DNA from: Bacilli bacterium
GTDB taxonomy: Bacteria; Bacillota_I; Bacilli_A; RFN20; CAG-826
Reading direction: 5' to 3'
Assembly: GCA_900767605.1 (NCBI GenBank)
Contig: CAAFZT010000063.1
Location: 3,747 to 67,746 of the forward strand
Length of the DNA stretch: 64,000 nucleotides
Every line of letters begins with the position of its first letter. Position 1 is the first letter of the stretch. Below are positions 1 to 64,000 of the stretch, one piece after another. Both the position numbers and the translations under genes were made by a program. The notes beneath the pieces are model-generated. The model saw only the letters and a list, made by a program, of their open reading frames with translations, was not told the DNA's origin and made no database searches.

Positions 1-821
1 CCCCGGTATTTCCCTCCGGTTTTCGGCTTTTCATGTGGGATAATGTCCGGGCCCAAATGAAAGAGGAAACGAACACCTTCGCCAATATCGTAATATTCCA
101 CATCATCAACGTGGTTTATATATTGCAACTTTCCACCATATCGGAAGCCGATATAATTCGGAACATAATTAATAAACCTTTTTCCAACGGGGCAATGATA
201 CGTGCGATCGACATCGTGTTCTTTTATGTTCACTCCACTGATTGGGACAACATAAACCGTGTTTGAATGAAGATTTCGCATATTAATTATCCCTTTTAAA
301 TATTGGATCAATTCTTTAAGAAGCGCAGATTCGACCCTATTTGAATTGCGGATGGAATCTTGAGCAAGTTGGCGCAAATCATCGTAACGCATATGCTGGA
401 TGTGAATACCATCCAAGGGCCCTGAGATTGTAGCTTGTGCTACTGCACACATCGAGTCGGAAAGCGTTACGATAAACTTAAATCCTTTAGTCCTGCCATT
501 TAAATCATCTGCATATTTTTGCAGTTGCTCTTTACCCGGCAGATTAAATCCCCGTTTTGCTTCAATCACAATCGCAAACACGCCATCCTGTTCGATTTCA
601 ATATCAGTAATTCCGTCTTTTTCCCTTTTTTGAAATGCAATATCAACGTTTCCGAGGTCGAACGAAATATTGGGTGGCAAAACCTTTGTAAGAAAAAGTT
701 TCAAATATTCCGAGCACCTTGATAACGAGAAAGCGATAGCCTTCGTTATGTCGTTTTCATGTTTTCCCAATAAACTGAAAACACTTTCGACTTCATCCCC
801 GTATCCCAAAAGTCTTGTCAT
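1..821 (-). CDS. PD-(D/E)XK nuclease-like protein; 3' end lies outside the window (not in the supplied ORF track)
   Basis: Hand translation of the minus strand from ATG 821-819 stays open to position 1 (MTRLLGYGDEVESVFSLLGKHEND...). It has a nuclease-like core 'GITDIEIEQDGVFAIVIEAKRG' followed by 'EQLQKY', the same layout as the product of 954..1982. Confidence 0.5.
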   Translation of the reverse strand, partial: MTRLLGYGDEVESVFSLLGKHENDITKAIAFSLSRCSEYLKLFLTKVLPPNISFDLGNVDIAFQKREKDGITDIEIEQDGVFAIVIEAKRGFNLPGKEQLQKYADDLNGRTKGFKFIVTLSDSMCAVAQATISGPLDGIHIQHMRYDDLRQLAQDSIRNSNRVESALLKELIQYLKGIINMRNLHSNTVYVVPISGVNIKEHDVDRTYHCPVGKRFINYVPNYIGFRYGGKLQYINHVDDVEYYDIGEGVRFLFHLGPDIIPHEKPKTGGKYR

Positions 822-953
822 AACCCCTGCTTTCAAGATTACTTTATCACATTTCGCTTCATTGGGACGTTTTGATTTATTCCATAGAAAATGATCGCGG
901 GAGTCAGCTAGCCAAGCAATTAATAATGATGGACGAGAGATAGGGCAATGCCC

Positions 954-1982
954 TTACAAGTTCCAAATAGAGATAGCTTCCAAATACTCGCGCACGACGG
1001 TGCGAACATTATCGATGAAACCATCAATATCGCTTTGAGAAAACCTTCCTTTTGGAGTACGACCGACTTGCTTATTATGCTTTTCGCCGTAATTGGTCTT
1101 AAAAACGCCGTTGGATTCCATGGAATGAATTTTTTCTCTAAGCACTTCAGTCCCGTTTGGATTTTTTGAGAAGTTCACACCATACATGAGGATTTTCGCG
1201 TTGAACGATCCATTTAAGCAATCCCGACTTCGAATTTCTAAATAGGGCATATAAATCGAGTCCGTCCCTTTGGGCTGAACGCAAAAAACCGTGTATTTGT
1301 ATCTTGTTATCGCCGTCCAGCAAGTCGTCCAATCCTTAAACAAAGGAACAATTTGCTTATCGAAAAACGACTTCCATGCCAAGGTATTATTATCCATCGG
1401 CAATTCCGTGTTGTTCGTGGATTCCCATAACGAACACACGTGCTTCGCGTATTGACGAATAATCATGTGGTCCGAGTCGATAAACCTGGACCAAAAGGAA
1501 CGCAGGCTATCAAATTCAATGATTTGCCACCCCGCCTCTTGGACCCGTTTTCTTTCCGATTCATCCATTGTATCGGTTTTATAAAAAATCCTTTTGACGT
1601 CTTCTTCTTTGAGCTTGCCTTTTTCTCCCGCGATAATCCGACGGATAGAATCATTATATTTTTGAAGTTGATTATGTTCGGATGAGGTGACTTTATCCTC
1701 AATGAATATGGCAACTTCTCGATCACCTATTGTAATAAAGCAAGAAACATCCATCCGATACCATTGAGGTTTAATCCAAACGCTTTGAATGTTTTCGGTT
1801 TCATTGATGCCGGAAATAAATTGGATGAATTTTCTCGATGTAGTTCTTTCGATTTCGTTATCCGAATTCCAAGAATCAAACAGCCATAAAATAAAAGCGT
1901 CTTGGCTTAATTCCTTTGTCGCATAATCAAATAGATTCTTTCCCACGTAGTGCACCCCCTGTTTAATACATTTTAGTAACAT
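954..1982 (-). CDS. PD-(D/E)XK nuclease superfamily-like protein
   Basis: 342-aa ORF with 'YRMDVSCFITIGDREVAIFIEDKVTSSEHNQLQKY' (D ... E-D-K core). The N-terminal 'ELSQDAFILWL' pattern is common in PDDEXK-type proteins. Confidence 0.5.
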   Translation of the reverse strand: MLLKCIKQGVHYVGKNLFDYATKELSQDAFILWLFDSWNSDNEIERTTSRKFIQFISGINETENIQSVWIKPQWYRMDVSCFITIGDREVAIFIEDKVTSSEHNQLQKYNDSIRRIIAGEKGKLKEEDVKRIFYKTDTMDESERKRVQEAGWQIIEFDSLRSFWSRFIDSDHMIIRQYAKHVCSLWESTNNTELPMDNNTLAWKSFFDKQIVPLFKDWTTCWTAITRYKYTVFCVQPKGTDSIYMPYLEIRSRDCLNGSFNAKILMYGVNFSKNPNGTEVLREKIHSMESNGVFKTNYGEKHNKQVGRTPKGRFSQSDIDGFIDNVRTVVREYLEAISIWNL

Positions 1983-2052
1983 TCAAAGGACTGGTGTATA
2001 AACTCATGAGCCGAAATTAGGAATGTACTTAAAATAAGCTAGAGCCAGCCAA

Positions 2053-2754
2053 TCAATGAGCTTGAGACTTCGAGACGAATTTTGCCTGAATCGGCAACAC
2101 AAATGACCCACCAGCCTTTAGTTCGCTGACCGTGCACTTATCGCCGCCTAGATATAAAGCATCATTGATTTTAAAAACTATCCCTGAGGTCTTGGCATAT
2201 TGAGTTGCTTCCCGTTTCATGAAATAGAACGTGGTATCTTTCCCATCGTATTGGAAATTATCAAGGGAAGCATTCTCCGGAGTATTTAACCGCAGGTTAA
2301 ACATGGGGAACAAATACGGATCCGATATACGAACAGGAACGGTATAGGTAGAACCCGCCGCCCCATCCAATACCGTCGTAACCTGGAACGTCACCTGTTT
2401 TTCAAAGGAAGCATAGAGTTTCAAGGTATAATCCTTAATGGTGAAGGAACTTAATGAGACACTCCCCTTATAGAGCTTCGTCCCATTTTGTTCTTTCCAA
2501 CCCGCGAAATAAGTATGGTTTTCCGTATCATCGCTTAGAAAGGGCGTAGAGAAAAAACTATCTTGTTCTAAACCCGTCAGGCTTTTCGTTAAAGTATCGC
2601 CATTATAGAAATTCACCGTATAGAATTTCTCGGTTGGGGTTTGGGTGTTTTTGATGTTAACAACACTCCAAACGGCATAACCAACTACCGCGGATAAGCC
2701 AGCAAAAGCAAGGGAGGATAAAATCACGATGCCAATCTTGCTTCTTCTTTTCAT
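2053..2754 (-). CDS. Small secreted/anchored protein, paralog of 7265..7975, with a Listeria-Bacteroides (Flg_new)-like repeat
   Basis: N-terminal hydrophobic helix ending 'VVGYAVWSVVN'. 'YTVNFYNGDT...FAGWKEQNG...LKLYASF' resembles the Flg_new repeat. ATGA overlap with the upstream gene. Confidence 0.6.
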   Translation of the reverse strand: MKRRSKIGIVILSSLAFAGLSAVVGYAVWSVVNIKNTQTPTEKFYTVNFYNGDTLTKSLTGLEQDSFFSTPFLSDDTENHTYFAGWKEQNGTKLYKGSVSLSSFTIKDYTLKLYASFEKQVTFQVTTVLDGAAGSTYTVPVRISDPYLFPMFNLRLNTPENASLDNFQYDGKDTTFYFMKREATQYAKTSGIVFKINDALYLGGDKCTVSELKAGGSFVLPIQAKFVSKSQAH

Positions 2755-3380
2755 GATGCTTTGCCTCCTAAACGCAGTTCGAGATTGTAGGAATAATGGG
2801 ATAATTCCTTATCCTCCGTTTGATTCCGTAATAACAGGACTAATTGATGATTGAATTCAAAGGATAAATTACTAGTTAAGGCAACGGATGACGTTGGAAC
2901 TCTAAACAACAAATCGAAGGTAATATAGGTGCTATAAGACGCATAGGTTAAGGCGGAGCTTCCCCACTTCAAAGCCCCTAGTACAGTCCCTTCACTCTTA
3001 AATGCTTCCAAATAATTCCCGTCCTGGTTTTTAATCCCAAACGCACCAGAGAAAGTGAATTCATAATTCCCGTTCACGGGATTGGACTTTAGTCCTTCGG
3101 ATAAAGAACTATCCACCACGAATTGATAGGTAAGGCTGGCTTTGGTTTTATCCGTTTCCCCATTAAAGAAATAGGTACCTAGATTGGGGTTATGGGTGTT
3201 GGACATATTCAGCCCATCCACATGATCAAGGAATACGCCATCCGCGTTGCCGTTTAGGTTTCCTGACCCTTGGCTGGACCCTTGCCCAACAATCGCCCAC
3301 GAAGAAAAACCAACCGTGATGCAGGTAAGGCAGCATAACGTGACTACCAAGATTTCCGAGGCAAAGATCTTCTTTTTCAT
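2751..3380 (-). CDS. Small secreted protein with a 'GF(A/S)xW' N-terminal signal, paralog of 7972..8604
   Basis: 'CITVGFSSWAIVGQGSSQGSGNLNGNADGVFL' aligns with 'STGFAAWVIQGDNTNPEGQGTLNGEADYVFL' in 7972..8604. 4-nt overlaps on both sides. Confidence 0.6.
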   Translation of the reverse strand: MKKKIFASEILVVTLCCLTCITVGFSSWAIVGQGSSQGSGNLNGNADGVFLDHVDGLNMSNTHNPNLGTYFFNGETDKTKASLTYQFVVDSSLSEGLKSNPVNGNYEFTFSGAFGIKNQDGNYLEAFKSEGTVLGALKWGSSALTYASYSTYITFDLLFRVPTSSVALTSNLSFEFNHQLVLLLRNQTEDKELSHYSYNLELRLGGKAS

Positions 3381-6300
3381 GCGTTAGCCTCCGGAGGGGT
3401 CACCGTAATCGGATTCATCATCGAATCGCAGAGATAACCATTCGCATCAAAGTAATAGAGGCCTGCGTTTGTGGCTTTGCCGTTTAGTTTTCCTTCTTCC
3501 ACATAATAGGTGCCATCCCTCATGATGGAACCGTCGTCTTTGGCGTAATAGATGTGGGTGCCAGAGACGAAAAGCCCGATGCCAGCTTTAATCGTGCCGA
3601 AAGTGCAATAGCCGTCCGCGGATAATGTCACCGAATCCACGTCAGCAAAGTTCGAACATTCTAGTACTTCCACTCGGCCATCGTTGCCGAAGGTGTAGGC
3701 GCCGGCAGGGAGGAGATTATTTAGGTTGGTATCGATATAGCACGTCGTGTTGCGGTAAGCGTAATGGGAGGGGCCGAAATAGTAATAATAGATTTTCATA
3801 ATGTCACCGGACGGAACATTAAGTTCAACAAGACCTTTATTATTTTGTACCACCCCATTATCTACATAATAGGTGTTGCCATCGCCTCCGCCATCGTATT
3901 TGGCTCCTGTAGCATAGGTAAAGAACACGCCCGTTCCGGTTAATAGACGACCATTTTCGTCGAAACAGTATAAATTCTCAGGCCGCGCTCCTTCCCCATC
4001 AATGTCGTCAATGTAACGCAACCCTTTGATTTTGCCCAGGGTGCGATCGTAATAAAAAGTATATTTGCTGTTGTCTCTATACCAGCCGCCGATAAATGCA
4101 ATAAGTACGGTGCTGTCTCGAATAGCAGTAATGCTCGTATTTGGCTCATAGGAACGAGTTTTATCGCCTTCCTCAAGCCAAAGGAAAATAGAGCCTTGAA
4201 AACCAGTAAACCCACTTTGGTTTGGAAGTTCAATGCCGCTTCCATCAATCGTATATTTTTTAGTTCCAATAACCGTGGTTCCGTCCGCACCCTTAAAAGT
4301 GATTGTGATTTCTTTAGTCCCTTGGCCTTGAACCTTCCAAAAACCATTTTCATATACCAAAGCGGTATTCATGGGACATGTTTCTATAAAGAAAGTCTCA
4401 TTTGAATTCATGAAAATAGCTGTTGTAGTATCGATATTTCTCTCTTCACTATTATTAAAGTACTGCTTCGTCTGAACGCCGGCATCGGTTTTCGGCGTAT
4501 ACGCACCAGGAACATACGTAAATTTTCCCCCGCCATCAGACACCACTTTTGCAACAGCAGGGGAATCCTGATTTTCTATATCTGACTTTGTCATGAAAAT
4601 TCCGCCGTTGCATTGGACATCGCCATTAATTATTAACTTTGCTCCTTGATTTAGTGGCCGTTGTGCTTTTGCAAAATCCGCGCTCGCGGAAGGCGAAACG
4701 TACGGTAGACGAAAAGCATCCGATGTATAGCCATATTTTTGGCCAACCCAATTGCTCAAATCATAAAATATAAGCTTATGTTTTTGCCCAAGATTTAAAA
4801 CGGCCCCTTTATCAACCCGCATCGTGGCGCCAGGAAGAAACTCTAGGTCTTGCTCAACCCCAACCGTGCCATCCTGCACGATGATATCCATGTTATTAAC
4901 AATCGGTAAAACGTAATCGGCGGAGTCAACAGACACTCTAATTTTTACAACAATATGAGAGAGCGTTCCACTGCCAACAACTCTCATTGTCAATCGGTCT
5001 GTTTTAGGATCGTATTTTTTAATTACTTTTGAATTTTGACTCAAGACAAACATTCCGTTTGCACCAATAAAAGTAAAACAAGAAGTTTGCTCCCCAAAAA
5101 GTTTAACAGTTATCGAGACGGATGTCTTTTCCGTGGCCCCGTAGTACACATGCAAATAGCACTCGATATTTTGGATAAAATATTGGTTGAATGGGAATAT
5201 TTTCTTTCCTTTACAGTCGGACGTGGCGGTTCCACCTCTAAAGCAAAAAGCAAAACCTTCGTAGACCGTCGAGCCGCTTCGGGCATGAATGTCTCCTTCC
5301 CCCGAAACAAATCCCCAAGCATATAGATTTGTACCCGATTCTAAATTAATTGTGCTGCCGGCGGCTAAATATATTTCCCCAACTTCATCAACGGGCCGCG
5401 CCGATATTTCCCCACCTTGAGCCATGCGCAATTTTCCAGCGACGCATACAGAAGAACCTTTTTGAACCAATATTGAAACACCGGCCAAAAGGCGCAAACT
5501 ATAATCGCAAGTAAACGTCGTCGATGCGCTTGTCAGCGGGATTTCCTTGGCAAAATCCAAATAATTCGAAGTTGCCGCTCCCGGAATAAATAAATTGACC
5601 CCTTCGGGCATAACGTACTCCGAGCCATCTTTTTTCGGCTCAACCTGGCCGCTTTTATACAACTTAACAAGTTTGGAACTTGTTGTTTTTGCATAATCCA
5701 TTGCTAATTGAAGGTCGTAAAAAGTTTTTTGTTCCACTCCGAATACGGCCGTTTTCTCGTCAACTGCGTTCACCTCAATTTTTGTATTAACTTCTCGAAT
5801 TTGAAAAGAATAGGGATCATTGTCTCCACATGATGCATCGTTTATTTTCCAATCAATAAAAATGTAGCCAGAAATTGCCTTTGGAGATTTTAGGGTTACG
5901 GAGTCGCCCGTTTTGCAATTCACGTCAGAATCTAATGAAACTCGGGAACCGTTGACATAAGCCTCATAAGCGCACAGTGGATTCGACTCAAATCGAACAA
6001 CGGCCGAAACGGAAGGCACTTCCAATTTTAGATTGGAAATTGTAACCGTTGTTTTGGCACTTGTTGAATTACTAGTCAATTTAACAGACACACTTTCTTG
6101 TTTTTGAATATCCTTGTTAAAATTTCCATTAGCCGTAATTTTATTGTTGTCTATTTCCATTGTGCCGCCTTGCAAATCAACAACATAATCAAAAGACAGC
6201 ACCCCAGCCTGGTTGCACATTATTGTAAGAGTAGTGTTGTAATGTTTTGGGCTGCTACCGCAACCACCGCCTTCAGATTGTGTGGCGCCAATAACTTGAG

Positions 6301-6499
6301 AATTACTATAAGTCCACGGGTTGTTAGCTTCCGTTCCAGCATAAGTCAATTTTATTCCGGTTTCGGTTTCGCTCCACCCCGTAACCGTTCCGCTCGTCGC
6401 GGCATAACCAACATCAATAAAGCTAACTCCTATTGCTGTAGTAGCTACAAATAGACTGAAAGCAATGGAAAGCCACTTCCATAATCCTCTACGCTTCAT
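3377..6499 (-). CDS. Giant secreted surface protein with C-terminal YG-type cell-wall/glucan-binding repeats, paralog of 8601..11489
   Basis: N-terminal signal-like helix. Shared central blocks 'FPFNQYF(I/V)QNIE' and 'YVLPI(V/T)NN(M/I)DI'. C-terminal aromatic repeats 'GLYYFDANGY', 'NLYCFDENGRL', 'TYYVDNGVV'. Confidence 0.7.
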   Translation of the reverse strand: MKRRGLWKWLSIAFSLFVATTAIGVSFIDVGYAATSGTVTGWSETETGIKLTYAGTEANNPWTYSNSQVIGATQSEGGGCGSSPKHYNTTLTIMCNQAGVLSFDYVVDLQGGTMEIDNNKITANGNFNKDIQKQESVSVKLTSNSTSAKTTVTISNLKLEVPSVSAVVRFESNPLCAYEAYVNGSRVSLDSDVNCKTGDSVTLKSPKAISGYIFIDWKINDASCGDNDPYSFQIREVNTKIEVNAVDEKTAVFGVEQKTFYDLQLAMDYAKTTSSKLVKLYKSGQVEPKKDGSEYVMPEGVNLFIPGAATSNYLDFAKEIPLTSASTTFTCDYSLRLLAGVSILVQKGSSVCVAGKLRMAQGGEISARPVDEVGEIYLAAGSTINLESGTNLYAWGFVSGEGDIHARSGSTVYEGFAFCFRGGTATSDCKGKKIFPFNQYFIQNIECYLHVYYGATEKTSVSITVKLFGEQTSCFTFIGANGMFVLSQNSKVIKKYDPKTDRLTMRVVGSGTLSHIVVKIRVSVDSADYVLPIVNNMDIIVQDGTVGVEQDLEFLPGATMRVDKGAVLNLGQKHKLIFYDLSNWVGQKYGYTSDAFRLPYVSPSASADFAKAQRPLNQGAKLIINGDVQCNGGIFMTKSDIENQDSPAVAKVVSDGGGKFTYVPGAYTPKTDAGVQTKQYFNNSEERNIDTTTAIFMNSNETFFIETCPMNTALVYENGFWKVQGQGTKEITITFKGADGTTVIGTKKYTIDGSGIELPNQSGFTGFQGSIFLWLEEGDKTRSYEPNTSITAIRDSTVLIAFIGGWYRDNSKYTFYYDRTLGKIKGLRYIDDIDGEGARPENLYCFDENGRLLTGTGVFFTYATGAKYDGGGDGNTYYVDNGVVQNNKGLVELNVPSGDIMKIYYYYFGPSHYAYRNTTCYIDTNLNNLLPAGAYTFGNDGRVEVLECSNFADVDSVTLSADGYCTFGTIKAGIGLFVSGTHIYYAKDDGSIMRDGTYYVEEGKLNGKATNAGLYYFDANGYLCDSMMNPITVTPPEANA

Positions 6500-7268
6500 A
6501 TTCGATACCCCTCTTCTGGTTTCGTCGATTTAGCAATAGATACGTGGCAATCCACACGATTCCTAAAACGACAGATACGATGGACCAGATATGGCCAAAA
6601 TGGAGAACAGCACTTCCGTTATATTCCCGGAACCACTCGATAATGAAACGGAAAATTCCATATCCCACCATATAGATGGGGTAGAGGATTCCTTTGCCTT
6701 TTTGGCCTATAAAAAGCCAAATCAAAGCAAGGAGAAAAGCGAATTGAAATAGAATCTCAATTAAAGGGGTCGGGAAGTGTTTCCCATTATTCATCAAGAT
6801 ACCTTGGCAACACCCATGCACCAAACAATTGAATCTTGCTAGCATCAACGTGCAAGTTAAACAGGGGGTGAAAATATCAAAGGATAAAGGAATCGATACT
6901 TTCTTGGTTTTTGCAAAACCAAGATAAAACAAAGGCATAAAGAAAATGCCACCATAAAGGGATAAATTCCCTGCTTTGGTTGCATCAAACCCCGCTTCTA
7001 ATAAAGCGAAGAATTTAACAAACAGAACCCCAATGATTGTATGAGCAAGGCTAACAAGAATGATTTCCCAGACTCGAATTTGGAGTTTCTTTCGGTAAAG
7101 AAATAACCACACAAAAATAAATCCGGTGGATAGGGTTAATAAAAGGATTAGGATCCACCACGAAGAAAAGAAGGATGCTAGTGGCGAAGCTGAGCCATCG
7201 AAAAGGACGGAATAATTAGAACCCCCCCCCAATCGAATTGGGAGGTTGGTCAGCAAGAGGCCCATCAT
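6489..7268 (-). CDS. Prolipoprotein diacylglyceryl transferase (Lgt) family paralog
   Basis: Polytopic membrane protein with 'ARFNCLVHGCCQG', 'FPTPLIEILFQ' and 'YGIFRFIIEWFRE'. These match the Lgt family pattern (GR.GCF..GCC.G / PTQLYE / YG..RF..E..R). Confidence 0.7.
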   Translation of the reverse strand: MMGLLLTNLPIRLGGGSNYSVLFDGSASPLASFFSSWWILILLLTLSTGFIFVWLFLYRKKLQIRVWEIILVSLAHTIIGVLFVKFFALLEAGFDATKAGNLSLYGGIFFMPLFYLGFAKTKKVSIPLSFDIFTPCLTCTLMLARFNCLVHGCCQGILMNNGKHFPTPLIEILFQFAFLLALIWLFIGQKGKGILYPIYMVGYGIFRFIIEWFREYNGSAVLHFGHIWSIVSVVLGIVWIATYLLLNRRNQKRGIEYEA

Positions 7269-7975
7269 CCTAGAACCTCCACATAATTTGCAGTCAACGC
7301 AAGCGCATTCCCTATATTCGGATCATTCACCATATTCGGATTAAGAATCAATCCATCATTAATTCCGAACTTCGTCCCGTTCTTGTTCTCGCTAGCCCAT
7401 TCTCCGTTGCTTTGTAGTTCTTTATACGTCAAGGTAGCCGTAGACGAGAAGGAGACCAGCTTATAAGCAACCTTATTCACGGTGAATTCATTTTCTATTG
7501 CTAGATTGGACAACAAATAGAGATAGGGATTGCTATCGATGATAACGCTTGTCGAATAATTCACCTGCTTCGGTGACGAACAAGTGACGTTAATCGTTAG
7601 AATCGGATCATAGACCGCATATAACGATAAAGTTTTATTTGCCCTATCAAAGGAAGTTAAATCCACGAGTTTTAAAGACTCTGTATAAATGTTCGTCTTG
7701 TCCGGACCCGCTTCTTTCCAGCCTTTGAAATGCTGCGTTGGCGTATCTTCTATCCACGGCAAGGAAAAGGATGAATCAATTTCTAGGTTCGTATAGGTCG
7801 TATAGATATCGTTTGCAGACGTATAGAATTTAACCGTATAACCCACTTCATTAAAGGAAGCAGACGTATCTTCTTTTTGAATGCTGGCCCACAAGGAAAA
7901 TCCGGTTCCCGTCGCCGCGGCAACAAGCCCCACAGACAAAATTGAGATTATGGCAATCTTGGCATTTCTTTTCAT
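7265..7975 (-). CDS. Small secreted/anchored protein, paralog of 2053..2754, with a Flg_new-like repeat
   Basis: N-terminal helix ending 'GTGFSLWASIQ'. 'YTVKFYTSAND...FKGWKEAG...LSLYAVY'. ATGA overlaps. Confidence 0.6.
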   Translation of the reverse strand: MKRNAKIAIISILSVGLVAAATGTGFSLWASIQKEDTSASFNEVGYTVKFYTSANDIYTTYTNLEIDSSFSLPWIEDTPTQHFKGWKEAGPDKTNIYTESLKLVDLTSFDRANKTLSLYAVYDPILTINVTCSSPKQVNYSTSVIIDSNPYLYLLSNLAIENEFTVNKVAYKLVSFSSTATLTYKELQSNGEWASENKNGTKFGINDGLILNPNMVNDPNIGNALALTANYVEVLG

Positions 7976-8604
7976 GCGTTGCCTCCTAACCCGAAGCTAA
8001 GCCGGAAGGTAAAATCGTTCAGTTTTAAGTTTGTGTCAGACTTCATCGCTTGACGGGCCGCGATAACGATATGGTGAGAAATCGTAAACGATAGGACGGA
8101 CGTGCTTGTGGTCTCTGGCACGACGAAAAGCAAATCCACGGATCCTGTGGATGCATTCGTCGTCACTGCTTCAGTTGTAGTCCCGTAAGTGCAGGATTGA
8201 ACGATTTCATTCGCGTTCCCATAATAGGTTTTCTTGGATTTGCTATATAACCCAAAAGTGCACTTCAAGGTGAATTGATTCAAATCGATCATCGTTTGGT
8301 TCATTTTGGCGCGGCTTAAGTCAAAGGTATACGACAAAGGCGCTTCCTTCACGGCAGCATCCCCCCCATTATCAAAGAAATAGGTGCCGAAGCTCGGTAA
8401 TGCCGTGGTCATTTTGATATCGATTCCATTGGTATCCCCAAGGAAGACATAATCGGCTTCCCCATTTAAGGTTCCCTGTCCCTCAGGATTGGTATTATCC
8501 CCTTGGATGACCCAGGCAGCAAAACCAGTGGAAGCTAAAACGGAGGCAGCAAGAACGCTGACACATAGTAACATGACGTTTTTATTGGGTTTAAAAGGGT
8601 TCAT
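7972..8604 (-). CDS. Small secreted protein with a 'GFAAW' N-terminal signal, paralog of 2751..3380
   Basis: 'ASTGFAAWVIQGDNTNPEGQGTLNGEADYVFL'. Shares the 'GTYFF(D/N)' block and the C-terminal 'L(S/R)(F/L)G(L)GG(N/K)A' end with 2751..3380. Confidence 0.6.
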   Translation of the reverse strand: MNPFKPNKNVMLLCVSVLAASVLASTGFAAWVIQGDNTNPEGQGTLNGEADYVFLGDTNGIDIKMTTALPSFGTYFFDNGGDAAVKEAPLSYTFDLSRAKMNQTMIDLNQFTLKCTFGLYSKSKKTYYGNANEIVQSCTYGTTTEAVTTNASTGSVDLLFVVPETTSTSVLSFTISHHIVIAARQAMKSDTNLKLNDFTFRLSFGLGGNA

Positions 8605-11489
8605 GATGCATTCCCCCTTGTAATCACTTTAAAGTTCGAATCGTACATATGGCCATTCTTATCAAAGTAATAAAGTCCAGCGGTCAATACCTTGCCTGAG
8701 GAATCCTTGATGTTATTAATTTTATGGGATGGGACATAATAAGTTCCGTTAGTCATAAGGGTTCCATCGTCTTCGGCAAGATAAACATGGGATTGGTTTT
8801 CGAATAATCCAAATCCCGCTTTAATTCCATTGTAATAGCAAATCCCTTTTGTAATGGTCATGTCGGAAGAAAAATTGCTCGTAATAGAATCAACGGACAC
8901 CATACGAAGCAATTTAGCCTCAGCATCAAAGAAATGACGGGCTTTGATACCACGGGCGGGGTTATCTCCACTTGCCATGGACATTAAAACGACCGACATA
9001 TTTTGATATGCGTATTGATTAGGGCCGAAATGATAATAGGCCCCATTTGTTGTATCTTTCCACCACTCGTTGCGTTTGCTGACCACGCCCTTATTCAAAT
9101 AATAATAATGGTCGTCAGCGGCGTTGTAAGATGTCGACGTAGTCTTCGAATAATAGAACAAACCCGTGTAGTTGCTCTGTTTTATATCGTCGTGCAGCAA
9201 AACCGTTTGAATGGTGTTGTCATCAAGCGTCTTGAACAAGCCAAATTTCTTAGCGTGCGCGGTAGAAACAGACCATCGATCAAGGACTTTGTCGTAAACT
9301 ACGTTAGAATTGGCTGGGAGTGCATCCGAGGTTATAGACAAATCCCCATTGCGGAATTGAATTCGATTAACGGGAATATTCCCATATGTGATCGTAACAC
9401 TGAATCCACTGCCTTCATTCTTTTCCGCCTGGTACGTATATTGATCCACTATTTTTGCAGCCTGTTCGGAAGCAAACAGCACATTCCCAGTTCTTTTTGA
9501 CGAAATGAAGGGGGCGGGGTTGCCCGTAACACACGAATACAGCCCGCATCCCGATTGAACTTCGACTGTGCCATTTACATCAAATAATGCATCAACAACA
9601 TTCTTGCGAATATTGGGTTTCGATCCTGTAGTGGGGCTATAGTAAACCGGCGCCATGGTAACACCATTGAATGCATACCCCGCCTTCCAATCGTCTTTTC
9701 CGTACAAGTAAACGGAACGGTTGTTTTTTATGACGTATTTCGATCCCTTTCCAACTTTAATCGTTGATCCTGGCAATAGACCAACATCTTGTTCAATCCC
9801 CACCGTAAAATCGCCTTCCGCTAGGTCAATGTCAATGTTGTTCGTAATAGGCAAGACGTATTGGGATGAATCAAAATCAACACCCAATTTAAAGTTGATG
9901 CTTCTAATGGCACCGTCGCCATGGATTTCAACTTGAAGACGGTCTTGCGTCGGCAGATACTTTTTCGTTAAATAGCCCCGAGTCAGCGAGAACATACCGT
10001 CATTGTCGGCCCCGATAAAACGAAAACTCGAATGATAGTCTCCAGCCCCAATACCAAGGAAGCCATATGTGTAAATACCTACAGTAACGATCTCTTTGGC
10101 TCCGTGATTTATAATCAGCTTGGCTTCAATGTTTTGAACAAAATATTGATTGAAGGGAAAAACGCGTTCGGAGCTTTCTTTAATTTTTTTAGTCGCTCCG
10201 CCTCCGCGATAACCGCCGATTTGAAACAACTCATAAACATTAGCCCCGCTTTTAGCTTCGACTTCACCATCTCCAGTAGCAAAACCCCAACAGTAAAAAT
10301 TACTTCCGGAATTTAAAATAACCTTTGCTCCAGCTTCAAGTTCTAATCGGCCATATCCACCAATAGGATATGAAGTATATTGAGCGCTAGCACAATACAT
10401 TTTCGACCCAACTGAAATCGAACTCCCGCCAGCGACATTTATTAACGTCCCGTTTTTCAAGGTCAATCGTCTAAATTCCACATTTGCTTCAGAGCCGCTT
10501 GTTTCAGGAACGAATTCGGGCTCAGTAGTTTCGAATGTGTTGGCAGAATCATAAGGTATTAGCAAGCGGACACCTTCATCGAGTGTGTAAGACCCAGCCT
10601 TCAATGTTCCACTTTTAGCAGTTACAACAGTTTTACCGGAAACCAATTTAGCCTTGGTAATTGCTTCTTTTAGGTCATCATAAGCAATTCCGGCCACAGA
10701 AAACATAGCAACAGAAGAATCGGTGGCCCTTGGAAAAACAACGTGATAGTTTTTCGTCAGTGAAAAACTATAATCCGATGAATTGGACACCAAGGAGCCG
10801 TCAACGTCCCACCCAACAAGCGAATATCCGGTATTTGGAACAAACTTTAAATTGTAAGCCCCGTAGGGTTTTGTTTTCGTGCATTCTTCTAATATTTCTG
10901 TTCCATCCACGAAAAAACGTCCAAGATTTATCGGAGAACAGGGTTTGAAAGTCACGGAATAAGTAAACGTTTGGCTGCACTGGATAGATGAAATCGAAAT
11001 GCTCGTAGTTTTATTGATGCCCTTGACTTCTAAATAGATTGTGAAAGATTGCCCGAAAGACAGCTTGCCTTCAATCGTTTGAGGCGCGGTTTTAATATCA
11101 TTGTCCCAAACGGTAACTTTTCCATTACCGCGGGGCGCGCTTGATATTTTAACGGCGTTGATCTTTAACGAAATATTCAAATCACCATTCGAAATATTTT
11201 TAATTTCAAGTATCGCTTCGCTCGTTCCGGTCCAGCCACCTCTGCTCACACTTCCTTGGAGCGTTCCTCCGCTATAGCTAAAACTACCATCCCCCGAATA
11301 GTTTGCAGACAACCCATCAATCCCAAGATTTAAATTGCCGCTGCTAATGGGCATAACCTGGGCATTTTCCGGTTCTTTTTCTTGTTCTACTATCGGTTTA
11401 CTTGCACATCCTGCCAATAACCCAAGCAATATGCCAAAAGAGGCAATCACACTTTTGAATGCTTTACGATGTCGAGAGAAGAATCCCAC
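8601..11489 (-). CDS. Giant surface lipoprotein with C-terminal YG-type wall-binding repeats, paralog of 3377..6499
   Basis: GTG start preceded by AAAGGAGG. Canonical lipobox 'LLAGC'. Central blocks shared with 3377..6499. C-terminal 'GLYYFDKNGHMYD', 'HVYLAEDDGTL', 'GAYYHFGPNQYAYQN'. Confidence 0.7.
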   Translation of the reverse strand: MGFFSRHRKAFKSVIASFGILLGLLAGCASKPIVEQEKEPENAQVMPISSGNLNLGIDGLSANYSGDGSFSYSGGTLQGSVSRGGWTGTSEAILEIKNISNGDLNISLKINAVKISSAPRGNGKVTVWDNDIKTAPQTIEGKLSFGQSFTIYLEVKGINKTTSISISSIQCSQTFTYSVTFKPCSPINLGRFFVDGTEILEECTKTKPYGAYNLKFVPNTGYSLVGWDVDGSLVSNSSDYSFSLTKNYHVVFPRATDSSVAMFSVAGIAYDDLKEAITKAKLVSGKTVVTAKSGTLKAGSYTLDEGVRLLIPYDSANTFETTEPEFVPETSGSEANVEFRRLTLKNGTLINVAGGSSISVGSKMYCASAQYTSYPIGGYGRLELEAGAKVILNSGSNFYCWGFATGDGEVEAKSGANVYELFQIGGYRGGGATKKIKESSERVFPFNQYFVQNIEAKLIINHGAKEIVTVGIYTYGFLGIGAGDYHSSFRFIGADNDGMFSLTRGYLTKKYLPTQDRLQVEIHGDGAIRSINFKLGVDFDSSQYVLPITNNIDIDLAEGDFTVGIEQDVGLLPGSTIKVGKGSKYVIKNNRSVYLYGKDDWKAGYAFNGVTMAPVYYSPTTGSKPNIRKNVVDALFDVNGTVEVQSGCGLYSCVTGNPAPFISSKRTGNVLFASEQAAKIVDQYTYQAEKNEGSGFSVTITYGNIPVNRIQFRNGDLSITSDALPANSNVVYDKVLDRWSVSTAHAKKFGLFKTLDDNTIQTVLLHDDIKQSNYTGLFYYSKTTSTSYNAADDHYYYLNKGVVSKRNEWWKDTTNGAYYHFGPNQYAYQNMSVVLMSMASGDNPARGIKARHFFDAEAKLLRMVSVDSITSNFSSDMTITKGICYYNGIKAGFGLFENQSHVYLAEDDGTLMTNGTYYVPSHKINNIKDSSGKVLTAGLYYFDKNGHMYDSNFKVITRGNAS

Positions 11490-11530
11490 GGTTATTGCCT
11501 CCTTTCTTGGTTAGTTAACGATTGAATGTA

Positions 11531-12610
11531 TTAGGCTCGCACCCAACGGGCGAAGAGTTTGATGTCGCCCCAGACGTTGGTGAGGTCGGTGAATTTGCCA
11601 GTCGTAGGTTTCACCACATTAGAAGTATACCACCCATCGAATTCATAGTTAGGACGAGACGCTAAAGGAACTTCGATGGATTCGCTATAGAAATTACGGC
11701 CCCGTTTGATTTGGATTTGGCTTTCCGCCTCGTATAAGAATTTAGCATCCGCGGCATTTAAATCAAAGGTGACGGTATAAAGCTGATTGGATTGATCGGC
11801 TAGAGAGATCATGAGTTGCCAGCCTTTATCCGCGTCAAAATAATAAATCGCGTTGCCATCTTGATCGTAATAGAAATCTCCCGCTTGCCCTTGGCTAGGA
11901 CGCGGGGCGCCTTTGCCGGAAATCCAGCCCGATTGACGTTTCAAAACAAACGATTCGGATTCGCCGTTAGAATAATGAAGCGTCACGGTGATATTGCCTT
12001 CTTCATCGGCACTCGACTCGCTAGAAACAACTCCGGTCCCTTGGGGGATGACGATACTATCATCAATCGAACCATCGCTAAAGGTAATCGTTAAGCGGAT
12101 CGAACCATCCGCCTGGGTTTGGGAAGCAATGGATTCGATGCCTTTGCCATCTTTCCCGTCTTGTCCCGGGTCTCCTTTTTCGCCTTTAGAAAGAGTGATT
12201 TGGTTTTTGTCCGTAGTTCCATCCGTATAATGGATCGTTAAGGTAATCGAACCATCCTCGTTATAGGTCGGTTCAATATAATCCAAAGAACGAACCGCGG
12301 GGACGGTGAAGGAGGTGGATTTGCCATCACTAGTTTTAAAGGTGATCGTCGTTTCCCCTTTTTCGTTTTTGGTCGCATTGACTTCGGTTACTCCAATCCC
12401 TGCTGGGACGGTAAAGGAGGTGGAGGGCTTATCTTCGTTCGCATAGATAATCGTGACTAACGTATCCCCGTTTTGAAGAGTCGTGGTATCTACGCGCGAA
12501 ATCGTAATCGCATCGTCTCCCGAAAAGAAGCCATTGCAGGAACTCGCTGTTCCTAATACTCCTAAGGCTAAGAAGCTTAGGGCAAGATGTTTGAGACTAC
12601 TTTTTTTCAT
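11531..12610 (-). CDS. Lipoprotein with five ~35-aa internal repeats, a short collagen-like G-X-Y run and a C-terminal Flg_new repeat
   Basis: Lipobox 'GTASSC'. Repeats of the pattern '..DG(S)I.LTI.(Y/F)(S/T)DG'. 'GEKGDPGQDGKDGKG'. 'YTVTFDLN...FDGWYTS...LFARW'. Confidence 0.65.
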   Translation of the reverse strand: MKKSSLKHLALSFLALGVLGTASSCNGFFSGDDAITISRVDTTTLQNGDTLVTIIYANEDKPSTSFTVPAGIGVTEVNATKNEKGETTITFKTSDGKSTSFTVPAVRSLDYIEPTYNEDGSITLTIHYTDGTTDKNQITLSKGEKGDPGQDGKDGKGIESIASQTQADGSIRLTITFSDGSIDDSIVIPQGTGVVSSESSADEEGNITVTLHYSNGESESFVLKRQSGWISGKGAPRPSQGQAGDFYYDQDGNAIYYFDADKGWQLMISLADQSNQLYTVTFDLNAADAKFLYEAESQIQIKRGRNFYSESIEVPLASRPNYEFDGWYTSNVVKPTTGKFTDLTNVWGDIKLFARWVRA

Positions 12611-12629
12611 ATTCGTTCTCCTTTTAGTT

Positions 12630-15146
12630 TTATAAGGCGCTTATTGCATTTTGTTTTAAGGTATCTAGACTTGGGTATTTGCCAAATCTAGAACCAGAAG
12701 AATCAAAGAAACCAAACTGGAAGGGATTAAATCCCGTAACCATCGTAACAATCCGGTAAAGAAGGTTCCAATAGACTTCTTGGCCTTCGGCAGGACGATA
12801 CAAGTAATAATGGACCAAATCGCAATCCTTGATGCCCGCGTAATGGTCATTAAAATTCTTCCACCGGTAGGTTTCTACGATGCTTCCATTATATCCGCCT
12901 CCATAGAAAGCGATGGGGACAGAGATGGTACCTTGCTCGTCATAGACAAGATTCTCGTCTTTGGCTAATTGGGTCAGTACTTCTTTTAAAGGGAAGATTG
13001 CATCAATCGAGATATCCTTATTGAGTTTTTGGATCTTATCCTTGATTTCATCGGGGAGGATAGAAATTAACCCCGTGAAATCCTGTTGGAGGATGCCATC
13101 TAACACGAAGTCGCTTGGCTTCTTATCATCAAAGAAATCCGTCTTGCCGATTAGATTCAACTTCGAAGGCGCCATATTGAAGGCCATGTTCTTGGGAACA
13201 AAGGGGACAAGGCTATGTCCGGCCCCGTCGATCGGAGTATTTAAGGCTTGGATTAAGGTTCCCATTAAAGACGGGGAGAGGTTATATAAGAAAGGTCCAT
13301 TAAAGGAATTTTCTAATCCAATCGGCGAGACGCCACTTCGATAGAAAAGGTCGTCTTCGACTTCTAGACTCGTCGCGTAATCGTGCAAGCCGGTCTTCGG
13401 ATGCGAGGCAGATTGCAAAGAGTTGATCGCTCCTTCTGCCGCGCGGGAAACGCTGGCATCTCCACCTAAACTTCCTAAATAACTTGTTAATACATCTTGT
13501 CCTGGGCCGTTAAGATAAGCATCATAAGCCGCGGATTTCTTAGAGCCATCAAGTTGCAAGAACGAAGAGGTGGCGCTAGGATCGACGGGAGTTGTCTCAT
13601 CGCTTCCTAGGGTAAGGCAGAAATTTAAAGCATCGCTTAAAAGGCAATTCACGATTTTAGAGTTTTTGGAAGAGAAGGCACGGACCACGTTTTTGCCGTT
13701 ATGGAGCTTGGAATTTCGAATTTCGATGTTGTCCCCGTGTAAATTCATTACGGTTCCTGCGTATTGCAGGAAGGAATAGGAATCCCCATAATCCGCGTTT
13801 TTAACGTCGAGGTCGTTAACGAGGATATTATTTCCATCTAGATAGATCCCTGCGTTATCTTCGCCGTATAGCCCAATAAGAGGGAAACGTTTCGGATCGC
13901 CCATGCAGTAAGTAAATAAAGGACCACGGAACAAATTGGAAGTCGTTAAGGAAGGGACCGTCGCGGTTTTGCCATCACTCGTCACCATCGTGGTCTTGCC
14001 ATAAGGATAAGCCAAGTTATGGAAATTAAGGGTATATCCATTCCCATAGAAATCCTTTTGGATGCGAAGTCCCGCGTAGAGGGATTTAGAAAGGATCGAA
14101 TCGCGATATAAGGACGAAGAGGAAGCAAATTCGTTCCAGGCATCGATATAAGCCGTGTTGCCCGTCGTCTCATGGGCATAGATTTCGTTTTTGAAATTCC
14201 ATTTGGCCGATCCATCTTTTTCTTTGCCTAAATAGGTGCCAAATAAGGCGACGTTATTTTTCTTGGCTACAGGCATCCCATTTTCGAGCTTCATATTCCC
14301 TTTTTCGTCTTTTAAAGCAAAGTTATCGAGGGATTCAAAAGATTTACGGAGGCAGATAATTTCACCCTGTTCCGACTGATTCGTACAACTTAATAAGGTG
14401 GAATAGTCATAGACATTGATGCCATTTTGAACGACGACAAAGCTCGTCTTACGGGTCTTACCATGATATTCCAAGGTAAAGAAAGCTTCTTCCAAAGGCT
14501 TTTGGATATCTTTGATCTGGACCGTTCCTTTATGGAGGTCCACCGAAAGATTGGAACTGGCTTCTTCTAGGCGTAACGCGTTCGTCGTATCCGCGGGGAA
14601 GGGGGTAAAAGCATATTCAATTGTTGCTTTCTTTTTATTCGCACCCGTTCCATCATATTCTCCATAATAGAGTTTCGAATCAATATTCGCGTTCGAGGCT
14701 TCTACCTTGGGCGTTACGGTTAATCCATAGGAAGAATAAAGCACCGCGGTCGTGGTCTTTTTAATCGTTCCCTTACGGTTCGAGACGCTTAAATAGACGT
14801 CGCCTTCTTTTAAGGGGGTTAAATAATAATCAAAATTGCCCTGACTATTGATGCGGTCAGAGACGGTTAAAGTGCAATAAACCTCTTCATCGCTAGGGTC
14901 CACGTTGACGACGTTCCAAACCAAATCATTGCCATAAGCTAACATGCAGGTCTTGTCGTAAATTTGTTCCGCTTCGAGTTTTATCGGTTGGGCTTGGATT
15001 TTAAAACCAACTTGGGAAGGATATTGCCATTCGATATCGATCAAATCCTTTTCGATGCGGTTAAACCCTCCCGTCGCGGTGCTGACGCCCAAAAAAGCCA
15101 CGACAAACGGGAAGAGAAGGAGGAAAACTAAATTACCCTTTTTCAT
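12630..15146 (-). CDS. Large secreted protein, possibly with a parallel beta-helix region
   Basis: N-terminal signal anchor. Ig-like N-terminal region. 'NIEIRNSKLHNGKNVVRAFSSKNSKIVNCLLSDALNFCL' looks like beta-helix coils. No catalytic motif recognised. Confidence 0.4.
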   Translation of the reverse strand: MKKGNLVFLLLFPFVVAFLGVSTATGGFNRIEKDLIDIEWQYPSQVGFKIQAQPIKLEAEQIYDKTCMLAYGNDLVWNVVNVDPSDEEVYCTLTVSDRINSQGNFDYYLTPLKEGDVYLSVSNRKGTIKKTTTAVLYSSYGLTVTPKVEASNANIDSKLYYGEYDGTGANKKKATIEYAFTPFPADTTNALRLEEASSNLSVDLHKGTVQIKDIQKPLEEAFFTLEYHGKTRKTSFVVVQNGINVYDYSTLLSCTNQSEQGEIICLRKSFESLDNFALKDEKGNMKLENGMPVAKKNNVALFGTYLGKEKDGSAKWNFKNEIYAHETTGNTAYIDAWNEFASSSSLYRDSILSKSLYAGLRIQKDFYGNGYTLNFHNLAYPYGKTTMVTSDGKTATVPSLTTSNLFRGPLFTYCMGDPKRFPLIGLYGEDNAGIYLDGNNILVNDLDVKNADYGDSYSFLQYAGTVMNLHGDNIEIRNSKLHNGKNVVRAFSSKNSKIVNCLLSDALNFCLTLGSDETTPVDPSATSSFLQLDGSKKSAAYDAYLNGPGQDVLTSYLGSLGGDASVSRAAEGAINSLQSASHPKTGLHDYATSLEVEDDLFYRSGVSPIGLENSFNGPFLYNLSPSLMGTLIQALNTPIDGAGHSLVPFVPKNMAFNMAPSKLNLIGKTDFFDDKKPSDFVLDGILQQDFTGLISILPDEIKDKIQKLNKDISIDAIFPLKEVLTQLAKDENLVYDEQGTISVPIAFYGGGYNGSIVETYRWKNFNDHYAGIKDCDLVHYYLYRPAEGQEVYWNLLYRIVTMVTGFNPFQFGFFDSSGSRFGKYPSLDTLKQNAISAL

Positions 15147-15147
15147 C

Positions 15148-16740
15148 TTAGTTTCCTACCTCCATATCATCCCAGAGGTTCTTCTTTTGCTTCATAAAAT
15201 AAAGGACTCCAGGAAGAGAGATTGCTAGTAGCACGGCAAAGGCAATCAAATAGATGATTCCTACTGGTAAACGTAAAAACGAGAATAAGGCGGCAATCCC
15301 TAAGAATAGAAAAGGCGCCCCATAACTATATAAAGAAGATAATAAGGTGAGATTCGCTCCCGACCTCGTTTTCTTCATTTCTTCCATTAAGCGGAGCAAG
15401 GACAAGGAGAATAAAGCAACTTCTCCAAATAGATAGGCAAGCCAGGTGGCTCCAGCCCCTAAAACTCCAGTAGAAGAAACTACAATCGAGGTGATAAGGA
15501 ACGATACCGAAGAAGCAAGGAAAGTCGGAGCAAATTTCAAGACGAGTTGCTTCATGGGGGAGAAAGGAATCGTCTTTAAAATCTTCATCGCTTCCCCTTC
15601 TCTTCCAAAATAATCCATGCCCCCGCTAGAGACGCAAAGAAATAACATCAAAAGGGCAAAGAAATTGATGTAGGTCGCTAGATTGGGGAACGAAACAAAA
15701 TAATAAGCAACGGTCCCACTAGAAAAGACGGTATTTAAGGCATAGAGGATCGAATAAGCAAGATAGGGGCTTAATAATAAGAACCCTGCAAAAGAGAATA
15801 GGCTAGTCGAATCGCGGAAAAGCAAAATGAATTCCTTTTTAAAATAGGCTTTCTCGGGGCTTAACGGCTTAAAACGGATTTTAGGAACCCTAGTATGGGC
15901 TTTGGCTCCCCCGCCGATATTACGGCTATAAAAAGGAACCGATAGCAATAAGCCAAGGATAAAGGCAAAAAGGCTAAAGGCCGCCCATAATAGTAACCCG
16001 CTACTAGAACCCGCGAAGAAAAGCTGAACCAAATAATTGGCGACGATCCAGTATATACGGTTCGCCACCATCTTGGATAAATTCGCGTCGGTTAAGAAGG
16101 CGTTGATGCCACTCCCTGAAACCAAAGAAACAAAGACGTCGAGAAGTTTAGCGTAGGCAAAAGCCCCTAGTCCCAAAAGAATAGCAATCACGATAAATTC
16201 TAGATAGGGGCGGGAAGATAATAATTGCTTGAAATAATGGAAGGGATAAACAAGGGCTAAAGCTAGACCCACTTCAAAAAAGAAGGTCATCAAGGGATAA
16301 AAGATTCCAAGGAAATAGAATAAGACGAGTTTACGGAAAACGAGTCCATAAGATAAAAGAACAGGATAAACAAAGAGAAAATCAAGAAGATAATGGGACC
16401 CCAGTAGTAGAATCAACTTGGAGAATATCTTTTTGGCGGGGGAAATCGGAAGGATATCCATGTCACGACGGTCTGATTCGTCGAAGAGGAGTTTTTCGGC
16501 TTGAAGCAACGAGAACAAAATCGAGAACAAAGAAACGATAAATAGAAATAAAGTCGTAAAGCTTAAAGAAGCCCCCGGGAAAGAAGATAATTTGGTAAGG
16601 ATTTCGCGGTAGAGATAGCTTTCAACAAAAACTAACACCCCAAGGCCAAGGACCAAAAAGAGGACGCGAAGGAAAAGGGAGACCCCTTTTTCTTTGCCTC
16701 CTAAAAGCAATTTGATGTCTTTCGCGATGAGATTCAGCAT
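15148..16740 (-). CDS. Polytopic membrane protein, putative ABC exporter permease
   Basis: 530 aa, almost entirely hydrophobic helices. Its ATG overlaps the TAA of the upstream ABC ATPase gene by 1 nt (TAATG). Confidence 0.6.
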   Translation of the reverse strand: MLNLIAKDIKLLLGGKEKGVSLFLRVLFLVLGLGVLVFVESYLYREILTKLSSFPGASLSFTTLFLFIVSLFSILFSLLQAEKLLFDESDRRDMDILPISPAKKIFSKLILLLGSHYLLDFLFVYPVLLSYGLVFRKLVLFYFLGIFYPLMTFFFEVGLALALVYPFHYFKQLLSSRPYLEFIVIAILLGLGAFAYAKLLDVFVSLVSGSGINAFLTDANLSKMVANRIYWIVANYLVQLFFAGSSSGLLLWAAFSLFAFILGLLLSVPFYSRNIGGGAKAHTRVPKIRFKPLSPEKAYFKKEFILLFRDSTSLFSFAGFLLLSPYLAYSILYALNTVFSSGTVAYYFVSFPNLATYINFFALLMLFLCVSSGGMDYFGREGEAMKILKTIPFSPMKQLVLKFAPTFLASSVSFLITSIVVSSTGVLGAGATWLAYLFGEVALFSLSLLRLMEEMKKTRSGANLTLLSSLYSYGAPFLFLGIAALFSFLRLPVGIIYLIAFAVLLAISLPGVLYFMKQKKNLWDDMEVGN

Positions 16741-17510
16741 TATTTCTCTTTCTCCTCGCTTTCATAGACTTCAAAGAAGGTGCGTTTTAAGCTAAGTCGC
16801 GCATTCGGGTTCTTCTTTAAATCGAGCAACAAGGCGATTTTGCCATGATTTAAAATAGCAACGCGGTCACATAATTCACGGACTAAATCGATATTATGGC
16901 TAGTAAGCAAGACCGTTTGGCCATTATCCGCGTATTCGCGCATCATCTTCGTTAATTCTTCTACGGCCATGACGTCGAGACCAACGGTCGGCTCATCAAG
17001 GATCCAAATTTCCGGGCGATGGAGAAGGGAAGCAATTAAGCAGAGCTTCTGCTTCATGCCGTGGCTATATCCCGAATTCGGACGGCTTAAGGCTTCTTCG
17101 CTTAAGTCTAAGCGCTTGGCGAGGTATTTCGCGTTATTCGCAAAATCCACCTGGGACACGGAATAAACGGAAGCGATGAAATCTAAATATTCGTATCCCG
17201 TCATCGATTCGTAGCAATTCGGTTCACTAGCAACGTAGCCAAAATGGGCTTTCGCTTCTAACGGATGAAGCAAAATATCGTCGCCTAGGATTTTAATTTC
17301 GCCGCTTTGAAATTTCTTGCAGCCGATGACGCAGTCAATGGTCGTGGATTTACCAACGCCGTTTTTCCCTAAAAAGCCAAAAACCTCTCCTTTTTTGACT
17401 TGGAGATTGAGTCCTTGGATGACTTCTTTCTTGCCGTAGCTTTTATGGAGTTCATTAATTTCCAGGGCACATTCAGAGGAAGGGAGTTTTTCTAAATGAT
17501 TGAAATCCAT
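16740..17510 (-). CDS. ABC transporter ATP-binding protein
   Basis: Walker A 'GKNGVGKST', signature-like 'YSHGMKQKL', Walker B 'ILDEPTVGLD', H-loop 'TSHN'. I chose the start at M12 (MDFNHLEK), which overlaps the upstream stop as TAATG. Confidence 0.9.
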   Translation of the reverse strand: MDFNHLEKLPSSECALEINELHKSYGKKEVIQGLNLQVKKGEVFGFLGKNGVGKSTTIDCVIGCKKFQSGEIKILGDDILLHPLEAKAHFGYVASEPNCYESMTGYEYLDFIASVYSVSQVDFANNAKYLAKRLDLSEEALSRPNSGYSHGMKQKLCLIASLLHRPEIWILDEPTVGLDVMAVEELTKMMREYADNGQTVLLTSHNIDLVRELCDRVAILNHGKIALLLDLKKNPNARLSLKRTFFEVYESEEKEK

Positions 17511-18841
17511 TATTCTTCTTCCTCCTTTTGGCTCAATACCCATAAGCGGGTTTGCTTTTTCTTAGTTTGAATAAAGGCGTATTTGCTATGGCAGTGCGGA
17601 CATTCTTTGACGTATCCTTCTTCTAGCATTCCCTTTTCACCACATACCGGGCAATAAAGGGAATATAAGGGGATCGAAGCTTCCTTTAATTCTCCTTTGC
17701 CTTGGAAAAGACGCTTTAATAACGCTTCTTCTCCATCTTCTTGGTGGATAGGAAGATATTTCTTTCTTCCTAGGATCGCCGTATCCCAAATGGAGAGGAC
17801 ATCGATTTCATCGTAGGCAGAAGTTTCTCCTGCGTATTTCCCTAAGCTAAACCCTTCTAAGGAATCGCTAGCGGTAAATAACAGCAAATATTTCGCGGTA
17901 GGATGGTCTTCTTTCCCAAGGGGAGTAAGTTCAAAACGTAACGCATCAAAATCAACGCGGTTGATGACCAATAAGAAATCCTTGGAAATCAAACGGATAT
18001 CTTTCGAATGGGTTAAGAAATCGTTTTTGGGGTCCATAGAAACCCGGCTGGATTTAGGGGACAAGGCAAAGCCGCCATTTAAGAGAAGCTTTAAAATATA
18101 GCAATAGAAATAGGTGCCTAAATCTTCGGTGGCGCTATTATTACGGCCATATTGGCTGATTTCAAGGTAAAAGCGGTACACCCGGTGATACAGGCGGTCC
18201 GACTTTAAGATGTTCGTTGGATAAATCCGGGGAAGATCGCAATTAGCTTTGGAAACGATCCGATAGAAATCGCTTTTTTGAATCCTCTCGATTTTACTAA
18301 ATAAACGGGGGAACGCGCATAAGGCTTCGTAGGTGCGATCGCTATCTAAGCTTAAGCGAGTCGAATTCACCAAATGAATGCGATTTTCATAGAAGGCTTT
18401 CCGGTGACGTAATTCTTTTTCGATTCGGCGTAAGGCCATCACAATGAAAAGGTTCTCGTAGATTAAAATATCGTCTTCGTTTTCTTTGTGATGGACGTAT
18501 TCCGGTTCCATTCTCCCCGCTTTATTTTTCCATAAGGCCGGATCGCGGAGGGTTTTGGCAAAGGAATCATTGCTTAACGAACCCGCTTGATCGGCACGAA
18601 GAATCGTCTCCACGTTTTTGGAGACTACATGCGGCTTATGGCAGATCGTTTCTATGATCGACAAAATATGAGAGGCTTCCTCGAAGAAGGCAAAGTCTCC
18701 ATCGATGAAAGCCCCTTGTAACGATAGAAAGGGGGAAGAAGAAAGCGAGTCAAAGAACCCGCGGATCGTCGGGCTTGAACTCTTCAACGAAGCAATATGT
18801 GTACTAGCTTCTTGAAGCCGCCTTTCTTCTTCCTTTCTCAT
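17510..18841 (-). CDS. Partner of the McrB-like NTPase (McrC/DUF2357-like N-terminal region?) with a C-terminal Zn-ribbon
   Basis: 'DDILIYENLFIVMALRRIEKEL' and 'PTNILKSDRLYHRVYRFY' align with 'DVDYQIYENRFVWSLINKAALFIEKRY' and 'RTNMIVKEPHYHACYELW' of 62741..64000. C-terminal 'CPVCGEKG...CPHCHSKY'. No clear PD-(D/E)XK motif seen. Confidence 0.5.
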   Translation of the reverse strand: MRKEEERRLQEASTHIASLKSSSPTIRGFFDSLSSSPFLSLQGAFIDGDFAFFEEASHILSIIETICHKPHVVSKNVETILRADQAGSLSNDSFAKTLRDPALWKNKAGRMEPEYVHHKENEDDILIYENLFIVMALRRIEKELRHRKAFYENRIHLVNSTRLSLDSDRTYEALCAFPRLFSKIERIQKSDFYRIVSKANCDLPRIYPTNILKSDRLYHRVYRFYLEISQYGRNNSATEDLGTYFYCYILKLLLNGGFALSPKSSRVSMDPKNDFLTHSKDIRLISKDFLLVINRVDFDALRFELTPLGKEDHPTAKYLLLFTASDSLEGFSLGKYAGETSAYDEIDVLSIWDTAILGRKKYLPIHQEDGEEALLKRLFQGKGELKEASIPLYSLYCPVCGEKGMLEEGYVKECPHCHSKYAFIQTKKKQTRLWVLSQKEEEE

Positions 18842-18858
18842 GATAACCCCTTTCTGGA

Positions 18859-20772
18859 CTAAAAGCGACGTAACATGCGTTTAATGGCGTCGCGCGATTG
18901 ATTAAATTTGTTATCCCCGTATAAAGATGAGATCAAATCGAGGATATGTTCTAAGCCCGGCTTGACGTTATCTTCATAACGCCCTTCGAGCTTCGATAGA
19001 ATTTTGCGGGTTAAGAAGAAATCGAGAACCGTTTCTTTCTTGCCACCGCAGGCGATAAATACCGGGACCATCTTCTCCATCTGCATGAGGATACGGTTGC
19101 CAAAGGCGACCCCAAATTCATCATAGACGTAATCGGTGATTTGCTCGAATTTGGTTTCATCGGCTTCCGTTAAGGCATAATCCTTATTTGCTTCCGCTTC
19201 GTCGAATAAGGCGTGAAGCTTCGAAGCACTTAAAACGATGGGTTCGACTTCTTCTTTGGCAGCAAAAGCCGCGTTACGGTTATGGAAGGATAAGGTAATC
19301 GCACGGTCATAGACCTTATCGGCAATGGAGAAGGTCGAATCGTCTTGGTTCGCCGTTCCAATAAAATAGGCAGAGCCTGGAATATCGACTTTTCCGTCTT
19401 CGAGTTTTGCAGGTCCAACAAACCCTGTTGGGAAATGCATGACGCGGATCTTCCATTCGTCTTCTGGATATTCCAAGACGGAGAGGAAGTCTGCAAAATA
19501 ATATTCAACGCGGGAGATATTCATTTCATCCAAAACGAAGAGATAAATACGGTCCGGGTTGTAATTGGCTTCATAAAGATTCATCAAGAAGTCCGTCTCG
19601 CGGTAAGTTTTCGAGAAATCGTTAAAATAACCAATTAAGGCCGATTTATCTCTCCAAGTCGCTTGGACCGGGACGAAGACACTGACGCCTCCTACGAATT
19701 TAGCAAAGCTACGCGGGAGAGAGGATTTTCCAGTTCCCGATAGACCTTCAAGGATTTCTAGATGGGAAGCGGCTAAACCCGCGACAAAGAAACGAAGGGT
19801 GTCGGTATCGTAATAGAGTTTTTCTTTTCCTGCTAAGAAGGAACGGAATTTGGTGATTAATTCCGGCAAAGCGATATCATCCCCATGGATCGATTCAATC
19901 GCATAGCCTTCATAATGCTTATCGATTTTGCATAAAGAGGGGAAGACGATTTCTCTTTCTGCAAGGGCTTCGGCGGTGGCACCAGTTCCTGCTCCCCCAG
20001 CTCCTCCGCCTTCTACATTTTCTGCAGAGATTTGGCTCGAGACGCTTTGGAAGCCGTTATTCGTTTCGTCTCCCATCCCTTTGGCCACATCTTCGTTCCG
20101 GTCTTCTTCTTCCAAAGAATCGCCAACTTTAGCAAAGGGCTTACCAAGATGAACAAAGTTCACCAGGCAAAGCAATACAGCAGAAATCAAAACGGCGAAG
20201 AAGAGATAGAGCAATAAGCTAATTAAGAGGGATTCGCCAAGGAACGTCATGGCGTTGCCTAGATTCTCTTTTGTATGAGGGACTTGGAGGAGTAAACCAA
20301 ATCCAACGGAAAGAGCAAGGCAAACAAGGAGGGTTCCTACATACCAAAGCCAATTCTTCTTCGCGTACCATTTCTTGCCGTCTAGAATCGCGTGACGGTA
20401 TTCAAAGATAAAGGCAAAAACGAAGAGGCTGATAAAGATCGCGACGAGAACGTTTAACGTCTGTCCGCCCATATGGGCGTTAATCGCGGGTAATCCTAAG
20501 CTTTGACGGAGCAAGGCAATCGGGTTTTTAGAAGAAACAAGGCTCGATTCTCCTTCTCCGTGCACGGTGATGCAGATCCCGACGAAAATCATTAAGAAGG
20601 TGAAAAACATCGATAAACCGATGGAAATCAAATTTCCGCGGGTGAGATATTCCCTTCGAATTCCTTTCGTTGGCTTTTCTTTACTCTCGGGGGCTTTGGG
20701 AGCTTCTGGCTCTGCAACAGAATTCGCCGTTAACGAATCCATCCCGAGGTTTTCGTTTTCTTGAATGTCCAT
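18859..20772 (-). CDS. Membrane-anchored McrB-family AAA+ (AAA_5-like) NTPase
   Basis: Walker A 'GLSGTGKSS'. McrB-type Walker B 'FVLDEMNISRVEYYFADFLSVLE'. 'FIGTANQDDSTFSIADKVYDRA' resembles McrB 'NTADRS...D.AL.RRF'. About five N-terminal TM helices and a Gly-rich linker. Start is uncertain: 20772 has an AAAGGAA SD; 20793 and 20889 are also in frame. Confidence 0.7.
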   Translation of the reverse strand: MDIQENENLGMDSLTANSVAEPEAPKAPESKEKPTKGIRREYLTRGNLISIGLSMFFTFLMIFVGICITVHGEGESSLVSSKNPIALLRQSLGLPAINAHMGGQTLNVLVAIFISLFVFAFIFEYRHAILDGKKWYAKKNWLWYVGTLLVCLALSVGFGLLLQVPHTKENLGNAMTFLGESLLISLLLYLFFAVLISAVLLCLVNFVHLGKPFAKVGDSLEEEDRNEDVAKGMGDETNNGFQSVSSQISAENVEGGGAGGAGTGATAEALAEREIVFPSLCKIDKHYEGYAIESIHGDDIALPELITKFRSFLAGKEKLYYDTDTLRFFVAGLAASHLEILEGLSGTGKSSLPRSFAKFVGGVSVFVPVQATWRDKSALIGYFNDFSKTYRETDFLMNLYEANYNPDRIYLFVLDEMNISRVEYYFADFLSVLEYPEDEWKIRVMHFPTGFVGPAKLEDGKVDIPGSAYFIGTANQDDSTFSIADKVYDRAITLSFHNRNAAFAAKEEVEPIVLSASKLHALFDEAEANKDYALTEADETKFEQITDYVYDEFGVAFGNRILMQMEKMVPVFIACGGKKETVLDFFLTRKILSKLEGRYEDNVKPGLEHILDLISSLYGDNKFNQSRDAIKRMLRRF

Positions 20773-20785
20773 GGGGGTATTCCTT

Positions 20786-21910
20786 TCATTCATAATCTTT
20801 CGTCGTATCTTGGATTTCTTCTTCGTTATTTTGCTCTTCTTCATAACTCGAAGTATCCATGAGTTCTTCTTCTTGGATGGGGGTTTCACCCATCAAGAAG
20901 CTAGAGGAGGTTTCTTGGCCGTTAGAAGTGACGACCTTTTTGAGGTTATTGCCAAGGCCTGGGGCTTCTTCTTTAGAGAGGAAGCCCGCTTCATTGAAGT
21001 GATAAGCATAACCTCCATAATAGATGGTCTCGCGGAAAGCAGAACTTAGATTCTTCGGGTCTTTTTTGACGGAGACCGAATCAACAATCTCCGCTAACTT
21101 TTGAACCCGTTCTTCTTCCGCCTTGTCGATTTTTCCAGCGAGGTAATTAAACATCAAGATGCTATAAGCAACGGAGAGAATCGTGATGATGCCGTGGGGG
21201 GATTGGAAGAACATGACGAGCATTCCAATTCCTTGGACCTTCTTCCCGTTATAGACGCCTTTGATGTCGTCTAAGGTTGCGTAATATTGTTCTTGGCCGG
21301 CGTTATCTGTAGCGTTATTCGCATCTCCCCGAGTCACGTAACGGGTCACCCCGTCCGATCCGGTTTTGATATCAATCACGCGGTGGATATAAATCGCATT
21401 CGCCGCGGGATTCCGGTTATAGAAGGCCACAACATCATAGAGGTGGATGTCACTGGCTTCATGAACCTTCGTCACAAAGATCATGTCGTATTGGGCGAAT
21501 TGATTGTCTAACGTATAGGTCTTTTGCTTCTCTTCGTCGAATAGATAGCTATTCGCATCGTTTTTAAAGCTCATGGAGCCGGAAGCGACGACTAACATCG
21601 ATTCATTCCCAAATCCCGTTAAGTTCCCTTGGGCTTTGTTAATCAAAGCGAAGGCGAACGCGGGGGTGATTAAGGCTAAGAAACCATAGAACAATACGTT
21701 GGAGATAATCGTTCCGGCCTTCTTTCGTCTTTTGGCTTTGACGTCCTGCTCCGTGATTTCCCGGTCGATGAGTTCGATGTCGCGTTTCCCTTCTTTCGTC
21801 TCCTTCACGTTGGCTTTGACGTATTTGCCAAATAGAATTGTGAAGACGGCGCAGAAGCTCACAACACCCAGCAAACTCATCACCAGGCTGATGATGTCCG
21901 CGGATTTCAT
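20786..21910 (-). CDS. SipW-like (ER/archaeal-type, S26B) signal peptidase I with extra TM helix and acidic C-terminal tail
   Basis: 'VVASGSMSFKN' (SGSM Ser box), 'IYIHRVIDI' (His box), 'VTRGDANNATD' (GDNN-like box), 'IKGVYNGK'. It sits next to genes with SipW-class signals. Confidence 0.7.
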   Translation of the reverse strand: MKSADIISLVMSLLGVVSFCAVFTILFGKYVKANVKETKEGKRDIELIDREITEQDVKAKRRKKAGTIISNVLFYGFLALITPAFAFALINKAQGNLTGFGNESMLVVASGSMSFKNDANSYLFDEEKQKTYTLDNQFAQYDMIFVTKVHEASDIHLYDVVAFYNRNPAANAIYIHRVIDIKTGSDGVTRYVTRGDANNATDNAGQEQYYATLDDIKGVYNGKKVQGIGMLVMFFQSPHGIITILSVAYSILMFNYLAGKIDKAEEERVQKLAEIVDSVSVKKDPKNLSSAFRETIYYGGYAYHFNEAGFLSKEEAPGLGNNLKKVVTSNGQETSSSFLMGETPIQEEELMDTSSYEEEQNNEEEIQDTTKDYE

Positions 21911-21912
21911 AA

Positions 21913-22707
21913 CTAGTTGATCTCCGCGGTGAGGATCGCCGTGAAACTTAATTCTGGCAGGTCTTTTTCATCAGTTGGATAAGGTCCTTTGAAGTCTTTG
22001 CCATAATGAAGAAGCGTTGTGAAATTCTTCATCTCTTGGCGCATTGTTTCATCTGGGATCGAAGCCCCTCCGCCGGGATTAGCATCATCATAATAAATCG
22101 AGGGATTTACATGATTGAATTTCTCGCCCCACTTAAAACCAAGGGTCACATCAAAAGATTTGGAATCGTCTTTAGAATCCACAGCCCCAAGGGGGATTTC
22201 AACGGGATGGTTGATATAATCTGTAGAATTGTTGATGGGGGCTAATTCGATATAACCCGCTTCAATAGCATCTAAAATAGGATTCCCCTTATATCCTTCA
22301 TAAGCCGTCGCGGTTTGTAACTGCAACGTAACTCTAGAGATATAAGTCCAGGGCAGGACTTTGCCTTGGATACAAACCGTAAGATGTTCATAGAGGTTTT
22401 TCCCATCATCGAGATAACAGAAGCGACCCGCTTTATCGTCTTTGGGAGCATCAAAGCAAATGGTGTTATACAAATCGTCGTTGGTGGCTTTAAAGAAATC
22501 GGTCAATTGGCCTCCATCCGTCGATTCGAAGCGTACTTTGGCGTCTTGGATGACACCGATGTGGGCGTTGCCACCACTAGAGGCCGAGGCGGAACTCGTA
22601 ACTACGAAAGCCGCCGCTCCAACGGAGCAAAGCGAAACCACGGCGAAAACGGAGACACCGAGTGTCACCATTTTCTTGGTCTGTTTCTCCATCTTGGAGC
22701 GGCGCAT
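21913..22707 (-). CDS. Secreted protein, member 4 of the tandem 'GFAxW / FxWGxxF..NP..(F/Y)Y' family
   Basis: N-terminal helix '...CSVGAAAFVVTSSASASSGG'. C-terminal 'LGFKWGEKFNHVNPSIYYDD'. Confidence 0.6.
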   Translation of the reverse strand: MRRSKMEKQTKKMVTLGVSVFAVVSLCSVGAAAFVVTSSASASSGGNAHIGVIQDAKVRFESTDGGQLTDFFKATNDDLYNTICFDAPKDDKAGRFCYLDDGKNLYEHLTVCIQGKVLPWTYISRVTLQLQTATAYEGYKGNPILDAIEAGYIELAPINNSTDYINHPVEIPLGAVDSKDDSKSFDVTLGFKWGEKFNHVNPSIYYDDANPGGGASIPDETMRQEMKNFTTLLHYGKDFKGPYPTDEKDLPELSFTAILTAEIN

Positions 22708-22752
22708 CTAGTTCTAATTCCCCTCTTATATATTTATATAGATATAGAACAA

Positions 22753-23562
22753 TTAGGCGGCAGCGGCACCGGAGGTATCGGCGGTTACAACAACGACGAA
22801 GTTCAACGCAGAATAACCTGCTGCAATTTCATCGGGGGTCCCGGCTTCCTTGCCGGTAAGAGCCTTGTAGAACTTGTTCAAATCTTCTTTGTATTTATCC
22901 CCACCGTAATTCTTTGTTCCTGTTTTAGAATCATAGAATTCGGACGGGTTTAAATTTTTGTTGGTATCTTCCGTATCTTTAAAATGGTCGCCCCAAGCAA
23001 ACGAAATCGTATAGCTGAGCGTCGCTTTGCTCTTATCCGTAGCAACCGTGAGGGTCTTGCCTTCTTCGGCTATACCATTGGTGTCGAAGTCAACGCCGGC
23101 TTCGCCAAAGCAATCGGGAAGAACAATATATTTGTTCGGATCGGCAGCCGCTTCATTGAAACGAGTTTCCGCTTCGGCGCTGAACTCCGGATCAGCATCT
23201 TCCGAGGCGACGGTTCCCATGCGCAAAGCAATATTAAACTTATTGACCATATCAGGATTGGTGTATTCGCCCGAAACGGTAATGGAGAGATTCTCCCAGT
23301 TCTTGCCATCACAACGAACGCGCCCCGTCTTGTCGTCCCTCTTAGAATCGAAGGAGAATTTATCGGTGATCGGATTGACGGTCAATTTAATGGATTTATC
23401 AGAAACAACACCGACGTTAACGTTGCCTTGAACGTTTTTGGTTGCAGAGCTGGAGATAACCCAGGCTGCAAATCCAGTTGCCACAAGGGCAATGCCCGCA
23501 AAGGCAGTGGCCCCAACGACCATCGCTTTGCGTTGATAGGATTTTCTAGTTAATTTAGCCAT
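22753..23562 (-). CDS. Secreted protein, member 3 of the tandem family
   Basis: 'ALVATGFAAWVISSSATKNVQGNVNVGVV'. C-terminal 'ISFAWGDHFKD...NLNPSEFYDS'. Confidence 0.65.
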   Translation of the reverse strand: MAKLTRKSYQRKAMVVGATAFAGIALVATGFAAWVISSSATKNVQGNVNVGVVSDKSIKLTVNPITDKFSFDSKRDDKTGRVRCDGKNWENLSITVSGEYTNPDMVNKFNIALRMGTVASEDADPEFSAEAETRFNEAAADPNKYIVLPDCFGEAGVDFDTNGIAEEGKTLTVATDKSKATLSYTISFAWGDHFKDTEDTNKNLNPSEFYDSKTGTKNYGGDKYKEDLNKFYKALTGKEAGTPDEIAAGYSALNFVVVVTADTSGAAAA

Positions 23563-23581
23563 AACAGCAACGACTCCTTAA

Positions 23582-24322
23582 TTATTTTCTAACAATGTCA
23601 ACGCCAATCGCGAAGCCAACTTCATTGACCTTGAACAATTCGTGAATGCAGAAGACCGCATCGTCCGCCCAGGTATAAGGATCTTCAGCTTTCTTGGATT
23701 CGGGTCTGCTATTAACCGGCATGGTGGTCGAACCATCCGTGTCGCCATTGTTGTAGAATTCCAAAGGATTCTTATCGCCAAAGTGGGTTCCCCATTTAAA
23801 CGTAACCGTCATTTTGACAGTGGTCCCCGCGGCAGCAAGCTTATATGCGCCGCCTTCAGGTGTATCAAATTTGACCTCGGGTTCGGCAGCAACCAATCCA
23901 AGGGTTTTGGCGTTGGTCCAATTATCAGCGCCAGCCGTTAATTTAAATTTGTTCTCGCCCGTTTGTTGTGCAACGGTAAATGTGCCCGTGTCGCCGTCAT
24001 CTTTTGATTTAACCGTAAAGGTATACACGATTTCCAATTGCTCGGCTTTTTCGCCTTCGCCGGAGGAAAAACTAAACCAATTGTTAGTAAGTCCCGTCTT
24101 GTTATTGGTTCCGAAAACGATTTCGCCATTGCCATCGCCATTTGCCTTGTCCCAGGTTCCGCCTTCAACAACCAAGCGATGGTCGGCGACGTCAAAAGCC
24201 GTCACAACACCAGACGCGCTGGTGGTAGCATTTGCCGAGATAACCCAGCCTGCAAAGCCGGTACCGATGAGGGCCATGGATCCGAGGCTAGCCACGGCCA
24301 TGATCATTGCTTTTTTCTTCAT
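23582..24322 (-). CDS. Secreted protein, member 2 of the tandem family
   Basis: 'ALIGTGFAGWVISANATTSASGVV'. C-terminal 'VTFKWGTHFGDKNPLEFYNN'. Confidence 0.65.
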   Translation of the reverse strand: MKKKAMIMAVASLGSMALIGTGFAGWVISANATTSASGVVTAFDVADHRLVVEGGTWDKANGDGNGEIVFGTNNKTGLTNNWFSFSSGEGEKAEQLEIVYTFTVKSKDDGDTGTFTVAQQTGENKFKLTAGADNWTNAKTLGLVAAEPEVKFDTPEGGAYKLAAAGTTVKMTVTFKWGTHFGDKNPLEFYNNGDTDGSTTMPVNSRPESKKAEDPYTWADDAVFCIHELFKVNEVGFAIGVDIVRK

Positions 24323-24375
24323 GATTTTTTTACTCCTTTTAAATATTTATAAACTAATGAAGGAAACTAATTTAA

Positions 24376-25140
24376 TTACTTCGCCGAAACGGTGAACGAG
24401 TGGGTGAAGCCTGCGCCAGTAAGCGTTTTTAATTTTGCGATCTTTTCACTTGCATCGGCTCCATGACTAGCTTTCGTTTTGGTACCGTCGTTGTAATAGT
24501 CCATTGGGTTCTTGTGATTGAATGCGGCGCCCCAAGCAAACCCGATAGAGAATTTGATAGTCAACGTTTGCTCCGTCGGGAGTTTATTGACTTTCAGCGT
24601 AGCTTGATTGTTCGCAGCGCTAACCTCAAACTTGTTGCCAGTCTCTGTTTTGCTAATGGTTATATAACCGGAATCCGTACTCGTAGAATCTTTCAGCGTC
24701 GGTAACGCACCCACAACACCGGAAGTTTCGCCCTTGTCCATCAACGTAGAATAGGTGGAACCCGTTTCGACAAATGAGATGTCCGAAACGCTGATGGTTG
24801 TAACGTTCGTATATTTGACAACGAACGTGTATTCCGCTTTAAGGTCTTCCTTATTCGCCTCATTGGTGCCAAGATCGGCGGTCAACCATCCGTTCGGTTT
24901 GGAGGCAGCATTCGCGCCAAAGACAATTTTGGCGTCGCCATCAGCGCCAGTTCCAAACCCTGTGCCTTCGGTAACTTTTTCCAGTCCAAGCGTGGTAACG
25001 TCGCCATCCGCTGTAATGGATCCGCTTCCTTCTCCTTTCTGAGACGGGGCGCCAATAATCCACCCTGCAAAGCCGGTGGAAATCACGCCGATGGACCCTA
25101 GCAGGGAAATGCCTGCTACAGCCATTTTTTTGTTTTTCAT
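24376..25140 (-). CDS. Secreted protein, member 1 (promoter-proximal) of the tandem family
   Basis: I chose the start at M33 (MKNKKMAVAG...), preceded by AAAGGGGA. 'VISTGFAGWIIGAPSQKGEGSG'. C-terminal 'IGFAWGAAFNHKNPMDYYND'. Confidence 0.65.
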   Translation of the reverse strand: MKNKKMAVAGISLLGSIGVISTGFAGWIIGAPSQKGEGSGSITADGDVTTLGLEKVTEGTGFGTGADGDAKIVFGANAASKPNGWLTADLGTNEANKEDLKAEYTFVVKYTNVTTISVSDISFVETGSTYSTLMDKGETSGVVGALPTLKDSTSTDSGYITISKTETGNKFEVSAANNQATLKVNKLPTEQTLTIKFSIGFAWGAAFNHKNPMDYYNDGTKTKASHGADASEKIAKLKTLTGAGFTHSFTVSAK

Positions 25141-25157
25141 GTTATTCCCCTTTATTG

Positions 25158-25227
25158 ATAGGTCGTGTGTATGCGCGGTTTCTTCTTCGATAGGAATGAA
25201 GAAAATACGCGTACACACGAGACCTAT
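25158..25227 (-). promoter_or_regulatory. Long imperfect hairpin in the 5' leader of the supra-operon
   Basis: The arms ATAGGTCTCGTGTGTACGCG and CGCGCATACACACGACCTAT (minus-strand reading) give about 18 bp with two bulges. They enclose a TTCTTC/GAAGAA hairpin. The structure ends about 10 nt before the SD of 24376..25140. Confidence 0.5.
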
Positions 25228-25360
25228 TGTACTCATGGAACGCCAAAAAAATGCTAAAGATAGTCCAAATACGAGAATAAAAAATTAAAAGTCCGATTCC
25301 ATCGGGTCTTTTGACGGGAACTTTTAAGACAAAAGTAAGGAAAAAACTCGAATTCCTTTT

Positions 25361-26194
25361 TTAAATGCCTTTGGCCTTGTACCAAAGGATGGCCGCGACA
25401 AGGATCGCGACGATATAACCGAGGGCGAATAAGCAATCGATATAGAAATGAATCTCGTTATAACGGGTCTTCTTAAAGACGAAGGGGACGACGTTAAATA
25501 ATACCATCGGGATAAATAATCCAAGTAACCCGTACCAGGAGGGTTGCTTTAATTGAACAACGGCAAAGCAGCTTAGAATAATCCCGGTGACTCCTAATAC
25601 CATCAAGATGATATAGAAACCGAGTAACCAGGGTTTGGATTCTTTCTTGGGTTCAGGTTGAACTACTTCTACTTGCTCCTTGGTTTGTGGGGCGAGTTCT
25701 AGTAATAACGATTCAATCCGTTGCTGGATTTCGGGTTTGGCTTTGCTAAACCCTTTGGAGGCTTTCGCGGCCAAGAAGCAATCATAGGCTTCTAGGCGTT
25801 TCGAGGCGTCGTTATAGAGCCATAATCCAAGGTTATAGGCACTGAAGAAATCCCCCGCTTCTTTGCCTAAACGAGCATATTCCATGGCTTTATTTTCATC
25901 CTTGGATGTACCGAGTCCTTTTTTATAGCAAAGCGAAACATAGTTATAGCTTTGGGGGACTTTATGTTCAGCGGCGTTTAGAAAGCATACGAATGCTTTC
26001 TCGTTATTCCGTTTATCAAACTGATAGATTTTGCCGGCATAGAGATATCCATTGGGATCCCCACATTCGGCTTCCTTTAAAAAGCATTCGATGGCTTTGT
26101 CTTTATCCACGGTTCCTTCTGAACCGGAATCAAAAGCAATCCCTGCTTTCTTGTATTCGTTCGCCTGCTCGGAAATCGCCATGGAGTCCATCAA
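25361..26194 (-). CDS. Sel1/TPR-like repeat protein with C-terminal TM helices
   Basis: Repeated Sel1-like units such as 'AECGDPNGYLYAGKIYQ', 'AAEHKVPQSYNYVSLCYKKGLGTSKDENKAMEY', 'GKEAGDFFSAYNLGLWLY'. Three hydrophobic helices at the C-terminus. Confidence 0.7.
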   Translation of the reverse strand: MMDSMAISEQANEYKKAGIAFDSGSEGTVDKDKAIECFLKEAECGDPNGYLYAGKIYQFDKRNNEKAFVCFLNAAEHKVPQSYNYVSLCYKKGLGTSKDENKAMEYARLGKEAGDFFSAYNLGLWLYNDASKRLEAYDCFLAAKASKGFSKAKPEIQQRIESLLLELAPQTKEQVEVVQPEPKKESKPWLLGFYIILMVLGVTGIILSCFAVVQLKQPSWYGLLGLFIPMVLFNVVPFVFKKTRYNEIHFYIDCLFALGYIVAILVAAILWYKAKGI

Positions 26195-26744
26195 CCTTTC
26201 GTTTTCTTTCTAAAAAGCAAACTTAGTTTATCGCGCATTCCTTTATGAAGAAAGCAAAATCGGCTTTTTAGGCCTGTTTAGAGGGGGTGGGGCATATCCT
26301 TTTGTCGCTTACGCTATAGTCTTATAACCCTTTCGGGCATAAGTTCCGTTTTAATACGATAGACCCCATCAAGACAAAAGAACATCGCCCATCGATATTC
26401 TTTCCGCTTTTCATCCGCCAAAATCATGCTTTTTCTTTCTTCACCCAAATATCGATCTATCGAATCCGGCCATTTCACGGCCTTCCCCATCGACAATCAT
26501 GATGAGATGAACCTCCTCCGCACGTCCGTGCAACTCCTAAAAACACGCACCAAATACGGTCAAAATAATGAAGTTGGTTTTCGATAGACCTGTAGGACTT
26601 ACGGTGCAACGGGTAAAAAGGAACCCTTTCATTAGAACACAATGGAGCAAATAGGCATTTTATAAATTCTATCGACGATAGGAATTCACTCAAAAGCCAC
26701 TATCCGAGGATGGCATTTGCTTTTTCCATCCAATTTCCAAACGA

Positions 26745-26933
26745 TTAATCTTTGGCTTTCCAATACCTGGATTTATTCGACCCCATCCTTTCTATCAACC
26801 CCTTATTTTTCAAATGCTCCATCGTTCTATCGATGGTTGTTCTTCCGACATGCAGTTCTTTGGCCATTTGGGGCTTCGTTGCATTCGGATTGTCTCTTAT
26901 TAGATGGGGAACCTTGACGTAATAATCGGGCAT
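26745..26933 (-). CDS. Stand-alone wHTH, equivalent to the C-terminal module of the AlbA_2-type proteins (possible gene remnant)
   Basis: 'LIRDNPNATKPQMAKELHVGRTTIDRTMEHLKNKGLIERMGSNKSRYWKAK' parallels 'LIRDNPNITRPRLMVEL...FLKKSGYIQRVGSNKKGYWETLK' in 37352..38000. Confidence 0.5.
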   Translation of the reverse strand: MPDYYVKVPHLIRDNPNATKPQMAKELHVGRTTIDRTMEHLKNKGLIERMGSNKSRYWKAKD

Positions 26934-26953
26934 CTCTTTTTTATCACCCCACT

Positions 26954-26983
26954 GAGTTTTATCACCATGGGGTGATAAAACTC
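26954..26983. promoter_or_regulatory. Perfect 13-bp palindrome (operator-like) upstream of 26745..26933
   Basis: GAGTTTTATCACC-ATGG-GGTGATAAAACTC. An extra direct copy, TTTTATCACC, sits at 26939-26948. Confidence 0.5.
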
Positions 26984-27267
26984 AATTCATCTCCCGTCGC
27001 TAGTTAGCAAATGTGCGAAACACTTTAAGCGCTTAGGACCTCCTCGTCTCCCCCGAATCGTCCATCTGTTGCCGTCGTTGTTTATCCTCTTTTGCAGCGC
27101 GACAAGGCAATCATCGTCGCAAGCAGGGTCACACCGCTTGAGGCGTTTGGAGAAAAAGGCAATCAAGTAGCAAGTGAAAAGCTAAACTCCTCCGCCCCCC
27201 TCACCCCGCCATGGAACAGAACTTGGAATTCGTTCTTATCATCCATTTCCTATAAAAATTGAGTTTG

Positions 27268-27314
27268 CTCACAATTTAGGCTATATTTTGTGAGTAAACA
27301 GAAAGGATTGTGAG
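27268..27314 (+). promoter_or_regulatory. Fic promoter region with CTCACAA/TTGTGAG repeats
   Basis: CTCACAA (27268), TTGTGAG (27288) and TTGTGAG (27308) bracket a TATATT -10-like hexamer (27282-27287) and the SD. Confidence 0.35.
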
Positions 27315-27317
27315 AAA

Positions 27318-28367
27318 ATGCGGAAAGAATTGGATTATTTCAAACTAAGGGAGAGAACCTTCGACAGGGAAACCATCAATTACATCGGCTTGATCCATGA
27401 ATATAAGGGGAGACAGGAACTTTACCTAGAACAGAAACCAGAGGAACTTGATCGGCTCATCGAGCTTTCCAAAATCCAAAGCACGGAATCCAGCAACGAA
27501 ATTGAAGGAATCGTTACGACCAACCAGAGATTTGTCCAACTGATGAAGGATAAGACGACACCCAAGAACCGCAACGAAAAAGAAATCAAAGGGTACCGCC
27601 ATGTCCTTGACATCATTAACACGAATTTTGGCTACATCCCCATCACCCCTAACATGATCCTTCAGCTGCATAGGGAACTGTACCAATTCTCCGAAGAGCG
27701 TTTCGGTGGCAAGTTCAAGGATTCCCCTAACGAAATCGATGCCATAGCAAAAGACGGGACGAAGATGGTTCTCTTCCGCCCGTTAGAACCTTTTGAGACA
27801 CCAGAAGCGATCGAAAAACTTTGCAAGGAATACGACAAGGCCATCCACCAATACCGCGTCGATCCCCTCATTGTCATCCCGGTTTTCATCCACGATTTTC
27901 TCTGCATCCACCCCTTCAACGATGGAAACGGAAGAATGTCCAGGCTTCTTACCACCCTCCTTCTCTATCAAAACGGATATGAGGTTGGGAAATACATCTC
28001 CTTAGAAAAGAAAATACAAATCACCAAGAGGGACTATTACGATGCCCTGCAAGCAAGCTCCCGCGGTTGGATCGAGGGCAAAAACGATGACACCCCTTTC
28101 ATCCAATACCTCCTTGGGACCGTTCTAGCTGCCTATCGCGATTTTCAAGACAGGGTCAATATCGTCGGAAAGAAGATGTCTGCCAGGGAAATGGTTGAAA
28201 AGGCCGTTCATTCTAAAATCGGAAAGTTCACCAAAGCCGACATCGTAGAACTATGCCCAGAAATCAGCAAAGGCTCTATCGAGCAGACTCTTAAAAAGCT
28301 CTGCGATGAAGGCAAAATAAAAAAGGAAGGTATCGGAAAGGCGACATTCTACTATACAGTTGGATGA
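27318..28367 (+). CDS. Fic/DOC family protein (putative AMPylase) with C-terminal wHTH
   Basis: Canonical Fic motif 'HPFNDGNGRMSRLL'. Confidence 0.9.
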   Translation: MRKELDYFKLRERTFDRETINYIGLIHEYKGRQELYLEQKPEELDRLIELSKIQSTESSNEIEGIVTTNQRFVQLMKDKTTPKNRNEKEIKGYRHVLDIINTNFGYIPITPNMILQLHRELYQFSEERFGGKFKDSPNEIDAIAKDGTKMVLFRPLEPFETPEAIEKLCKEYDKAIHQYRVDPLIVIPVFIHDFLCIHPFNDGNGRMSRLLTTLLLYQNGYEVGKYISLEKKIQITKRDYYDALQASSRGWIEGKNDDTPFIQYLLGTVLAAYRDFQDRVNIVGKKMSAREMVEKAVHSKIGKFTKADIVELCPEISKGSIEQTLKKLCDEGKIKKEGIGKATFYYTVG

Positions 28368-28376
28368 CTGGCTTCA

Positions 28377-28408
28377 TTCCCTTACTTTCGCAGGAAGGGA
28401 TTTTCCTC
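28377..28408 (+). terminator. Possible intrinsic terminator after the Fic gene
   Basis: TCCCTT-N11-AAGGGA hairpin followed by TTTTCCTC. Confidence 0.4.
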
Positions 28409-28802
28409 ACAATCCATTCGTTTGCTCGTAATTTTGATACTATTTTTTGAGAAAGCCATTCTTTCTCGTATTGATAGGAGCAGATTTCATGAATCGATTC
28501 GTCTTTCTCCCCGTAGTCGCTTCTCCTTTTATTACCAACCAAATTACAACAAAAAGTTGGTAATAAAGTTGGTAATAAATTTCTTTTCTAGCGTCTTTTC
28601 AATTCGAAATCTGTTTTACCATTACACTTCGTTTTAAAGGAGTGTGGAAAAAAGCCTGACCATAAAAGGAAGGAATGCCGCGGTTCAGTTTTTGGTCCGT
28701 ACTTCCATTCTTTATAGGGTTTTATATGCTTATCGGCGATATTCCTTCCTCAAAAATAAGGATGGAGCAAGAAAAATCTTTGAACTGCGGCACGAGCAAG
28801 GC

Positions 28803-30161
28803 TCATTCGTTTTTCCCTTTGATAAAATAACCGCCTTTTTTCTGGGCACCTAGGAATTCGATGTAATGATGCAATTTTCTTTTGATGTTGTTTTTCAAGA
28901 TGTCCAACGTGACTTCAGGCTGCTTTTCTTTGATTAGGTTAAGTAGATTTTTTGTGCTGATTCCTGGGTTTTGCTGTATTGCTTGTAGAATCAGCAATTC
29001 TAAGTCCCCCAGTCTATCATCCTCGATTTTTACAGGGTCATTTGCAGGGTCATTTGCAGGGTCATTTACAGGGTCAGCATAATTTTGGTTCGGCAATGTC
29101 AGCATGAAGAAATTACCGCTTGGATTAAAAACAGGTTGCTTGTCGGCCCCTTCATATGCCTGAAGGATCCTGGGGATGCCTGTACCGAAGTTCTCAATGT
29201 AATGCAGTTTGCTGAGAATGTTGACCAATCCAGGGTTTCGGTAAGTCTGGACACCGGACATAATCTGTTCCAAAGTGGCCTGATAAATTCCTCCAGGATT
29301 CGTTATTTTGACTCTGTCGTCGAAAAATTCAATTTTGATATTCGAGCGAATGAAGTAATTGCTATGGGAGAAAGCGTTAAGTATGGCTTCGCGAAGCGAG
29401 GAGCCGGGATAGGAAACGGTCTCTTTCCGTTGCCATGAATCCGGAGAGATGACAGCAGATACGTCATTCAAATTCGCGGCATTGTCCAAAGTGCTCTCTA
29501 AACACTTCAGCAACGATCCCTCGAATTCCTTTTTCGTTACGAAATTTAGTTTCTTATCGTATTTCGCGAACTTGACGACGATATCCGATTGATCCGACAT
29601 CATAAAGCCAAGGTTCGTGTATTTTCCATCTTTGTCAATCATTCGGAGGGAGCGTAGATTTCTTTCTTCGTGGGGGATGCGGTTCTCATCGCAGATGTCG
29701 TTGAAGAAACGGAATGTTAGGTCCTGCTCATCGGAAACGTCCTCTTCGTAGCTGTATTTTTTGGAATCCAAAAGCATGAGCAAAATCTCGCTTTCGGTCG
29801 CCATTCTTGATGTCGTGCCAATGCGAACGTATACTCCGCTTGGTTTTGGACCCTTCTCTTTAAGGTAATAAGGCTTTTCGATTCCTTGGTTGACCTCGAT
29901 AACAAAGACACCGTCCTCATTGAAATGGTACCTAAGCAGACTGGCGACATTGGGATAGAAGACATCCCTTATCCAATTGGAGATTTTGACGTCCATCTCA
30001 TCCCTTTCCTTAGAATTCTTATAGGGGATAACTGTGCCGCCATCTTTCACGCCGACATAAATGGTGCCGCCTTCGGTGTTCAGGAAAGCAAGGATCTCTT
30101 TCTTGATTTCATCCGTCATCATTTCCTTGAGTTCAATCTTGTTTGACTCGATGTATTCCAC
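28803..30161 (-). CDS. AlbA_2 (Schlafen-like) / HATPase_c_4-like / wHTH putative DNA-binding protein (COG2865-like)
   Basis: GTG start with GAAAGGA SD. N-terminal 'ESNKIELKEMM...FLNTEGGTIYVGV' (AlbA_2 pattern). 'REAILNAFSHSNY', 'NFGTGIPRI'. C-terminal wHTH. Linker 'DPVNDPANDPANDPV'. Confidence 0.75.
   Translation of the reverse strand: MEYIESNKIELKEMMTDEIKKEILAFLNTEGGTIYVGVKDGGTVIPYKNSKERDEMDVKISNWIRDVFYPNVASLLRYHFNEDGVFVIEVNQGIEKPYYLKEKGPKPSGVYVRIGTTSRMATESEILLMLLDSKKYSYEEDVSDEQDLTFRFFNDICDENRIPHEERNLRSLRMIDKDGKYTNLGFMMSDQSDIVVKFAKYDKKLNFVTKKEFEGSLLKCLESTLDNAANLNDVSAVISPDSWQRKETVSYPGSSLREAILNAFSHSNYFIRSNIKIEFFDDRVKITNPGGIYQATLEQIMSGVQTYRNPGLVNILSKLHYIENFGTGIPRILQAYEGADKQPVFNPSGNFFMLTLPNQNYADPVNDPANDPANDPVKIEDDRLGDLELLILQAIQQNPGISTKNLLNLIKEKQPEVTLDILKNNIKRKLHHYIEFLGAQKKGGYFIKGKNE
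29029..29076 (-). repeat. 4 x 12-bp in-frame tandem repeat encoding the NDPA linker
   Basis: TTT(A/G)CAGGGTCA x4 on the plus strand. Confidence 0.9.
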
Positions 30162-30174
30162 GAAGCCACCATCC

Positions 30175-30216
30175 TTTCAGGGTCATTTACAATTTAAATA
30201 TATCTTAAATGACCTT
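30175..30216. promoter_or_regulatory. Operator-like inverted repeat that reuses the intragenic linker repeat motif
   Basis: TTTCAGGGTCATTTACA-N14-TAAATGACCTTGTAAA lies immediately upstream of the SD of 28803..30161. GGTCATTTACA is the same unit as the 29029-29076 repeat. Confidence 0.5.
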
Positions 30217-30467
30217 GTAAAACAATAGCTCTGGGTGATTCATCGATTTTATTGATTGTTCTACTTCAAATGATGTGAAACAAAATAAGAGGAGAATAAC
30301 GGATCCCAAAACCCTTGGATAAGAGCCAAGGATGGTGGGGAAGGGAAAAGGCATCTCGCCTATCATGTTTTCGACTAAGAAAACGAACGGAGATGCCGAT
30401 GGATATTATAACCGTGAAAAATCAAAACTGATGTGCGATATGGAGCGAGGTAAGGTGGCCCAATCTC

Positions 30468-30965
30468 CTAAAGCGTTTTCCTCTTCTGCCAACTAGCATT
30501 TCCAATAGCCGGACTTATTTGAACCAACTCTTTCGATGTATCCTCTTTTTTAAAACGAATACGGCATTGTCGATTGACGTTTTGCCTAAACAACAGACGA
30601 CCGCAAGTTCTTTTTTTCGTTATGTTTGGATTGTTTCGTATCTCGGCGAGCGCCTTTGTTCGTGAGTCATTAAGACCATTTTCTTCGGTTTTATTACAAA
30701 CTTTATTACCAACCTTAATACCCACTTTATTACCCGTTTTATTACCCACTTTATTACCCACCTCATGGATGAAATTGAATGGGACGGTGACTGTAATGTC
30801 GTTGTCGTAGAAATCAAACGTCCCTTCGCCATATTCGGAAAGAACGCTTCTTATTATCCGGATTTTCCTAACAAAAAAAGCTACCATTCGAAGACTATTC
30901 TTCGTTGATTGTGCGATAGATGGCTCCGATTGTCTTATTTCTTTACCATAAATGCACAAAAACAT
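30468..30965 (-). pseudogene. Decayed AlbA_2-family gene (C-terminal part only)
   Basis: It retains 'ITVTVPFNFIHE', a 12-bp repeat linker (VGNKVGNKTGNKVGIKVGNKV; 30690-30762) and 'IRNNPNITKK'. The wHTH is scrambled and the N-terminal domains are absent. Confidence 0.55.
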
Positions 30966-31083
30966 TTAACGAATTCGCCACTTAGAGTGAACGATTCGCG
31001 GTCTTTCCTCGTTTTTAGCCTTTTTTCAGATTATCAACTAACCATGTACGTCAAGCTTTTTTGGAGAGCATCCCGACTATTTC

Positions 31084-31659
31084 TTATTTTTCTCTCGTAT
31101 CATTAAGAGAATGTCTCACTTTAGATTCCAGTTTTTTCTGAACAAATGGCTTTATATTATTTAGGAGAATTGCTGCGATCTTATTCTTTTGACGTTGAGT
31201 AATTGCATCTTTGTCTCTTTTATTAAACATCTTAAGTAAAAACTTATAGTTCTCCTCTTCGTGATACTTCTCGTCAGTTGAATAAAAGGCTCCTTCATCA
31301 TATAAGTGCTTCAAAAGTTTTCGGCTAAATAAATCAGTGCTCAAGTTTAAGAATTCGTTTTCTTCCACCGCATGATAAAGTTTGAATAGCTGCTCGGTAA
31401 GAGAAGTCTGATTGTTTAGGTCGCTTCGCTCAAATTTCCGGATGCAAGAGCTTCCTATCGGAAATAGAGTTTCTTTGGTCTTTGTATTTTCGATGGTATA
31501 AAGGTAGCGTATATCTTCTTTTCCGCAGACACACGACGAAGAACAAGACTCATCTTCATCCGCATCCGCAATCTCCCATTCCAAAACTGCATTTATCCAA
31601 TTTTTTGAGCAGGATTTTTCTAAAACAACCTTTTTTAGTTGCTCAAAAGAAGATGGCAT
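31084..31659 (-). CDS. Hypothetical protein with a Cys cluster (possible Zn-binding)
   Basis: 191-aa ORF with 'CSSSCVCGKEDIRYLYTIEN...PIGSSCIRKF'. No family recognised. Confidence 0.4.
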   Translation of the reverse strand: MPSSFEQLKKVVLEKSCSKNWINAVLEWEIADADEDESCSSSCVCGKEDIRYLYTIENTKTKETLFPIGSSCIRKFERSDLNNQTSLTEQLFKLYHAVEENEFLNLSTDLFSRKLLKHLYDEGAFYSTDEKYHEEENYKFLLKMFNKRDKDAITQRQKNKIAAILLNNIKPFVQKKLESKVRHSLNDTREK

Positions 31660-31848
31660 ACAAGTTCCTCCTTTTTATCTTGCTTATATTTTATCACAGA
31701 AGTTCCATAAAGCACGGCTGGCAGGAAAGGGGGCCCAGTCGTTTTGCTAGATAGTAAATCGGATTTTTAAGCCTGTTTACGGGGTTTAGAGGTGAAAATT
31801 CGCCTCTTGCAGCATCGCACTTAGTAGTCAAACATCGAGTGAGACGTT

Positions 31849-32700
31849 TTAATTCGACGATTTGGCCTTCTCTTCTAAAACCAGGAATTTATTCAAGGTT
31901 TCTTTCGTCTGCACGTAGCTCTCCACATAGATGCACATGTTAAACATTTCATCCAAATGTCTTTCTTTATCTTTGACGAACCACAAATATGGTTTTTCCT
32001 TTTGCTTGGTGTCAGGGTGGCGAATTAATTGGGAATATCTTTTGATTTGACCAATCATATCGACGGTATGATATTTTGAAAGAGTCGGTTCTAAACGATC
32101 AATAAGGTGGTGCAAAGCCGTTTCTTTCGCCTTCACATCTCCATCTCTAGATCCTAGATATTCGTATATCGCAGCACGGATTGTCTTTGGAGACGCTTCA
32201 GCAACGCATTCCGCTTGCGGATTAATTTTAATAGCGCGGCAAGTGTGCATTTCCTCGTTTTCCACCACGGTTTTATAACCAATGCTATGCAAGCTATTGT
32301 GCACAAACTCCACAAATTGTTTGCAGATTGCTTGGTTCAAACCCCAGTCGCTCCATTTGGCACGGCCATTCGGGGAAAATGAAACGAAATATAAATTAAT
32401 GAGGATCTCACAATATTTTAGAAATTCTTCCGTAATGGCGCGCCGCTCTTTGACTGGCAAGTTTGCGTAATCACAGCCACAATGTTCGGAAAGTTCGCTT
32501 GTATTTTGGCGTATACAATCATTATAGTCGACATAATAAGGCCGCAAACTTTCGGAAAGGGGAAAGCACACCTCGAATAAAGTTGAAATGGTATGTCGAT
32601 ATATACTCGCCTCTTTATAAATCAGTCGAGTAATTTTCCCAAATTCCACCAACGGATCGCTTTTATACCCATCTAGTTGTGAAAAGATTGATTTGCGCAT
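31849..32700 (-). CDS. Hypothetical protein
   Basis: ORF with the start moved to M10 (MRKSIFSQ), preceded by TTAGGAGGAGG. No family recognised. Confidence 0.45.
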   Translation of the reverse strand: MRKSIFSQLDGYKSDPLVEFGKITRLIYKEASIYRHTISTLFEVCFPLSESLRPYYVDYNDCIRQNTSELSEHCGCDYANLPVKERRAITEEFLKYCEILINLYFVSFSPNGRAKWSDWGLNQAICKQFVEFVHNSLHSIGYKTVVENEEMHTCRAIKINPQAECVAEASPKTIRAAIYEYLGSRDGDVKAKETALHHLIDRLEPTLSKYHTVDMIGQIKRYSQLIRHPDTKQKEKPYLWFVKDKERHLDEMFNMCIYVESYVQTKETLNKFLVLEEKAKSSN

Positions 32701-32827
32701 ATCGCCTCCTCCTAACAATAGAAACACTTTGCGATTTCAGCATTTATTTGCAAAAAAGTATAACATCGGTTTTCCATAATGGCATGATGCTCCTAGGGCT
32801 TCAGCCAGCAACAAACAACACCTCAAA

Positions 32828-33196
32828 TTATTTCACGTATACGAACGGCTGTGGTGCCATTCTTAAACCAAAGTCCAATAAGGATTTGGGTCTCTCGTAT
32901 ACTTTGATTTCTCCAAGCTTATAGGCGTAAGCAATCTGCTTATCCTTAAAGTATTCATCAAAGAACGACTTAGTGATTCCGGATTGGTTCTTGGTTCGAT
33001 TCCAAAGTTCTTCGGGCGAAGTGGCGATAACACCGAGGATTTCTACTTCTGCGACAACCTTCATCATTGGTTTCGTTGTATAGATAATAAGGGTATCAAC
33101 CTGTTGTTTAGCAACCCTCGTCCGATATTCAAACTTCTTCTCCCCACTTAGGATTTTCTCGACGTATTCTGGATTGATAGCAACGATGATTTTCAT
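32828..33196 (-). CDS. ASCH domain protein
   Basis: 'MKIIVAINPEYVEKILSGEKKFEYRTR...DTLIIYTTKPMMKVVAEVEI' matches the ASCH pattern. AGGAGG lies 6 nt upstream of the chosen ATG (ATG 33202 is also possible). Confidence 0.7.
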   Translation of the reverse strand: MKIIVAINPEYVEKILSGEKKFEYRTRVAKQQVDTLIIYTTKPMMKVVAEVEILGVIATSPEELWNRTKNQSGITKSFFDEYFKDKQIAYAYKLGEIKVYERPKSLLDFGLRMAPQPFVYVK

Positions 33197-33285
33197 TTTC
33201 ATCCTCCTGCCACCGAGACATCTCAAACCACGTTTTCATAAAAATCTTGTTTTTGAGGATTGCCATCACAAAAATAATTATAACG

Positions 33286-34779
33286 ATGACCAATAAACCC
33301 GTTTCACTAATTCAATTAACAAACTTAAAAGATAACGAGGAACTTTCGAAAGCCTTTGTTCCCTATATCGCAGGATTGCCTTCTAGAGGCGAATACAGAC
33401 ATCAAGAAATAGAAGACATTGCGTCTCTTTTAGCCAATTTCAAATTGCCGGAGAACTGCTATTCCGATTTTATCTACAGTTACAAGATTGCCCATTTTAA
33501 CGAGGAATTCGACTTAATAAAGATAACGGACAACCAAGTTATCAACATCGAACTCAAAAGCCAAATGATTTCCAAAGTGAAAATCGAAGAGCAATTAAAA
33601 CGGCATGAGCACGCCTTGAAGCTATTGTCGAATCAAATCTATTGTTTCACCTACGTTAGTAAAACAAATGAACTGTTTCGATGGTATGACGGCAAATTGT
33701 TTGAGTGTTCCTTCGAATCGCTAAAAGATCTGCTAGCATCTTCTTTGATAACCCAAGATGTTGATTTGGATGAGGCGTTTTCGCCCAAAAACATTTTAGT
33801 ATCTCCTCTTAATGACTCTGAACGTTTCGTCCATGGCGAATATCTATTGACCCAAAAACAAGAGGATATTAAGCAAGACATCCTTTCCAAAATCCGTAAT
33901 TGCAATTCTTCTATCTTTCTAGGAATTACCGGTGGACCCGGAACAGGAAAAACGCTCCTTTTATACGATATCGCCAAAGAACTAAGCAAAACGATGAAAG
34001 TTTTGGTCATTCACTGTGGCGAACTGTGTGAAGGACATCACTTTCTGAAATTGAATTTGAAAAACGTGCAGATTCGCCCAATAAAACATTTTCGCGATAA
34101 CAATATCGAGAATGACATCGGCTGTATATTGCTAGATGAAGCGCAAAGAATATACGATTCGTTGCTTGAAAAGATTGTCGGGCAGGCAAATGTTAAAAAA
34201 CTTCCCTGCATTATTTCTTACGACGAGAAACAGCGATTATCCCATTCCGAATTAAAAAGAAAGTCCGTTAGTCGGATAGCTAACCTATGCGGAAAGCCTT
34301 TCAAGTTAACCACGACAATAAGGACAAATAAAGAGACCATTCAATTCATTAATTGTCTTTTCAATCTAAATAACGACCATAAAAACGCATTATTTTCTAA
34401 CATCAAGCTGTTCTACGAACCCGATAAAATGAAGGCTGCTGACCTAGCAAAATCCATGAGCGACCAGGGTTACCGATATATCGGGCTGACACCATCGAGT
34501 TATGACCACAAATTAGACTACCAAAAAGGCGACTTGAATACTCATGCGGTCATTGGACAAGAATTCGGCAAAGTATGCATGATCATGGATGAGCACTTCT
34601 TTTACAACGAAGAAAATCGCCTCAGTTCTTTGCATCACCCCAACTCTGACTACATATGTACGAACCTTTTGTGGCAAGGCCTCACGCGTGCAAGAACGGG
34701 AATCGCATTAGTTGTAACGACGGAACATCTAGTCGAAAAGATTCTTCCGTTACTTACAAGCACAAAGAACCGCCAATAG
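33286..34779 (+). CDS. DUF2075-like P-loop NTPase with an N-terminal nuclease-like region
   Basis: Walker A 'GGPGTGKT', Walker B 'ILLDEAQR'. N-terminal 'FDLIKITDNQVINIELKSQ' (D...E-x-K-like). Start taken at ATG 33286 rather than the TTG of the ORF track. Confidence 0.6.
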   Translation: MTNKPVSLIQLTNLKDNEELSKAFVPYIAGLPSRGEYRHQEIEDIASLLANFKLPENCYSDFIYSYKIAHFNEEFDLIKITDNQVINIELKSQMISKVKIEEQLKRHEHALKLLSNQIYCFTYVSKTNELFRWYDGKLFECSFESLKDLLASSLITQDVDLDEAFSPKNILVSPLNDSERFVHGEYLLTQKQEDIKQDILSKIRNCNSSIFLGITGGPGTGKTLLLYDIAKELSKTMKVLVIHCGELCEGHHFLKLNLKNVQIRPIKHFRDNNIENDIGCILLDEAQRIYDSLLEKIVGQANVKKLPCIISYDEKQRLSHSELKRKSVSRIANLCGKPFKLTTTIRTNKETIQFINCLFNLNNDHKNALFSNIKLFYEPDKMKAADLAKSMSDQGYRYIGLTPSSYDHKLDYQKGDLNTHAVIGQEFGKVCMIMDEHFFYNEENRLSSLHHPNSDYICTNLLWQGLTRARTGIALVVTTEHLVEKILPLLTSTKNRQ

Positions 34780-34783
34780 AAAA

Positions 34784-34809
34784 TGGAGCCGCGTTTTGAA
34801 GCGGCTCCA
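34784..34809. terminator. Hairpin between convergent genes (probable terminator, mainly for the minus-strand gene)
   Basis: TGGAGCCGC-GTTTTGAA-GCGGCTCCA. On the minus strand it is followed by TTTTCT. Confidence 0.6.
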
Positions 34810-34832
34810 TATCGTTATATATACCCTTAAGA

Positions 34833-36455
34833 TTAGTTGGATTTCTTACGACGGAAGAAGAGTAGAGATGCACTGGCGGCAATCGTAACGGCTCCAATGC
34901 CAACAAGAGTCCATGTGGTGGAATCCGTTGCACCCGGAAGCATCAAGGCATTGGCTTTGGTGGTAGTGTGACGGCCAAGGAAGTCATGAAGAGCAGCGTA
35001 CTTGGTGTTGATAATGAAATCATAACCAGCAAGAGCTTGTTTCATTTTCTCGCCTTCAAAATTGCCGTATTTAATCGCCATCTTATCGGGGATAGAGAGG
35101 GTATCAAACGTAGCTTCAGCTTCGCTCCATTTGGCTTCCGTAAGAGCCGTATTGCCGGTCGGATCGCAAATTTCATTTAGCTTAGCCAAGAAGGTTTCGG
35201 CCCAGGTTTCGGTGCCAAAGGTCACAGGCGCGTCCGGAGAAACATAGATAGACGGGGCAATTTGGCCACTCGAATAGCAAGAGAAAAGGGGGCTCCTATC
35301 ATTGTGGCGGAGACTATTGTTAGTGTTAGAGCCAGTAAACTTAATGGTCCAAACTCCATTGGAGCAGGATAATTTTGCAAACGAATTTGCGTTGATATCC
35401 TGAAACACTTTTTCCGTCCTCAGATAATTATTCCCTTTCCCGGAGCCAGCGGCATATAAAACGCCCATTTCTTTTTCATCATACAAGGCAAACGTCCCAT
35501 TTTTCGCAGGCAATACAAGCAAGGAAGTGTAAGTATCTTGAGCCACAATCCTATCTCCGCTCGTCTCCACCTCGATTTCAGCGCGATTATTATCGCCTTG
35601 CTTATCTAAGATTTTAGTGACGTCCCCTTTAGTATTGGCGATGTAAATCTTCTTTCCAGCCACGATATCAGCAGTAACCGTTGATTTCGTATAGAAATTG
35701 CCTTTAATCGCTTTAACAACAAATTGGCACTCATGAGGAGTTTCTCCAGAAACGTATTGGAACTTAATAACATTATCACCTTCAACAAGAATGGGGCTTT
35801 CAATCGTTACATCGCTTTTCAAAACACTCGTATTCCCGTCTTTGTGGGTTGCCGTGATAGTGAAAGCATCAAGCGTCGCCTTATCGCCAACAAAGAAAGT
35901 TGCTTTCGGATCGGCCAATTCCGCCGAAATACTCGTGACAGGCGATGTCGTTACCGGCGCGGAGGGTTGAAGAGTAACCGAAATTTTAGTTACACGAACT
36001 TGTGCTTTTAGATTGAAGGAAACGCTATCAGCACTACCGGACCAACTACCAATCTGGCCACTACTGGAAAACCCTGTTGATATAATAAAATTTTCAGGCT
36101 TATATTTGTTAGCGCATGTGATTTTTATAGAATTAATAATCAAATTTGGATCGTCCGATTCAATGGTAAGAATCGACCCTTGATAGAAACGATAGGCTTT
36201 GCCATCGTCCAATTTGCAAGGGTATGGTTGGCTGCAAGTCCCTTGTGTGACATTAAAGGTCACGACATCTTGAGTCATGGTAACGACCGATGAATCACTC
36301 GCTTTTTGGCTAGTCGCGTCAAATACAATAGTTTTCTCCGCTTCCGCCGCCTTCACCATCAACGCATCTTGATGGCCTAAGCCCATCTTCACTCCGCCTA
36401 GGGTCACACCAAAAGCAAGGGTTCCTAAGGCTAACGCTAAGAATCTTTTCTTCAT
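34833..36455 (-). CDS. Secreted surface protein with Ig-like region and a C-terminal hydrophobic anchor plus basic tail
   Basis: N-terminal signal peptide. C-terminus 'LPGATDSTTWTLVGIGAVTIAASASLLFFRRKKSN' looks like a sorting signal but has no canonical LPXTG. SD is TAGGAGAA. Confidence 0.6.
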   Translation of the reverse strand: MKKRFLALALGTLAFGVTLGGVKMGLGHQDALMVKAAEAEKTIVFDATSQKASDSSVVTMTQDVVTFNVTQGTCSQPYPCKLDDGKAYRFYQGSILTIESDDPNLIINSIKITCANKYKPENFIISTGFSSSGQIGSWSGSADSVSFNLKAQVRVTKISVTLQPSAPVTTSPVTSISAELADPKATFFVGDKATLDAFTITATHKDGNTSVLKSDVTIESPILVEGDNVIKFQYVSGETPHECQFVVKAIKGNFYTKSTVTADIVAGKKIYIANTKGDVTKILDKQGDNNRAEIEVETSGDRIVAQDTYTSLLVLPAKNGTFALYDEKEMGVLYAAGSGKGNNYLRTEKVFQDINANSFAKLSCSNGVWTIKFTGSNTNNSLRHNDRSPLFSCYSSGQIAPSIYVSPDAPVTFGTETWAETFLAKLNEICDPTGNTALTEAKWSEAEATFDTLSIPDKMAIKYGNFEGEKMKQALAGYDFIINTKYAALHDFLGRHTTTKANALMLPGATDSTTWTLVGIGAVTIAASASLLFFRRKKSN

Positions 36456-36480
36456 GTTCTTTGTTTCTCCTAATTTGATT

Positions 36481-36725
36481 AACGCGCTTTATCCTTGGCC
36501 GTTAAGCGGGTTGCACCCGTTTAGTAGCCGAGAAACGGCGCCTTCTGGGAGAAGGGTGCACCGCTTCTACTAGACGGCCAAGGATAAAGCCTTGGCAAGT
36601 GTGCTTCCTTTGCTAACGAATAGGAAGAACGGTCTAATAGACTAGAGGAGAGAAGGGGCCTGCTTCTATCCTAGTTTAGGCATAGAATCCCCATAGGCCG
36701 GATCTCACGGCTCTAGTCTATCCTA
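36481..36725 (-). ncRNA. Highly structured ~245-nt leader or ncRNA of unknown class
   Basis: Perfect 16-bp stem (36487-36502 / 36574-36589) and perfect 11-bp stem (36637-36647 / 36711-36721). Hairpins at 36604-36627 and 36664-36687. Inner pairing GCGGTGCACCC/GGGTGCAACCCGC crosses a TAGTAG/CTACTA pairing. Confidence 0.45.
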
Positions 36726-36863
36726 CTATATATAAGAATGAAACCATGATTTTAAACAAAGCCGATTCTATGCACTCAAATAAACATGAAAGCGGTTACT
36801 TTGGTGTCTATAGAAAATATGCCGCCCCGGGATTCGGGACGGCATCCATGAAGGTGGGGTTCG

Positions 36864-37300
36864 TTAAAGAACCGGGGGGTCGATGCCGGCAAAAGACAAG
36901 GATATCGATACGGAACCCTTATCGCATTCGTCTTGGTTCTCCACTTCCGTTCCTTCTAGCCAGGTGACGCCATAGTAATAACGAATTTCATCAGGATGGA
37001 TAACGCCCAGGGATTGGGGGTGGTCCAACCCCATCTTTTTATTCGGCATCTCAATGGATTCGGTATAGATATGATTGATATCCGACTTTGCATAAGAACC
37101 AATGTTAATTTGGAATCGTGGGTGGCTATCGATGGGACAAAACGATCCGTATTACCGCCGTTTTCTTGGTCGAAAACATGATAAGCAAAATGCTCTTCCC
37201 TTTCCCCGTTGGTTATCACCGGGGATTCCGGGTTCTCCGCTTCCCTCGACTTTGCTTCACGCCTTTTGAAACGGAACAAATGCGCGGGCAACTAAAAGGT
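36864..37300 (-). pseudogene. Decayed fourth TasA-like paralog (C-terminal part, frameshifted)
   Basis: 'YYYGVTWLEGTEVENQDECDKGSVSISLSFAGIDP' mirrors the C-terminus of 38190..39095. The upstream part is readable only in another frame, and the signal region is missing. Confidence 0.65.
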
Positions 37301-37351
37301 ACAGGACGGCGAGCCCGTTTACGCCCCTCTATTGTGCTTGCCTAGGTTTCC

Positions 37352-38000
37352 CTATTTCAGCGTCTCCCAATACCCTTTTTTGTTCGATCCAACGCGTTGG
37401 ATGTATCCGCTTTTCTTAAGGAAGGAAATATTGTTCTGAACGGCGGTCTCGCCTAATCTCAACTCCACCATGAGACGAGGCCGAGTGATGTTCGGGTTGT
37501 CCCGAATCAGTTCAAGCATCTTCTGTTGGGTTTGATTGAGCGTATCCCTCACTTTATCCCTCACTTTATCCCTCACTTCCGGTTGATGGACGAAATTAAA
37601 TGGGATGGTGACACGAATCGAATTTTCCTCAATGGCAATGGCGTCTTCCCCATAGAACGAGGTGATTTTCGGAACTCCCCTGCCACTGGTCTCGGAAATG
37701 TGGAGTTGGTTGATGATCTTGGCGAGGCTTTTGTTGACGGGTACCGAATCCCCTCGATAGAACCCGAGCATGGTCTGCTCCGGCGGCAACGGGCCGCGGG
37801 AGAGGATCTCCAACCTATCAGAATACATCGTGAACGCGGGGCCATAACCCGTCACCCATTTATTGTGGAGAATTGCGTTGAGTGTTGCTTCAAAAAAGGC
37901 ACTGGGTTCAAACAGTGGGACGTCCTTGCGTTCTACTTTTCGGTTCGTCTCGTCCGCTTGAATCAGATTGATGGTGTCGCCGCAATCGATCAGCTTATCC
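37352..38000 (-). pseudogene. 5'-truncated AlbA_2-family gene (HATPase_c_4-like domain plus wHTH only)
   Basis: 'ATLNAILHNKW', 'SETSGRGVPKI', 'IRVTIPFNFVHQ', VRDK x3 linker and a wHTH are present, but there is no AlbA_2 N-terminal domain. The track ORF extends to 38257 only by reading through the 3' end of the neighbouring gene. Confidence 0.6.
37543..37578 (-). repeat. 3 x 12-bp in-frame tandem repeat (VRDK linker)
   Basis: TATCCCTCACTT x3 on the plus strand. Confidence 0.9.
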
Positions 38001-38189
38001 AGAGAAACCGGGACACAACAATTGCCGAATTCCCTCACCGAATACAAGGATCTATTCTTCCCTCGTTTGCAAATGAGATTTAAAACAATGGGGATTCCAT
38101 GCGCGCAAAAACCCGGAAAGCGGTTGCAAAGCGTCCATGGAAAAGATGCCGTCCCGAGTTGGGGGCGGCATAGAAATTCGTTTATCCGT

Positions 38190-39095
38190 TTAGTAACTCG
38201 CAGGATCAATGCCAGCAAAAGACAGCGAAATCGATACGGATCCGTTTTGGCAGGCATCCTGGTTTTCCATCTCGGTACCCTCTAACCAGACCACCCCATA
38301 ATAATAACGGGTGCCTTGGGCGGTTAATTGGCCCATATATTGTTTGCTCGTAAACGGGGTGAATTGGTTTGGCATCGCGAAGTCCTCGACGTAGAAATGA
38401 TTGAAGGTCGAATCATCGCTATAACGGGACGTAGATACGGTTCGATCGGTATTTAAAATCGGCGAATCGATATAGGTATCTAACACTGCGTCCTTCTTCT
38501 TTTCAAAGACCATCTTGCATTCGCCTAGATAGGCTCCATTCGCGTCTTTTCGGTCGTAGTTCTTCTTATTTACTTCTAAAACCGATACGCGGGTCCATTG
38601 GGATAACATAACATCCGCGTCTTTTTCTTTATCCACGGGATTAATCGAAGTCCCGTTACATAAAAATAATGGCAATTCTGTAGTTCCGGGGTTTGTTACC
38701 GAAAACCGGAACAAGGTGTAATAATGATAATCCCCTGTCACGTTTCTAACGTTATAGCACTTCCCGTTTAATTGGGATGAATCCATCCAATCGGGACGAT
38801 AGATGGTTCGTCCGTCTTTGCTGGATACATCCTTCGTCACGGATTCGTTGGATAACAAGGTTTGATGGACGCCACTATGGTCTCCATTTCCTTCTTGCAT
38901 CACGGCTTTCGGATCGGATATCGAATCAATCGATACCCTTAAATGGCCATAGTTGCCATTGACGGTAATCGAAGAATAATTCATCGATACCGAGCGGTTG
39001 ACGTTAAACCAAGCAAGAGTGGAAACCGCCGCGGTGGATAAAGAAGCCACGATTAAAACCGAGATGGCAATCAGGGCTTTGTTGGGATTTTTCAT
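38190..39095 (-). CDS. TasA/CalY-class secreted protein with SipW-cognate signal (array member 3)
   Basis: 'SLSTAAVSTLAWFNVNRS' resembles TasA/CalY 'GGGTFAYFSD'. Family C-terminal block 'YYYGVVWLEGTEMENQDACQNGSVSISLSF'. Confidence 0.7.
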   Translation of the reverse strand: MKNPNKALIAISVLIVASLSTAAVSTLAWFNVNRSVSMNYSSITVNGNYGHLRVSIDSISDPKAVMQEGNGDHSGVHQTLLSNESVTKDVSSKDGRTIYRPDWMDSSQLNGKCYNVRNVTGDYHYYTLFRFSVTNPGTTELPLFLCNGTSINPVDKEKDADVMLSQWTRVSVLEVNKKNYDRKDANGAYLGECKMVFEKKKDAVLDTYIDSPILNTDRTVSTSRYSDDSTFNHFYVEDFAMPNQFTPFTSKQYMGQLTAQGTRYYYGVVWLEGTEMENQDACQNGSVSISLSFAGIDPASY

Positions 39096-39136
39096 CGCGG
39101 CGGTTTCCTTTCTTCTTGAATTATAAGTAGAGATAA

Positions 39137-39162
39137 GCGGGAGAGGGAATCCCCTCCCCCGC
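39137..39162 (-). terminator. GC-rich intergenic hairpin (attenuator or partial terminator) after the putative major subunit gene
   Basis: Minus strand reads GCGGGGGAGGG-GATT-CCCTCTCCCGC (one mismatch). The downstream U-tract is weak. Confidence 0.45.
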
Positions 39163-39191
39163 TTCTAGACGTAGGGTTTTAACGAAACGGA

Positions 39192-40097
39192 TTAGGCGCC
39201 AGCGCCAACAGTCTCGATACCAGTGAGTTTCAACGTGACGTCAACAGCTCCGCCAGCAGCCGTGTCTTGATTGTCGGATTCGGTGCCTTCGAGCCAAACG
39301 GAGACAATATAAGCTTTCGTAGCATCCGCGGCTAATTCGCCCAAATAAGCAACGTTGCCCGTAGTCTTGGTGACACCAGAAACAACCGGCGCAAAGTTCC
39401 CAACTTTATGAGTCGCAGTCACAACGTTGGCAATGGTGGCTTTATTTTCAGTTGTCACAGCCTTAGAGGCGATACCTTGTCCTTTATTGGCGCCAGAATC
39501 CTCATTTTCAAAGATAACCTTCAAGGTGGCGTCAGCGACATTATCGGCGGTCGGAATCTTTGTGCTATCCTTCGCTTCTAAAACGGCGACACGAGTCCAT
39601 TGAGCAAGCGCAGCATCGGCCTTGTTTCCGGCCGCATTGGCTTTAACCGCGGTTCCTTCATTGAAGAAGACGTGGGTCTTAGTATTACCGGTATTCTTCA
39701 CCGTGAAATAGAATTGGGTGAATCCGTCCGTAGCTTCCTTGACGGAATAAACTTTAGCATTGTTCCCTGCAACGCCTTTCCAGTCCGGCTTATAGAATTT
39801 CTTTCCATCAACAGAGGAGACGTCCGTGGTGAAGGATTTCGCCGAGGCTAGCGAAATCGCATCGGCAAAAGATCCGTCCTTATCGTTGTAGTTGGATTGA
39901 GCATTTAATCCGCCATCGGTGATACCGCCAAGGGTAACTTGGAGTTTAGCGTTGGAGGATTGAGCAACAATCTTGGAATAGGTGAGGGTCGCACTGCGGT
40001 TGGTGGTGAACCAAGCGAAGGTGCCGGTAGCGCCGGCGACCGCGGTTCCGGCCGTGAGGACGGAGAGAGCGAGGACGAGTTTAGCTTTCGTTTTCAT
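39192..40097 (-). CDS. TasA/CalY-class secreted protein with SipW-cognate signal (array member 2; Ala/Thr/Gly-rich, candidate major subunit)
   Basis: 'AVAGATGTFAWFTTNRS'. C-terminal 'YIVSVWLEGTESDNQDTAAGGAVDVTLKLTG'. Confidence 0.7.
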   Translation of the reverse strand: MKTKAKLVLALSVLTAGTAVAGATGTFAWFTTNRSATLTYSKIVAQSSNAKLQVTLGGITDGGLNAQSNYNDKDGSFADAISLASAKSFTTDVSSVDGKKFYKPDWKGVAGNNAKVYSVKEATDGFTQFYFTVKNTGNTKTHVFFNEGTAVKANAAGNKADAALAQWTRVAVLEAKDSTKIPTADNVADATLKVIFENEDSGANKGQGIASKAVTTENKATIANVVTATHKVGNFAPVVSGVTKTTGNVAYLGELAADATKAYIVSVWLEGTESDNQDTAAGGAVDVTLKLTGIETVGAGA

Positions 40098-40140
40098 TTG
40101 TTTTGATTTCCTTTCAATGAATGTATGAATTGAAGATTAA

Positions 40141-41100
40141 TTAAGCGATGGCTTTCGAGAGGGCATTGATTTCGAGATTGATGTCCACCTTGCCGCCTTG
40201 GGCGGAACGTTGGTCATTATTCTCACTGCCTTCGAGCCAGACGCGGACCACATAATAGGAGGTGGTTCCACTTGCAATCGTGCTGAGATAGTTCTTGGAA
40301 GATGTGTTGGAGTCTTTGCTCGTATTGGCAAATACTCCTTCGTCCCCTAGAACATAATGGCGATCGCTATCTTGATAGGATGCAAGATCCAATTTGTCAT
40401 CCGTAATTAGGTTCTTGGATTGGATGAATTGGGTCTTATCCGCGGTTACTCCCGTTGCTGGCTTCGTTTCGAACGTCAGGATGGGAGTGAGTTCGCTAGA
40501 AACGATATCATCGTGCCTAGCAATCGGGGTTAGAGGATTTTCTCCTTGGAGAATTGCCACACGAGTCCAGCTGGTCGCGGCCTCATTGGCTTTCTTTTGG
40601 GCTTCGTCGCTATCATCGTGAGCAAACACACGGGTGCCTGCGGTCAGATAGACTTCAAACGGACGATCCGTTTTGGCGTTATATCCGGCTTCTCCTTGTT
40701 TAATCCCCTTGTGGGTTAACGAGAAGGCGTATTCGGCGTAATAGGTATTGGCGCCACCTTCGGAGACATCATTGACGCGGACGGGGGCTTTGTCGTTGCC
40801 GATTTCCATTCCCCAGTCCGGAGAATAGAAGGTCTTGCCGTCTTTACTACTCACATCGCTTGCGGTGCTTGTGGCTCCAGAAATCGTTTGGGCTTTGTCA
40901 TTTCCGGTAGCCGTCGCTCCATCCAAGCTAATGAGTTGGCCGCTTAATTCCGCGGAGCGATTTTGCATCGTGACCGAGGAATAGGCGAGACTCACCGTCC
41001 GGTTCACTTGGAACCAGGCGAAGGTGGATGCGCCTGCAGCCGCCAAAGCGCCAACTGAGAGGACGGAGATCGCCATCAAAGCTTTGGTTTTGCCTTTCAT
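40141..41100 (-). CDS. TasA/CalY-class secreted protein with SipW-cognate signal (array member 1)
   Basis: 'LAAAGASTFAWFQVNRT'. C-terminal 'YYVVRVWLEGSENNDQRSAQGGKVDINLEI'. SD is GAAAGGAAG. Confidence 0.7.
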   Translation of the reverse strand: MKGKTKALMAISVLSVGALAAAGASTFAWFQVNRTVSLAYSSVTMQNRSAELSGQLISLDGATATGNDKAQTISGATSTASDVSSKDGKTFYSPDWGMEIGNDKAPVRVNDVSEGGANTYYAEYAFSLTHKGIKQGEAGYNAKTDRPFEVYLTAGTRVFAHDDSDEAQKKANEAATSWTRVAILQGENPLTPIARHDDIVSSELTPILTFETKPATGVTADKTQFIQSKNLITDDKLDLASYQDSDRHYVLGDEGVFANTSKDSNTSSKNYLSTIASGTTSYYVVRVWLEGSENNDQRSAQGGKVDINLEINALSKAIA

Positions 41101-41239
41101 TGCTTCCTTTCTGTTCCTTATTCTTTATTTATTAGGAACTTGAATCCGCGTATTTGGGCGTTCCCCGCCAACGCGGATGCGGGGAATTTGAATTCCAGCA
41201 CGACGAAGAATTGGTCTCCCCCGTATGCTAGATGGCTCT

Positions 41240-41267
41240 ATTATAGAATTTAAGAAACGGGTTTCAA
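41240..41267 (-). promoter_or_regulatory. Sigma-A-type promoter for the TasA-like array
   Basis: Minus strand reads TTGAAA-16 nt-TATAAT. Confidence 0.5.
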
Positions 41268-41547
41268 CCATAAAGTAAGCATTCCCTTACTATTTATTTG
41301 TTTTATGCGATGATTAGGGGCTTTGTTGCTCTTTCTCTTTGGGTACTAGACTTCCCTTGGATTGGGGTTCTTGCTCCTTCTTATCCTCCTGTTGACTTCT
41401 TCTGGTCCATGGGCTTCCTGCGAGGAGTTGGAACGTCAAGCAGTCCCCATTTCGTAGACGCTTCCCCATTTCTTTAATCTTTCAGGATTCTATATGCTAA
41501 TTGGACTTCCACGATCCATAGACTCGATATAAGGGCCTACTTTCCGG

Positions 41548-41763
41548 TTACGATATCCCTTTATCTATTTCAGTCCTTCCCATATGGTTGGCTTTACATA
41601 AGTAATCCCATGCGTTCCAATAACCATCTTGGATTCGTTTGATTGCTTTTGTCCCAATGGAAGGGACGGAGAGGGCACATGAGGGAACATGATAGGGCAC
41701 ATGATATGGTTTTTGCAGGGCACATGATGAAACAGGATTAAAAATTACCCTTTCGACAGCCAC
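41548..41763 (-). pseudogene. Possible highly decayed AlbA_2-family remnant
   Basis: 'VIFNPV' resembles 'IPFNFV'. An internal GGGCACATGA-type repeat occurs x4 (41673-41727). The 'DGYWNA' tail resembles 'KGYWET'. Weak overall. Confidence 0.3.
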
Positions 41764-41823
41764 CTTCTTTGTACACTTTTTGAGCGGCGGCTGTCTACTT
41801 AGAGATTAGCAGTAGTCCAATTT

Positions 41824-41870
41824 GTCACTTTATTATCACTTTATTTGTCACTTTATTGTCACTTTATTTT
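41824..41870. repeat. 4 copies of a ~12-bp tandem repeat, (G/A)TCACTTTATT
   Basis: GTCACTTTATTATCACTTTATTTGTCACTTTATTGTCACTTTATTTT. Shares TCACTTTAT with the 37543-37578 coding repeat. Confidence 0.85.
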
Positions 41871-42230
41871 GATGGGAGGATGGAGCAAATTTGCGAGAAG
41901 CCTAGCAAAGCAACTTCTTCTTTCCCCACCCCTCTTGGGAGCAACACCGTGTTTGTCTTTCAAAGAGAAACATCAGGCAAGGGGATACGCTTTCCTTTTA
42001 GAAAAATTACGTCCAAGGCATGGACAATGGATGATATATCGGTTACACGGAATTTGAAAAATGGTGATACCAATGAATCAAAATCAAAAGATGCTAGAAA
42101 GGATGGTGGACGCTGGCAACGGAAAAGATTTGCCAACCTGTCTTAGTCCTTCGATGGCCTTGATTTTCCCGTTGCCTCTAAACCGAAGGAGTTGTTGGAT
42201 TTCCTTATTCCGTTTAAATACGACATCCGT

Positions 42231-43376
42231 TTAGTCTATTTGTCCTCCTGCAAATTCGCTTAATCCCAGGCGAAGGAAATGTTCTAACCCCATGTGGATA
42301 ATTCCGCTTCCATCCTTCCAGGGGGCAGTTTCGATCGGAACAACGACGATTTTCAAATAAGAATCTTTTAAAAACTTCGCCATGGTTTCCGCTTCCTTGA
42401 ATCCATCGGAATCCCCATACGACAAATAAATTTTGTCGCGGCCCTTTCGTAAAACGAATGCGACATCCAAAGCTTGGAACGTTCCGTTGAATTTGCCATA
42501 CACATAACCGCTTGAAACACGGTAAGACTCTTCGATTAGTTTGGACAAAATCATCGTTTTATCTTCGACGGCGTGGTCTCTCTTCTCCCCTTGGAAGCTA
42601 ACGTCCATCGGGTAAAGAGCAAAAGAACGGGCATTCGTCTGTTCCGTCTCTACGTTTTCTCTAGGCAACATTTGGAGCAGATTCGCGCCTTTTAAGAAAT
42701 CAAAATAAGAGAGAAAGGTATTAATGGAAAGTTTGGATTCCAACTCCAGGCGAATTTGATTCACCGTGAGCGGGGTGTCGCAACGATTCAACGAATGACG
42801 AAAAACCGACTCGATATTCCGTGAATAGTCTCCACGGAACTTTTTCAATTGGCGTCCTTCTTCGATTGCTTTTGTCAGGCACTCGTCCTTGGAGACGAAA
42901 AGACCGCCACGTTGTAGATATTCTTCCTGACTTTTCACGGAACCGGACTTCAAGGAATCGATATAAGAAACGGGCGTGAAAGCAAAGCGCTGGAAGCGTC
43001 CGCGAATTAGGGTCTCTTTCTCCCCCAGGGCAAAAGAAGGTTCTAAATCGCTGGTCGCAATAACGTCCACATCGCTTTGTCCAGCACAAGCATCGAACAA
43101 GGATTCCGAATGTTCGAAGAGAAATATATCATCGATAAGGACAATTACATGTTTATCGTGTTCTTTCCTAACCCTCAAAAGCAATGCAGCGGGGTCGTTG
43201 CAAACGGATTGGCGAATTTCAATGATTTGATAATCGGGGCAAGCGCTTAGTTCGTTAAAAAGGTCATGGAATAAAAAACGGGATTTCCCAGAACCAGCCA
43301 GGCCAACAAGCAGCTTGAGCAATCCGTTCCCAAAACTATTTAAGATTTCTTTTTTAAGTGAGGTCCGCATATCCAC
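42231..43376 (-). CDS. P-loop ATPase (AAA_14/COG1373-like?)
   Basis: Walker A 'GLAGSGKSRF', Walker B 'VIVLIDDIF'. Confidence 0.55.
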   Translation of the reverse strand: MDMRTSLKKEILNSFGNGLLKLLVGLAGSGKSRFLFHDLFNELSACPDYQIIEIRQSVCNDPAALLLRVRKEHDKHVIVLIDDIFLFEHSESLFDACAGQSDVDVIATSDLEPSFALGEKETLIRGRFQRFAFTPVSYIDSLKSGSVKSQEEYLQRGGLFVSKDECLTKAIEEGRQLKKFRGDYSRNIESVFRHSLNRCDTPLTVNQIRLELESKLSINTFLSYFDFLKGANLLQMLPRENVETEQTNARSFALYPMDVSFQGEKRDHAVEDKTMILSKLIEESYRVSSGYVYGKFNGTFQALDVAFVLRKGRDKIYLSYGDSDGFKEAETMAKFLKDSYLKIVVVPIETAPWKDGSGIIHMGLEHFLRLGLSEFAGGQID

Positions 43377-43404
43377 AAGAAAATATTATCCTTTTTCTCC
43401 GTCT

Positions 43405-43510
43405 GAATGAAGTAATTATTTCATTAATTTTATTTTTTAGTGAGATTATTACTTAAATTTCAGTATTTATTTCATTAATTTTCCTTTTTAATGAAATTCT
43501 TACTACTCCT
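43405..43510. repeat. Direct and inverted repeats upstream of the 42231..43376 ATPase gene
   Basis: TTATTTCATTAATTTT at 43416 and 43467. Inverted AATGAAAT at about 43490. AAGTAAT/ATTACTT pair. Confidence 0.7.
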
Positions 43511-43693
43511 TGTGAACGGGATAAAATGGCTGCGGAGACAATAAAGTACGGCGTTTTGATTCATCCTATCCATAATTATTGATATAGATGTAACCAACGG
43601 CTTTATCGAACAGGATAGGGGATTCTTCTTTGCTGTTCTAGAGTTTTCTCCGCTTCGTTACGATATTTTTCGAAGTGAAATCCTTCCAAAAAA

Positions 43694-46600
43694 TCAGGCA
43701 TTGGTATAGACAACCGTCCCGTTCAGGGAGATGGTGACCGTCATGGTGCCGGATGGAGTTTGGGTGATAAGAATCGTAGGATGAGGATCTTGTTGGTCTT
43801 CCCCTGCTGCAAGAAAGCCCTGAATCGTTTGGTAGCCATCCCCATCAGGATCAACCAAGGTTAAGGTATATTGGAAGGTAGCTTCCGTTTGAGAAGTTCC
43901 ATCCGCCTTCTTGTTTAAATAGGAATAAGAGAATCCCACTAGGACCTTAGAGGCATCGGGATCGTTCCAGTGGATCGAATCTAGTTCGCTTGAATCGTAT
44001 GCAGAACCTTGTTTCGCCTCTCCTTCTGCTTCATCGCGGTAGATTGGAACGATCGAAGTATCGGTGAGCTCGGAGGTATCTTCCACCCAAGACGAATCTT
44101 CGCCTTGATAATAACGATGGATTTCCCGTGGACGAGAGGTCGTGGAGGTCGTCCCTGTCAATAAATTCTCCTTAGTTACGGTTTCATCGAGGAAATCCAC
44201 ACGGGCTAAGGTTCGCTTATTCACGGAGTAATCATAGAAATGCAATCGACGTAGGGTCTTGGTTTTCCTAGAAAATGGCTCCGGTTCCTTTAAAGCCTCT
44301 CCAGTGGGGGACTCCAATGCGATTCCATCCCCTTTAAACGAAGGAGAAACGGAATCATCGACGCCGCCGACTTCCACTTTCTGGTCTTCGGGGGCGGAAT
44401 CTCGTTGCAAGGTCAAAGTCCCCACATATCCCGATCGAACCAAGACGCAAACCGAATCGGTGGGGTCTACCGACGAGGTGCCAGTCGCCACAAGGGATAC
44501 ACCCAAGGGGAAATAAAACGATTCTTGGATTTCGTGGATGAACTCCGTAACGCGGGTACGGTTGATTTCTTTGGCGGACGCCCCAATGTCAAGGTACATC
44601 AAATAGCAGCCAACACCACCGGAGACGGAGCCCAAGGCATATTCCCCTTCATTGACGGGGACTTCGAAGTAATAGGCTTTCTGGTATAGCAAATCGTTTC
44701 GCTTCATGATGCGAGCGACATCGAAAATCGAGGAATATCCCGTGGGCTTGCTAGGGGACTTCCCATAGGATTCTTCCATAGGGGTTACCCCGTCCATTTC
44801 TAGTTTCTCTCCCTTGTCGCTTAAACGGTAGGGCAAGGAATAGAAGCCGTCTTGATAGGCGTAAACATAGGGGTATTCGGGGTGATCGTCGTTACGAAAG
44901 ATCGCTTGGATTTGTCGGATTTCATGAACCTTGGACGCGTTCCCCAAATCGCGGATAATTTGATGCAAAGAAAAGAAACTGTTGTTGCGTCCCTCGCCGC
45001 CAGAGCCAGAATCAAAATACGTTCCCGACATGAAATTGATGCTGCCCTTCTCCTTCAATTGGAAGTTAATGGAATTAGCGGGCATTTGATAGTCCGTATG
45101 GGTTTGGTTATTGATGGAAACCCAAGGGGCGGTGACGAGATTATCCGTAGAGAGGTTTGCATCCATAAAATGGATGCCCCAGATGCTTTTGCTTCCTTTC
45201 AAGCTATTGTTCCAAAGCCCATTGGTGACTTCGGAATATTTGCTTAAAACCGTGTCGTCGCCCTCGGCCGTCCAAACGGTTTTGCCGTTGATGTTCTTCG
45301 AAGAAATCGTGGCATTTTTCCCTTGATTATTGATTGTTTTGACGTTAAAAAATCCCTCGCTATCGGAATAGCAATCCGAGATATTTTCAGCGATTTCGAA
45401 TTTGCCGAAACGAAAATTAACGTGGTGATAATCGTACTTTTGCAGATAAGAATCCTTATAAGTGGATCCCCCAATCAGATAACCGGTGTTGTTCTCCGTC
45501 GGCTCGTACTTCTTCGCTCCATATTTCGAGGCTTCCTCTTGTGTCGTGTAAGCGTTAATCGGAGAGAAGGTGTTTTCGTTGCCAGAATAATCGACCTTGG
45601 ATTCGGAACGGTCAAAAACTTCGCGGCTTATCGTTTCAAAGGGATTCGTAGATGCTCTCACTTCGACACGTTCGGAACTAGTGGTCCCCTGAAGAGAAAC
45701 GAGGTTGACGCTGGAAGTCTCTCTGGAAGCCGTCCAGTTGCTATTATTGAAGGTAAGATAGTAATCGCCACTCCAACGAGAGTAATAAAGAGAGACCGTG
45801 GAGCTAAGGGAAGACGAAGAAAAATACAAATTCGTATTCGAACTCGTGGAAACGCCTACGCTTGCCGTCGGATTAAACAAACCCGAAACGGAAATATCAA
45901 GATAATACCGGGCGGAATCCACCACGGTATAGATATTGGCCTGATTTTGGTTGATTTCAATGGTCCACCTCGTGGCTTTCCAGGGATTGGTGGTATTCTC
46001 CACCCCGTTTCGGCTATCGTTGATTTTCATATAATTGGAGCCAGAAGAAATCAAAAACGTGGAACCGCTGGTAAATTGGGAGCGTTCCACTAACGACCAC
46101 CCGGCAGTCGCCCCCGTCCCTGTTTCTGAGGGAACGGTGAACCGGAGATAATAGGTCTTCCCGTTAAGGATCGAAGAGATTTTGGAAGAGGGGCCCACGT
46201 ACCAGTCGGTGGCGCGAGAAGAATCTGTTGTAGTTTTCAGTTTTCCCGCTTCGTTAACCAAATAGTATTCCGCACCGTCGCGGACTTGGGAAATGGTGCC
46301 ATAATCGCCGGAAGATGGCATTTTCCAAACGTAAGCGTTCTCCGCGTTTTCTTCATAGCCAAGGGTGCCGTCGCTTCGAAGAGAAAGGAAGTAATCGCTT
46401 CCCCCATTGGAATAAACGATGGCTGAATAATAGTGTTTTTCGACCTCTTCTCGATAAATGTTAGCGCGTTGGTAGTACCCACCATCGAGCAACGTATAGA
46501 CGCCGTAAGTTTTCGATGCATTCTCCTTATCGCTTCCATTGTTCCGGTAAAGGAAATTGTAATTCCCGATTTTGGGGTTATAGGTCGCGGAATGGAAATC

Positions 46601-47737
46601 CGAGTTATAAAGGCGAGCCTCGCCAACTCCACGATAATTGTTTTCCCTTTGGTCGTTCCCGTTTTGCCAATTACCCTTATCTGTTTCGGTTTTCACTCCA
46701 GAAGAAGAGATGTTGTAAGTGCGATCATAATAATAAGGATGGGAACTCGTTCCGACATCGCAATAATTATCGCGGATATCCTGCAGGCGGGTGTTGATGG
46801 CCTTCATGTCGATGCCCCCGCCCCAACCAGCTTTCGAACCCTGGCCATTGACGACGAAGTTCTTCTGCTGGGTTTCGGGGCTAGTGACGGAATAGGACAT
46901 TTTCTCGACCGCGTTTTCGTACTCGGGCTCGCAATACCCCACTAGGGAATATTTGGAGATGCAAGAAAAAGAGGGGGATCCCGAAGTATAGGCATGGGCC
47001 TCGTTTTGGATTTTTAGGGCCGAAGAAGCCGAACTGGAATTGGATATCGCAACGTCAGACATCACTCCGTTGACATATCCCGCGGCCAAACCCATCAGGA
47101 CTTGGTTTTGTTCTCCCGAAGCGGAGTTTGTATCCGAGACGGTTGCGTCCATCAACGTGAAATTCTTGATTTCGGGAGTAATCGAAGCATAGGGAGAAGA
47201 GCCTGTTACTGCGGGCTTATATTCCCCGACTACGCCAAAAAGACCGAGGATATGGAAATAACTATCGCCTTGATCGGAGATGCTTTTGACGGCGCTAGGG
47301 GCATTCAACTCGCTTCGGGTATTGGCGATTTTTAGTCCTTTGATGGTTTTGCCGTTTCCATTGAACGTCCCCACGAAAGGGTTTTCCGTTGTCCCGATGG
47401 GGGGCAACGTCAAAGCGGAGGCGTCAAAATCGTCCCCAAGTTCAAAATGGAATTGCCGCTTCAGCTTCCCCGATTCGTCTGCCTGGTTGAAATGGCCAAG
47501 GTACTGTAGCCATGCAAGGTTATAAAGATGCAGGGGGCGAGTGATGCCATAGGGCTTTTCCGCCGTTCCGTTTCCGTAAGCAAAATAGGAGCCATAGCTT
47601 TTCCCAATGAAGGCCTCCTGGATGATGTTTTTGTTTTTGAACCAGGCGTAGGAAAAAGAAGCTAACGACGCGGTGAGGGCGATGAAGGAAGACAAAACGC
47701 CGGAAAAGAGTAATTTAAAGGTTTTATCCTTCATCAT
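43694..47737 (-). CDS. Giant (1347 aa) secreted protein with SipW-cognate signal
   Basis: 'LTASLASFSYAWFKNKN'. 'NPFVGTFNGNGKTIKGLKI' is a motif common in large Firmicute surface proteins. ATGA overlap with 47734..48636. Confidence 0.7.
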   Translation of the reverse strand: MMKDKTFKLLFSGVLSSFIALTASLASFSYAWFKNKNIIQEAFIGKSYGSYFAYGNGTAEKPYGITRPLHLYNLAWLQYLGHFNQADESGKLKRQFHFELGDDFDASALTLPPIGTTENPFVGTFNGNGKTIKGLKIANTRSELNAPSAVKSISDQGDSYFHILGLFGVVGEYKPAVTGSSPYASITPEIKNFTLMDATVSDTNSASGEQNQVLMGLAAGYVNGVMSDVAISNSSSASSALKIQNEAHAYTSGSPSFSCISKYSLVGYCEPEYENAVEKMSYSVTSPETQQKNFVVNGQGSKAGWGGGIDMKAINTRLQDIRDNYCDVGTSSHPYYYDRTYNISSSGVKTETDKGNWQNGNDQRENNYRGVGEARLYNSDFHSATYNPKIGNYNFLYRNNGSDKENASKTYGVYTLLDGGYYQRANIYREEVEKHYYSAIVYSNGGSDYFLSLRSDGTLGYEENAENAYVWKMPSSGDYGTISQVRDGAEYYLVNEAGKLKTTTDSSRATDWYVGPSSKISSILNGKTYYLRFTVPSETGTGATAGWSLVERSQFTSGSTFLISSGSNYMKINDSRNGVENTTNPWKATRWTIEINQNQANIYTVVDSARYYLDISVSGLFNPTASVGVSTSSNTNLYFSSSSLSSTVSLYYSRWSGDYYLTFNNSNWTASRETSSVNLVSLQGTTSSERVEVRASTNPFETISREVFDRSESKVDYSGNENTFSPINAYTTQEEASKYGAKKYEPTENNTGYLIGGSTYKDSYLQKYDYHHVNFRFGKFEIAENISDCYSDSEGFFNVKTINNQGKNATISSKNINGKTVWTAEGDDTVLSKYSEVTNGLWNNSLKGSKSIWGIHFMDANLSTDNLVTAPWVSINNQTHTDYQMPANSINFQLKEKGSINFMSGTYFDSGSGGEGRNNSFFSLHQIIRDLGNASKVHEIRQIQAIFRNDDHPEYPYVYAYQDGFYSLPYRLSDKGEKLEMDGVTPMEESYGKSPSKPTGYSSIFDVARIMKRNDLLYQKAYYFEVPVNEGEYALGSVSGGVGCYLMYLDIGASAKEINRTRVTEFIHEIQESFYFPLGVSLVATGTSSVDPTDSVCVLVRSGYVGTLTLQRDSAPEDQKVEVGGVDDSVSPSFKGDGIALESPTGEALKEPEPFSRKTKTLRRLHFYDYSVNKRTLARVDFLDETVTKENLLTGTTSTTSRPREIHRYYQGEDSSWVEDTSELTDTSIVPIYRDEAEGEAKQGSAYDSSELDSIHWNDPDASKVLVGFSYSYLNKKADGTSQTEATFQYTLTLVDPDGDGYQTIQGFLAAGEDQQDPHPTILITQTPSGTMTVTISLNGTVVYTNA

Positions 47738-48636
47738 TTCCCCTCCTTCACCGAAAGAGTGAAATCCCGGTAATAAGCTACATACCCTAGACGCTCCCCA
47801 TTAGAAGAAAGCATCCCCTCCTCAAAAAGGGCGTTGCCGATATTGTCCGTATAAAGGCTCGTAACGGCTTCCGCGTTATAATCCAGCAATAGCCAAACAT
47901 TTCTCGCCCCGTCTAAGGTCAATTGAACCTCATTTTCTCCTGAAGGGATTTCCAAATATCCTTGCGGGGCATAGGTCAAAGTCACCGGGGCGGTGGAGAC
48001 GTCCACATCTACAAATCCCTTGACCGCCTTTTTCTTTTGGATGGATAAGCAAGAATAGGTTTGTCCTTCTTCCGTCGTCACTTCTTGTAGCGTTTGGTTG
48101 ATCTCCGAGTCGGCGTAAGAAGCAAAGGCGATAACCGTGGAGAGGGGGTTGGTGAGGGAATTGGCTTTAGCAAAACTCTCCTCGAAAGTCGAAGGCCAAT
48201 CCCAAGAAGAAGAATCCCCTTCTTGGCGGGGTTCTAAAATCGTTGGACGGTCGGAACGGGCGAAGGCAACAACACGTTCAAAGGAAGCCAAAACAGGGAT
48301 TTGAATGAGCATCCGATAGCTCGATTCTCCCAAAAGGTCTTTATCGCGATATGCCCCGATATCAAAGGTGTTATCTGCGATTTTAGAAAAATAATAAGGG
48401 TCACCCTCTTGGTAGGAAGCGGGGCGAACGTAGCGATAGTAGGTAGGCGTTCCAAGGATCGCGGGGTCACGGGCCACGATTTGGGAATAAGTCGTTTTGG
48501 CAAAGCGGTTGGTGGTGAACCAGGCAAAGGTGGAAACCCCAATCGTGGACAATACCAAAGTGCCTAAAACTGCGCTGGCGGCAAAACGAATGCGAGCCAT
48601 ACGACGGCGTTTTAATGCGGTTTGAATGTTTGCCAT
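47734..48636 (-). CDS. Secreted protein with SipW-cognate signal
   Basis: 'VLSTIGVSTFAWFTTNRF'. No SD; the start codon lies 2 nt after the riboswitch aptamer. Confidence 0.65.
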   Translation of the reverse strand: MANIQTALKRRRMARIRFAASAVLGTLVLSTIGVSTFAWFTTNRFAKTTYSQIVARDPAILGTPTYYRYVRPASYQEGDPYYFSKIADNTFDIGAYRDKDLLGESSYRMLIQIPVLASFERVVAFARSDRPTILEPRQEGDSSSWDWPSTFEESFAKANSLTNPLSTVIAFASYADSEINQTLQEVTTEEGQTYSCLSIQKKKAVKGFVDVDVSTAPVTLTYAPQGYLEIPSGENEVQLTLDGARNVWLLLDYNAEAVTSLYTDNIGNALFEEGMLSSNGERLGYVAYYRDFTLSVKEGK

Positions 48637-48638
48637 AA

Positions 48639-48720
48639 GGGTCTAGTGGCAACTGGCTGTCTAAAAACTAGACCCTTTAGTTTTGCGTCACCGAATCGCT
48701 TCGGTTTTGCTTTTAACCCC
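48639..48720 (-). promoter_or_regulatory. c-di-GMP-I (GEMM-I) riboswitch aptamer
   Basis: Minus strand reads AAAGCAAAACC-GAA-GCGA-UUC-GG-UGACGCAAAACUAAAGGGUCUAGU...ACUAGACCC. This matches the GEMM-I core 'GGCAAACC-[GNRA hairpin]-GACGCAAAGC' plus a 9-bp P2-type stem. Confidence 0.65.
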
Positions 48721-48723
48721 ACT

Positions 48724-48752
48724 AAATTATCATTGTGTTTCCCTTTTTTCAA
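48724..48752 (-). promoter_or_regulatory. Sigma-A-type promoter driving the riboswitch
   Basis: Minus strand reads TTGAAA-17 nt-TAATTT, ending about 5-7 nt before the aptamer. Confidence 0.55.
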
Positions 48753-49098
48753 CGAAAAGGAAGGGAATTGATCAGGGGGTGGATATAGAAGAAAATGATT
48801 AGCGAAGGAAAAAGTGGGCGGAATCTCTTTATCGAATGGAGTTTTAAAGCAAGATTTATAGCTAAAACAGCATTTAGAAATTTTAAAACGTTTTATGACC
48901 AAGAACCTCTCCTCGGAATAGGACGCCTAATCGATCTTATCCGCTTAACTAATCCTTGAACCTCTATATATATCTACATCAATAGAATAGTAGTTTTATC
49001 CCTTCCCTCTCGAGCCATCCGTCTAGTAACCCCCGAGGTTATAGGAACAAGCGCAAAGTATCGTTATTATTCCAATTGACCATCCCCTTCATTTCTCT

Positions 49099-49291
49099 TG
49101 AAGCGAAATCTGAAGCGAAATTTTGGAAGTTGAAGCGAAATTTGAAGCGAAATTAGCGAAATTGAAACGAAATTTTTTTCGCTTCAAAACGAAGTAATTT
49201 CGCTTCAAAAAGAAAAGTTGGCTTTTTATCGAAACTTTTTGATAATGGGAAACGAAACTGAAACGAAATAACAAGGGCGAGGAAACGAAAT
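49099..49291. repeat. Dense array of TGAAGCGAAAT / GAAACGAAA motifs in direct and inverted orientation
   Basis: TGAAGCGAAAT at 49099, 49111, 49131 and 49143. TAGCGAAAT at 49154 and TGAAACGAAAT at 49163. Inverted TTTCGCTTCA at 49177 and 49198. GAAACGAAA at 49249, 49260 and 49282. Confidence 0.9.
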
Positions 49292-49465
49292 GGGTGGAGG
49301 ACGAGTTTCCAAGGAGAAGAAATATAGAGGAAAGTAGATAGCAAAAGAAAACAAGCGTAAACAAGCGGATTTATCGAAAAAAGGTACAAGTTGCAATCCT
49401 AGGCGAGTGCGCATAAAATTAAGCAACAAGTAAGTTTTTATTTACCGAATAGCGAATTTAAAATT

Positions 49466-49870
49466 ATGGACAAGAAAACGAAACGCACCTTATTAATCGC
49501 GGGAATCGTGGAAGCGGCGATCATCCTCTTCTGCTTGGTTGTATCGATTCTCGTGATTGTGACCTACAACAAGCCGGAATCGGGACCCAACTGGCAACAG
49601 ATGAATCTCGATAAAAACGGACCGATGATCGGCTGGTTCCAAAATAACCCGACGCCGTTCTTCTTAATCATCGTGCTTCCGCTTCTAGTCATCCTTGTTT
49701 TGGATATCATCTATCTCATCATCTATGCCTCCAAGCGTGAATCCAAGCTTAGCGATGCCGAAATCAACGAAATCCAAGCCCAAGCTAGAGCTGAGGCTAG
49801 AGAAGAACTTAGAAAAGAAATCGAAGCCGAGGAACGTGCGAAGGCAGCAGCCGAAAAGAAAGACGAATAA
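49466..49870 (+). CDS. Small membrane protein with a charged coiled-coil-like tail
   Basis: Two predicted TM helices, then 'AQARAEAREELRKEIEAEERAKAAAEKK'. Followed by a strong terminator. Confidence 0.55.
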   Translation: MDKKTKRTLLIAGIVEAAIILFCLVVSILVIVTYNKPESGPNWQQMNLDKNGPMIGWFQNNPTPFFLIIVLPLLVILVLDIIYLIIYASKRESKLSDAEINEIQAQARAEAREELRKEIEAEERAKAAAEKKDE

Positions 49871-49874
49871 TAAC

Positions 49875-49900
49875 AGGGGCCGACGGCCCCTTTACTTTTT
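49875..49900 (+). terminator. Intrinsic terminator
   Basis: GGGGCC-GAC-GGCCCC followed by TTTACTTTTT. Confidence 0.8.
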
Positions 49901-49963
49901 GCCTTCTTTGCATTTTCGGATGGAGGAGGAAAAGATATAATTTTCCCGATTGGAGGCATCCCC

Positions 49964-50860
49964 ATGAAAAAATCATTCCTTCTGACCCTAGCTTCTAGCG
50001 CATTGCTACTTTGTGCTTGTGGTTCTAACCCTTCGACTTCTAACCCATCTTCGGATTCCGCGACAAGCGAATCTTCGACTTCTTCTATTCCTGCGATCGA
50101 CTTTAGCTTAGTCTCTAGTTGCAAAGCGGGATCGATTGAAAAAGAAAGCTTTACGATTACTACCCCAAATCCAGGCGAAGAATATTCTTCTTGGGATGAC
50201 CCGGTGATTGAAATTGAAATCAACCAAGCCAACTGGGCTTATGTCACCGCGATCAAGAAGGATGACAAGTCTATCCTTTCCCAAAACGAAGATGTTGTTC
50301 CTTCTGCTGCGATTTCTATTGAACCCCAAGACTCGCTATCAGGAACAGGGGGCAGCAACGTCATCAACCGCATCGACCTTCATATCGATCCGAGCCAAGT
50401 TAAAACTGGAACCACGCGGATTAAAACGCGCATCACTCCTAGCAACGGGGTTTCTTCGGCTTCTAGAATCGAACTTTGTTTTGAATTAAACGTTGTTCCC
50501 TTTGGTTCGATTTCCATCGAAACAACCGAAGTTCCCTTTGAAATCGATTTGTCCGCGGTGAAAAATGCCGCGGGGAAACATTTGGAATTCAATGTCTCGG
50601 ATATGGATTACGAATATGGTTCCAGTCACGTTAGTTATTACGGCTTTACCACGAACGGCTCTTCTAAAATCGTCGACACGATGTCTCTTGCTCTAGGGCA
50701 CGTTTATTCTTTCTCCGTTGCGCTTGGGGAATCCGCCCCGTATGTCTTCTATGATGTTTCTACTTCGAGTTCATCTTTAGAAAAAGTAGATACGAACCAC
50801 TACCGGGTGAAAGAAGCAATTCCATCGACCGTTTCTTTCGTGGCCATGGAAAGAGCTTAG
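49964..50860 (+). CDS. Putative lipoprotein
   Basis: SD is TGGAGG. 'LLLCACGSNPSTSNPSSDS' gives a lipobox-like LCAC followed by a Ser-rich linker. Confidence 0.6.
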   Translation: MKKSFLLTLASSALLLCACGSNPSTSNPSSDSATSESSTSSIPAIDFSLVSSCKAGSIEKESFTITTPNPGEEYSSWDDPVIEIEINQANWAYVTAIKKDDKSILSQNEDVVPSAAISIEPQDSLSGTGGSNVINRIDLHIDPSQVKTGTTRIKTRITPSNGVSSASRIELCFELNVVPFGSISIETTEVPFEIDLSAVKNAAGKHLEFNVSDMDYEYGSSHVSYYGFTTNGSSKIVDTMSLALGHVYSFSVALGESAPYVFYDVSTSSSSLEKVDTNHYRVKEAIPSTVSFVAMERA

Positions 50861-50884
50861 TTCCTGTTTTCCTATGAACCCTTT

Positions 50885-50912
50885 GGCTTCCGAACCAGGA
50901 AGCCTTTTTCTT
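50885..50912 (+). terminator. Intrinsic terminator
   Basis: GGCTTCC-GAACCA-GGAAGCC followed by TTTTTCTTC. Confidence 0.8.
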
Positions 50913-51055
50913 CTCTTGTTCCAAGACAATCGGACGAGCTTAGCCTAAGACTCATCCCCCTTTCCCTCCCGTTAAATATGGCGTTTAACAAGAAAAAATT
51001 GATGTTTTCTTCAAAAGATTCTTGTTAAACGGCTAATTCGGAATAAAATGGCCTT

Positions 51056-52294
51056 ATGGAATTATTCAAACGAGAAAACATTTTGAAGCGGATTCGTCCC
51101 TTCTACCAAGACACTTCTTTAATCAAAGTCATCACGGGAATCCGAAGATGCGGCAAATCCTCGATCATGAAATTGATTAGTCAAGAGCTAGAAGAAAATA
51201 ACGGGGTTCCCTCCTCTTCGGTCTTTTTCCTCGACTTGAACTCCCGCCCCTATAAGCGAATCAGCAAGCCCGATGAATTAGAAGCCCTGATCGAAACCCA
51301 TACCAAAGGGATCGAGGGAACGAAATATCTTTTCATCGATGAAGTTCAAAACGTCAAAGGGTTTGAGACGATTTTAGAATCCTTCCGTTTGGAAGGGGAT
51401 TTCAATTTCTTCATCACTGGAAGTAATTCCTATTTGCTTTCCGGGGAACTCATCACCAAATTAACGGGCCGATACCTGGAATTTGAAATGGGGACCTTAA
51501 CCTTCGATGAATATCTGGCGATGAAATCCTTTTATGGGCAGGCTCTTGCCCCGTTAGCGGAAGAATTCCAATCCTTCCTCCAAGACGGGGGATTCCCCCA
51601 AACGATTTTCTTATCTGATTCTTACGCGCGAAAAGAATACTCCAAAAACATCATTCACGAGATTTTCTTAAAGGATATCAAACGAAACCACCGCATCCGG
51701 AACGGGGTGTTATTCGAACAAGTTCAAAACTATATTCTCCATAACTTTGGATCGACCACTTCTATCACCTCACTAGCCGCCTATTTATCGAAAGCAAACG
51801 GAGTCAAAGTATCCGTCCAAAGCGTATATAACTACATCGAAATATTGCTGAATGCGAAGATCATTGAACGGTGTTCCCGAAAGGACATGAAGACAAGACG
51901 AGAACTTAACGGCGGAGAAAAGTATTACCTCGCCGATATGAGTTTCTATTTTGCTACCCAGACCGATAATCGTATTCCCTACGGGGCGTGTTTAGAAAAT
52001 ATCGTTTATAACTATGCAAAAAACAAGGGATATCACATCTCCATCGGCAAAATTGGTAAGTTCGAATGTGACTTCATCTTCCGTAATTCCATCACGGGGG
52101 ACTATTCCTACGCCCAGGTTTGCTACGCAATGACGGGGCAAGAAGAAACCGAGGAACGAGAATATCGACCCTTGGAATCCATTTCCGATAATTACCCGAA
52201 ATATATTCTAACGACGGACACCTTCCTTCAAAGGCGAAACGGCATCCTCCACGTGAATGTCTATGACTTCATGTCCAAGGGATTGATGTTTTAG
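51056..52294 (+). CDS. AAA_14 / DUF4143-type ATPase (COG1373-like)
   Basis: 'GIRRCGKSS' Walker A, 'FIDEVQNV' Walker B. Overall size and C-terminal region are typical of the family. Confidence 0.75.
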   Translation: MELFKRENILKRIRPFYQDTSLIKVITGIRRCGKSSIMKLISQELEENNGVPSSSVFFLDLNSRPYKRISKPDELEALIETHTKGIEGTKYLFIDEVQNVKGFETILESFRLEGDFNFFITGSNSYLLSGELITKLTGRYLEFEMGTLTFDEYLAMKSFYGQALAPLAEEFQSFLQDGGFPQTIFLSDSYARKEYSKNIIHEIFLKDIKRNHRIRNGVLFEQVQNYILHNFGSTTSITSLAAYLSKANGVKVSVQSVYNYIEILLNAKIIERCSRKDMKTRRELNGGEKYYLADMSFYFATQTDNRIPYGACLENIVYNYAKNKGYHISIGKIGKFECDFIFRNSITGDYSYAQVCYAMTGQEETEEREYRPLESISDNYPKYILTTDTFLQRRNGILHVNVYDFMSKGLMF

Positions 52295-52340
52295 TAATCC
52301 ATAAATAACTTCTTGTTCATCCATTCAAAAATCTAGAGTT

Positions 52341-52403
52341 CCGAGGAGTGCCAAGGAGTGCCAAGGAGTGCCAAGGAGTGCCAAGGAGTGCCAAGGAGTG
52401 CCA
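52341..52403. repeat. About 6.3 copies of a 10-bp tandem repeat, CCAAGGAGTG
   Basis: CCGAGGAGTG, then CCAAGGAGTG x5, then CCA. Lies about 60 bp upstream of the 52464 start. Confidence 0.95.
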
Positions 52404-52463
52404 AGGAGTGCCATCCTCTACATTTTCTGATATAATGTACCTATATACAAATGAGGAGTTAGC

Positions 52464-53798
52464 ATGAAGTTTGGAACCGAATCGGAAACTCTAGAATTCA
52501 AAGAATCAACAAGCGAACTTCACCAAGCGGTGGAATCGATTGCCGCTATTTTAAATAAGCACGAATCTGGGAAGATCTACTTTGGAATTGACGATGCAGG
52601 CAATATCAAAGGACAGGTCATCTCAGACAGCACCTTTAAAACGGTATCCGACGCCATACTGCGTGACATCGAGCCGCGAATTATCCCGACGATCGAAAAA
52701 GAGGAACAGGACGGCAAGACCATCTTAAAAGTCAGTTTTAGTGGAACACAAAAGCCCTATTCCGCATTCGGTAGATTTCTTACTCGGGTTGGCACCCAAA
52801 ATCGGGCGATGACTCGAAATGAATTAAGAAAGCTCATTAAAGAGGAAGACTATTCCTTCCCTTGGGAAAAAGAAGTCTACGACATGACTTTGGACGATTT
52901 TGATGATCAAGCCCTATACAATTATTATCAAGAAGCCGTTGGCTGCGGACGTCTTACGTTGCCTAGTTACGACAAAGAATCCCTCCTTACCGTTTTGGAA
53001 CTTTATAAAAACGGGAAATTCAACAACGCCGCGTTTGCCTTATTTGGAAAAAACGCGAATATCAAATTAAAAGTAGCCTGTTTTGCCACGGACGAAAAAC
53101 TAACGTTCACCGACCTCAATTCGATACGCGGCAACATCTATAACTTGATTCAATTCGGTGTTACCTACATCCTGAATCATATTGATTGGCGGATATCCAT
53201 CGGCCTAAAGCGGGAAGAAACACCCGAAATTCCCGTTCAAGCTATCCGCGAAATTATCGTTAACGCGTTTGCCCACGCGATGTATCAGCCGACCCCAGAA
53301 ATTGAAATTAACATCCACCCGGGCCATATAACCATCTTTAACCCCGGCTCTTTCCCAGATGATTTGACTCCACGGGACTTTGTTACCGGCACCCTTTCCT
53401 CCATCAAGCGCAACCCCTTGATTCTTGACGTTTTGTACCGGTGCAAAAACGTCGAAAAAACAGGAACCGGATTTAAACGAGTGGACAAGATGTGCATCGA
53501 AAGTGGAGTTCGTTGGGATAGCCGCAACAGCGCATATGGTTTCTACTTCACCTTCTATCGGAATAGACAGCAAGCGCCAAAAGTCATAGAAACAACCGAA
53601 CGCCCAAAACTTTCGGATATCGAAATGTTTGTTTTCACGGAAATTAAAAACAACCCAAAAATTTCCCGAACAGAGTTGTCAAATACAGTAGGAAGAAGCG
53701 TACGTTCCATTCAGCGCATCGCTAACACGCTGGTGGAAAAAGGCTATTTGATCCGAATTGGCAACAATCAATTTGGTTATTGGGAAGTAGTTCACTAA
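52464..53798 (+). CDS. AlbA_2 / HATPase_c_4-like / wHTH protein (COG2865-like)
   Basis: 'GTESETLEFKESTSEL...HESGKIYFGIDDAGN', 'REIIVNAFAHAMY', 'EKTGTGFKRV'. C-terminal 'IKNNPKISRTEL...GYLIRIGNNQFGYWEVV'. Confidence 0.75.
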   Translation: MKFGTESETLEFKESTSELHQAVESIAAILNKHESGKIYFGIDDAGNIKGQVISDSTFKTVSDAILRDIEPRIIPTIEKEEQDGKTILKVSFSGTQKPYSAFGRFLTRVGTQNRAMTRNELRKLIKEEDYSFPWEKEVYDMTLDDFDDQALYNYYQEAVGCGRLTLPSYDKESLLTVLELYKNGKFNNAAFALFGKNANIKLKVACFATDEKLTFTDLNSIRGNIYNLIQFGVTYILNHIDWRISIGLKREETPEIPVQAIREIIVNAFAHAMYQPTPEIEINIHPGHITIFNPGSFPDDLTPRDFVTGTLSSIKRNPLILDVLYRCKNVEKTGTGFKRVDKMCIESGVRWDSRNSAYGFYFTFYRNRQQAPKVIETTERPKLSDIEMFVFTEIKNNPKISRTELSNTVGRSVRSIQRIANTLVEKGYLIRIGNNQFGYWEVVH

Positions 53799-54354
53799 GC
53801 CTTCCGTGACCATCTTCTGCCATGCAAGCGCATTGCGATGCATCGCAGGAAATTTCTTAATTTCGCTTTTTTCGTTTTTAATCGATCGCTTAAGAGTGTT
53901 TTGGGCCAAAAAGTGTAACTTAAAAACGGGTTTGCCGTTTTTATTTTCAAAATCATGAGGATGAGTTTGCATCCCTCCGCGTTTTAATCCCGGCACTTTT
54001 GGATCAATAAAAGGATCTCGGAATCGGAAAAGAAACGATAGATGACTTTGCTCCGATATTTAATATAGGCAGAGCCGGGAAAAGTGTCCCTTTTTTAGTG
54101 GCGCCATAAGATAAGGGTTTCGAAATTCAAACACCGAATTTCTTCAAAAAAGAAAAAGGTTTCTTTCTCCATTTTTACTCGGATTACATTCTTCTTGGGC
54201 ATGGCACAAAGCCAACGATGATGCCGGCATCTTATTCAGTTGTAATCGTTTTTCTAATAATGTATCCGCGCTTTTTTGCATATTCCAAGATGATATTGGC
54301 ATTTTTTCGCTAATCAAATGTCGCTTTTTTGACTTTTTTGAATGGTAATTTTCT

Positions 54355-54476
54355 AAAAAGTCCCTTGGAATTTCTTATAAAATAATGGAAAAGTCCATTG
54401 GAATTTCTTAAAGATTCATTGAAAAGTCCCTTGGAATTTCTTATATTTTAGACGAAAAGTCCCTTGGAATTTCTTA
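54355..54476. repeat. 4 copies of a 22-bp repeat at an exact 33-bp period (iteron-like)
   Basis: AAAAGTCC(C/A)TTGGAATTTCTTA starts at 54356, 54389, 54422 and 54455. Spacers are 11 bp and variable. The array ends 5 nt before the SD of 54495..55850. Confidence 0.95.
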
Positions 54477-54494
54477 AAAGGAGGCTGAGTTCTT

Positions 54495-55850
54495 ATGTAT
54501 TTTAAAAGAAAAATCGATGCAAAATTAGACGAGTGGCTCCGTAAAAAAGATTCATCCCCCGCGTTAGTCGCCGGGATTCGTCAATGTGGCAAAACCGAAA
54601 CGATTCGTGAATTCGCTAAGCGAAACGGAATGCAACTAATCGAAATCAATTTTTGGACCCATCCCGAATATCGTTCTGACTTCGAAGGGGATTTAGATAT
54701 CGTTACTTTGATGTCCAATCTTTCTTTGCGTTTCCCAAGTGCTTCTTTTGACCCGGACAAAACGCTTATTTTCTTCGATGAAATCCAGGATTGCCCCCGA
54801 GCAAGGCTGGCATTTAAAAATTTCAAAAACGATGGTCGGTTTCATGTAATCGGTAGCGGATCCTATCTCGGAATCAATGGATATGTCATCGGAGACGCTA
54901 CCCCCGCTCCAACAGGATATGAAGACGTGATCCCCATGAAGACCATGGATTTTGAAGAATTCTTATGGGCATCTGGATATAGCAATCAGCAAATCGATTC
55001 CTTGTACGAATATTTCATCTCCAGAAAACCCCTTCCCGAAAACGTGAATCAACTCTATTCCGACCTCTATTTAAAATACACCTGCATCGGCGGATTCCCC
55101 AAAGTCGTCAAGGAATATTTCAAGACGAAACGAATCGTGGAAGCTTATCGCGTCCTTCAAAGCACGATCTTCGATATGAAAAGCGACTTCGGGAGACGAA
55201 AAGACAAAAACGGATCCCCGTTATTTAAGGCATCCGAGGTTTCCCGAATCCAAAGCGTTTTCGATTTAATTCCGACCTTCTTGGCCAAAGAAAGCAAACG
55301 CTTCATCGTTTCCAAAATAGACGGTGGGACGCAATACGATAAAAATGACGCGATCGAATATCTCGAACAGGCCCATATCGTCTCCAAAGTCTATAACCTT
55401 GAAATTCCTTCTCTTCCCTTGGCAGGGCAGAAAATCACTTCTCAATTTAAGCTTTTTCCCGAGGATATCGGCATCGTCACCGCGATGTATGGAATCGATA
55501 CCGTCGCCGCGATTTATCGAGGCGATTTAGGGCAAGGAAAGGGGGCCATTTACGAGGCCTTGGTCTTTGATTCCTTAAGCAAAGCGGGAATCGAACCCTA
55601 TTATTTTGCAAAAAGCAGCGGACTAGAAATCGATTTTGTCATCGCTTATCAAGGTTATCCGACTTTAGTGGAATCCAAAGCGACGACCGGGAACGCCAAA
55701 TCAAGCAAAACAGTGATGAAACATACGGAGCATTATGGCAAAACCAAATGCATCAAAATCGGCAGCTACAACATCAGCGAGGAAGGAGATATTCTCACCA
55801 TTCCTCACTATTTAACCTTCTTATTAGGACGTACCTCTTACGATTTTTAG
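54495..55850 (+). CDS. AAA_14 / DUF4143-type ATPase (COG1373-like)
   Basis: 'GIRQCGKTE' Walker A, 'FFDEIQDCP' Walker B. SD is AAGGAGG. Confidence 0.75.
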   Translation: MYFKRKIDAKLDEWLRKKDSSPALVAGIRQCGKTETIREFAKRNGMQLIEINFWTHPEYRSDFEGDLDIVTLMSNLSLRFPSASFDPDKTLIFFDEIQDCPRARLAFKNFKNDGRFHVIGSGSYLGINGYVIGDATPAPTGYEDVIPMKTMDFEEFLWASGYSNQQIDSLYEYFISRKPLPENVNQLYSDLYLKYTCIGGFPKVVKEYFKTKRIVEAYRVLQSTIFDMKSDFGRRKDKNGSPLFKASEVSRIQSVFDLIPTFLAKESKRFIVSKIDGGTQYDKNDAIEYLEQAHIVSKVYNLEIPSLPLAGQKITSQFKLFPEDIGIVTAMYGIDTVAAIYRGDLGQGKGAIYEALVFDSLSKAGIEPYYFAKSSGLEIDFVIAYQGYPTLVESKATTGNAKSSKTVMKHTEHYGKTKCIKIGSYNISEEGDILTIPHYLTFLLGRTSYDF

Positions 55851-56440
55851 GCCGATTCGTATTCTTTTTCAATCAGTTTAATCAACAATCTCAAATTGGT
55901 CTTCTTGTAGAAGGAAGCTAACCTTTTTAGTTCGGTAAAATCGCAGGAAGCGAATTCGTCTTCGTCGAACCTCTTATCCTTGAATAATAGTTCCTTTAGT
56001 TCCTCCACGTTCTTCACGACCCTGTATTTGCAGAGGGAATCGCAGATGGCTTTTTCTTTACTCGCGATTTTAACGATATATTCCCCTTCTTCTAAATAGG
56101 TAAGCCCGTAATGGAACACCTTGGAGGGGACGTCGCCATATTCAAATCGGCCAAAATGGTTGCAAAAGGTTTTGTTCTTGTGGATTTGCAGGCTTGCCGA
56201 GGTGATGGAAACAACGCGTTCAGGGATGAGCCCATAATAAGACAATGCCCATTCAAAGCTTAAATAGGACGGGGATAAAATCGAAGAGGCGAGTAGATAG
56301 GGCTCGGCGTGGGGATTTGTTTCGTAAAGACCCCTCGTTAAGCGAAATAGAATTCCTTTATCCGCGTCGCGCTTGATTTTGTCCAAAGGATTCGCATAAT
56401 CGCGATATCTCTCCTTCAGCATCGAAATCGTAACAATCAT
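55847..56440 (-). CDS. AbiEi-family antitoxin-like protein (orphan; no AbiEii partner seen)
   Basis: 'GILFRLTRGLYE' and 'SYLSFEWALSYYGLIPE' match the AbiEi pattern. Overlaps the converging gene by 4 nt. Confidence 0.65.
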   Translation of the reverse strand: MIVTISMLKERYRDYANPLDKIKRDADKGILFRLTRGLYETNPHAEPYLLASSILSPSYLSFEWALSYYGLIPERVVSITSASLQIHKNKTFCNHFGRFEYGDVPSKVFHYGLTYLEEGEYIVKIASKEKAICDSLCKYRVVKNVEELKELLFKDKRFDEDEFASCDFTELKRLASFYKKTNLRLLIKLIEKEYESA

Positions 56441-56594
56441 TTTTGCTCCTCTAAATACAATTATATTGGATTATGCGGAGCAATTAAATAGGGAATCTTT
56501 TTGCCCTGTATTGTCCTGTAATCTCCCTTATTTTTAGGGGAATAAGCATTTTGAAGCCAAAAATGAAAAGCGGCTGATCATCGAATGAATTTCC

Positions 56595-56630
56595 AAAAAT
56601 AGTGAAAAAATAGTGAAAAAATAGTGAAAT
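56595..56630. repeat. 3 copies of an 11-bp tandem repeat, AAAAATAGTGA
   Basis: AAAAATAGTGAAAAAATAGTGAAAAAATAGTGAAAT. Confidence 0.9.
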
Positions 56631-56877
56631 CCGCCCCATAAAATAGCGACATCGATTATAACCTTAGAAACCCGTTTTCGGAAAAATGTGTAAATTGTTC
56701 TAAGAAAAGTCGGAAAAATGTGTTTTTCATGATTTCGGCCCAGAAAAAGAATGCCTGCGAACAGTCTGGATTCGGAAGTGTAAAACGGCTATAAGCCCCT
56801 TGCCAGGCGCAGTTCTGGCAAAAGTTAATTCTCATATCATCCTGACAATGACTCTCTTTATGGCCTGTTTCCCCTTT

Positions 56878-57072
56878 ACCATCCTAATGACCATCCTAAT
56901 GACCATCCTATTAGAAATATCTATATAGTGTAGTTTGTTTATCCGACCATAAAAATAGTATTTTTCATCGATAAATGGCCGAATATTACAATTTTTTCTT
57001 ACTTCAAATTAGTTGTCTTTCATTTCAAAAAAGAATGACCGTCCTATTGACCATCCTATTAAACCATCCTAT
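56878..57072. repeat. Two triplets of a 12-bp ACCATCCTA-type repeat flanking the promoter region of 57103..58806
   Basis: ACCATCCTAATG x2 then ACCATCCTATTA (56878-56913). GACCGTCCTATT, GACCATCCTATT, AAACCATCCTAT (57037-57072). Confidence 0.9.
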
Positions 57073-57102
57073 ATTAAATTTACATTGCGAGGCACCCAAG
57101 AA

Positions 57103-58806
57103 ATGAATGAATCAAAAGAGTTGGAATTTAAGGTTGTTTTAGACCGAAAGCACCCCGAACACTGGATGAAAACCGTGTGTGCCTTCGCCATGACTAACGG
57201 TGGCAAACTCATGGTTGGTTATCAGGATGACGGCGCTTTTGTTGGTGTCCCCTCCGAAAATGTTGACGACGAAGTTCAATACGCCGTCAATCAGTTCCGC
57301 TATCTTTCTAAGCCCATGGTTGCATACGACGTTCGTTACGAAGAACGCCCAGAATTTCCAGGACGGAAGGGGATTATTTTCCAGATTCAGCCCCGCAAAG
57401 AAATCACTTGGCTCACCCCTCATGATCATAGTCCTCTCGCCTATATTCGCGAGGAAAGAGCAACTCTCCCCGCCCCCGTCGAAGTATTGCAAGAACGGCT
57501 GCTGGAATCCTTAACCACGCCTTACGATTCCGTTAGCATAGGAGTTAAACGAAGCGAGGTATCTTTTTCCCTTCTTTCTGATTTATATGCCAGCAAGCAC
57601 GAGGGGCGACCTTTGACCGAACGAGATTTAGCTTCTTTTGGTTTGGTGGACAAGAATGGCTTTTTAACCATAACTGGCTACGCATTTTGCGATGATAGCG
57701 ACTATTTCAACGCCCAAGTTCTTTGCACCACCTGGCCCGAAACCGATAAAGGGGGGCGCAATTATCTCGACTCCAAGACATTTTCGGGGTCCATTTTGCA
57801 ACTAATCGAAAAAATGATGGATTACGTTCACGGAGTTATGTTCTTTCAATTTGGTGGGGTCAAAAAAGGGATGTTTCGCGAAGAGGACGGTTCTTTTTCC
57901 ACCGCTTCTTTGCGCGAAGCTTTCGTGAACGCCGTCGCTCACCGAGACTATCGCCTCTCCGGGCCGATTTCTTTGCAATGTTTCCCTGACCGAATTGAAA
58001 TCACCTCCCCTGGATCCATGCGTTCTTTAAAGTCGGTAACGAATATGCCTCTAATTGGGGTGGAATCGGATCGAAGAAACCAGACGATTTCCGCGATGCT
58101 CGCCCGAATCGGCTTGATGGAAGAAAGAGGGTCGGGATTTGATTTGATTCTAAACGACTACTCCTTATTAGATGAGCGTTATACTCCGCGCATCACCGCG
58201 ACCAAAACCTACTTCACCTTATCGCTTAAAAACAAAAAATACGATTACGGTTCCCTTTTAGGAGTCGCTAATGGAACCAGTTCTCTCGTCCACGTTCCCA
58301 ACACCCCAATGTTTTCTTCGCGCGAATCTCTTTACAAAGAAAATCTAAAATATCCCCTTGTCGAAGATTTGATCCGTCAAAATCCAAACGCCAAATTTGC
58401 CGATATTCAAAAAGGAACCGGATTAACTCTAGGTGGAGCAAAATACTTAATCACAGCCATGAAAAAAGCTTGTTTGATCCGGAGGGAGGGAAATCCCGTC
58501 AATGGTCATTACGAAGTCGTTCAAGACTCCGATCGCCCCGCGGATTTTCTCCGTCTTGACATAGAAAGCCGTACCAAAGCCGTCGCGTGGTGCGTTCGTT
58601 ATTTTATGGTTTCTTCTACTTACGATCCCAGGTGCACTTCCATTGAATTAAAAGGGACATTGGAGGCTTTTGATGGCACTTATTTAAGCAACGGGCAATT
58701 CAAAGGCGCAATGCTTTTATCGGGATATAAACCTCAAAATGAAGAAGACTTAAATTGGGTTTTTTCCGTCTCGGAGAAATCTCCCGCCTTTCATCTCAAA
58801 AAATAG
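57103..58806 (+). CDS. AlbA_2 / HATPase_c_4-like / wHTH protein (COG2865-like) with an extended C-terminus
   Basis: Start moved to ATG 57103 ('MNESKELEFKVVLD', the typical AlbA_2 N-terminus). 'REAFVNAVAHRDY', 'EERGSGFDLI'. The wHTH contains 'IRQNPNAKFADI'. Confidence 0.7.
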   Translation: MNESKELEFKVVLDRKHPEHWMKTVCAFAMTNGGKLMVGYQDDGAFVGVPSENVDDEVQYAVNQFRYLSKPMVAYDVRYEERPEFPGRKGIIFQIQPRKEITWLTPHDHSPLAYIREERATLPAPVEVLQERLLESLTTPYDSVSIGVKRSEVSFSLLSDLYASKHEGRPLTERDLASFGLVDKNGFLTITGYAFCDDSDYFNAQVLCTTWPETDKGGRNYLDSKTFSGSILQLIEKMMDYVHGVMFFQFGGVKKGMFREEDGSFSTASLREAFVNAVAHRDYRLSGPISLQCFPDRIEITSPGSMRSLKSVTNMPLIGVESDRRNQTISAMLARIGLMEERGSGFDLILNDYSLLDERYTPRITATKTYFTLSLKNKKYDYGSLLGVANGTSSLVHVPNTPMFSSRESLYKENLKYPLVEDLIRQNPNAKFADIQKGTGLTLGGAKYLITAMKKACLIRREGNPVNGHYEVVQDSDRPADFLRLDIESRTKAVAWCVRYFMVSSTYDPRCTSIELKGTLEAFDGTYLSNGQFKGAMLLSGYKPQNEEDLNWVFSVSEKSPAFHLKK

Positions 58807-58818
58807 ATTGTGATTTCT

Positions 58819-58837
58819 AGGGCTTATAGCCCTTTTC
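58819..58837 (+). terminator. Probable intrinsic terminator
   Basis: AGGGCT-TAT-AGCCCT followed by TTTC. Confidence 0.5.
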
Positions 58838-58851
58838 GGCATGGTTGGCCA

Positions 58852-58880
58852 TTGACAGGAAAAAGGAGTATCGATAAACT
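58852..58880 (+). promoter_or_regulatory. Sigma-A-type promoter driving the riboswitch
   Basis: TTGACA-17 nt-TAAACT, ending about 7 nt before the aptamer. Confidence 0.6.
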
Positions 58881-58886
58881 ACGAAT

Positions 58887-58980
58887 CGATAAAGGCAAAA
58901 CCTGGGTAACCAGGCGACGCAAAGCTACAGGGCCCCGAAGGAGGCAGCCAGCTCCCGAGAAGTGGAGTGGCTTCTTTTTG
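58887..58980 (+). promoter_or_regulatory. c-di-GMP-I (GEMM-I) riboswitch with terminator-type expression platform
   Basis: AUAAAGGCAAAACC-UGG-GUAA-CCA-GG-CGACGCAAAGCUACAGGGCC matches the GEMM-I core, including the GNRA hairpin. It is followed by AGCCAGCUCC-N8-GGAGUGGCU and UCUUUUU (58945-58979). Confidence 0.8.
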
Positions 58981-59090
58981 GGCAATTGAAGCGTTGTACT
59001 CCCTTCAAAAATTGGGCAAAATATCTTATCTCTCCTTTAGGAGAGTTCATTTTCGTGTGTTATGCGCGCGAACGAAAGGAGGCACTTCCT

Positions 59091-60098
59091 TTGGGTAAAC
59101 CAACTTCCAATCCGCCAAGCGACTCCGCTTTTCCCTCGCCAAGCTATAAAATGAGCGAGAAAATCGCAAGGCGTAGAAAAGCCAAGAAAATCGCAACGAT
59201 CGTCGGGGCTACCGGGTTAGCCGGGGTCACTTTATTTTCGATTATTGCTTTTTTAGGTCGCGTCTCGGGCAATTTCACCGTCAATATCAATCAATCTTCT
59301 AATCTTGCTCGGCTTCAATTATCCGAGACTAAGGACTTCGCTTCTCCTAGTGTCCACCTCAAAGCTCCGGGGCTAGATAACGCCTCCTGTGCTTCTAGCG
59401 ACGACGTTTTGAAAGTGGGGGATGAAGCTAATATCGCTGAAAATGGCGGTTCGTACTCCGAAAAATTAGATGAAATTCGTTATGATGAAGACGGGAATGA
59501 AAACTCGCGGATCAATCGCGGTTTGATTTATTCTTGCTTCTTACTCAATCCTAGCTCGGTCGCGGTCAAATTCGACTTGAGTCTAGTGATGACGGGTTAT
59601 TCTTCTCCTTCCAATGCGGCGGTAGAGCCTTATTCCCTCTTACGGGTAGGGATTTGGCATACCCGTTTTGCCATGGATGGGGTGGCCGAGGCGAGCTTAT
59701 TCAAGTGCTTTGCCGCGGATAATACGACCGTCAGGTATTCGGGAGATGGCATCCGTATCGAAGACGATCCCCGCGAATACGTGGGGGAATCCCATTTGAT
59801 GCGAGGGACCCATTCGGGAGAAAACATCACCTATCGACGTTTGGACCAAACAATTGCCACCGATCCTAGGAGCCAGCAAAAAGCGGATAGCTTCACCGGT
59901 TACCTGGGGGGAGAAGGCATCTTCTCCGAGCGTTACCGTGCGGATAACGAATACCAAATCAACGCCCTGCAGCCGGGACAAATGTCGCGCTTCACCTTCG
60001 CCTTCTGGTTCGAAGGGGGCGACCCCGATTGCCAAGGTCCGACTCCTCAGGGAGCCTCGATGACCTTCCAAATGAATTTCACCCCTTCCGTTTTATAA
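59091..60098 (+). CDS. TasA-like family secreted protein (divergent signal)
   Basis: A TTG start at 59091 has AAGGAGG 8 nt upstream (ATG 59151 is the alternative; the track start 58962 lies inside the riboswitch). 'NINQSSNLARLQLS' and C-terminal 'FAFWFEGGDPDCQGPTPQGASMTFQMNF' match the family blocks. Confidence 0.6.
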   Translation: MGKPTSNPPSDSAFPSPSYKMSEKIARRRKAKKIATIVGATGLAGVTLFSIIAFLGRVSGNFTVNINQSSNLARLQLSETKDFASPSVHLKAPGLDNASCASSDDVLKVGDEANIAENGGSYSEKLDEIRYDEDGNENSRINRGLIYSCFLLNPSSVAVKFDLSLVMTGYSSPSNAAVEPYSLLRVGIWHTRFAMDGVAEASLFKCFAADNTTVRYSGDGIRIEDDPREYVGESHLMRGTHSGENITYRRLDQTIATDPRSQQKADSFTGYLGGEGIFSERYRADNEYQINALQPGQMSRFTFAFWFEGGDPDCQGPTPQGASMTFQMNFTPSVL

Positions 60099-60104
60099 AC
60101 CATC

Positions 60105-61184
60105 ATGAAAAAGAATCCGTCCAAAAAGACAACGCATTCCAAAGCCCTCCTGGGAATAGGGGCGCTTTCGCTTGGACTGACTCTTTCTAGCTTGGCTACC
60201 GCGACTTATGCCTAGTTTGATATCGTCACAAGCGCATCGCTAGACCAAATCGAAATGAGTTTTGGGGGAGCCCCAAGTCTAGAGATGGGATTAAAAGATA
60301 CGGAAGGAAATATCCATTACGCTTCTAGTTGGAACGATGCGTCTTTGCAAGAATTAGACCCCACTTACGTTCCGTTTGAGCCCTTAAAAGAAGTTTCTTC
60401 CATGTTTGAATCGAGTTGGAATCATTCTTCGATGGATTCTTCTTCGGCATTCCCTCTTCTCTATGAGCCTTTCTACGCGAGCCAAGATCCGACTTCAACT
60501 CCTGTAGCTAAAGACGGATTTCTCCAATACGAAATGTTCTTCCGTAGCGACCGTAACCTCTATTTGTTCCTAGACGGGGCGACCAAAATCTCCCCCTTAA
60601 AGGAATTGAATAAGTCCCGCGCGGAGGAAATCAATGCCCAAACGGGTTCTTCGTTAAAAGGATCCGACCTCGACCAAGTCGTCGATGCGGTGCGGGCGAG
60701 TTTCTTTAGTGAGACCAGCTTCTACATCTGTTCTCCTAGTGGCTCTTCTTCCGTGACCTACGGAGGTCTCCTCGACCTCGATAAAGACGGGTATTATGAC
60801 TCAAGGGAGGGCAAAGAAATCGTCTATGGGGATTATGCGGGAACTCCACTTTATGGGGAGCCCCTTAGCGAAGATAGCTTATCTCCTTCTAGCCCCAATG
60901 CCTTCGAGGCCAAACACCAAAAAGGGATTTCGCCTTGGCTCCATAACGACGTCGGCTTCCAAAAGGAAACCTCCTATTCCGTCGAAGAACTCGCGTTAAG
61001 CAAATCCGCTTCCTATTTCGATGCTTCTACCATGAAGCCCCTCGCCCACTTAAAAGCCAACGTCCCCACGCGGCTTGTCTTCACCCTCTACGCCGAAGGG
61101 TGGGACCATCATCTCACCGAGAAGATCGCTAACGGCGCCTTCTCCCTTCATTTAGCCTTTACCGGACTTGAATCCGCCAAATAA
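60105..61184 (+). pseudogene. TasA-like gene with SipW-cognate signal, interrupted by an in-frame TAG at the conserved Trp codon
   Basis: ATG 60105 gives 'MKKNPSKKTTHSKALLGIGALSLGLTLSSLATATYA*FDIV', with TAG at 60213-60215 where paralogs have the W of 'AWF'. It is in the same frame as track ORF 60255..61184. C-terminal 'LVFTLYAEGWDHH' block. Confidence 0.65.
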
Positions 61185-61199
61185 AAAAGGAGCACCATT

Positions 61200-62741
61200 A
61201 TGTCAGACTACTTCCAGTACCTTAAGGAATTCCTCATTGCCTTCTTTGCGAACATCGGCCACTGGTTCAACGACCGCTTCGCCGGTCCTTGGGCCCGCGT
61301 CCCCGGGGAATTTGAGAATTATTCCTCTTTATTAAGGACCTATTCCCCCGGATTTGGATTCTGGGGATGGCTCTTCTATGTGCTTTTCTTGCTCCTAGCC
61401 ATCGCCTTGATCGGCTCCATTCTCTTCTTCATTGGGTATTTTATTTACCGGTACGTCAAATTCTATAAGAAGGAATCCGCAGCCGATCGCATGCAGGCCC
61501 AAATCGAAGAGCTTAATTACGAACTCTATCAAGCCTTGGCCGAAAAAGACCGCATCCTTGGCCTTCAATTCGAAGGAATGGGCGGCAAAGCTCCTGCTAA
61601 AATCGGGCCCAAGGGCGAAAAGGAAGAAGAAACTAGCGGAACCGGGCCGCGCTTCCCGCGCCTTGCTCTTGTGGATTCCCGTTATGCCACCCCGATGTCT
61701 CCGACCGAACTCCCCACGGACGCTCAAGATATTAGCCTTGTCGGGATTTGTGAACGCTTCCGCTTGTTCGCCTGCTCCCAGATGGGACTTTATTACACCC
61801 CGGAAGTCGTCCGGCAATTCTTCGCCGCGATGGGAACGGGCAAAATCATCATTTTGGAAGGGATTTCCGGCACCGGTAAAACCTCGCTTCCTTATTGCTT
61901 AGGACGTTTCTTTAAACATAACGCGGCCATCTGCTCCGTCCAGCCTTCTTGGCATGACCGCAGCGAGTTACTAGGCTATTACAATGACTTCACCCATAAA
62001 TTCACCGAGACCGAATTCCTCCGCGCGATTTATGAAGCCACGTATCGCGATGACATCAACATCGTCGTCCTCGACGAAATGAACCTCGCCCGTATCGAGT
62101 ACTATTTTGCCGAATTCCTCTCCATCATGGAAATGCCAAACGTCAACGAATGGAATATTTCCCTCGTTGCCGCTCCGCAACCCGATGACCCCAAGCACCT
62201 CCGCGATGGAAGGTTACTCATTCCGCAGAACATTTGGTTCGTGGGCACCGCCAATAACGATGACTCCACCTTCACGATCACCGATAAGGTTTATGATCGT
62301 GCCATGTCCTTATTCTTTGATAATAAAGGGATTGCTTTTGAAGCTCCTTATACCGATCCGCTTCCTCTTCCTTATCATTATTTTAAATCCCTCTTCGACC
62401 AAGCGATGGTCGATCACCCTTTAAGCGAAGCCACCTTAACCAAATTCCAGTCTTTGGATAGTTTTGTCATCGATCACTTCAAGCTCGCCTTTGGTAACCG
62501 TATCATGAAGCAGCTTGGCGAATTCGTTCCTTGCTATGTGGGGTGCGGCGGAACAGAACTAGAAGCCGTCGACTACGTTTTCTGCTCGAAGATTCTCAAG
62601 AAATTCGAAGTCTTAAATGTTGGATTCCTCCGCGACGAATTACTCGCCCTCGATAAAGAATTGGTGCGTCTATTTGGCAAAGGAGAATTCGTTTTATCCC
62701 ACAAGAAGATCAAATCCTTCTTGAAGCAATCGCAAGAATAA
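61200..62741 (+). CDS. Membrane-anchored McrB-family AAA+ NTPase (paralog of 18859..20772)
   Basis: 'GISGTGKTS', 'VVLDEMNLARIEYYFAEFLSIMEMP', 'FVGTANNDDSTFTITDKVYDRA'. N-terminal hydrophobic segment 'FGFWGWLFYVLFLLLAIALIGSILFFIGYFIY'. Shared 'FP.L..(I/V)D..Y' block. Confidence 0.7.
   Translation: MSDYFQYLKEFLIAFFANIGHWFNDRFAGPWARVPGEFENYSSLLRTYSPGFGFWGWLFYVLFLLLAIALIGSILFFIGYFIYRYVKFYKKESAADRMQAQIEELNYELYQALAEKDRILGLQFEGMGGKAPAKIGPKGEKEEETSGTGPRFPRLALVDSRYATPMSPTELPTDAQDISLVGICERFRLFACSQMGLYYTPEVVRQFFAAMGTGKIIILEGISGTGKTSLPYCLGRFFKHNAAICSVQPSWHDRSELLGYYNDFTHKFTETEFLRAIYEATYRDDINIVVLDEMNLARIEYYFAEFLSIMEMPNVNEWNISLVAAPQPDDPKHLRDGRLLIPQNIWFVGTANNDDSTFTITDKVYDRAMSLFFDNKGIAFEAPYTDPLPLPYHYFKSLFDQAMVDHPLSEATLTKFQSLDSFVIDHFKLAFGNRIMKQLGEFVPCYVGCGGTELEAVDYVFCSKILKKFEVLNVGFLRDELLALDKELVRLFGKGEFVLSHKKIKSFLKQSQE

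Positions 62742-64000: not shown

Follow-up and report, generated by a model that had tools for sequence, protein, structure and literature searches.

A c-di-GMP-I riboswitch, probably an ON switch, upstream of a TasA-like/McrB-like operon in uncultured Bacilli

As a rule, McrBC-like modules are interpreted as systems for restriction or defence. [quoted passage not shown] The question was raised by a prediction made from the letters of the DNA (here, the original prediction), which placed a c-di-GMP-I riboswitch with a terminator platform at positions 58887-58980 of the window, that is, of the whole 64,000-nucleotide stretch of DNA that was analysed. The host belongs to an uncultured gut Bacilli or Mollicutes-like lineage. 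The best explanation of the whole, to which we give a probability of roughly 0.75, is a c-di-GMP-I riboswitch of the ON type that drives a TasA-like/McrB-like operon; we infer that the aptamer binds c-di-GMP and that binding switches the operon on.

A canonical class I c-di-GMP aptamer follows a predicted promoter

The 5' part of the leader is laid out as follows.

58852..58880, + strand: predicted sigma-70-type promoter (TTGACA 58852-58857, 17-nt spacer, TAAACT 58875-58880)
58884..58959, + strand: c-di-GMP-I (GEMM-I, RF01051) aptamer (cmscan, 58.9 bits, whole model)
G58895-C58896 paired with G58919-C58920, + strand: P1 of the aptamer (alignment to the RF01051 model)
58901-58905 paired with 58910-58914, + strand: P1b of the aptamer, capped by the GNRA loop GUAA (58906-58909)
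58923-58934 (5' strand) and 58943-58953 (3' strand), + strand: P2 of the aptamer

The check named in the original prediction was a cmscan score against the gathering threshold of RF01051 (c-di-GMP-I), which is 35 bits. Run at gathering thresholds, cmscan matched this model to 58884-58959 (+) with 58.9 bits (E value, 5.7e-9), and the alignment covers model positions 1-87 of 87. The letters of 58887-58980 read AAAGGCAAAACC-UGG-GUAA-CCA-GG-CGACGCAAAGCUACAGGG, as originally reported, and the GEMM-I motifs and GNRA-capped hairpin described there are in place: GGCAAA, GACGCAAAGC, and CAGCC were all found in the aptamer, and GUAA caps P1b. The aptamer shares with Vc2 of Vibrio cholerae the P1/P1b/P2 architecture, a GNRA-capped P1b, GGCAAA and GACGCAAAGC, and equivalents of G20 and A47 (PMC6140456). 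In the alignment to the RF01051 model, G58894, just before the P1 G-C, is the equivalent of Vc2 G20, and A58921, just after GACGC, is the equivalent of A47. It differs from both the model and Vc2 in its short P2, with about 11 model positions deleted in the distal part of that helix. We concluded that 58884-58959 is a canonical class I c-di-GMP riboswitch aptamer. It is genuine but ordinary, a textbook GEMM-I with a known type of platform that holds nothing new for riboswitch biology.

RF01051 also captures cGAMP-responsive variants, and the riboswitch might sense 3',3'-cGAMP, or both dinucleotides (GEMM-Ib-type), instead of c-di-GMP. In Vc2, G20 is the contact that gives specificity for c-di-GMP over cGAMP, and a G20A change makes the aptamer bispecific (PMC6140456). 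An A occupies the G20-equivalent position in several related aptamers (those of loci L004, L008, L025, L028, and L037 and a second RF01051 aptamer in the window, at 48645-48721 on the minus strand). Here, however, that position is held by G58894, and c-di-GMP signalling is in keeping with the operon's own EAL phosphodiesterase, whose motifs are intact. We consider a response to cGAMP to be very unlikely.

The aptamer had also been described as starting directly after a TTGACA-17-TAAACT promoter. We located this site at 58852-58880, where it ends 3 nt upstream of the RF01051 match. With 10 of 12 matches, it was the only promoter-like site detected by a promoter scan within 58000-60000. Four distant loci (L004, L008, L009, and L045), whose sequences were read by eye, also carry TTGACA at a similar spacing, about 37-38 nt ahead of GCAAA. 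The aptamer is most likely transcribed from this predicted promoter, at the start of a long leader, in which about 207 nt separate 58884 from a TTG codon at 59091.

The aptamer is conserved and covaries upstream of homologues of gene 1

The same aptamer occurs upstream of homologues of the first gene of the operon (gene 1) in about 30 related metagenomic or MAG loci, in which protein identity falls to about 22%. RF01051 was detected directly upstream of these homologues in 7 of 7 sources, then in 19 of 20, and in two more. RNAalifold analysis of 25 related aptamers identified compensatory (double-sided) changes in 11 of the 15 consensus pairs. Among close relatives, G58904A is accompanied by C58911T, a compensatory change from G-C to A-U in P1b, and C58952T leaves a G-U pair both in P2 and in the terminator described below. 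The reading that this is a decayed aptamer or a chance resemblance, without any role in regulation, was already disfavoured. It is at odds with a match over the full model at an E value of 5.7e-9, with a position conserved in about 30 loci and compensatory substitutions, and with a promoter and terminator that stand in register with the aptamer; we give it next to no weight.

A terminator that reuses aptamer nucleotides suggests an ON switch

Three further elements follow or overlap the 3' part of the aptamer.

58947..58979, + strand: intrinsic terminator (5' arm GCCAGCUCC, 58947-58955; loop CGAGAAGU; 3' arm GGAGUGGC, 58964-58971; U tract UUCUUUUU, 58972-58979)
58957..58976, + strand: predicted small antiterminator helper (GAGAAGU 58957-58963 with GCUUCUU 58970-58976; aptamer-constrained fold)
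59030..59055, + strand: second terminator-like hairpin (CUCUCC-UUUA-GGAGAG followed by UUCAUUUUCG; terminator scan)

The original prediction of a hairpin plus U tract whose 5' arm overlaps aptamer sequence was borne out: nucleotides 58947-58953 are common to the 3' strand of P2 and the 5' arm of the terminator. The stem formed by GCCAGCUCC and GGAGUGGC has one bulged G, and the hairpin belongs to the minimum-free-energy fold. A 51-nt segment containing the terminator folded better than 197 of 200 shuffled sequences (z, -2.48). Because the 5' arm reuses the 3' strand of P2, aptamer and terminator are mutually exclusive. The aptamer fold is the minimum-free-energy structure up to about nt 80 of the transcript. 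The fold energies were -29.2 kcal/mol for the minimum-free-energy structure with the terminator and -26.0 kcal/mol with the aptamer pairs enforced; since this gap is only about 3 kcal/mol, the direction of switching rests on the overlap argument.

A stem on the 3' strand of P2, followed by a U tract, was present in 15 of 18 distinct related leaders. When nine platform sequences were aligned and folded with RNAalifold, only the invariant core helix was recovered, with no covariation in the terminator helix, as expected where one strand, the 5' arm, is constrained by the aptamer. Support for the terminator therefore comes from conservation of its design and not from covariation. An Rfam E-value scan of L004 9700-10030, which covers the conserved post-aptamer region (GGGCAACUGAGC and GAUUCCAAUGGUA), found RF01051 alone and no second RNA element. 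The conserved GGCAACUG was considered as a separate RNA element and rejected, as it is the 3' arm of the terminator or of an alternative helix.

These features suggest the following mechanism. Without ligand, the 3' strand of P2 (58947-58955) would pair with 58964-58971 once the latter has been made, and the resulting intrinsic terminator, with its U tract UUCUUUUU, would stop transcription about 110 nt short of gene 1. Binding of c-di-GMP would lock P2 and make the 5' arm of the terminator unavailable. The loop segment GAGAAGU would then be free to pair with GCUUCUU, and polymerase would continue into the operon. In a constrained fold with P2 held closed, this helper pairing is predicted to sequester part of the U tract together with the 3' arm of the terminator. 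An analogous purine-rich/U-rich pairing, GGAACAAAA with UUUUGUUCC, may exist in distant leaders, as read by eye. From the overlap and the folding energies, the leader is most likely a transcriptional ON switch.

The same overlap logic is found in Bc3-5 of Bacillus thuringiensis, for which reporters showed c-di-GMP-dependent read-through (PMC4759541). In the B. cereus group, the terminators of Bc2, ahead of cap, and of Bc3-5, ahead of cspABCDE, likewise have a 5' arm that reuses aptamer 3' nucleotides; ligand prevents termination, and the proteins controlled are cell-surface or adhesion proteins (PMC4759541; PMC4933901). The leader described here differs from these in having a single aptamer, in controlling TasA-like and McrB-like/DUF2357/SipW-like cargo rather than LPXTG surface proteins, and in preceding an operon with its own EAL gene.

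The second terminator-like hairpin (59030-59055), which is present in the 217-nt fold, is situated after the switch and ahead of gene 1. It might terminate transcription independently of ligand, or it might interact with the Shine-Dalgarno sequence of gene 1, and it could blunt the response. On this account, the aptamer would bind c-di-GMP but the leader would not be a simple ON switch: the second hairpin would mask the effect, or control would be exerted on both transcription and translation. The terminator scan scored CTCTCCTTTAGGAGAG plus TTCATTTTCG as terminator-like, CUCUCCUUU within the hairpin is complementary to the Shine-Dalgarno sequence AAAGGAGG, and the leader is long. There is also a precedent in Bc1 of B. 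thuringiensis, in whose long leader the aptamer is likewise followed by two terminator-like hairpins in succession. Its ligand-insensitive second terminator abolishes the response, and Bc1 was reported to be unresponsive in vivo (PMC11218506). However, the second hairpin here is weak, with a stem of just 6 bp and an interrupted tail (UUCAUUUUCG), and about 50 nt separate it from the first, which it follows; the design of the first terminator, moreover, is that kept in 15 of 18 related leaders. We regard a departure from simple ON switching as quite unlikely.

The first two genes encode candidate TasA-like proteins

59075-59082 and 59091-59093, + strand: Shine-Dalgarno sequence (AAAGGAGG) and likely TTG start of gene 1, the TTG being in frame with ORF 58962-60098
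59091..60098, + strand: gene 1, 335 aa, N-terminal membrane anchor and predicted beta-sandwich body, candidate TasA-like fibre subunit
60105..61184, + strand: gene 2, second secreted protein, 359 aa in relatives, interrupted here by an in-frame TAG

Gene callers placed the start of gene 1 at an ATG at about 59152 instead of at the TTG. Close relatives differ by a 1-nt indel upstream of gene 1, which argues against a coding function for 59062-59090. An exact-match lookup of gene 1 from the TTG start returned no match because gene callers took other starts. The protein has a transmembrane segment at residues 34-58, and its family of 19 clusters shares an invariant IIAFLGRVSGNFT and C-terminal WxEGxDPDCxG motifs. 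No Pfam or NCBIfam match was found for this family.

We modelled the gene 1 protein with AlphaFold. A model from 15 sequences reached a pLDDT of 73.7; one from 5 sequences (pLDDT, 47.9) was unusable. In a Foldseek search of the PDB, the TasA fibre 8aur_A was the sole match at an E value of 1e-3 or lower (E value, 1.4e-4; probability, 1.0), with a low TM-score (0.26/0.36) and an rmsd of 12 Å. Among viral structures, Foldseek found no match at the same cutoff. PDB sequence searches with profiles of gene 1 and of the window's FAWF paralogues gave nothing meaningful, and the TasA/Peptidase_M73 models of Pfam and NCBIfam matched none of gene 1, gene 2, and the FAWF paralogues. BLASTP did not match gene 1 or gene 2 to the FAWF paralogues. 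Gene 1 and these paralogues have a C-terminal motif in common, detected by profile comparison only (hhalign probability, 77%).

In relatives, gene 2 encodes an N-terminal signal region with ...TATYAWFD..., which resembles that of the FAWF paralogues. The in-frame TAG at 60213-60215 was not seen outside the window and L001, which is the window's own contig. The corresponding codon is TGG in all 11 other loci with a matching segment (L010-L018, L020, and L029).

The operon couples TasA-like candidates to McrB-like and DUF2357 proteins

61200..62741, + strand: McrB-like AAA+ (GTPase-type) protein, 513 aa, with an AAA_5 match and a weak McrB equivalog match
62741..64000, + strand: DUF2357 (McrC N-terminal domain) protein, running off the end of the window, 661 aa at full length in L001

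The 513-aa McrB-like protein is the most conserved member of the operon (48-70% identical in distant loci). It matched E. coli McrB (6hz4) over residues 204-372 with an E value of 1.5e-4 and PADLOC PDC-M26A, a candidate phage-defence family, with an E value of 5e-39. A transmembrane or hydrophobic segment spans residues 50-86 or so and is followed by AADRMQAQIEELNYELYQALAEKDRILGLQ, which, judged by eye only, is a short heptad-like or coiled-coil-like stretch. In a HMMER alignment, the motif GTANNDDS aligns ungapped to LMNTADRS of McrB and is readable as NxD(D) or as NxxD. The start codon of the DUF2357 gene overlaps the stop codon of the GTPase gene. Its product matched PF09823 with an E value of 2e-8, and the full 661 aa revealed no nuclease domain.

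Beyond the window, L001 encodes a SipW-like signal peptidase, an EAL phosphodiesterase, a PNP_UDP_1 protein, and a membrane protein of at least 869 aa. The SipW-like peptidase is gene 5 of the operon (L001 13531-14562; L004 15783-16616) and matched NF046067 (E values, 2e-7 and 8.8e-14) and TIGR02228 (E values, 7.7e-8 and 4.5e-13), in each case below the curated cutoffs. The EAL domain scored 239 bits, with intact EALxR, DDFGIG, and EGVE motifs. The operon is syntenic across related loci, in the order of two TasA-like genes, the transmembrane McrB-like AAA+ gene, and the genes for DUF2357, SipW-like, EAL, PNP_UDP_1, and membrane proteins. The description of a "TasA-like / McrB-like locus" in the original prediction is thus supported by the 8aur_A match (at low TM-score), ...TATYAWFD..., the match to E. 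coli McrB, DUF2357, and the SipW-like peptidase. We infer that all eight genes are co-transcribed and that they function in fibre assembly.

In B. subtilis, TasA fibres are processed by the signal peptidase SipW, and the tapA-sipW-tasA operon is controlled by SinR-type protein regulators. The operon described here resembles tapA-sipW-tasA in its secreted proteins of predicted beta-sandwich fold, for which the TasA fibre is the best structural match, and in its co-encoded SipW-like peptidase. It differs in lacking detectable sequence homology to TasA or Peptidase_M73, in its additional McrB-like/DUF2357, EAL, and PNP_UDP_1 genes, and in its predicted control by a riboswitch rather than by protein regulators.

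A surface role is favoured over defence

CoCoPALM is a class of McrBC-like systems linked to pilus assembly, in which the GTPase carries an FtsB-like transmembrane and coiled-coil region and an NxD rather than an NxxD signature (PMC11090510). By its predicted proteins, the operon fits this named but unstudied class: its McrB-like GTPase has a predicted transmembrane helix near the N-terminus and a putative helical region, and it is accompanied by a DUF2357 partner and a signal-peptidase-family gene. The paper names the class without detail and does not mention a riboswitch, c-di-GMP, or TasA-like cargo (PMC11090510). Our literature search found nothing relevant that joins a c-di-GMP riboswitch with TasA, SipW, DUF2357, or McrB.

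The operon could instead be an anti-phage or restriction system, in which a McrBC-like type IV module and a PNP-type effector are placed under second-messenger control. The match of the McrB-like protein to PDC-M26A points this way, as do the identity of DUF2357 as the McrC N-terminal domain (PMC11090510), the PNP_UDP_1 gene within the operon, and a neighbourhood with many Schlafen AlbA_2/HATPase_c_4 and AAA_14/DUF4143 genes (and, in relatives, AbiEii). Against it, the McrB-like GTPase is membrane anchored; its gene always follows those for the secreted TasA-like proteins and precedes that for the SipW-like signal peptidase; the DUF2357 protein has no detected nuclease domain; and the authors of the McrBC census tie such an architecture to pilus assembly (PMC11090510). 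A paralogous McrB-like/DUF2357 pair elsewhere in the window likewise lies among surface-type proteins. In addition, c-di-GMP control together with a built-in EAL enzyme argues for a role in biofilm formation or adhesion over one in restriction or defence. We consider a defence function unlikely.

Under the preferred reading of a surface role, high c-di-GMP would turn on a module for assembling surface fibres or matrix, akin to tapA-sipW-tasA and coupled with a CoCoPALM-type McrBC-like motor, and the co-transcribed EAL enzyme would exert negative feedback on the c-di-GMP signal. A broader proposal, which we hold tentatively and at somewhat less than even odds, is that the riboswitch acts as the conserved master control of a CoCoPALM machine, driven by the McrB GTPase, for the assembly or export of TasA-like fibres in gut and rumen Bacilli of uncultured, wall-reduced lineages. 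The machine would be ON at high c-di-GMP and self-limiting through the EAL phosphodiesterase, and a restriction motor of the McrBC type would have been co-opted for a function at the cell surface other than defence. If this is true, the riboswitch association is the first regulatory clue to CoCoPALM function. The modestly novel part is the gene association and not the RNA. The value of the riboswitch is that of a functional label, a tight and ancient link to an operon whose proteins are almost unannotated. It also offers an experimental handle, to raise c-di-GMP and look for fibres, that would help in studying both the CoCoPALM class and the surface structures of abundant uncultured gut Bacilli.

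Two minor observations concern other aptamers. A suspected third aptamer in the window, at about 23482-23534 on the minus strand, was noted from a motif match and rejected, as it lies inside a coding region and was not detected with Rfam. Within the gene 1 family, triple-tandem aptamers occur at L047, L053, and L054.

The aptamer and its overlapping terminator

We scanned the entire window against Rfam 15 with cmscan at gathering thresholds. The c-di-GMP-I riboswitch family (RF01051; gathering score, 35) matched with 58.9 bits (E 5.7e-9) over model positions 1-87 of 87. The original prediction, which survives the gathering-threshold check it had proposed, had called a c-di-GMP-I aptamer with a terminator platform ahead of a TasA-like/McrB-like locus, and both the observation and its interpretation were right; the sequence it quoted for 58887-58980 agrees exactly. 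The leader is organized as follows.

58852-58880, forward strand: promoter, TTGACA (58852-58857), 17 nt, TAAACT (58875-58880)
58884-58959, forward strand: RF01051 aptamer
58895-58896 with 58919-58920, forward strand: P1, G58895-C58896 paired with G58919-C58920 (RF01051 alignment)
Within the aptamer, forward strand: P1b, CCUGG paired with CCAGG and capped by the GNRA loop GUAA (RF01051 alignment)
58947-58979, forward strand: terminator, GCCAGCUCC (58947-58955) paired with GGAGUGGC (58964-58971) with one bulged G, then UUCUUUUU (58972-58979)
59030-59055, forward strand: second terminator-like hairpin, CUCUCC-UUUA-GGAGAG then UUCAUUUUCG, between the riboswitch terminator and gene 1

P2 is shortened in the RF01051 alignment. 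The promoter that had been proposed just before the aptamer ends 3 nt short of the Rfam match and was the sole site in a promoter scan of 58000-60000. Because shuffles give about 2.4 sites of equal quality per 2 kb by chance, it is weak evidence alone. TTGACA also occurs at similar spacing, about 37-38 nt 5′ of the GCAAA motif, in four distant related loci (L004, L008, L009, and L045).

The 5′ arm of the hairpin that precedes the U tract does lie in aptamer sequence: nucleotides 58947-58953 are common to the P2 3′ strand and the terminator, so the two folds are mutually exclusive. The terminator hairpin was part of the minimum-free-energy structure of 102-nt, 51-nt, and 96-nt segments, and the 51-nt segment folded better than 197 of 200 dinucleotide shuffles. 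With ViennaRNA, the aptamer fold had the minimum free energy for transcripts up to about 80 nt; after synthesis of the 3′ arm, the terminator fold prevailed (-29.2 versus -26.0 kcal/mol with aptamer pairs enforced). In the aptamer-enforced fold, the loop segment GAGAAGU pairs with GCUUCUU, which takes away part of the U tract. From the overlap and the folding of these competing structures, we infer that the riboswitch is an ON switch, in which c-di-GMP would stabilize P2 and prevent termination. The Bc3-5 riboswitches of Bacillus thuringiensis likewise reuse aptamer 3′ nucleotides in the terminator, and reporters showed c-di-GMP-dependent read-through for them (PMC4759541). The predicted direction calls for caution, since the energy gap between the folds is small and the leader contains the second terminator-like hairpin, which may act as in Bc1 of B. 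thuringiensis, where a ligand-insensitive second terminator hides the response (PMC11218506). The 5′ arm of the second hairpin complements the Shine-Dalgarno sequence AAAGGAGG (59075-59082).

In the RF01051 alignment, G58894 is equivalent to G20 of the Vibrio cholerae prototype Vc2, and A58921, right after GACGC, is equivalent to A47. The G20 contact discriminates c-di-GMP from 3′,3′-cGAMP, and G20A variants are bispecific (PMC6140456). The G at this position, together with the EAL gene of the operon, favors c-di-GMP as the likely ligand. Several related aptamers have an A at the equivalent position, including a second aptamer in the window.

Conservation of the riboswitch with its operon

Homologues of gene 1, the first open reading frame (ORF) after the riboswitch, were rare, with 8 clusters found by single query and 19 by profile. 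They came from human-gut, chicken, and rumen metagenomes and metagenome-assembled genomes (MAGs), labeled as uncultured Bacilli, “Mollicutes” UMGS153, an Erysipelotrichaceae MAG, and Candidatus Alloenteromonas. RF01051 was found immediately 5′ of the homologue in all 7 sources, in 19 of 20 loci of a wider set (the single exception had just 132 nt of upstream DNA), and in 2 further loci; gene-1 identity to the window protein in aptamer-bearing loci went down to about 22%. Among 25 related aptamers, 11 of the 15 consensus base pairs showed compensatory double changes. Near-identical relatives carry G58904A together with C58911T, which converts G-C to A-U in P1b, and C58952T, which retains pairing, now as G-U, in both P2 and the terminator.

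A stem closing on the P2 3′ strand and followed by a U-rich tract was present in 15 of 18 distinct leaders, usually as GCCAGUUGCC paired with GGCAACUGGC, then AUUUUU. Judged from these sequences, the platform in the window is a compact version of a family-wide leader design. RNAalifold recovered the terminator core helix but no covariation within it, since the aptamer leaves the 5′ arm no freedom to vary. In three loci (L047, 2614-2931; L053 and L054, 2610-2931), distant gene-1 homologues are preceded by a tandem array of three full-length RF01051 aptamers, spaced about 122 nt from one another and each with its own short terminator, a triple-tandem architecture like that of Bc3-5.

Other arrangements were also seen. 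L039 (42-255) and L042 (631-845) each carry an aptamer that has its own terminator; next come what seems to be the 3′ half of another aptamer (GAUAGCCAGUUGCC) and the family platform, an arrangement that may be a decayed tandem. L004 has an extra RF01051 aptamer (18978-19052; 51.3 bits) inside the operon, directly 5′ of the last gene (~1000 aa); L022, L023, and L024 have aptamer motif matches at the equivalent position (about 18670-18930). In the window lineage, the corresponding genes are separated by just 12 nt, with no aptamer between them.

A probable TasA-like/CoCoPALM operon

Locus L001, from a public metagenome, is the same contig as the window and reaches 3′ of it; we located it via the 513-aa downstream protein. 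The predicted operon comprises the following genes.

59091-60098, forward strand: gene 1, membrane-anchored beta-sandwich protein, TasA-like
60105-61184, forward strand: gene 2, secreted protein, ...TATYAWFD... N terminus
61200-62741, forward strand: McrB-like AAA+ protein, transmembrane, 513 aa
62741 to past the window end, forward strand: DUF2357 protein, 661 aa
Past the window, in L001: SipW-like signal peptidase (NF046067 and TIGR02228 matches)
Past the window, in L001: EAL phosphodiesterase (EAL domain match)
Past the window, in L001: PNP_UDP_1 protein
Past the window, in L001: large membrane protein, last gene, with an EAL domain in full-length relatives

This order is shared by the window lineage and loci whose gene 1 is just 25-31% identical. 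The gene 1 product carries a membrane anchor at its N terminus, an invariant IIAFLGRVSGNFT motif, and, in its C-terminal part, the motif WxEGxDPDCxG; sequence searches of Pfam, NCBIfam, and the PDB gave no match. An AlphaFold model from 15 sequences (pLDDT, 73.7; pTM, 0.73) had a single Foldseek PDB match at E ≤ 1e-3, the TasA fibre 8aur_A (E 1.4e-4; probability, 1.0), with a TM-score of only 0.26/0.36. The C-terminal motif aligns to the WLEG motif of the four FAWF (TasA-like) paralogues in the window (hhalign probability, 77%). With reservations, the model leads us to regard gene 1 as TasA-like. A 1-nt indel at 59062-59091 among close relatives (GGCACTTCC versus GGCAACTTCC) decides whether an upstream ATG is in frame, and database lengths of gene 1 therefore differ (315, 335, and 345 aa); these sequences suggest a true start at or after TTG 59091.

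The N terminus of gene 2 in relatives resembles the FAWF paralogues. In the window, an in-frame TAG (60213-60215) replaces the W codon of the conserved YAWF signal motif, whereas the codon is TGG in the 11 other loci carrying the matching segment; hence, gene 2 is probably inactivated or without a signal peptide in this strain or assembly. The SipW-like peptidase matched NF046067 (E 2e-7; 8.8e-14 for the L004 orthologue) and TIGR02228 (E 7.7e-8 and 4.5e-13) below curated cutoffs. The EAL protein scored 239 bits and has EALxR, DDFGIG, and EGVE motifs and two transmembrane segments.

The McrB-like protein has a transmembrane segment, and its AAA+ domain matches Escherichia coli McrB (E 1.5e-4). 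Its GTANNDDS motif aligns gap-free to McrB LMNTADRS and can be read either as NxD, the signature of the CoCoPALM clade, or as NxxD. CoCoPALM was described, briefly and with analysis deferred, as an McrB-like GTPase joined to a transmembrane and coiled-coil region resembling FtsB, with a DUF2357 partner; associated signal-peptidase-family proteins are thought to act in pilus assembly (PMC11090510). The operon, with its own McrB-like transmembrane protein, DUF2357 partner, and signal-peptidase-family gene, appears to match this description. The main rival is that the cargo is a defense system: the McrB-like protein matches PADLOC candidate PDC-M26A (E 5e-39), and the neighborhood is rich in Schlafen, AAA_14, and AbiEii genes. 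However, membrane anchoring of the McrB-like protein, the secreted TasA-like partners, and the SipW-like peptidase better fit a surface structure, and a paralogous McrB-like/DUF2357 pair in the window is embedded among surface-type proteins. We favor a role in a surface structure.

High c-di-GMP would then close the aptamer, the terminator would fail, and the fibre and motor operon would be transcribed as a unit, with its products presumably assembling a fibre. The EAL enzyme from the same transcript would lower c-di-GMP, creating negative feedback. The sequence analysis establishes the identity of the aptamer, its conservation and covariation, its overlap with the terminator, the synteny of the operon, and the domain assignments, whereas ligand binding, the ON direction, co-transcription, fibre assembly, and feedback are predictions. 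The RNA adds one more case to a well-known riboswitch class, its expression platform is of a known type, and by itself it is ordinary. The modest novelty is its tight, ancient linkage to an essentially uncharacterized TasA-like/CoCoPALM operon with a built-in EAL gene; we found no paper linking CoCoPALM or TasA/SipW operons to a c-di-GMP riboswitch. The linkage provides a testable functional hypothesis for the operon.

Other features of the window

The second full-length RF01051 aptamer (48645-48721, reverse strand; 55.9 bits) lies 3′ of a promoter that reads TTGAAA / TG-n-TAATTT. It ends 9 nt before the ATG at 48636, the start of a gene for a 300-aa FAWF-type (TasA-like) protein, after which a 1347-aa FSYAWF protein is encoded. 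This aptamer lacks a U tract and a Shine-Dalgarno sequence. Next to the start codon, GGGUCUAGU... pairs with ...ACUAGACCC in an alternative helix of 11 bp, which points to another type of platform, perhaps a translational one.

A paralogous system (954-26194, reverse strand, especially 17510-20889) encodes an McrB-like transmembrane protein of 676 aa that shares 40% identity over 364 aa with its counterpart in the riboswitch operon (E 3e-83), along with a DUF2357 protein, an ABC ATPase, several unknown 800-1040-aa proteins, and small N-terminally anchored proteins. The Rfam scan of the window found no RF01051 ahead of it. A stretch of ~1.1 kb (41100-42231), with the TasA-like paralogue cluster on one side and an AAA-like gene on the other, has no ORF over 100 aa and no Rfam family at the gathering threshold.

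Repeated genes lie between and around both riboswitch operons (28803-30161, 37352-38257, and 51056-58806): Schlafen AlbA_2 plus HATPase_c_4 (four copies or fragments) and AAA_14 plus DUF4143 (two copies). An AbiEii-containing pair replaces part of this stretch in close relatives (L010-L017), marking it as a variable island. About eight direct repeats (TTGAAGCGAAAT and its variants, each about 12 nt long) at 16-32 nt spacing occupy the intergenic region at 49098-49291, between the divergent operon of the second riboswitch and an ORF at 49466-49870, and could be a regulator-binding array.
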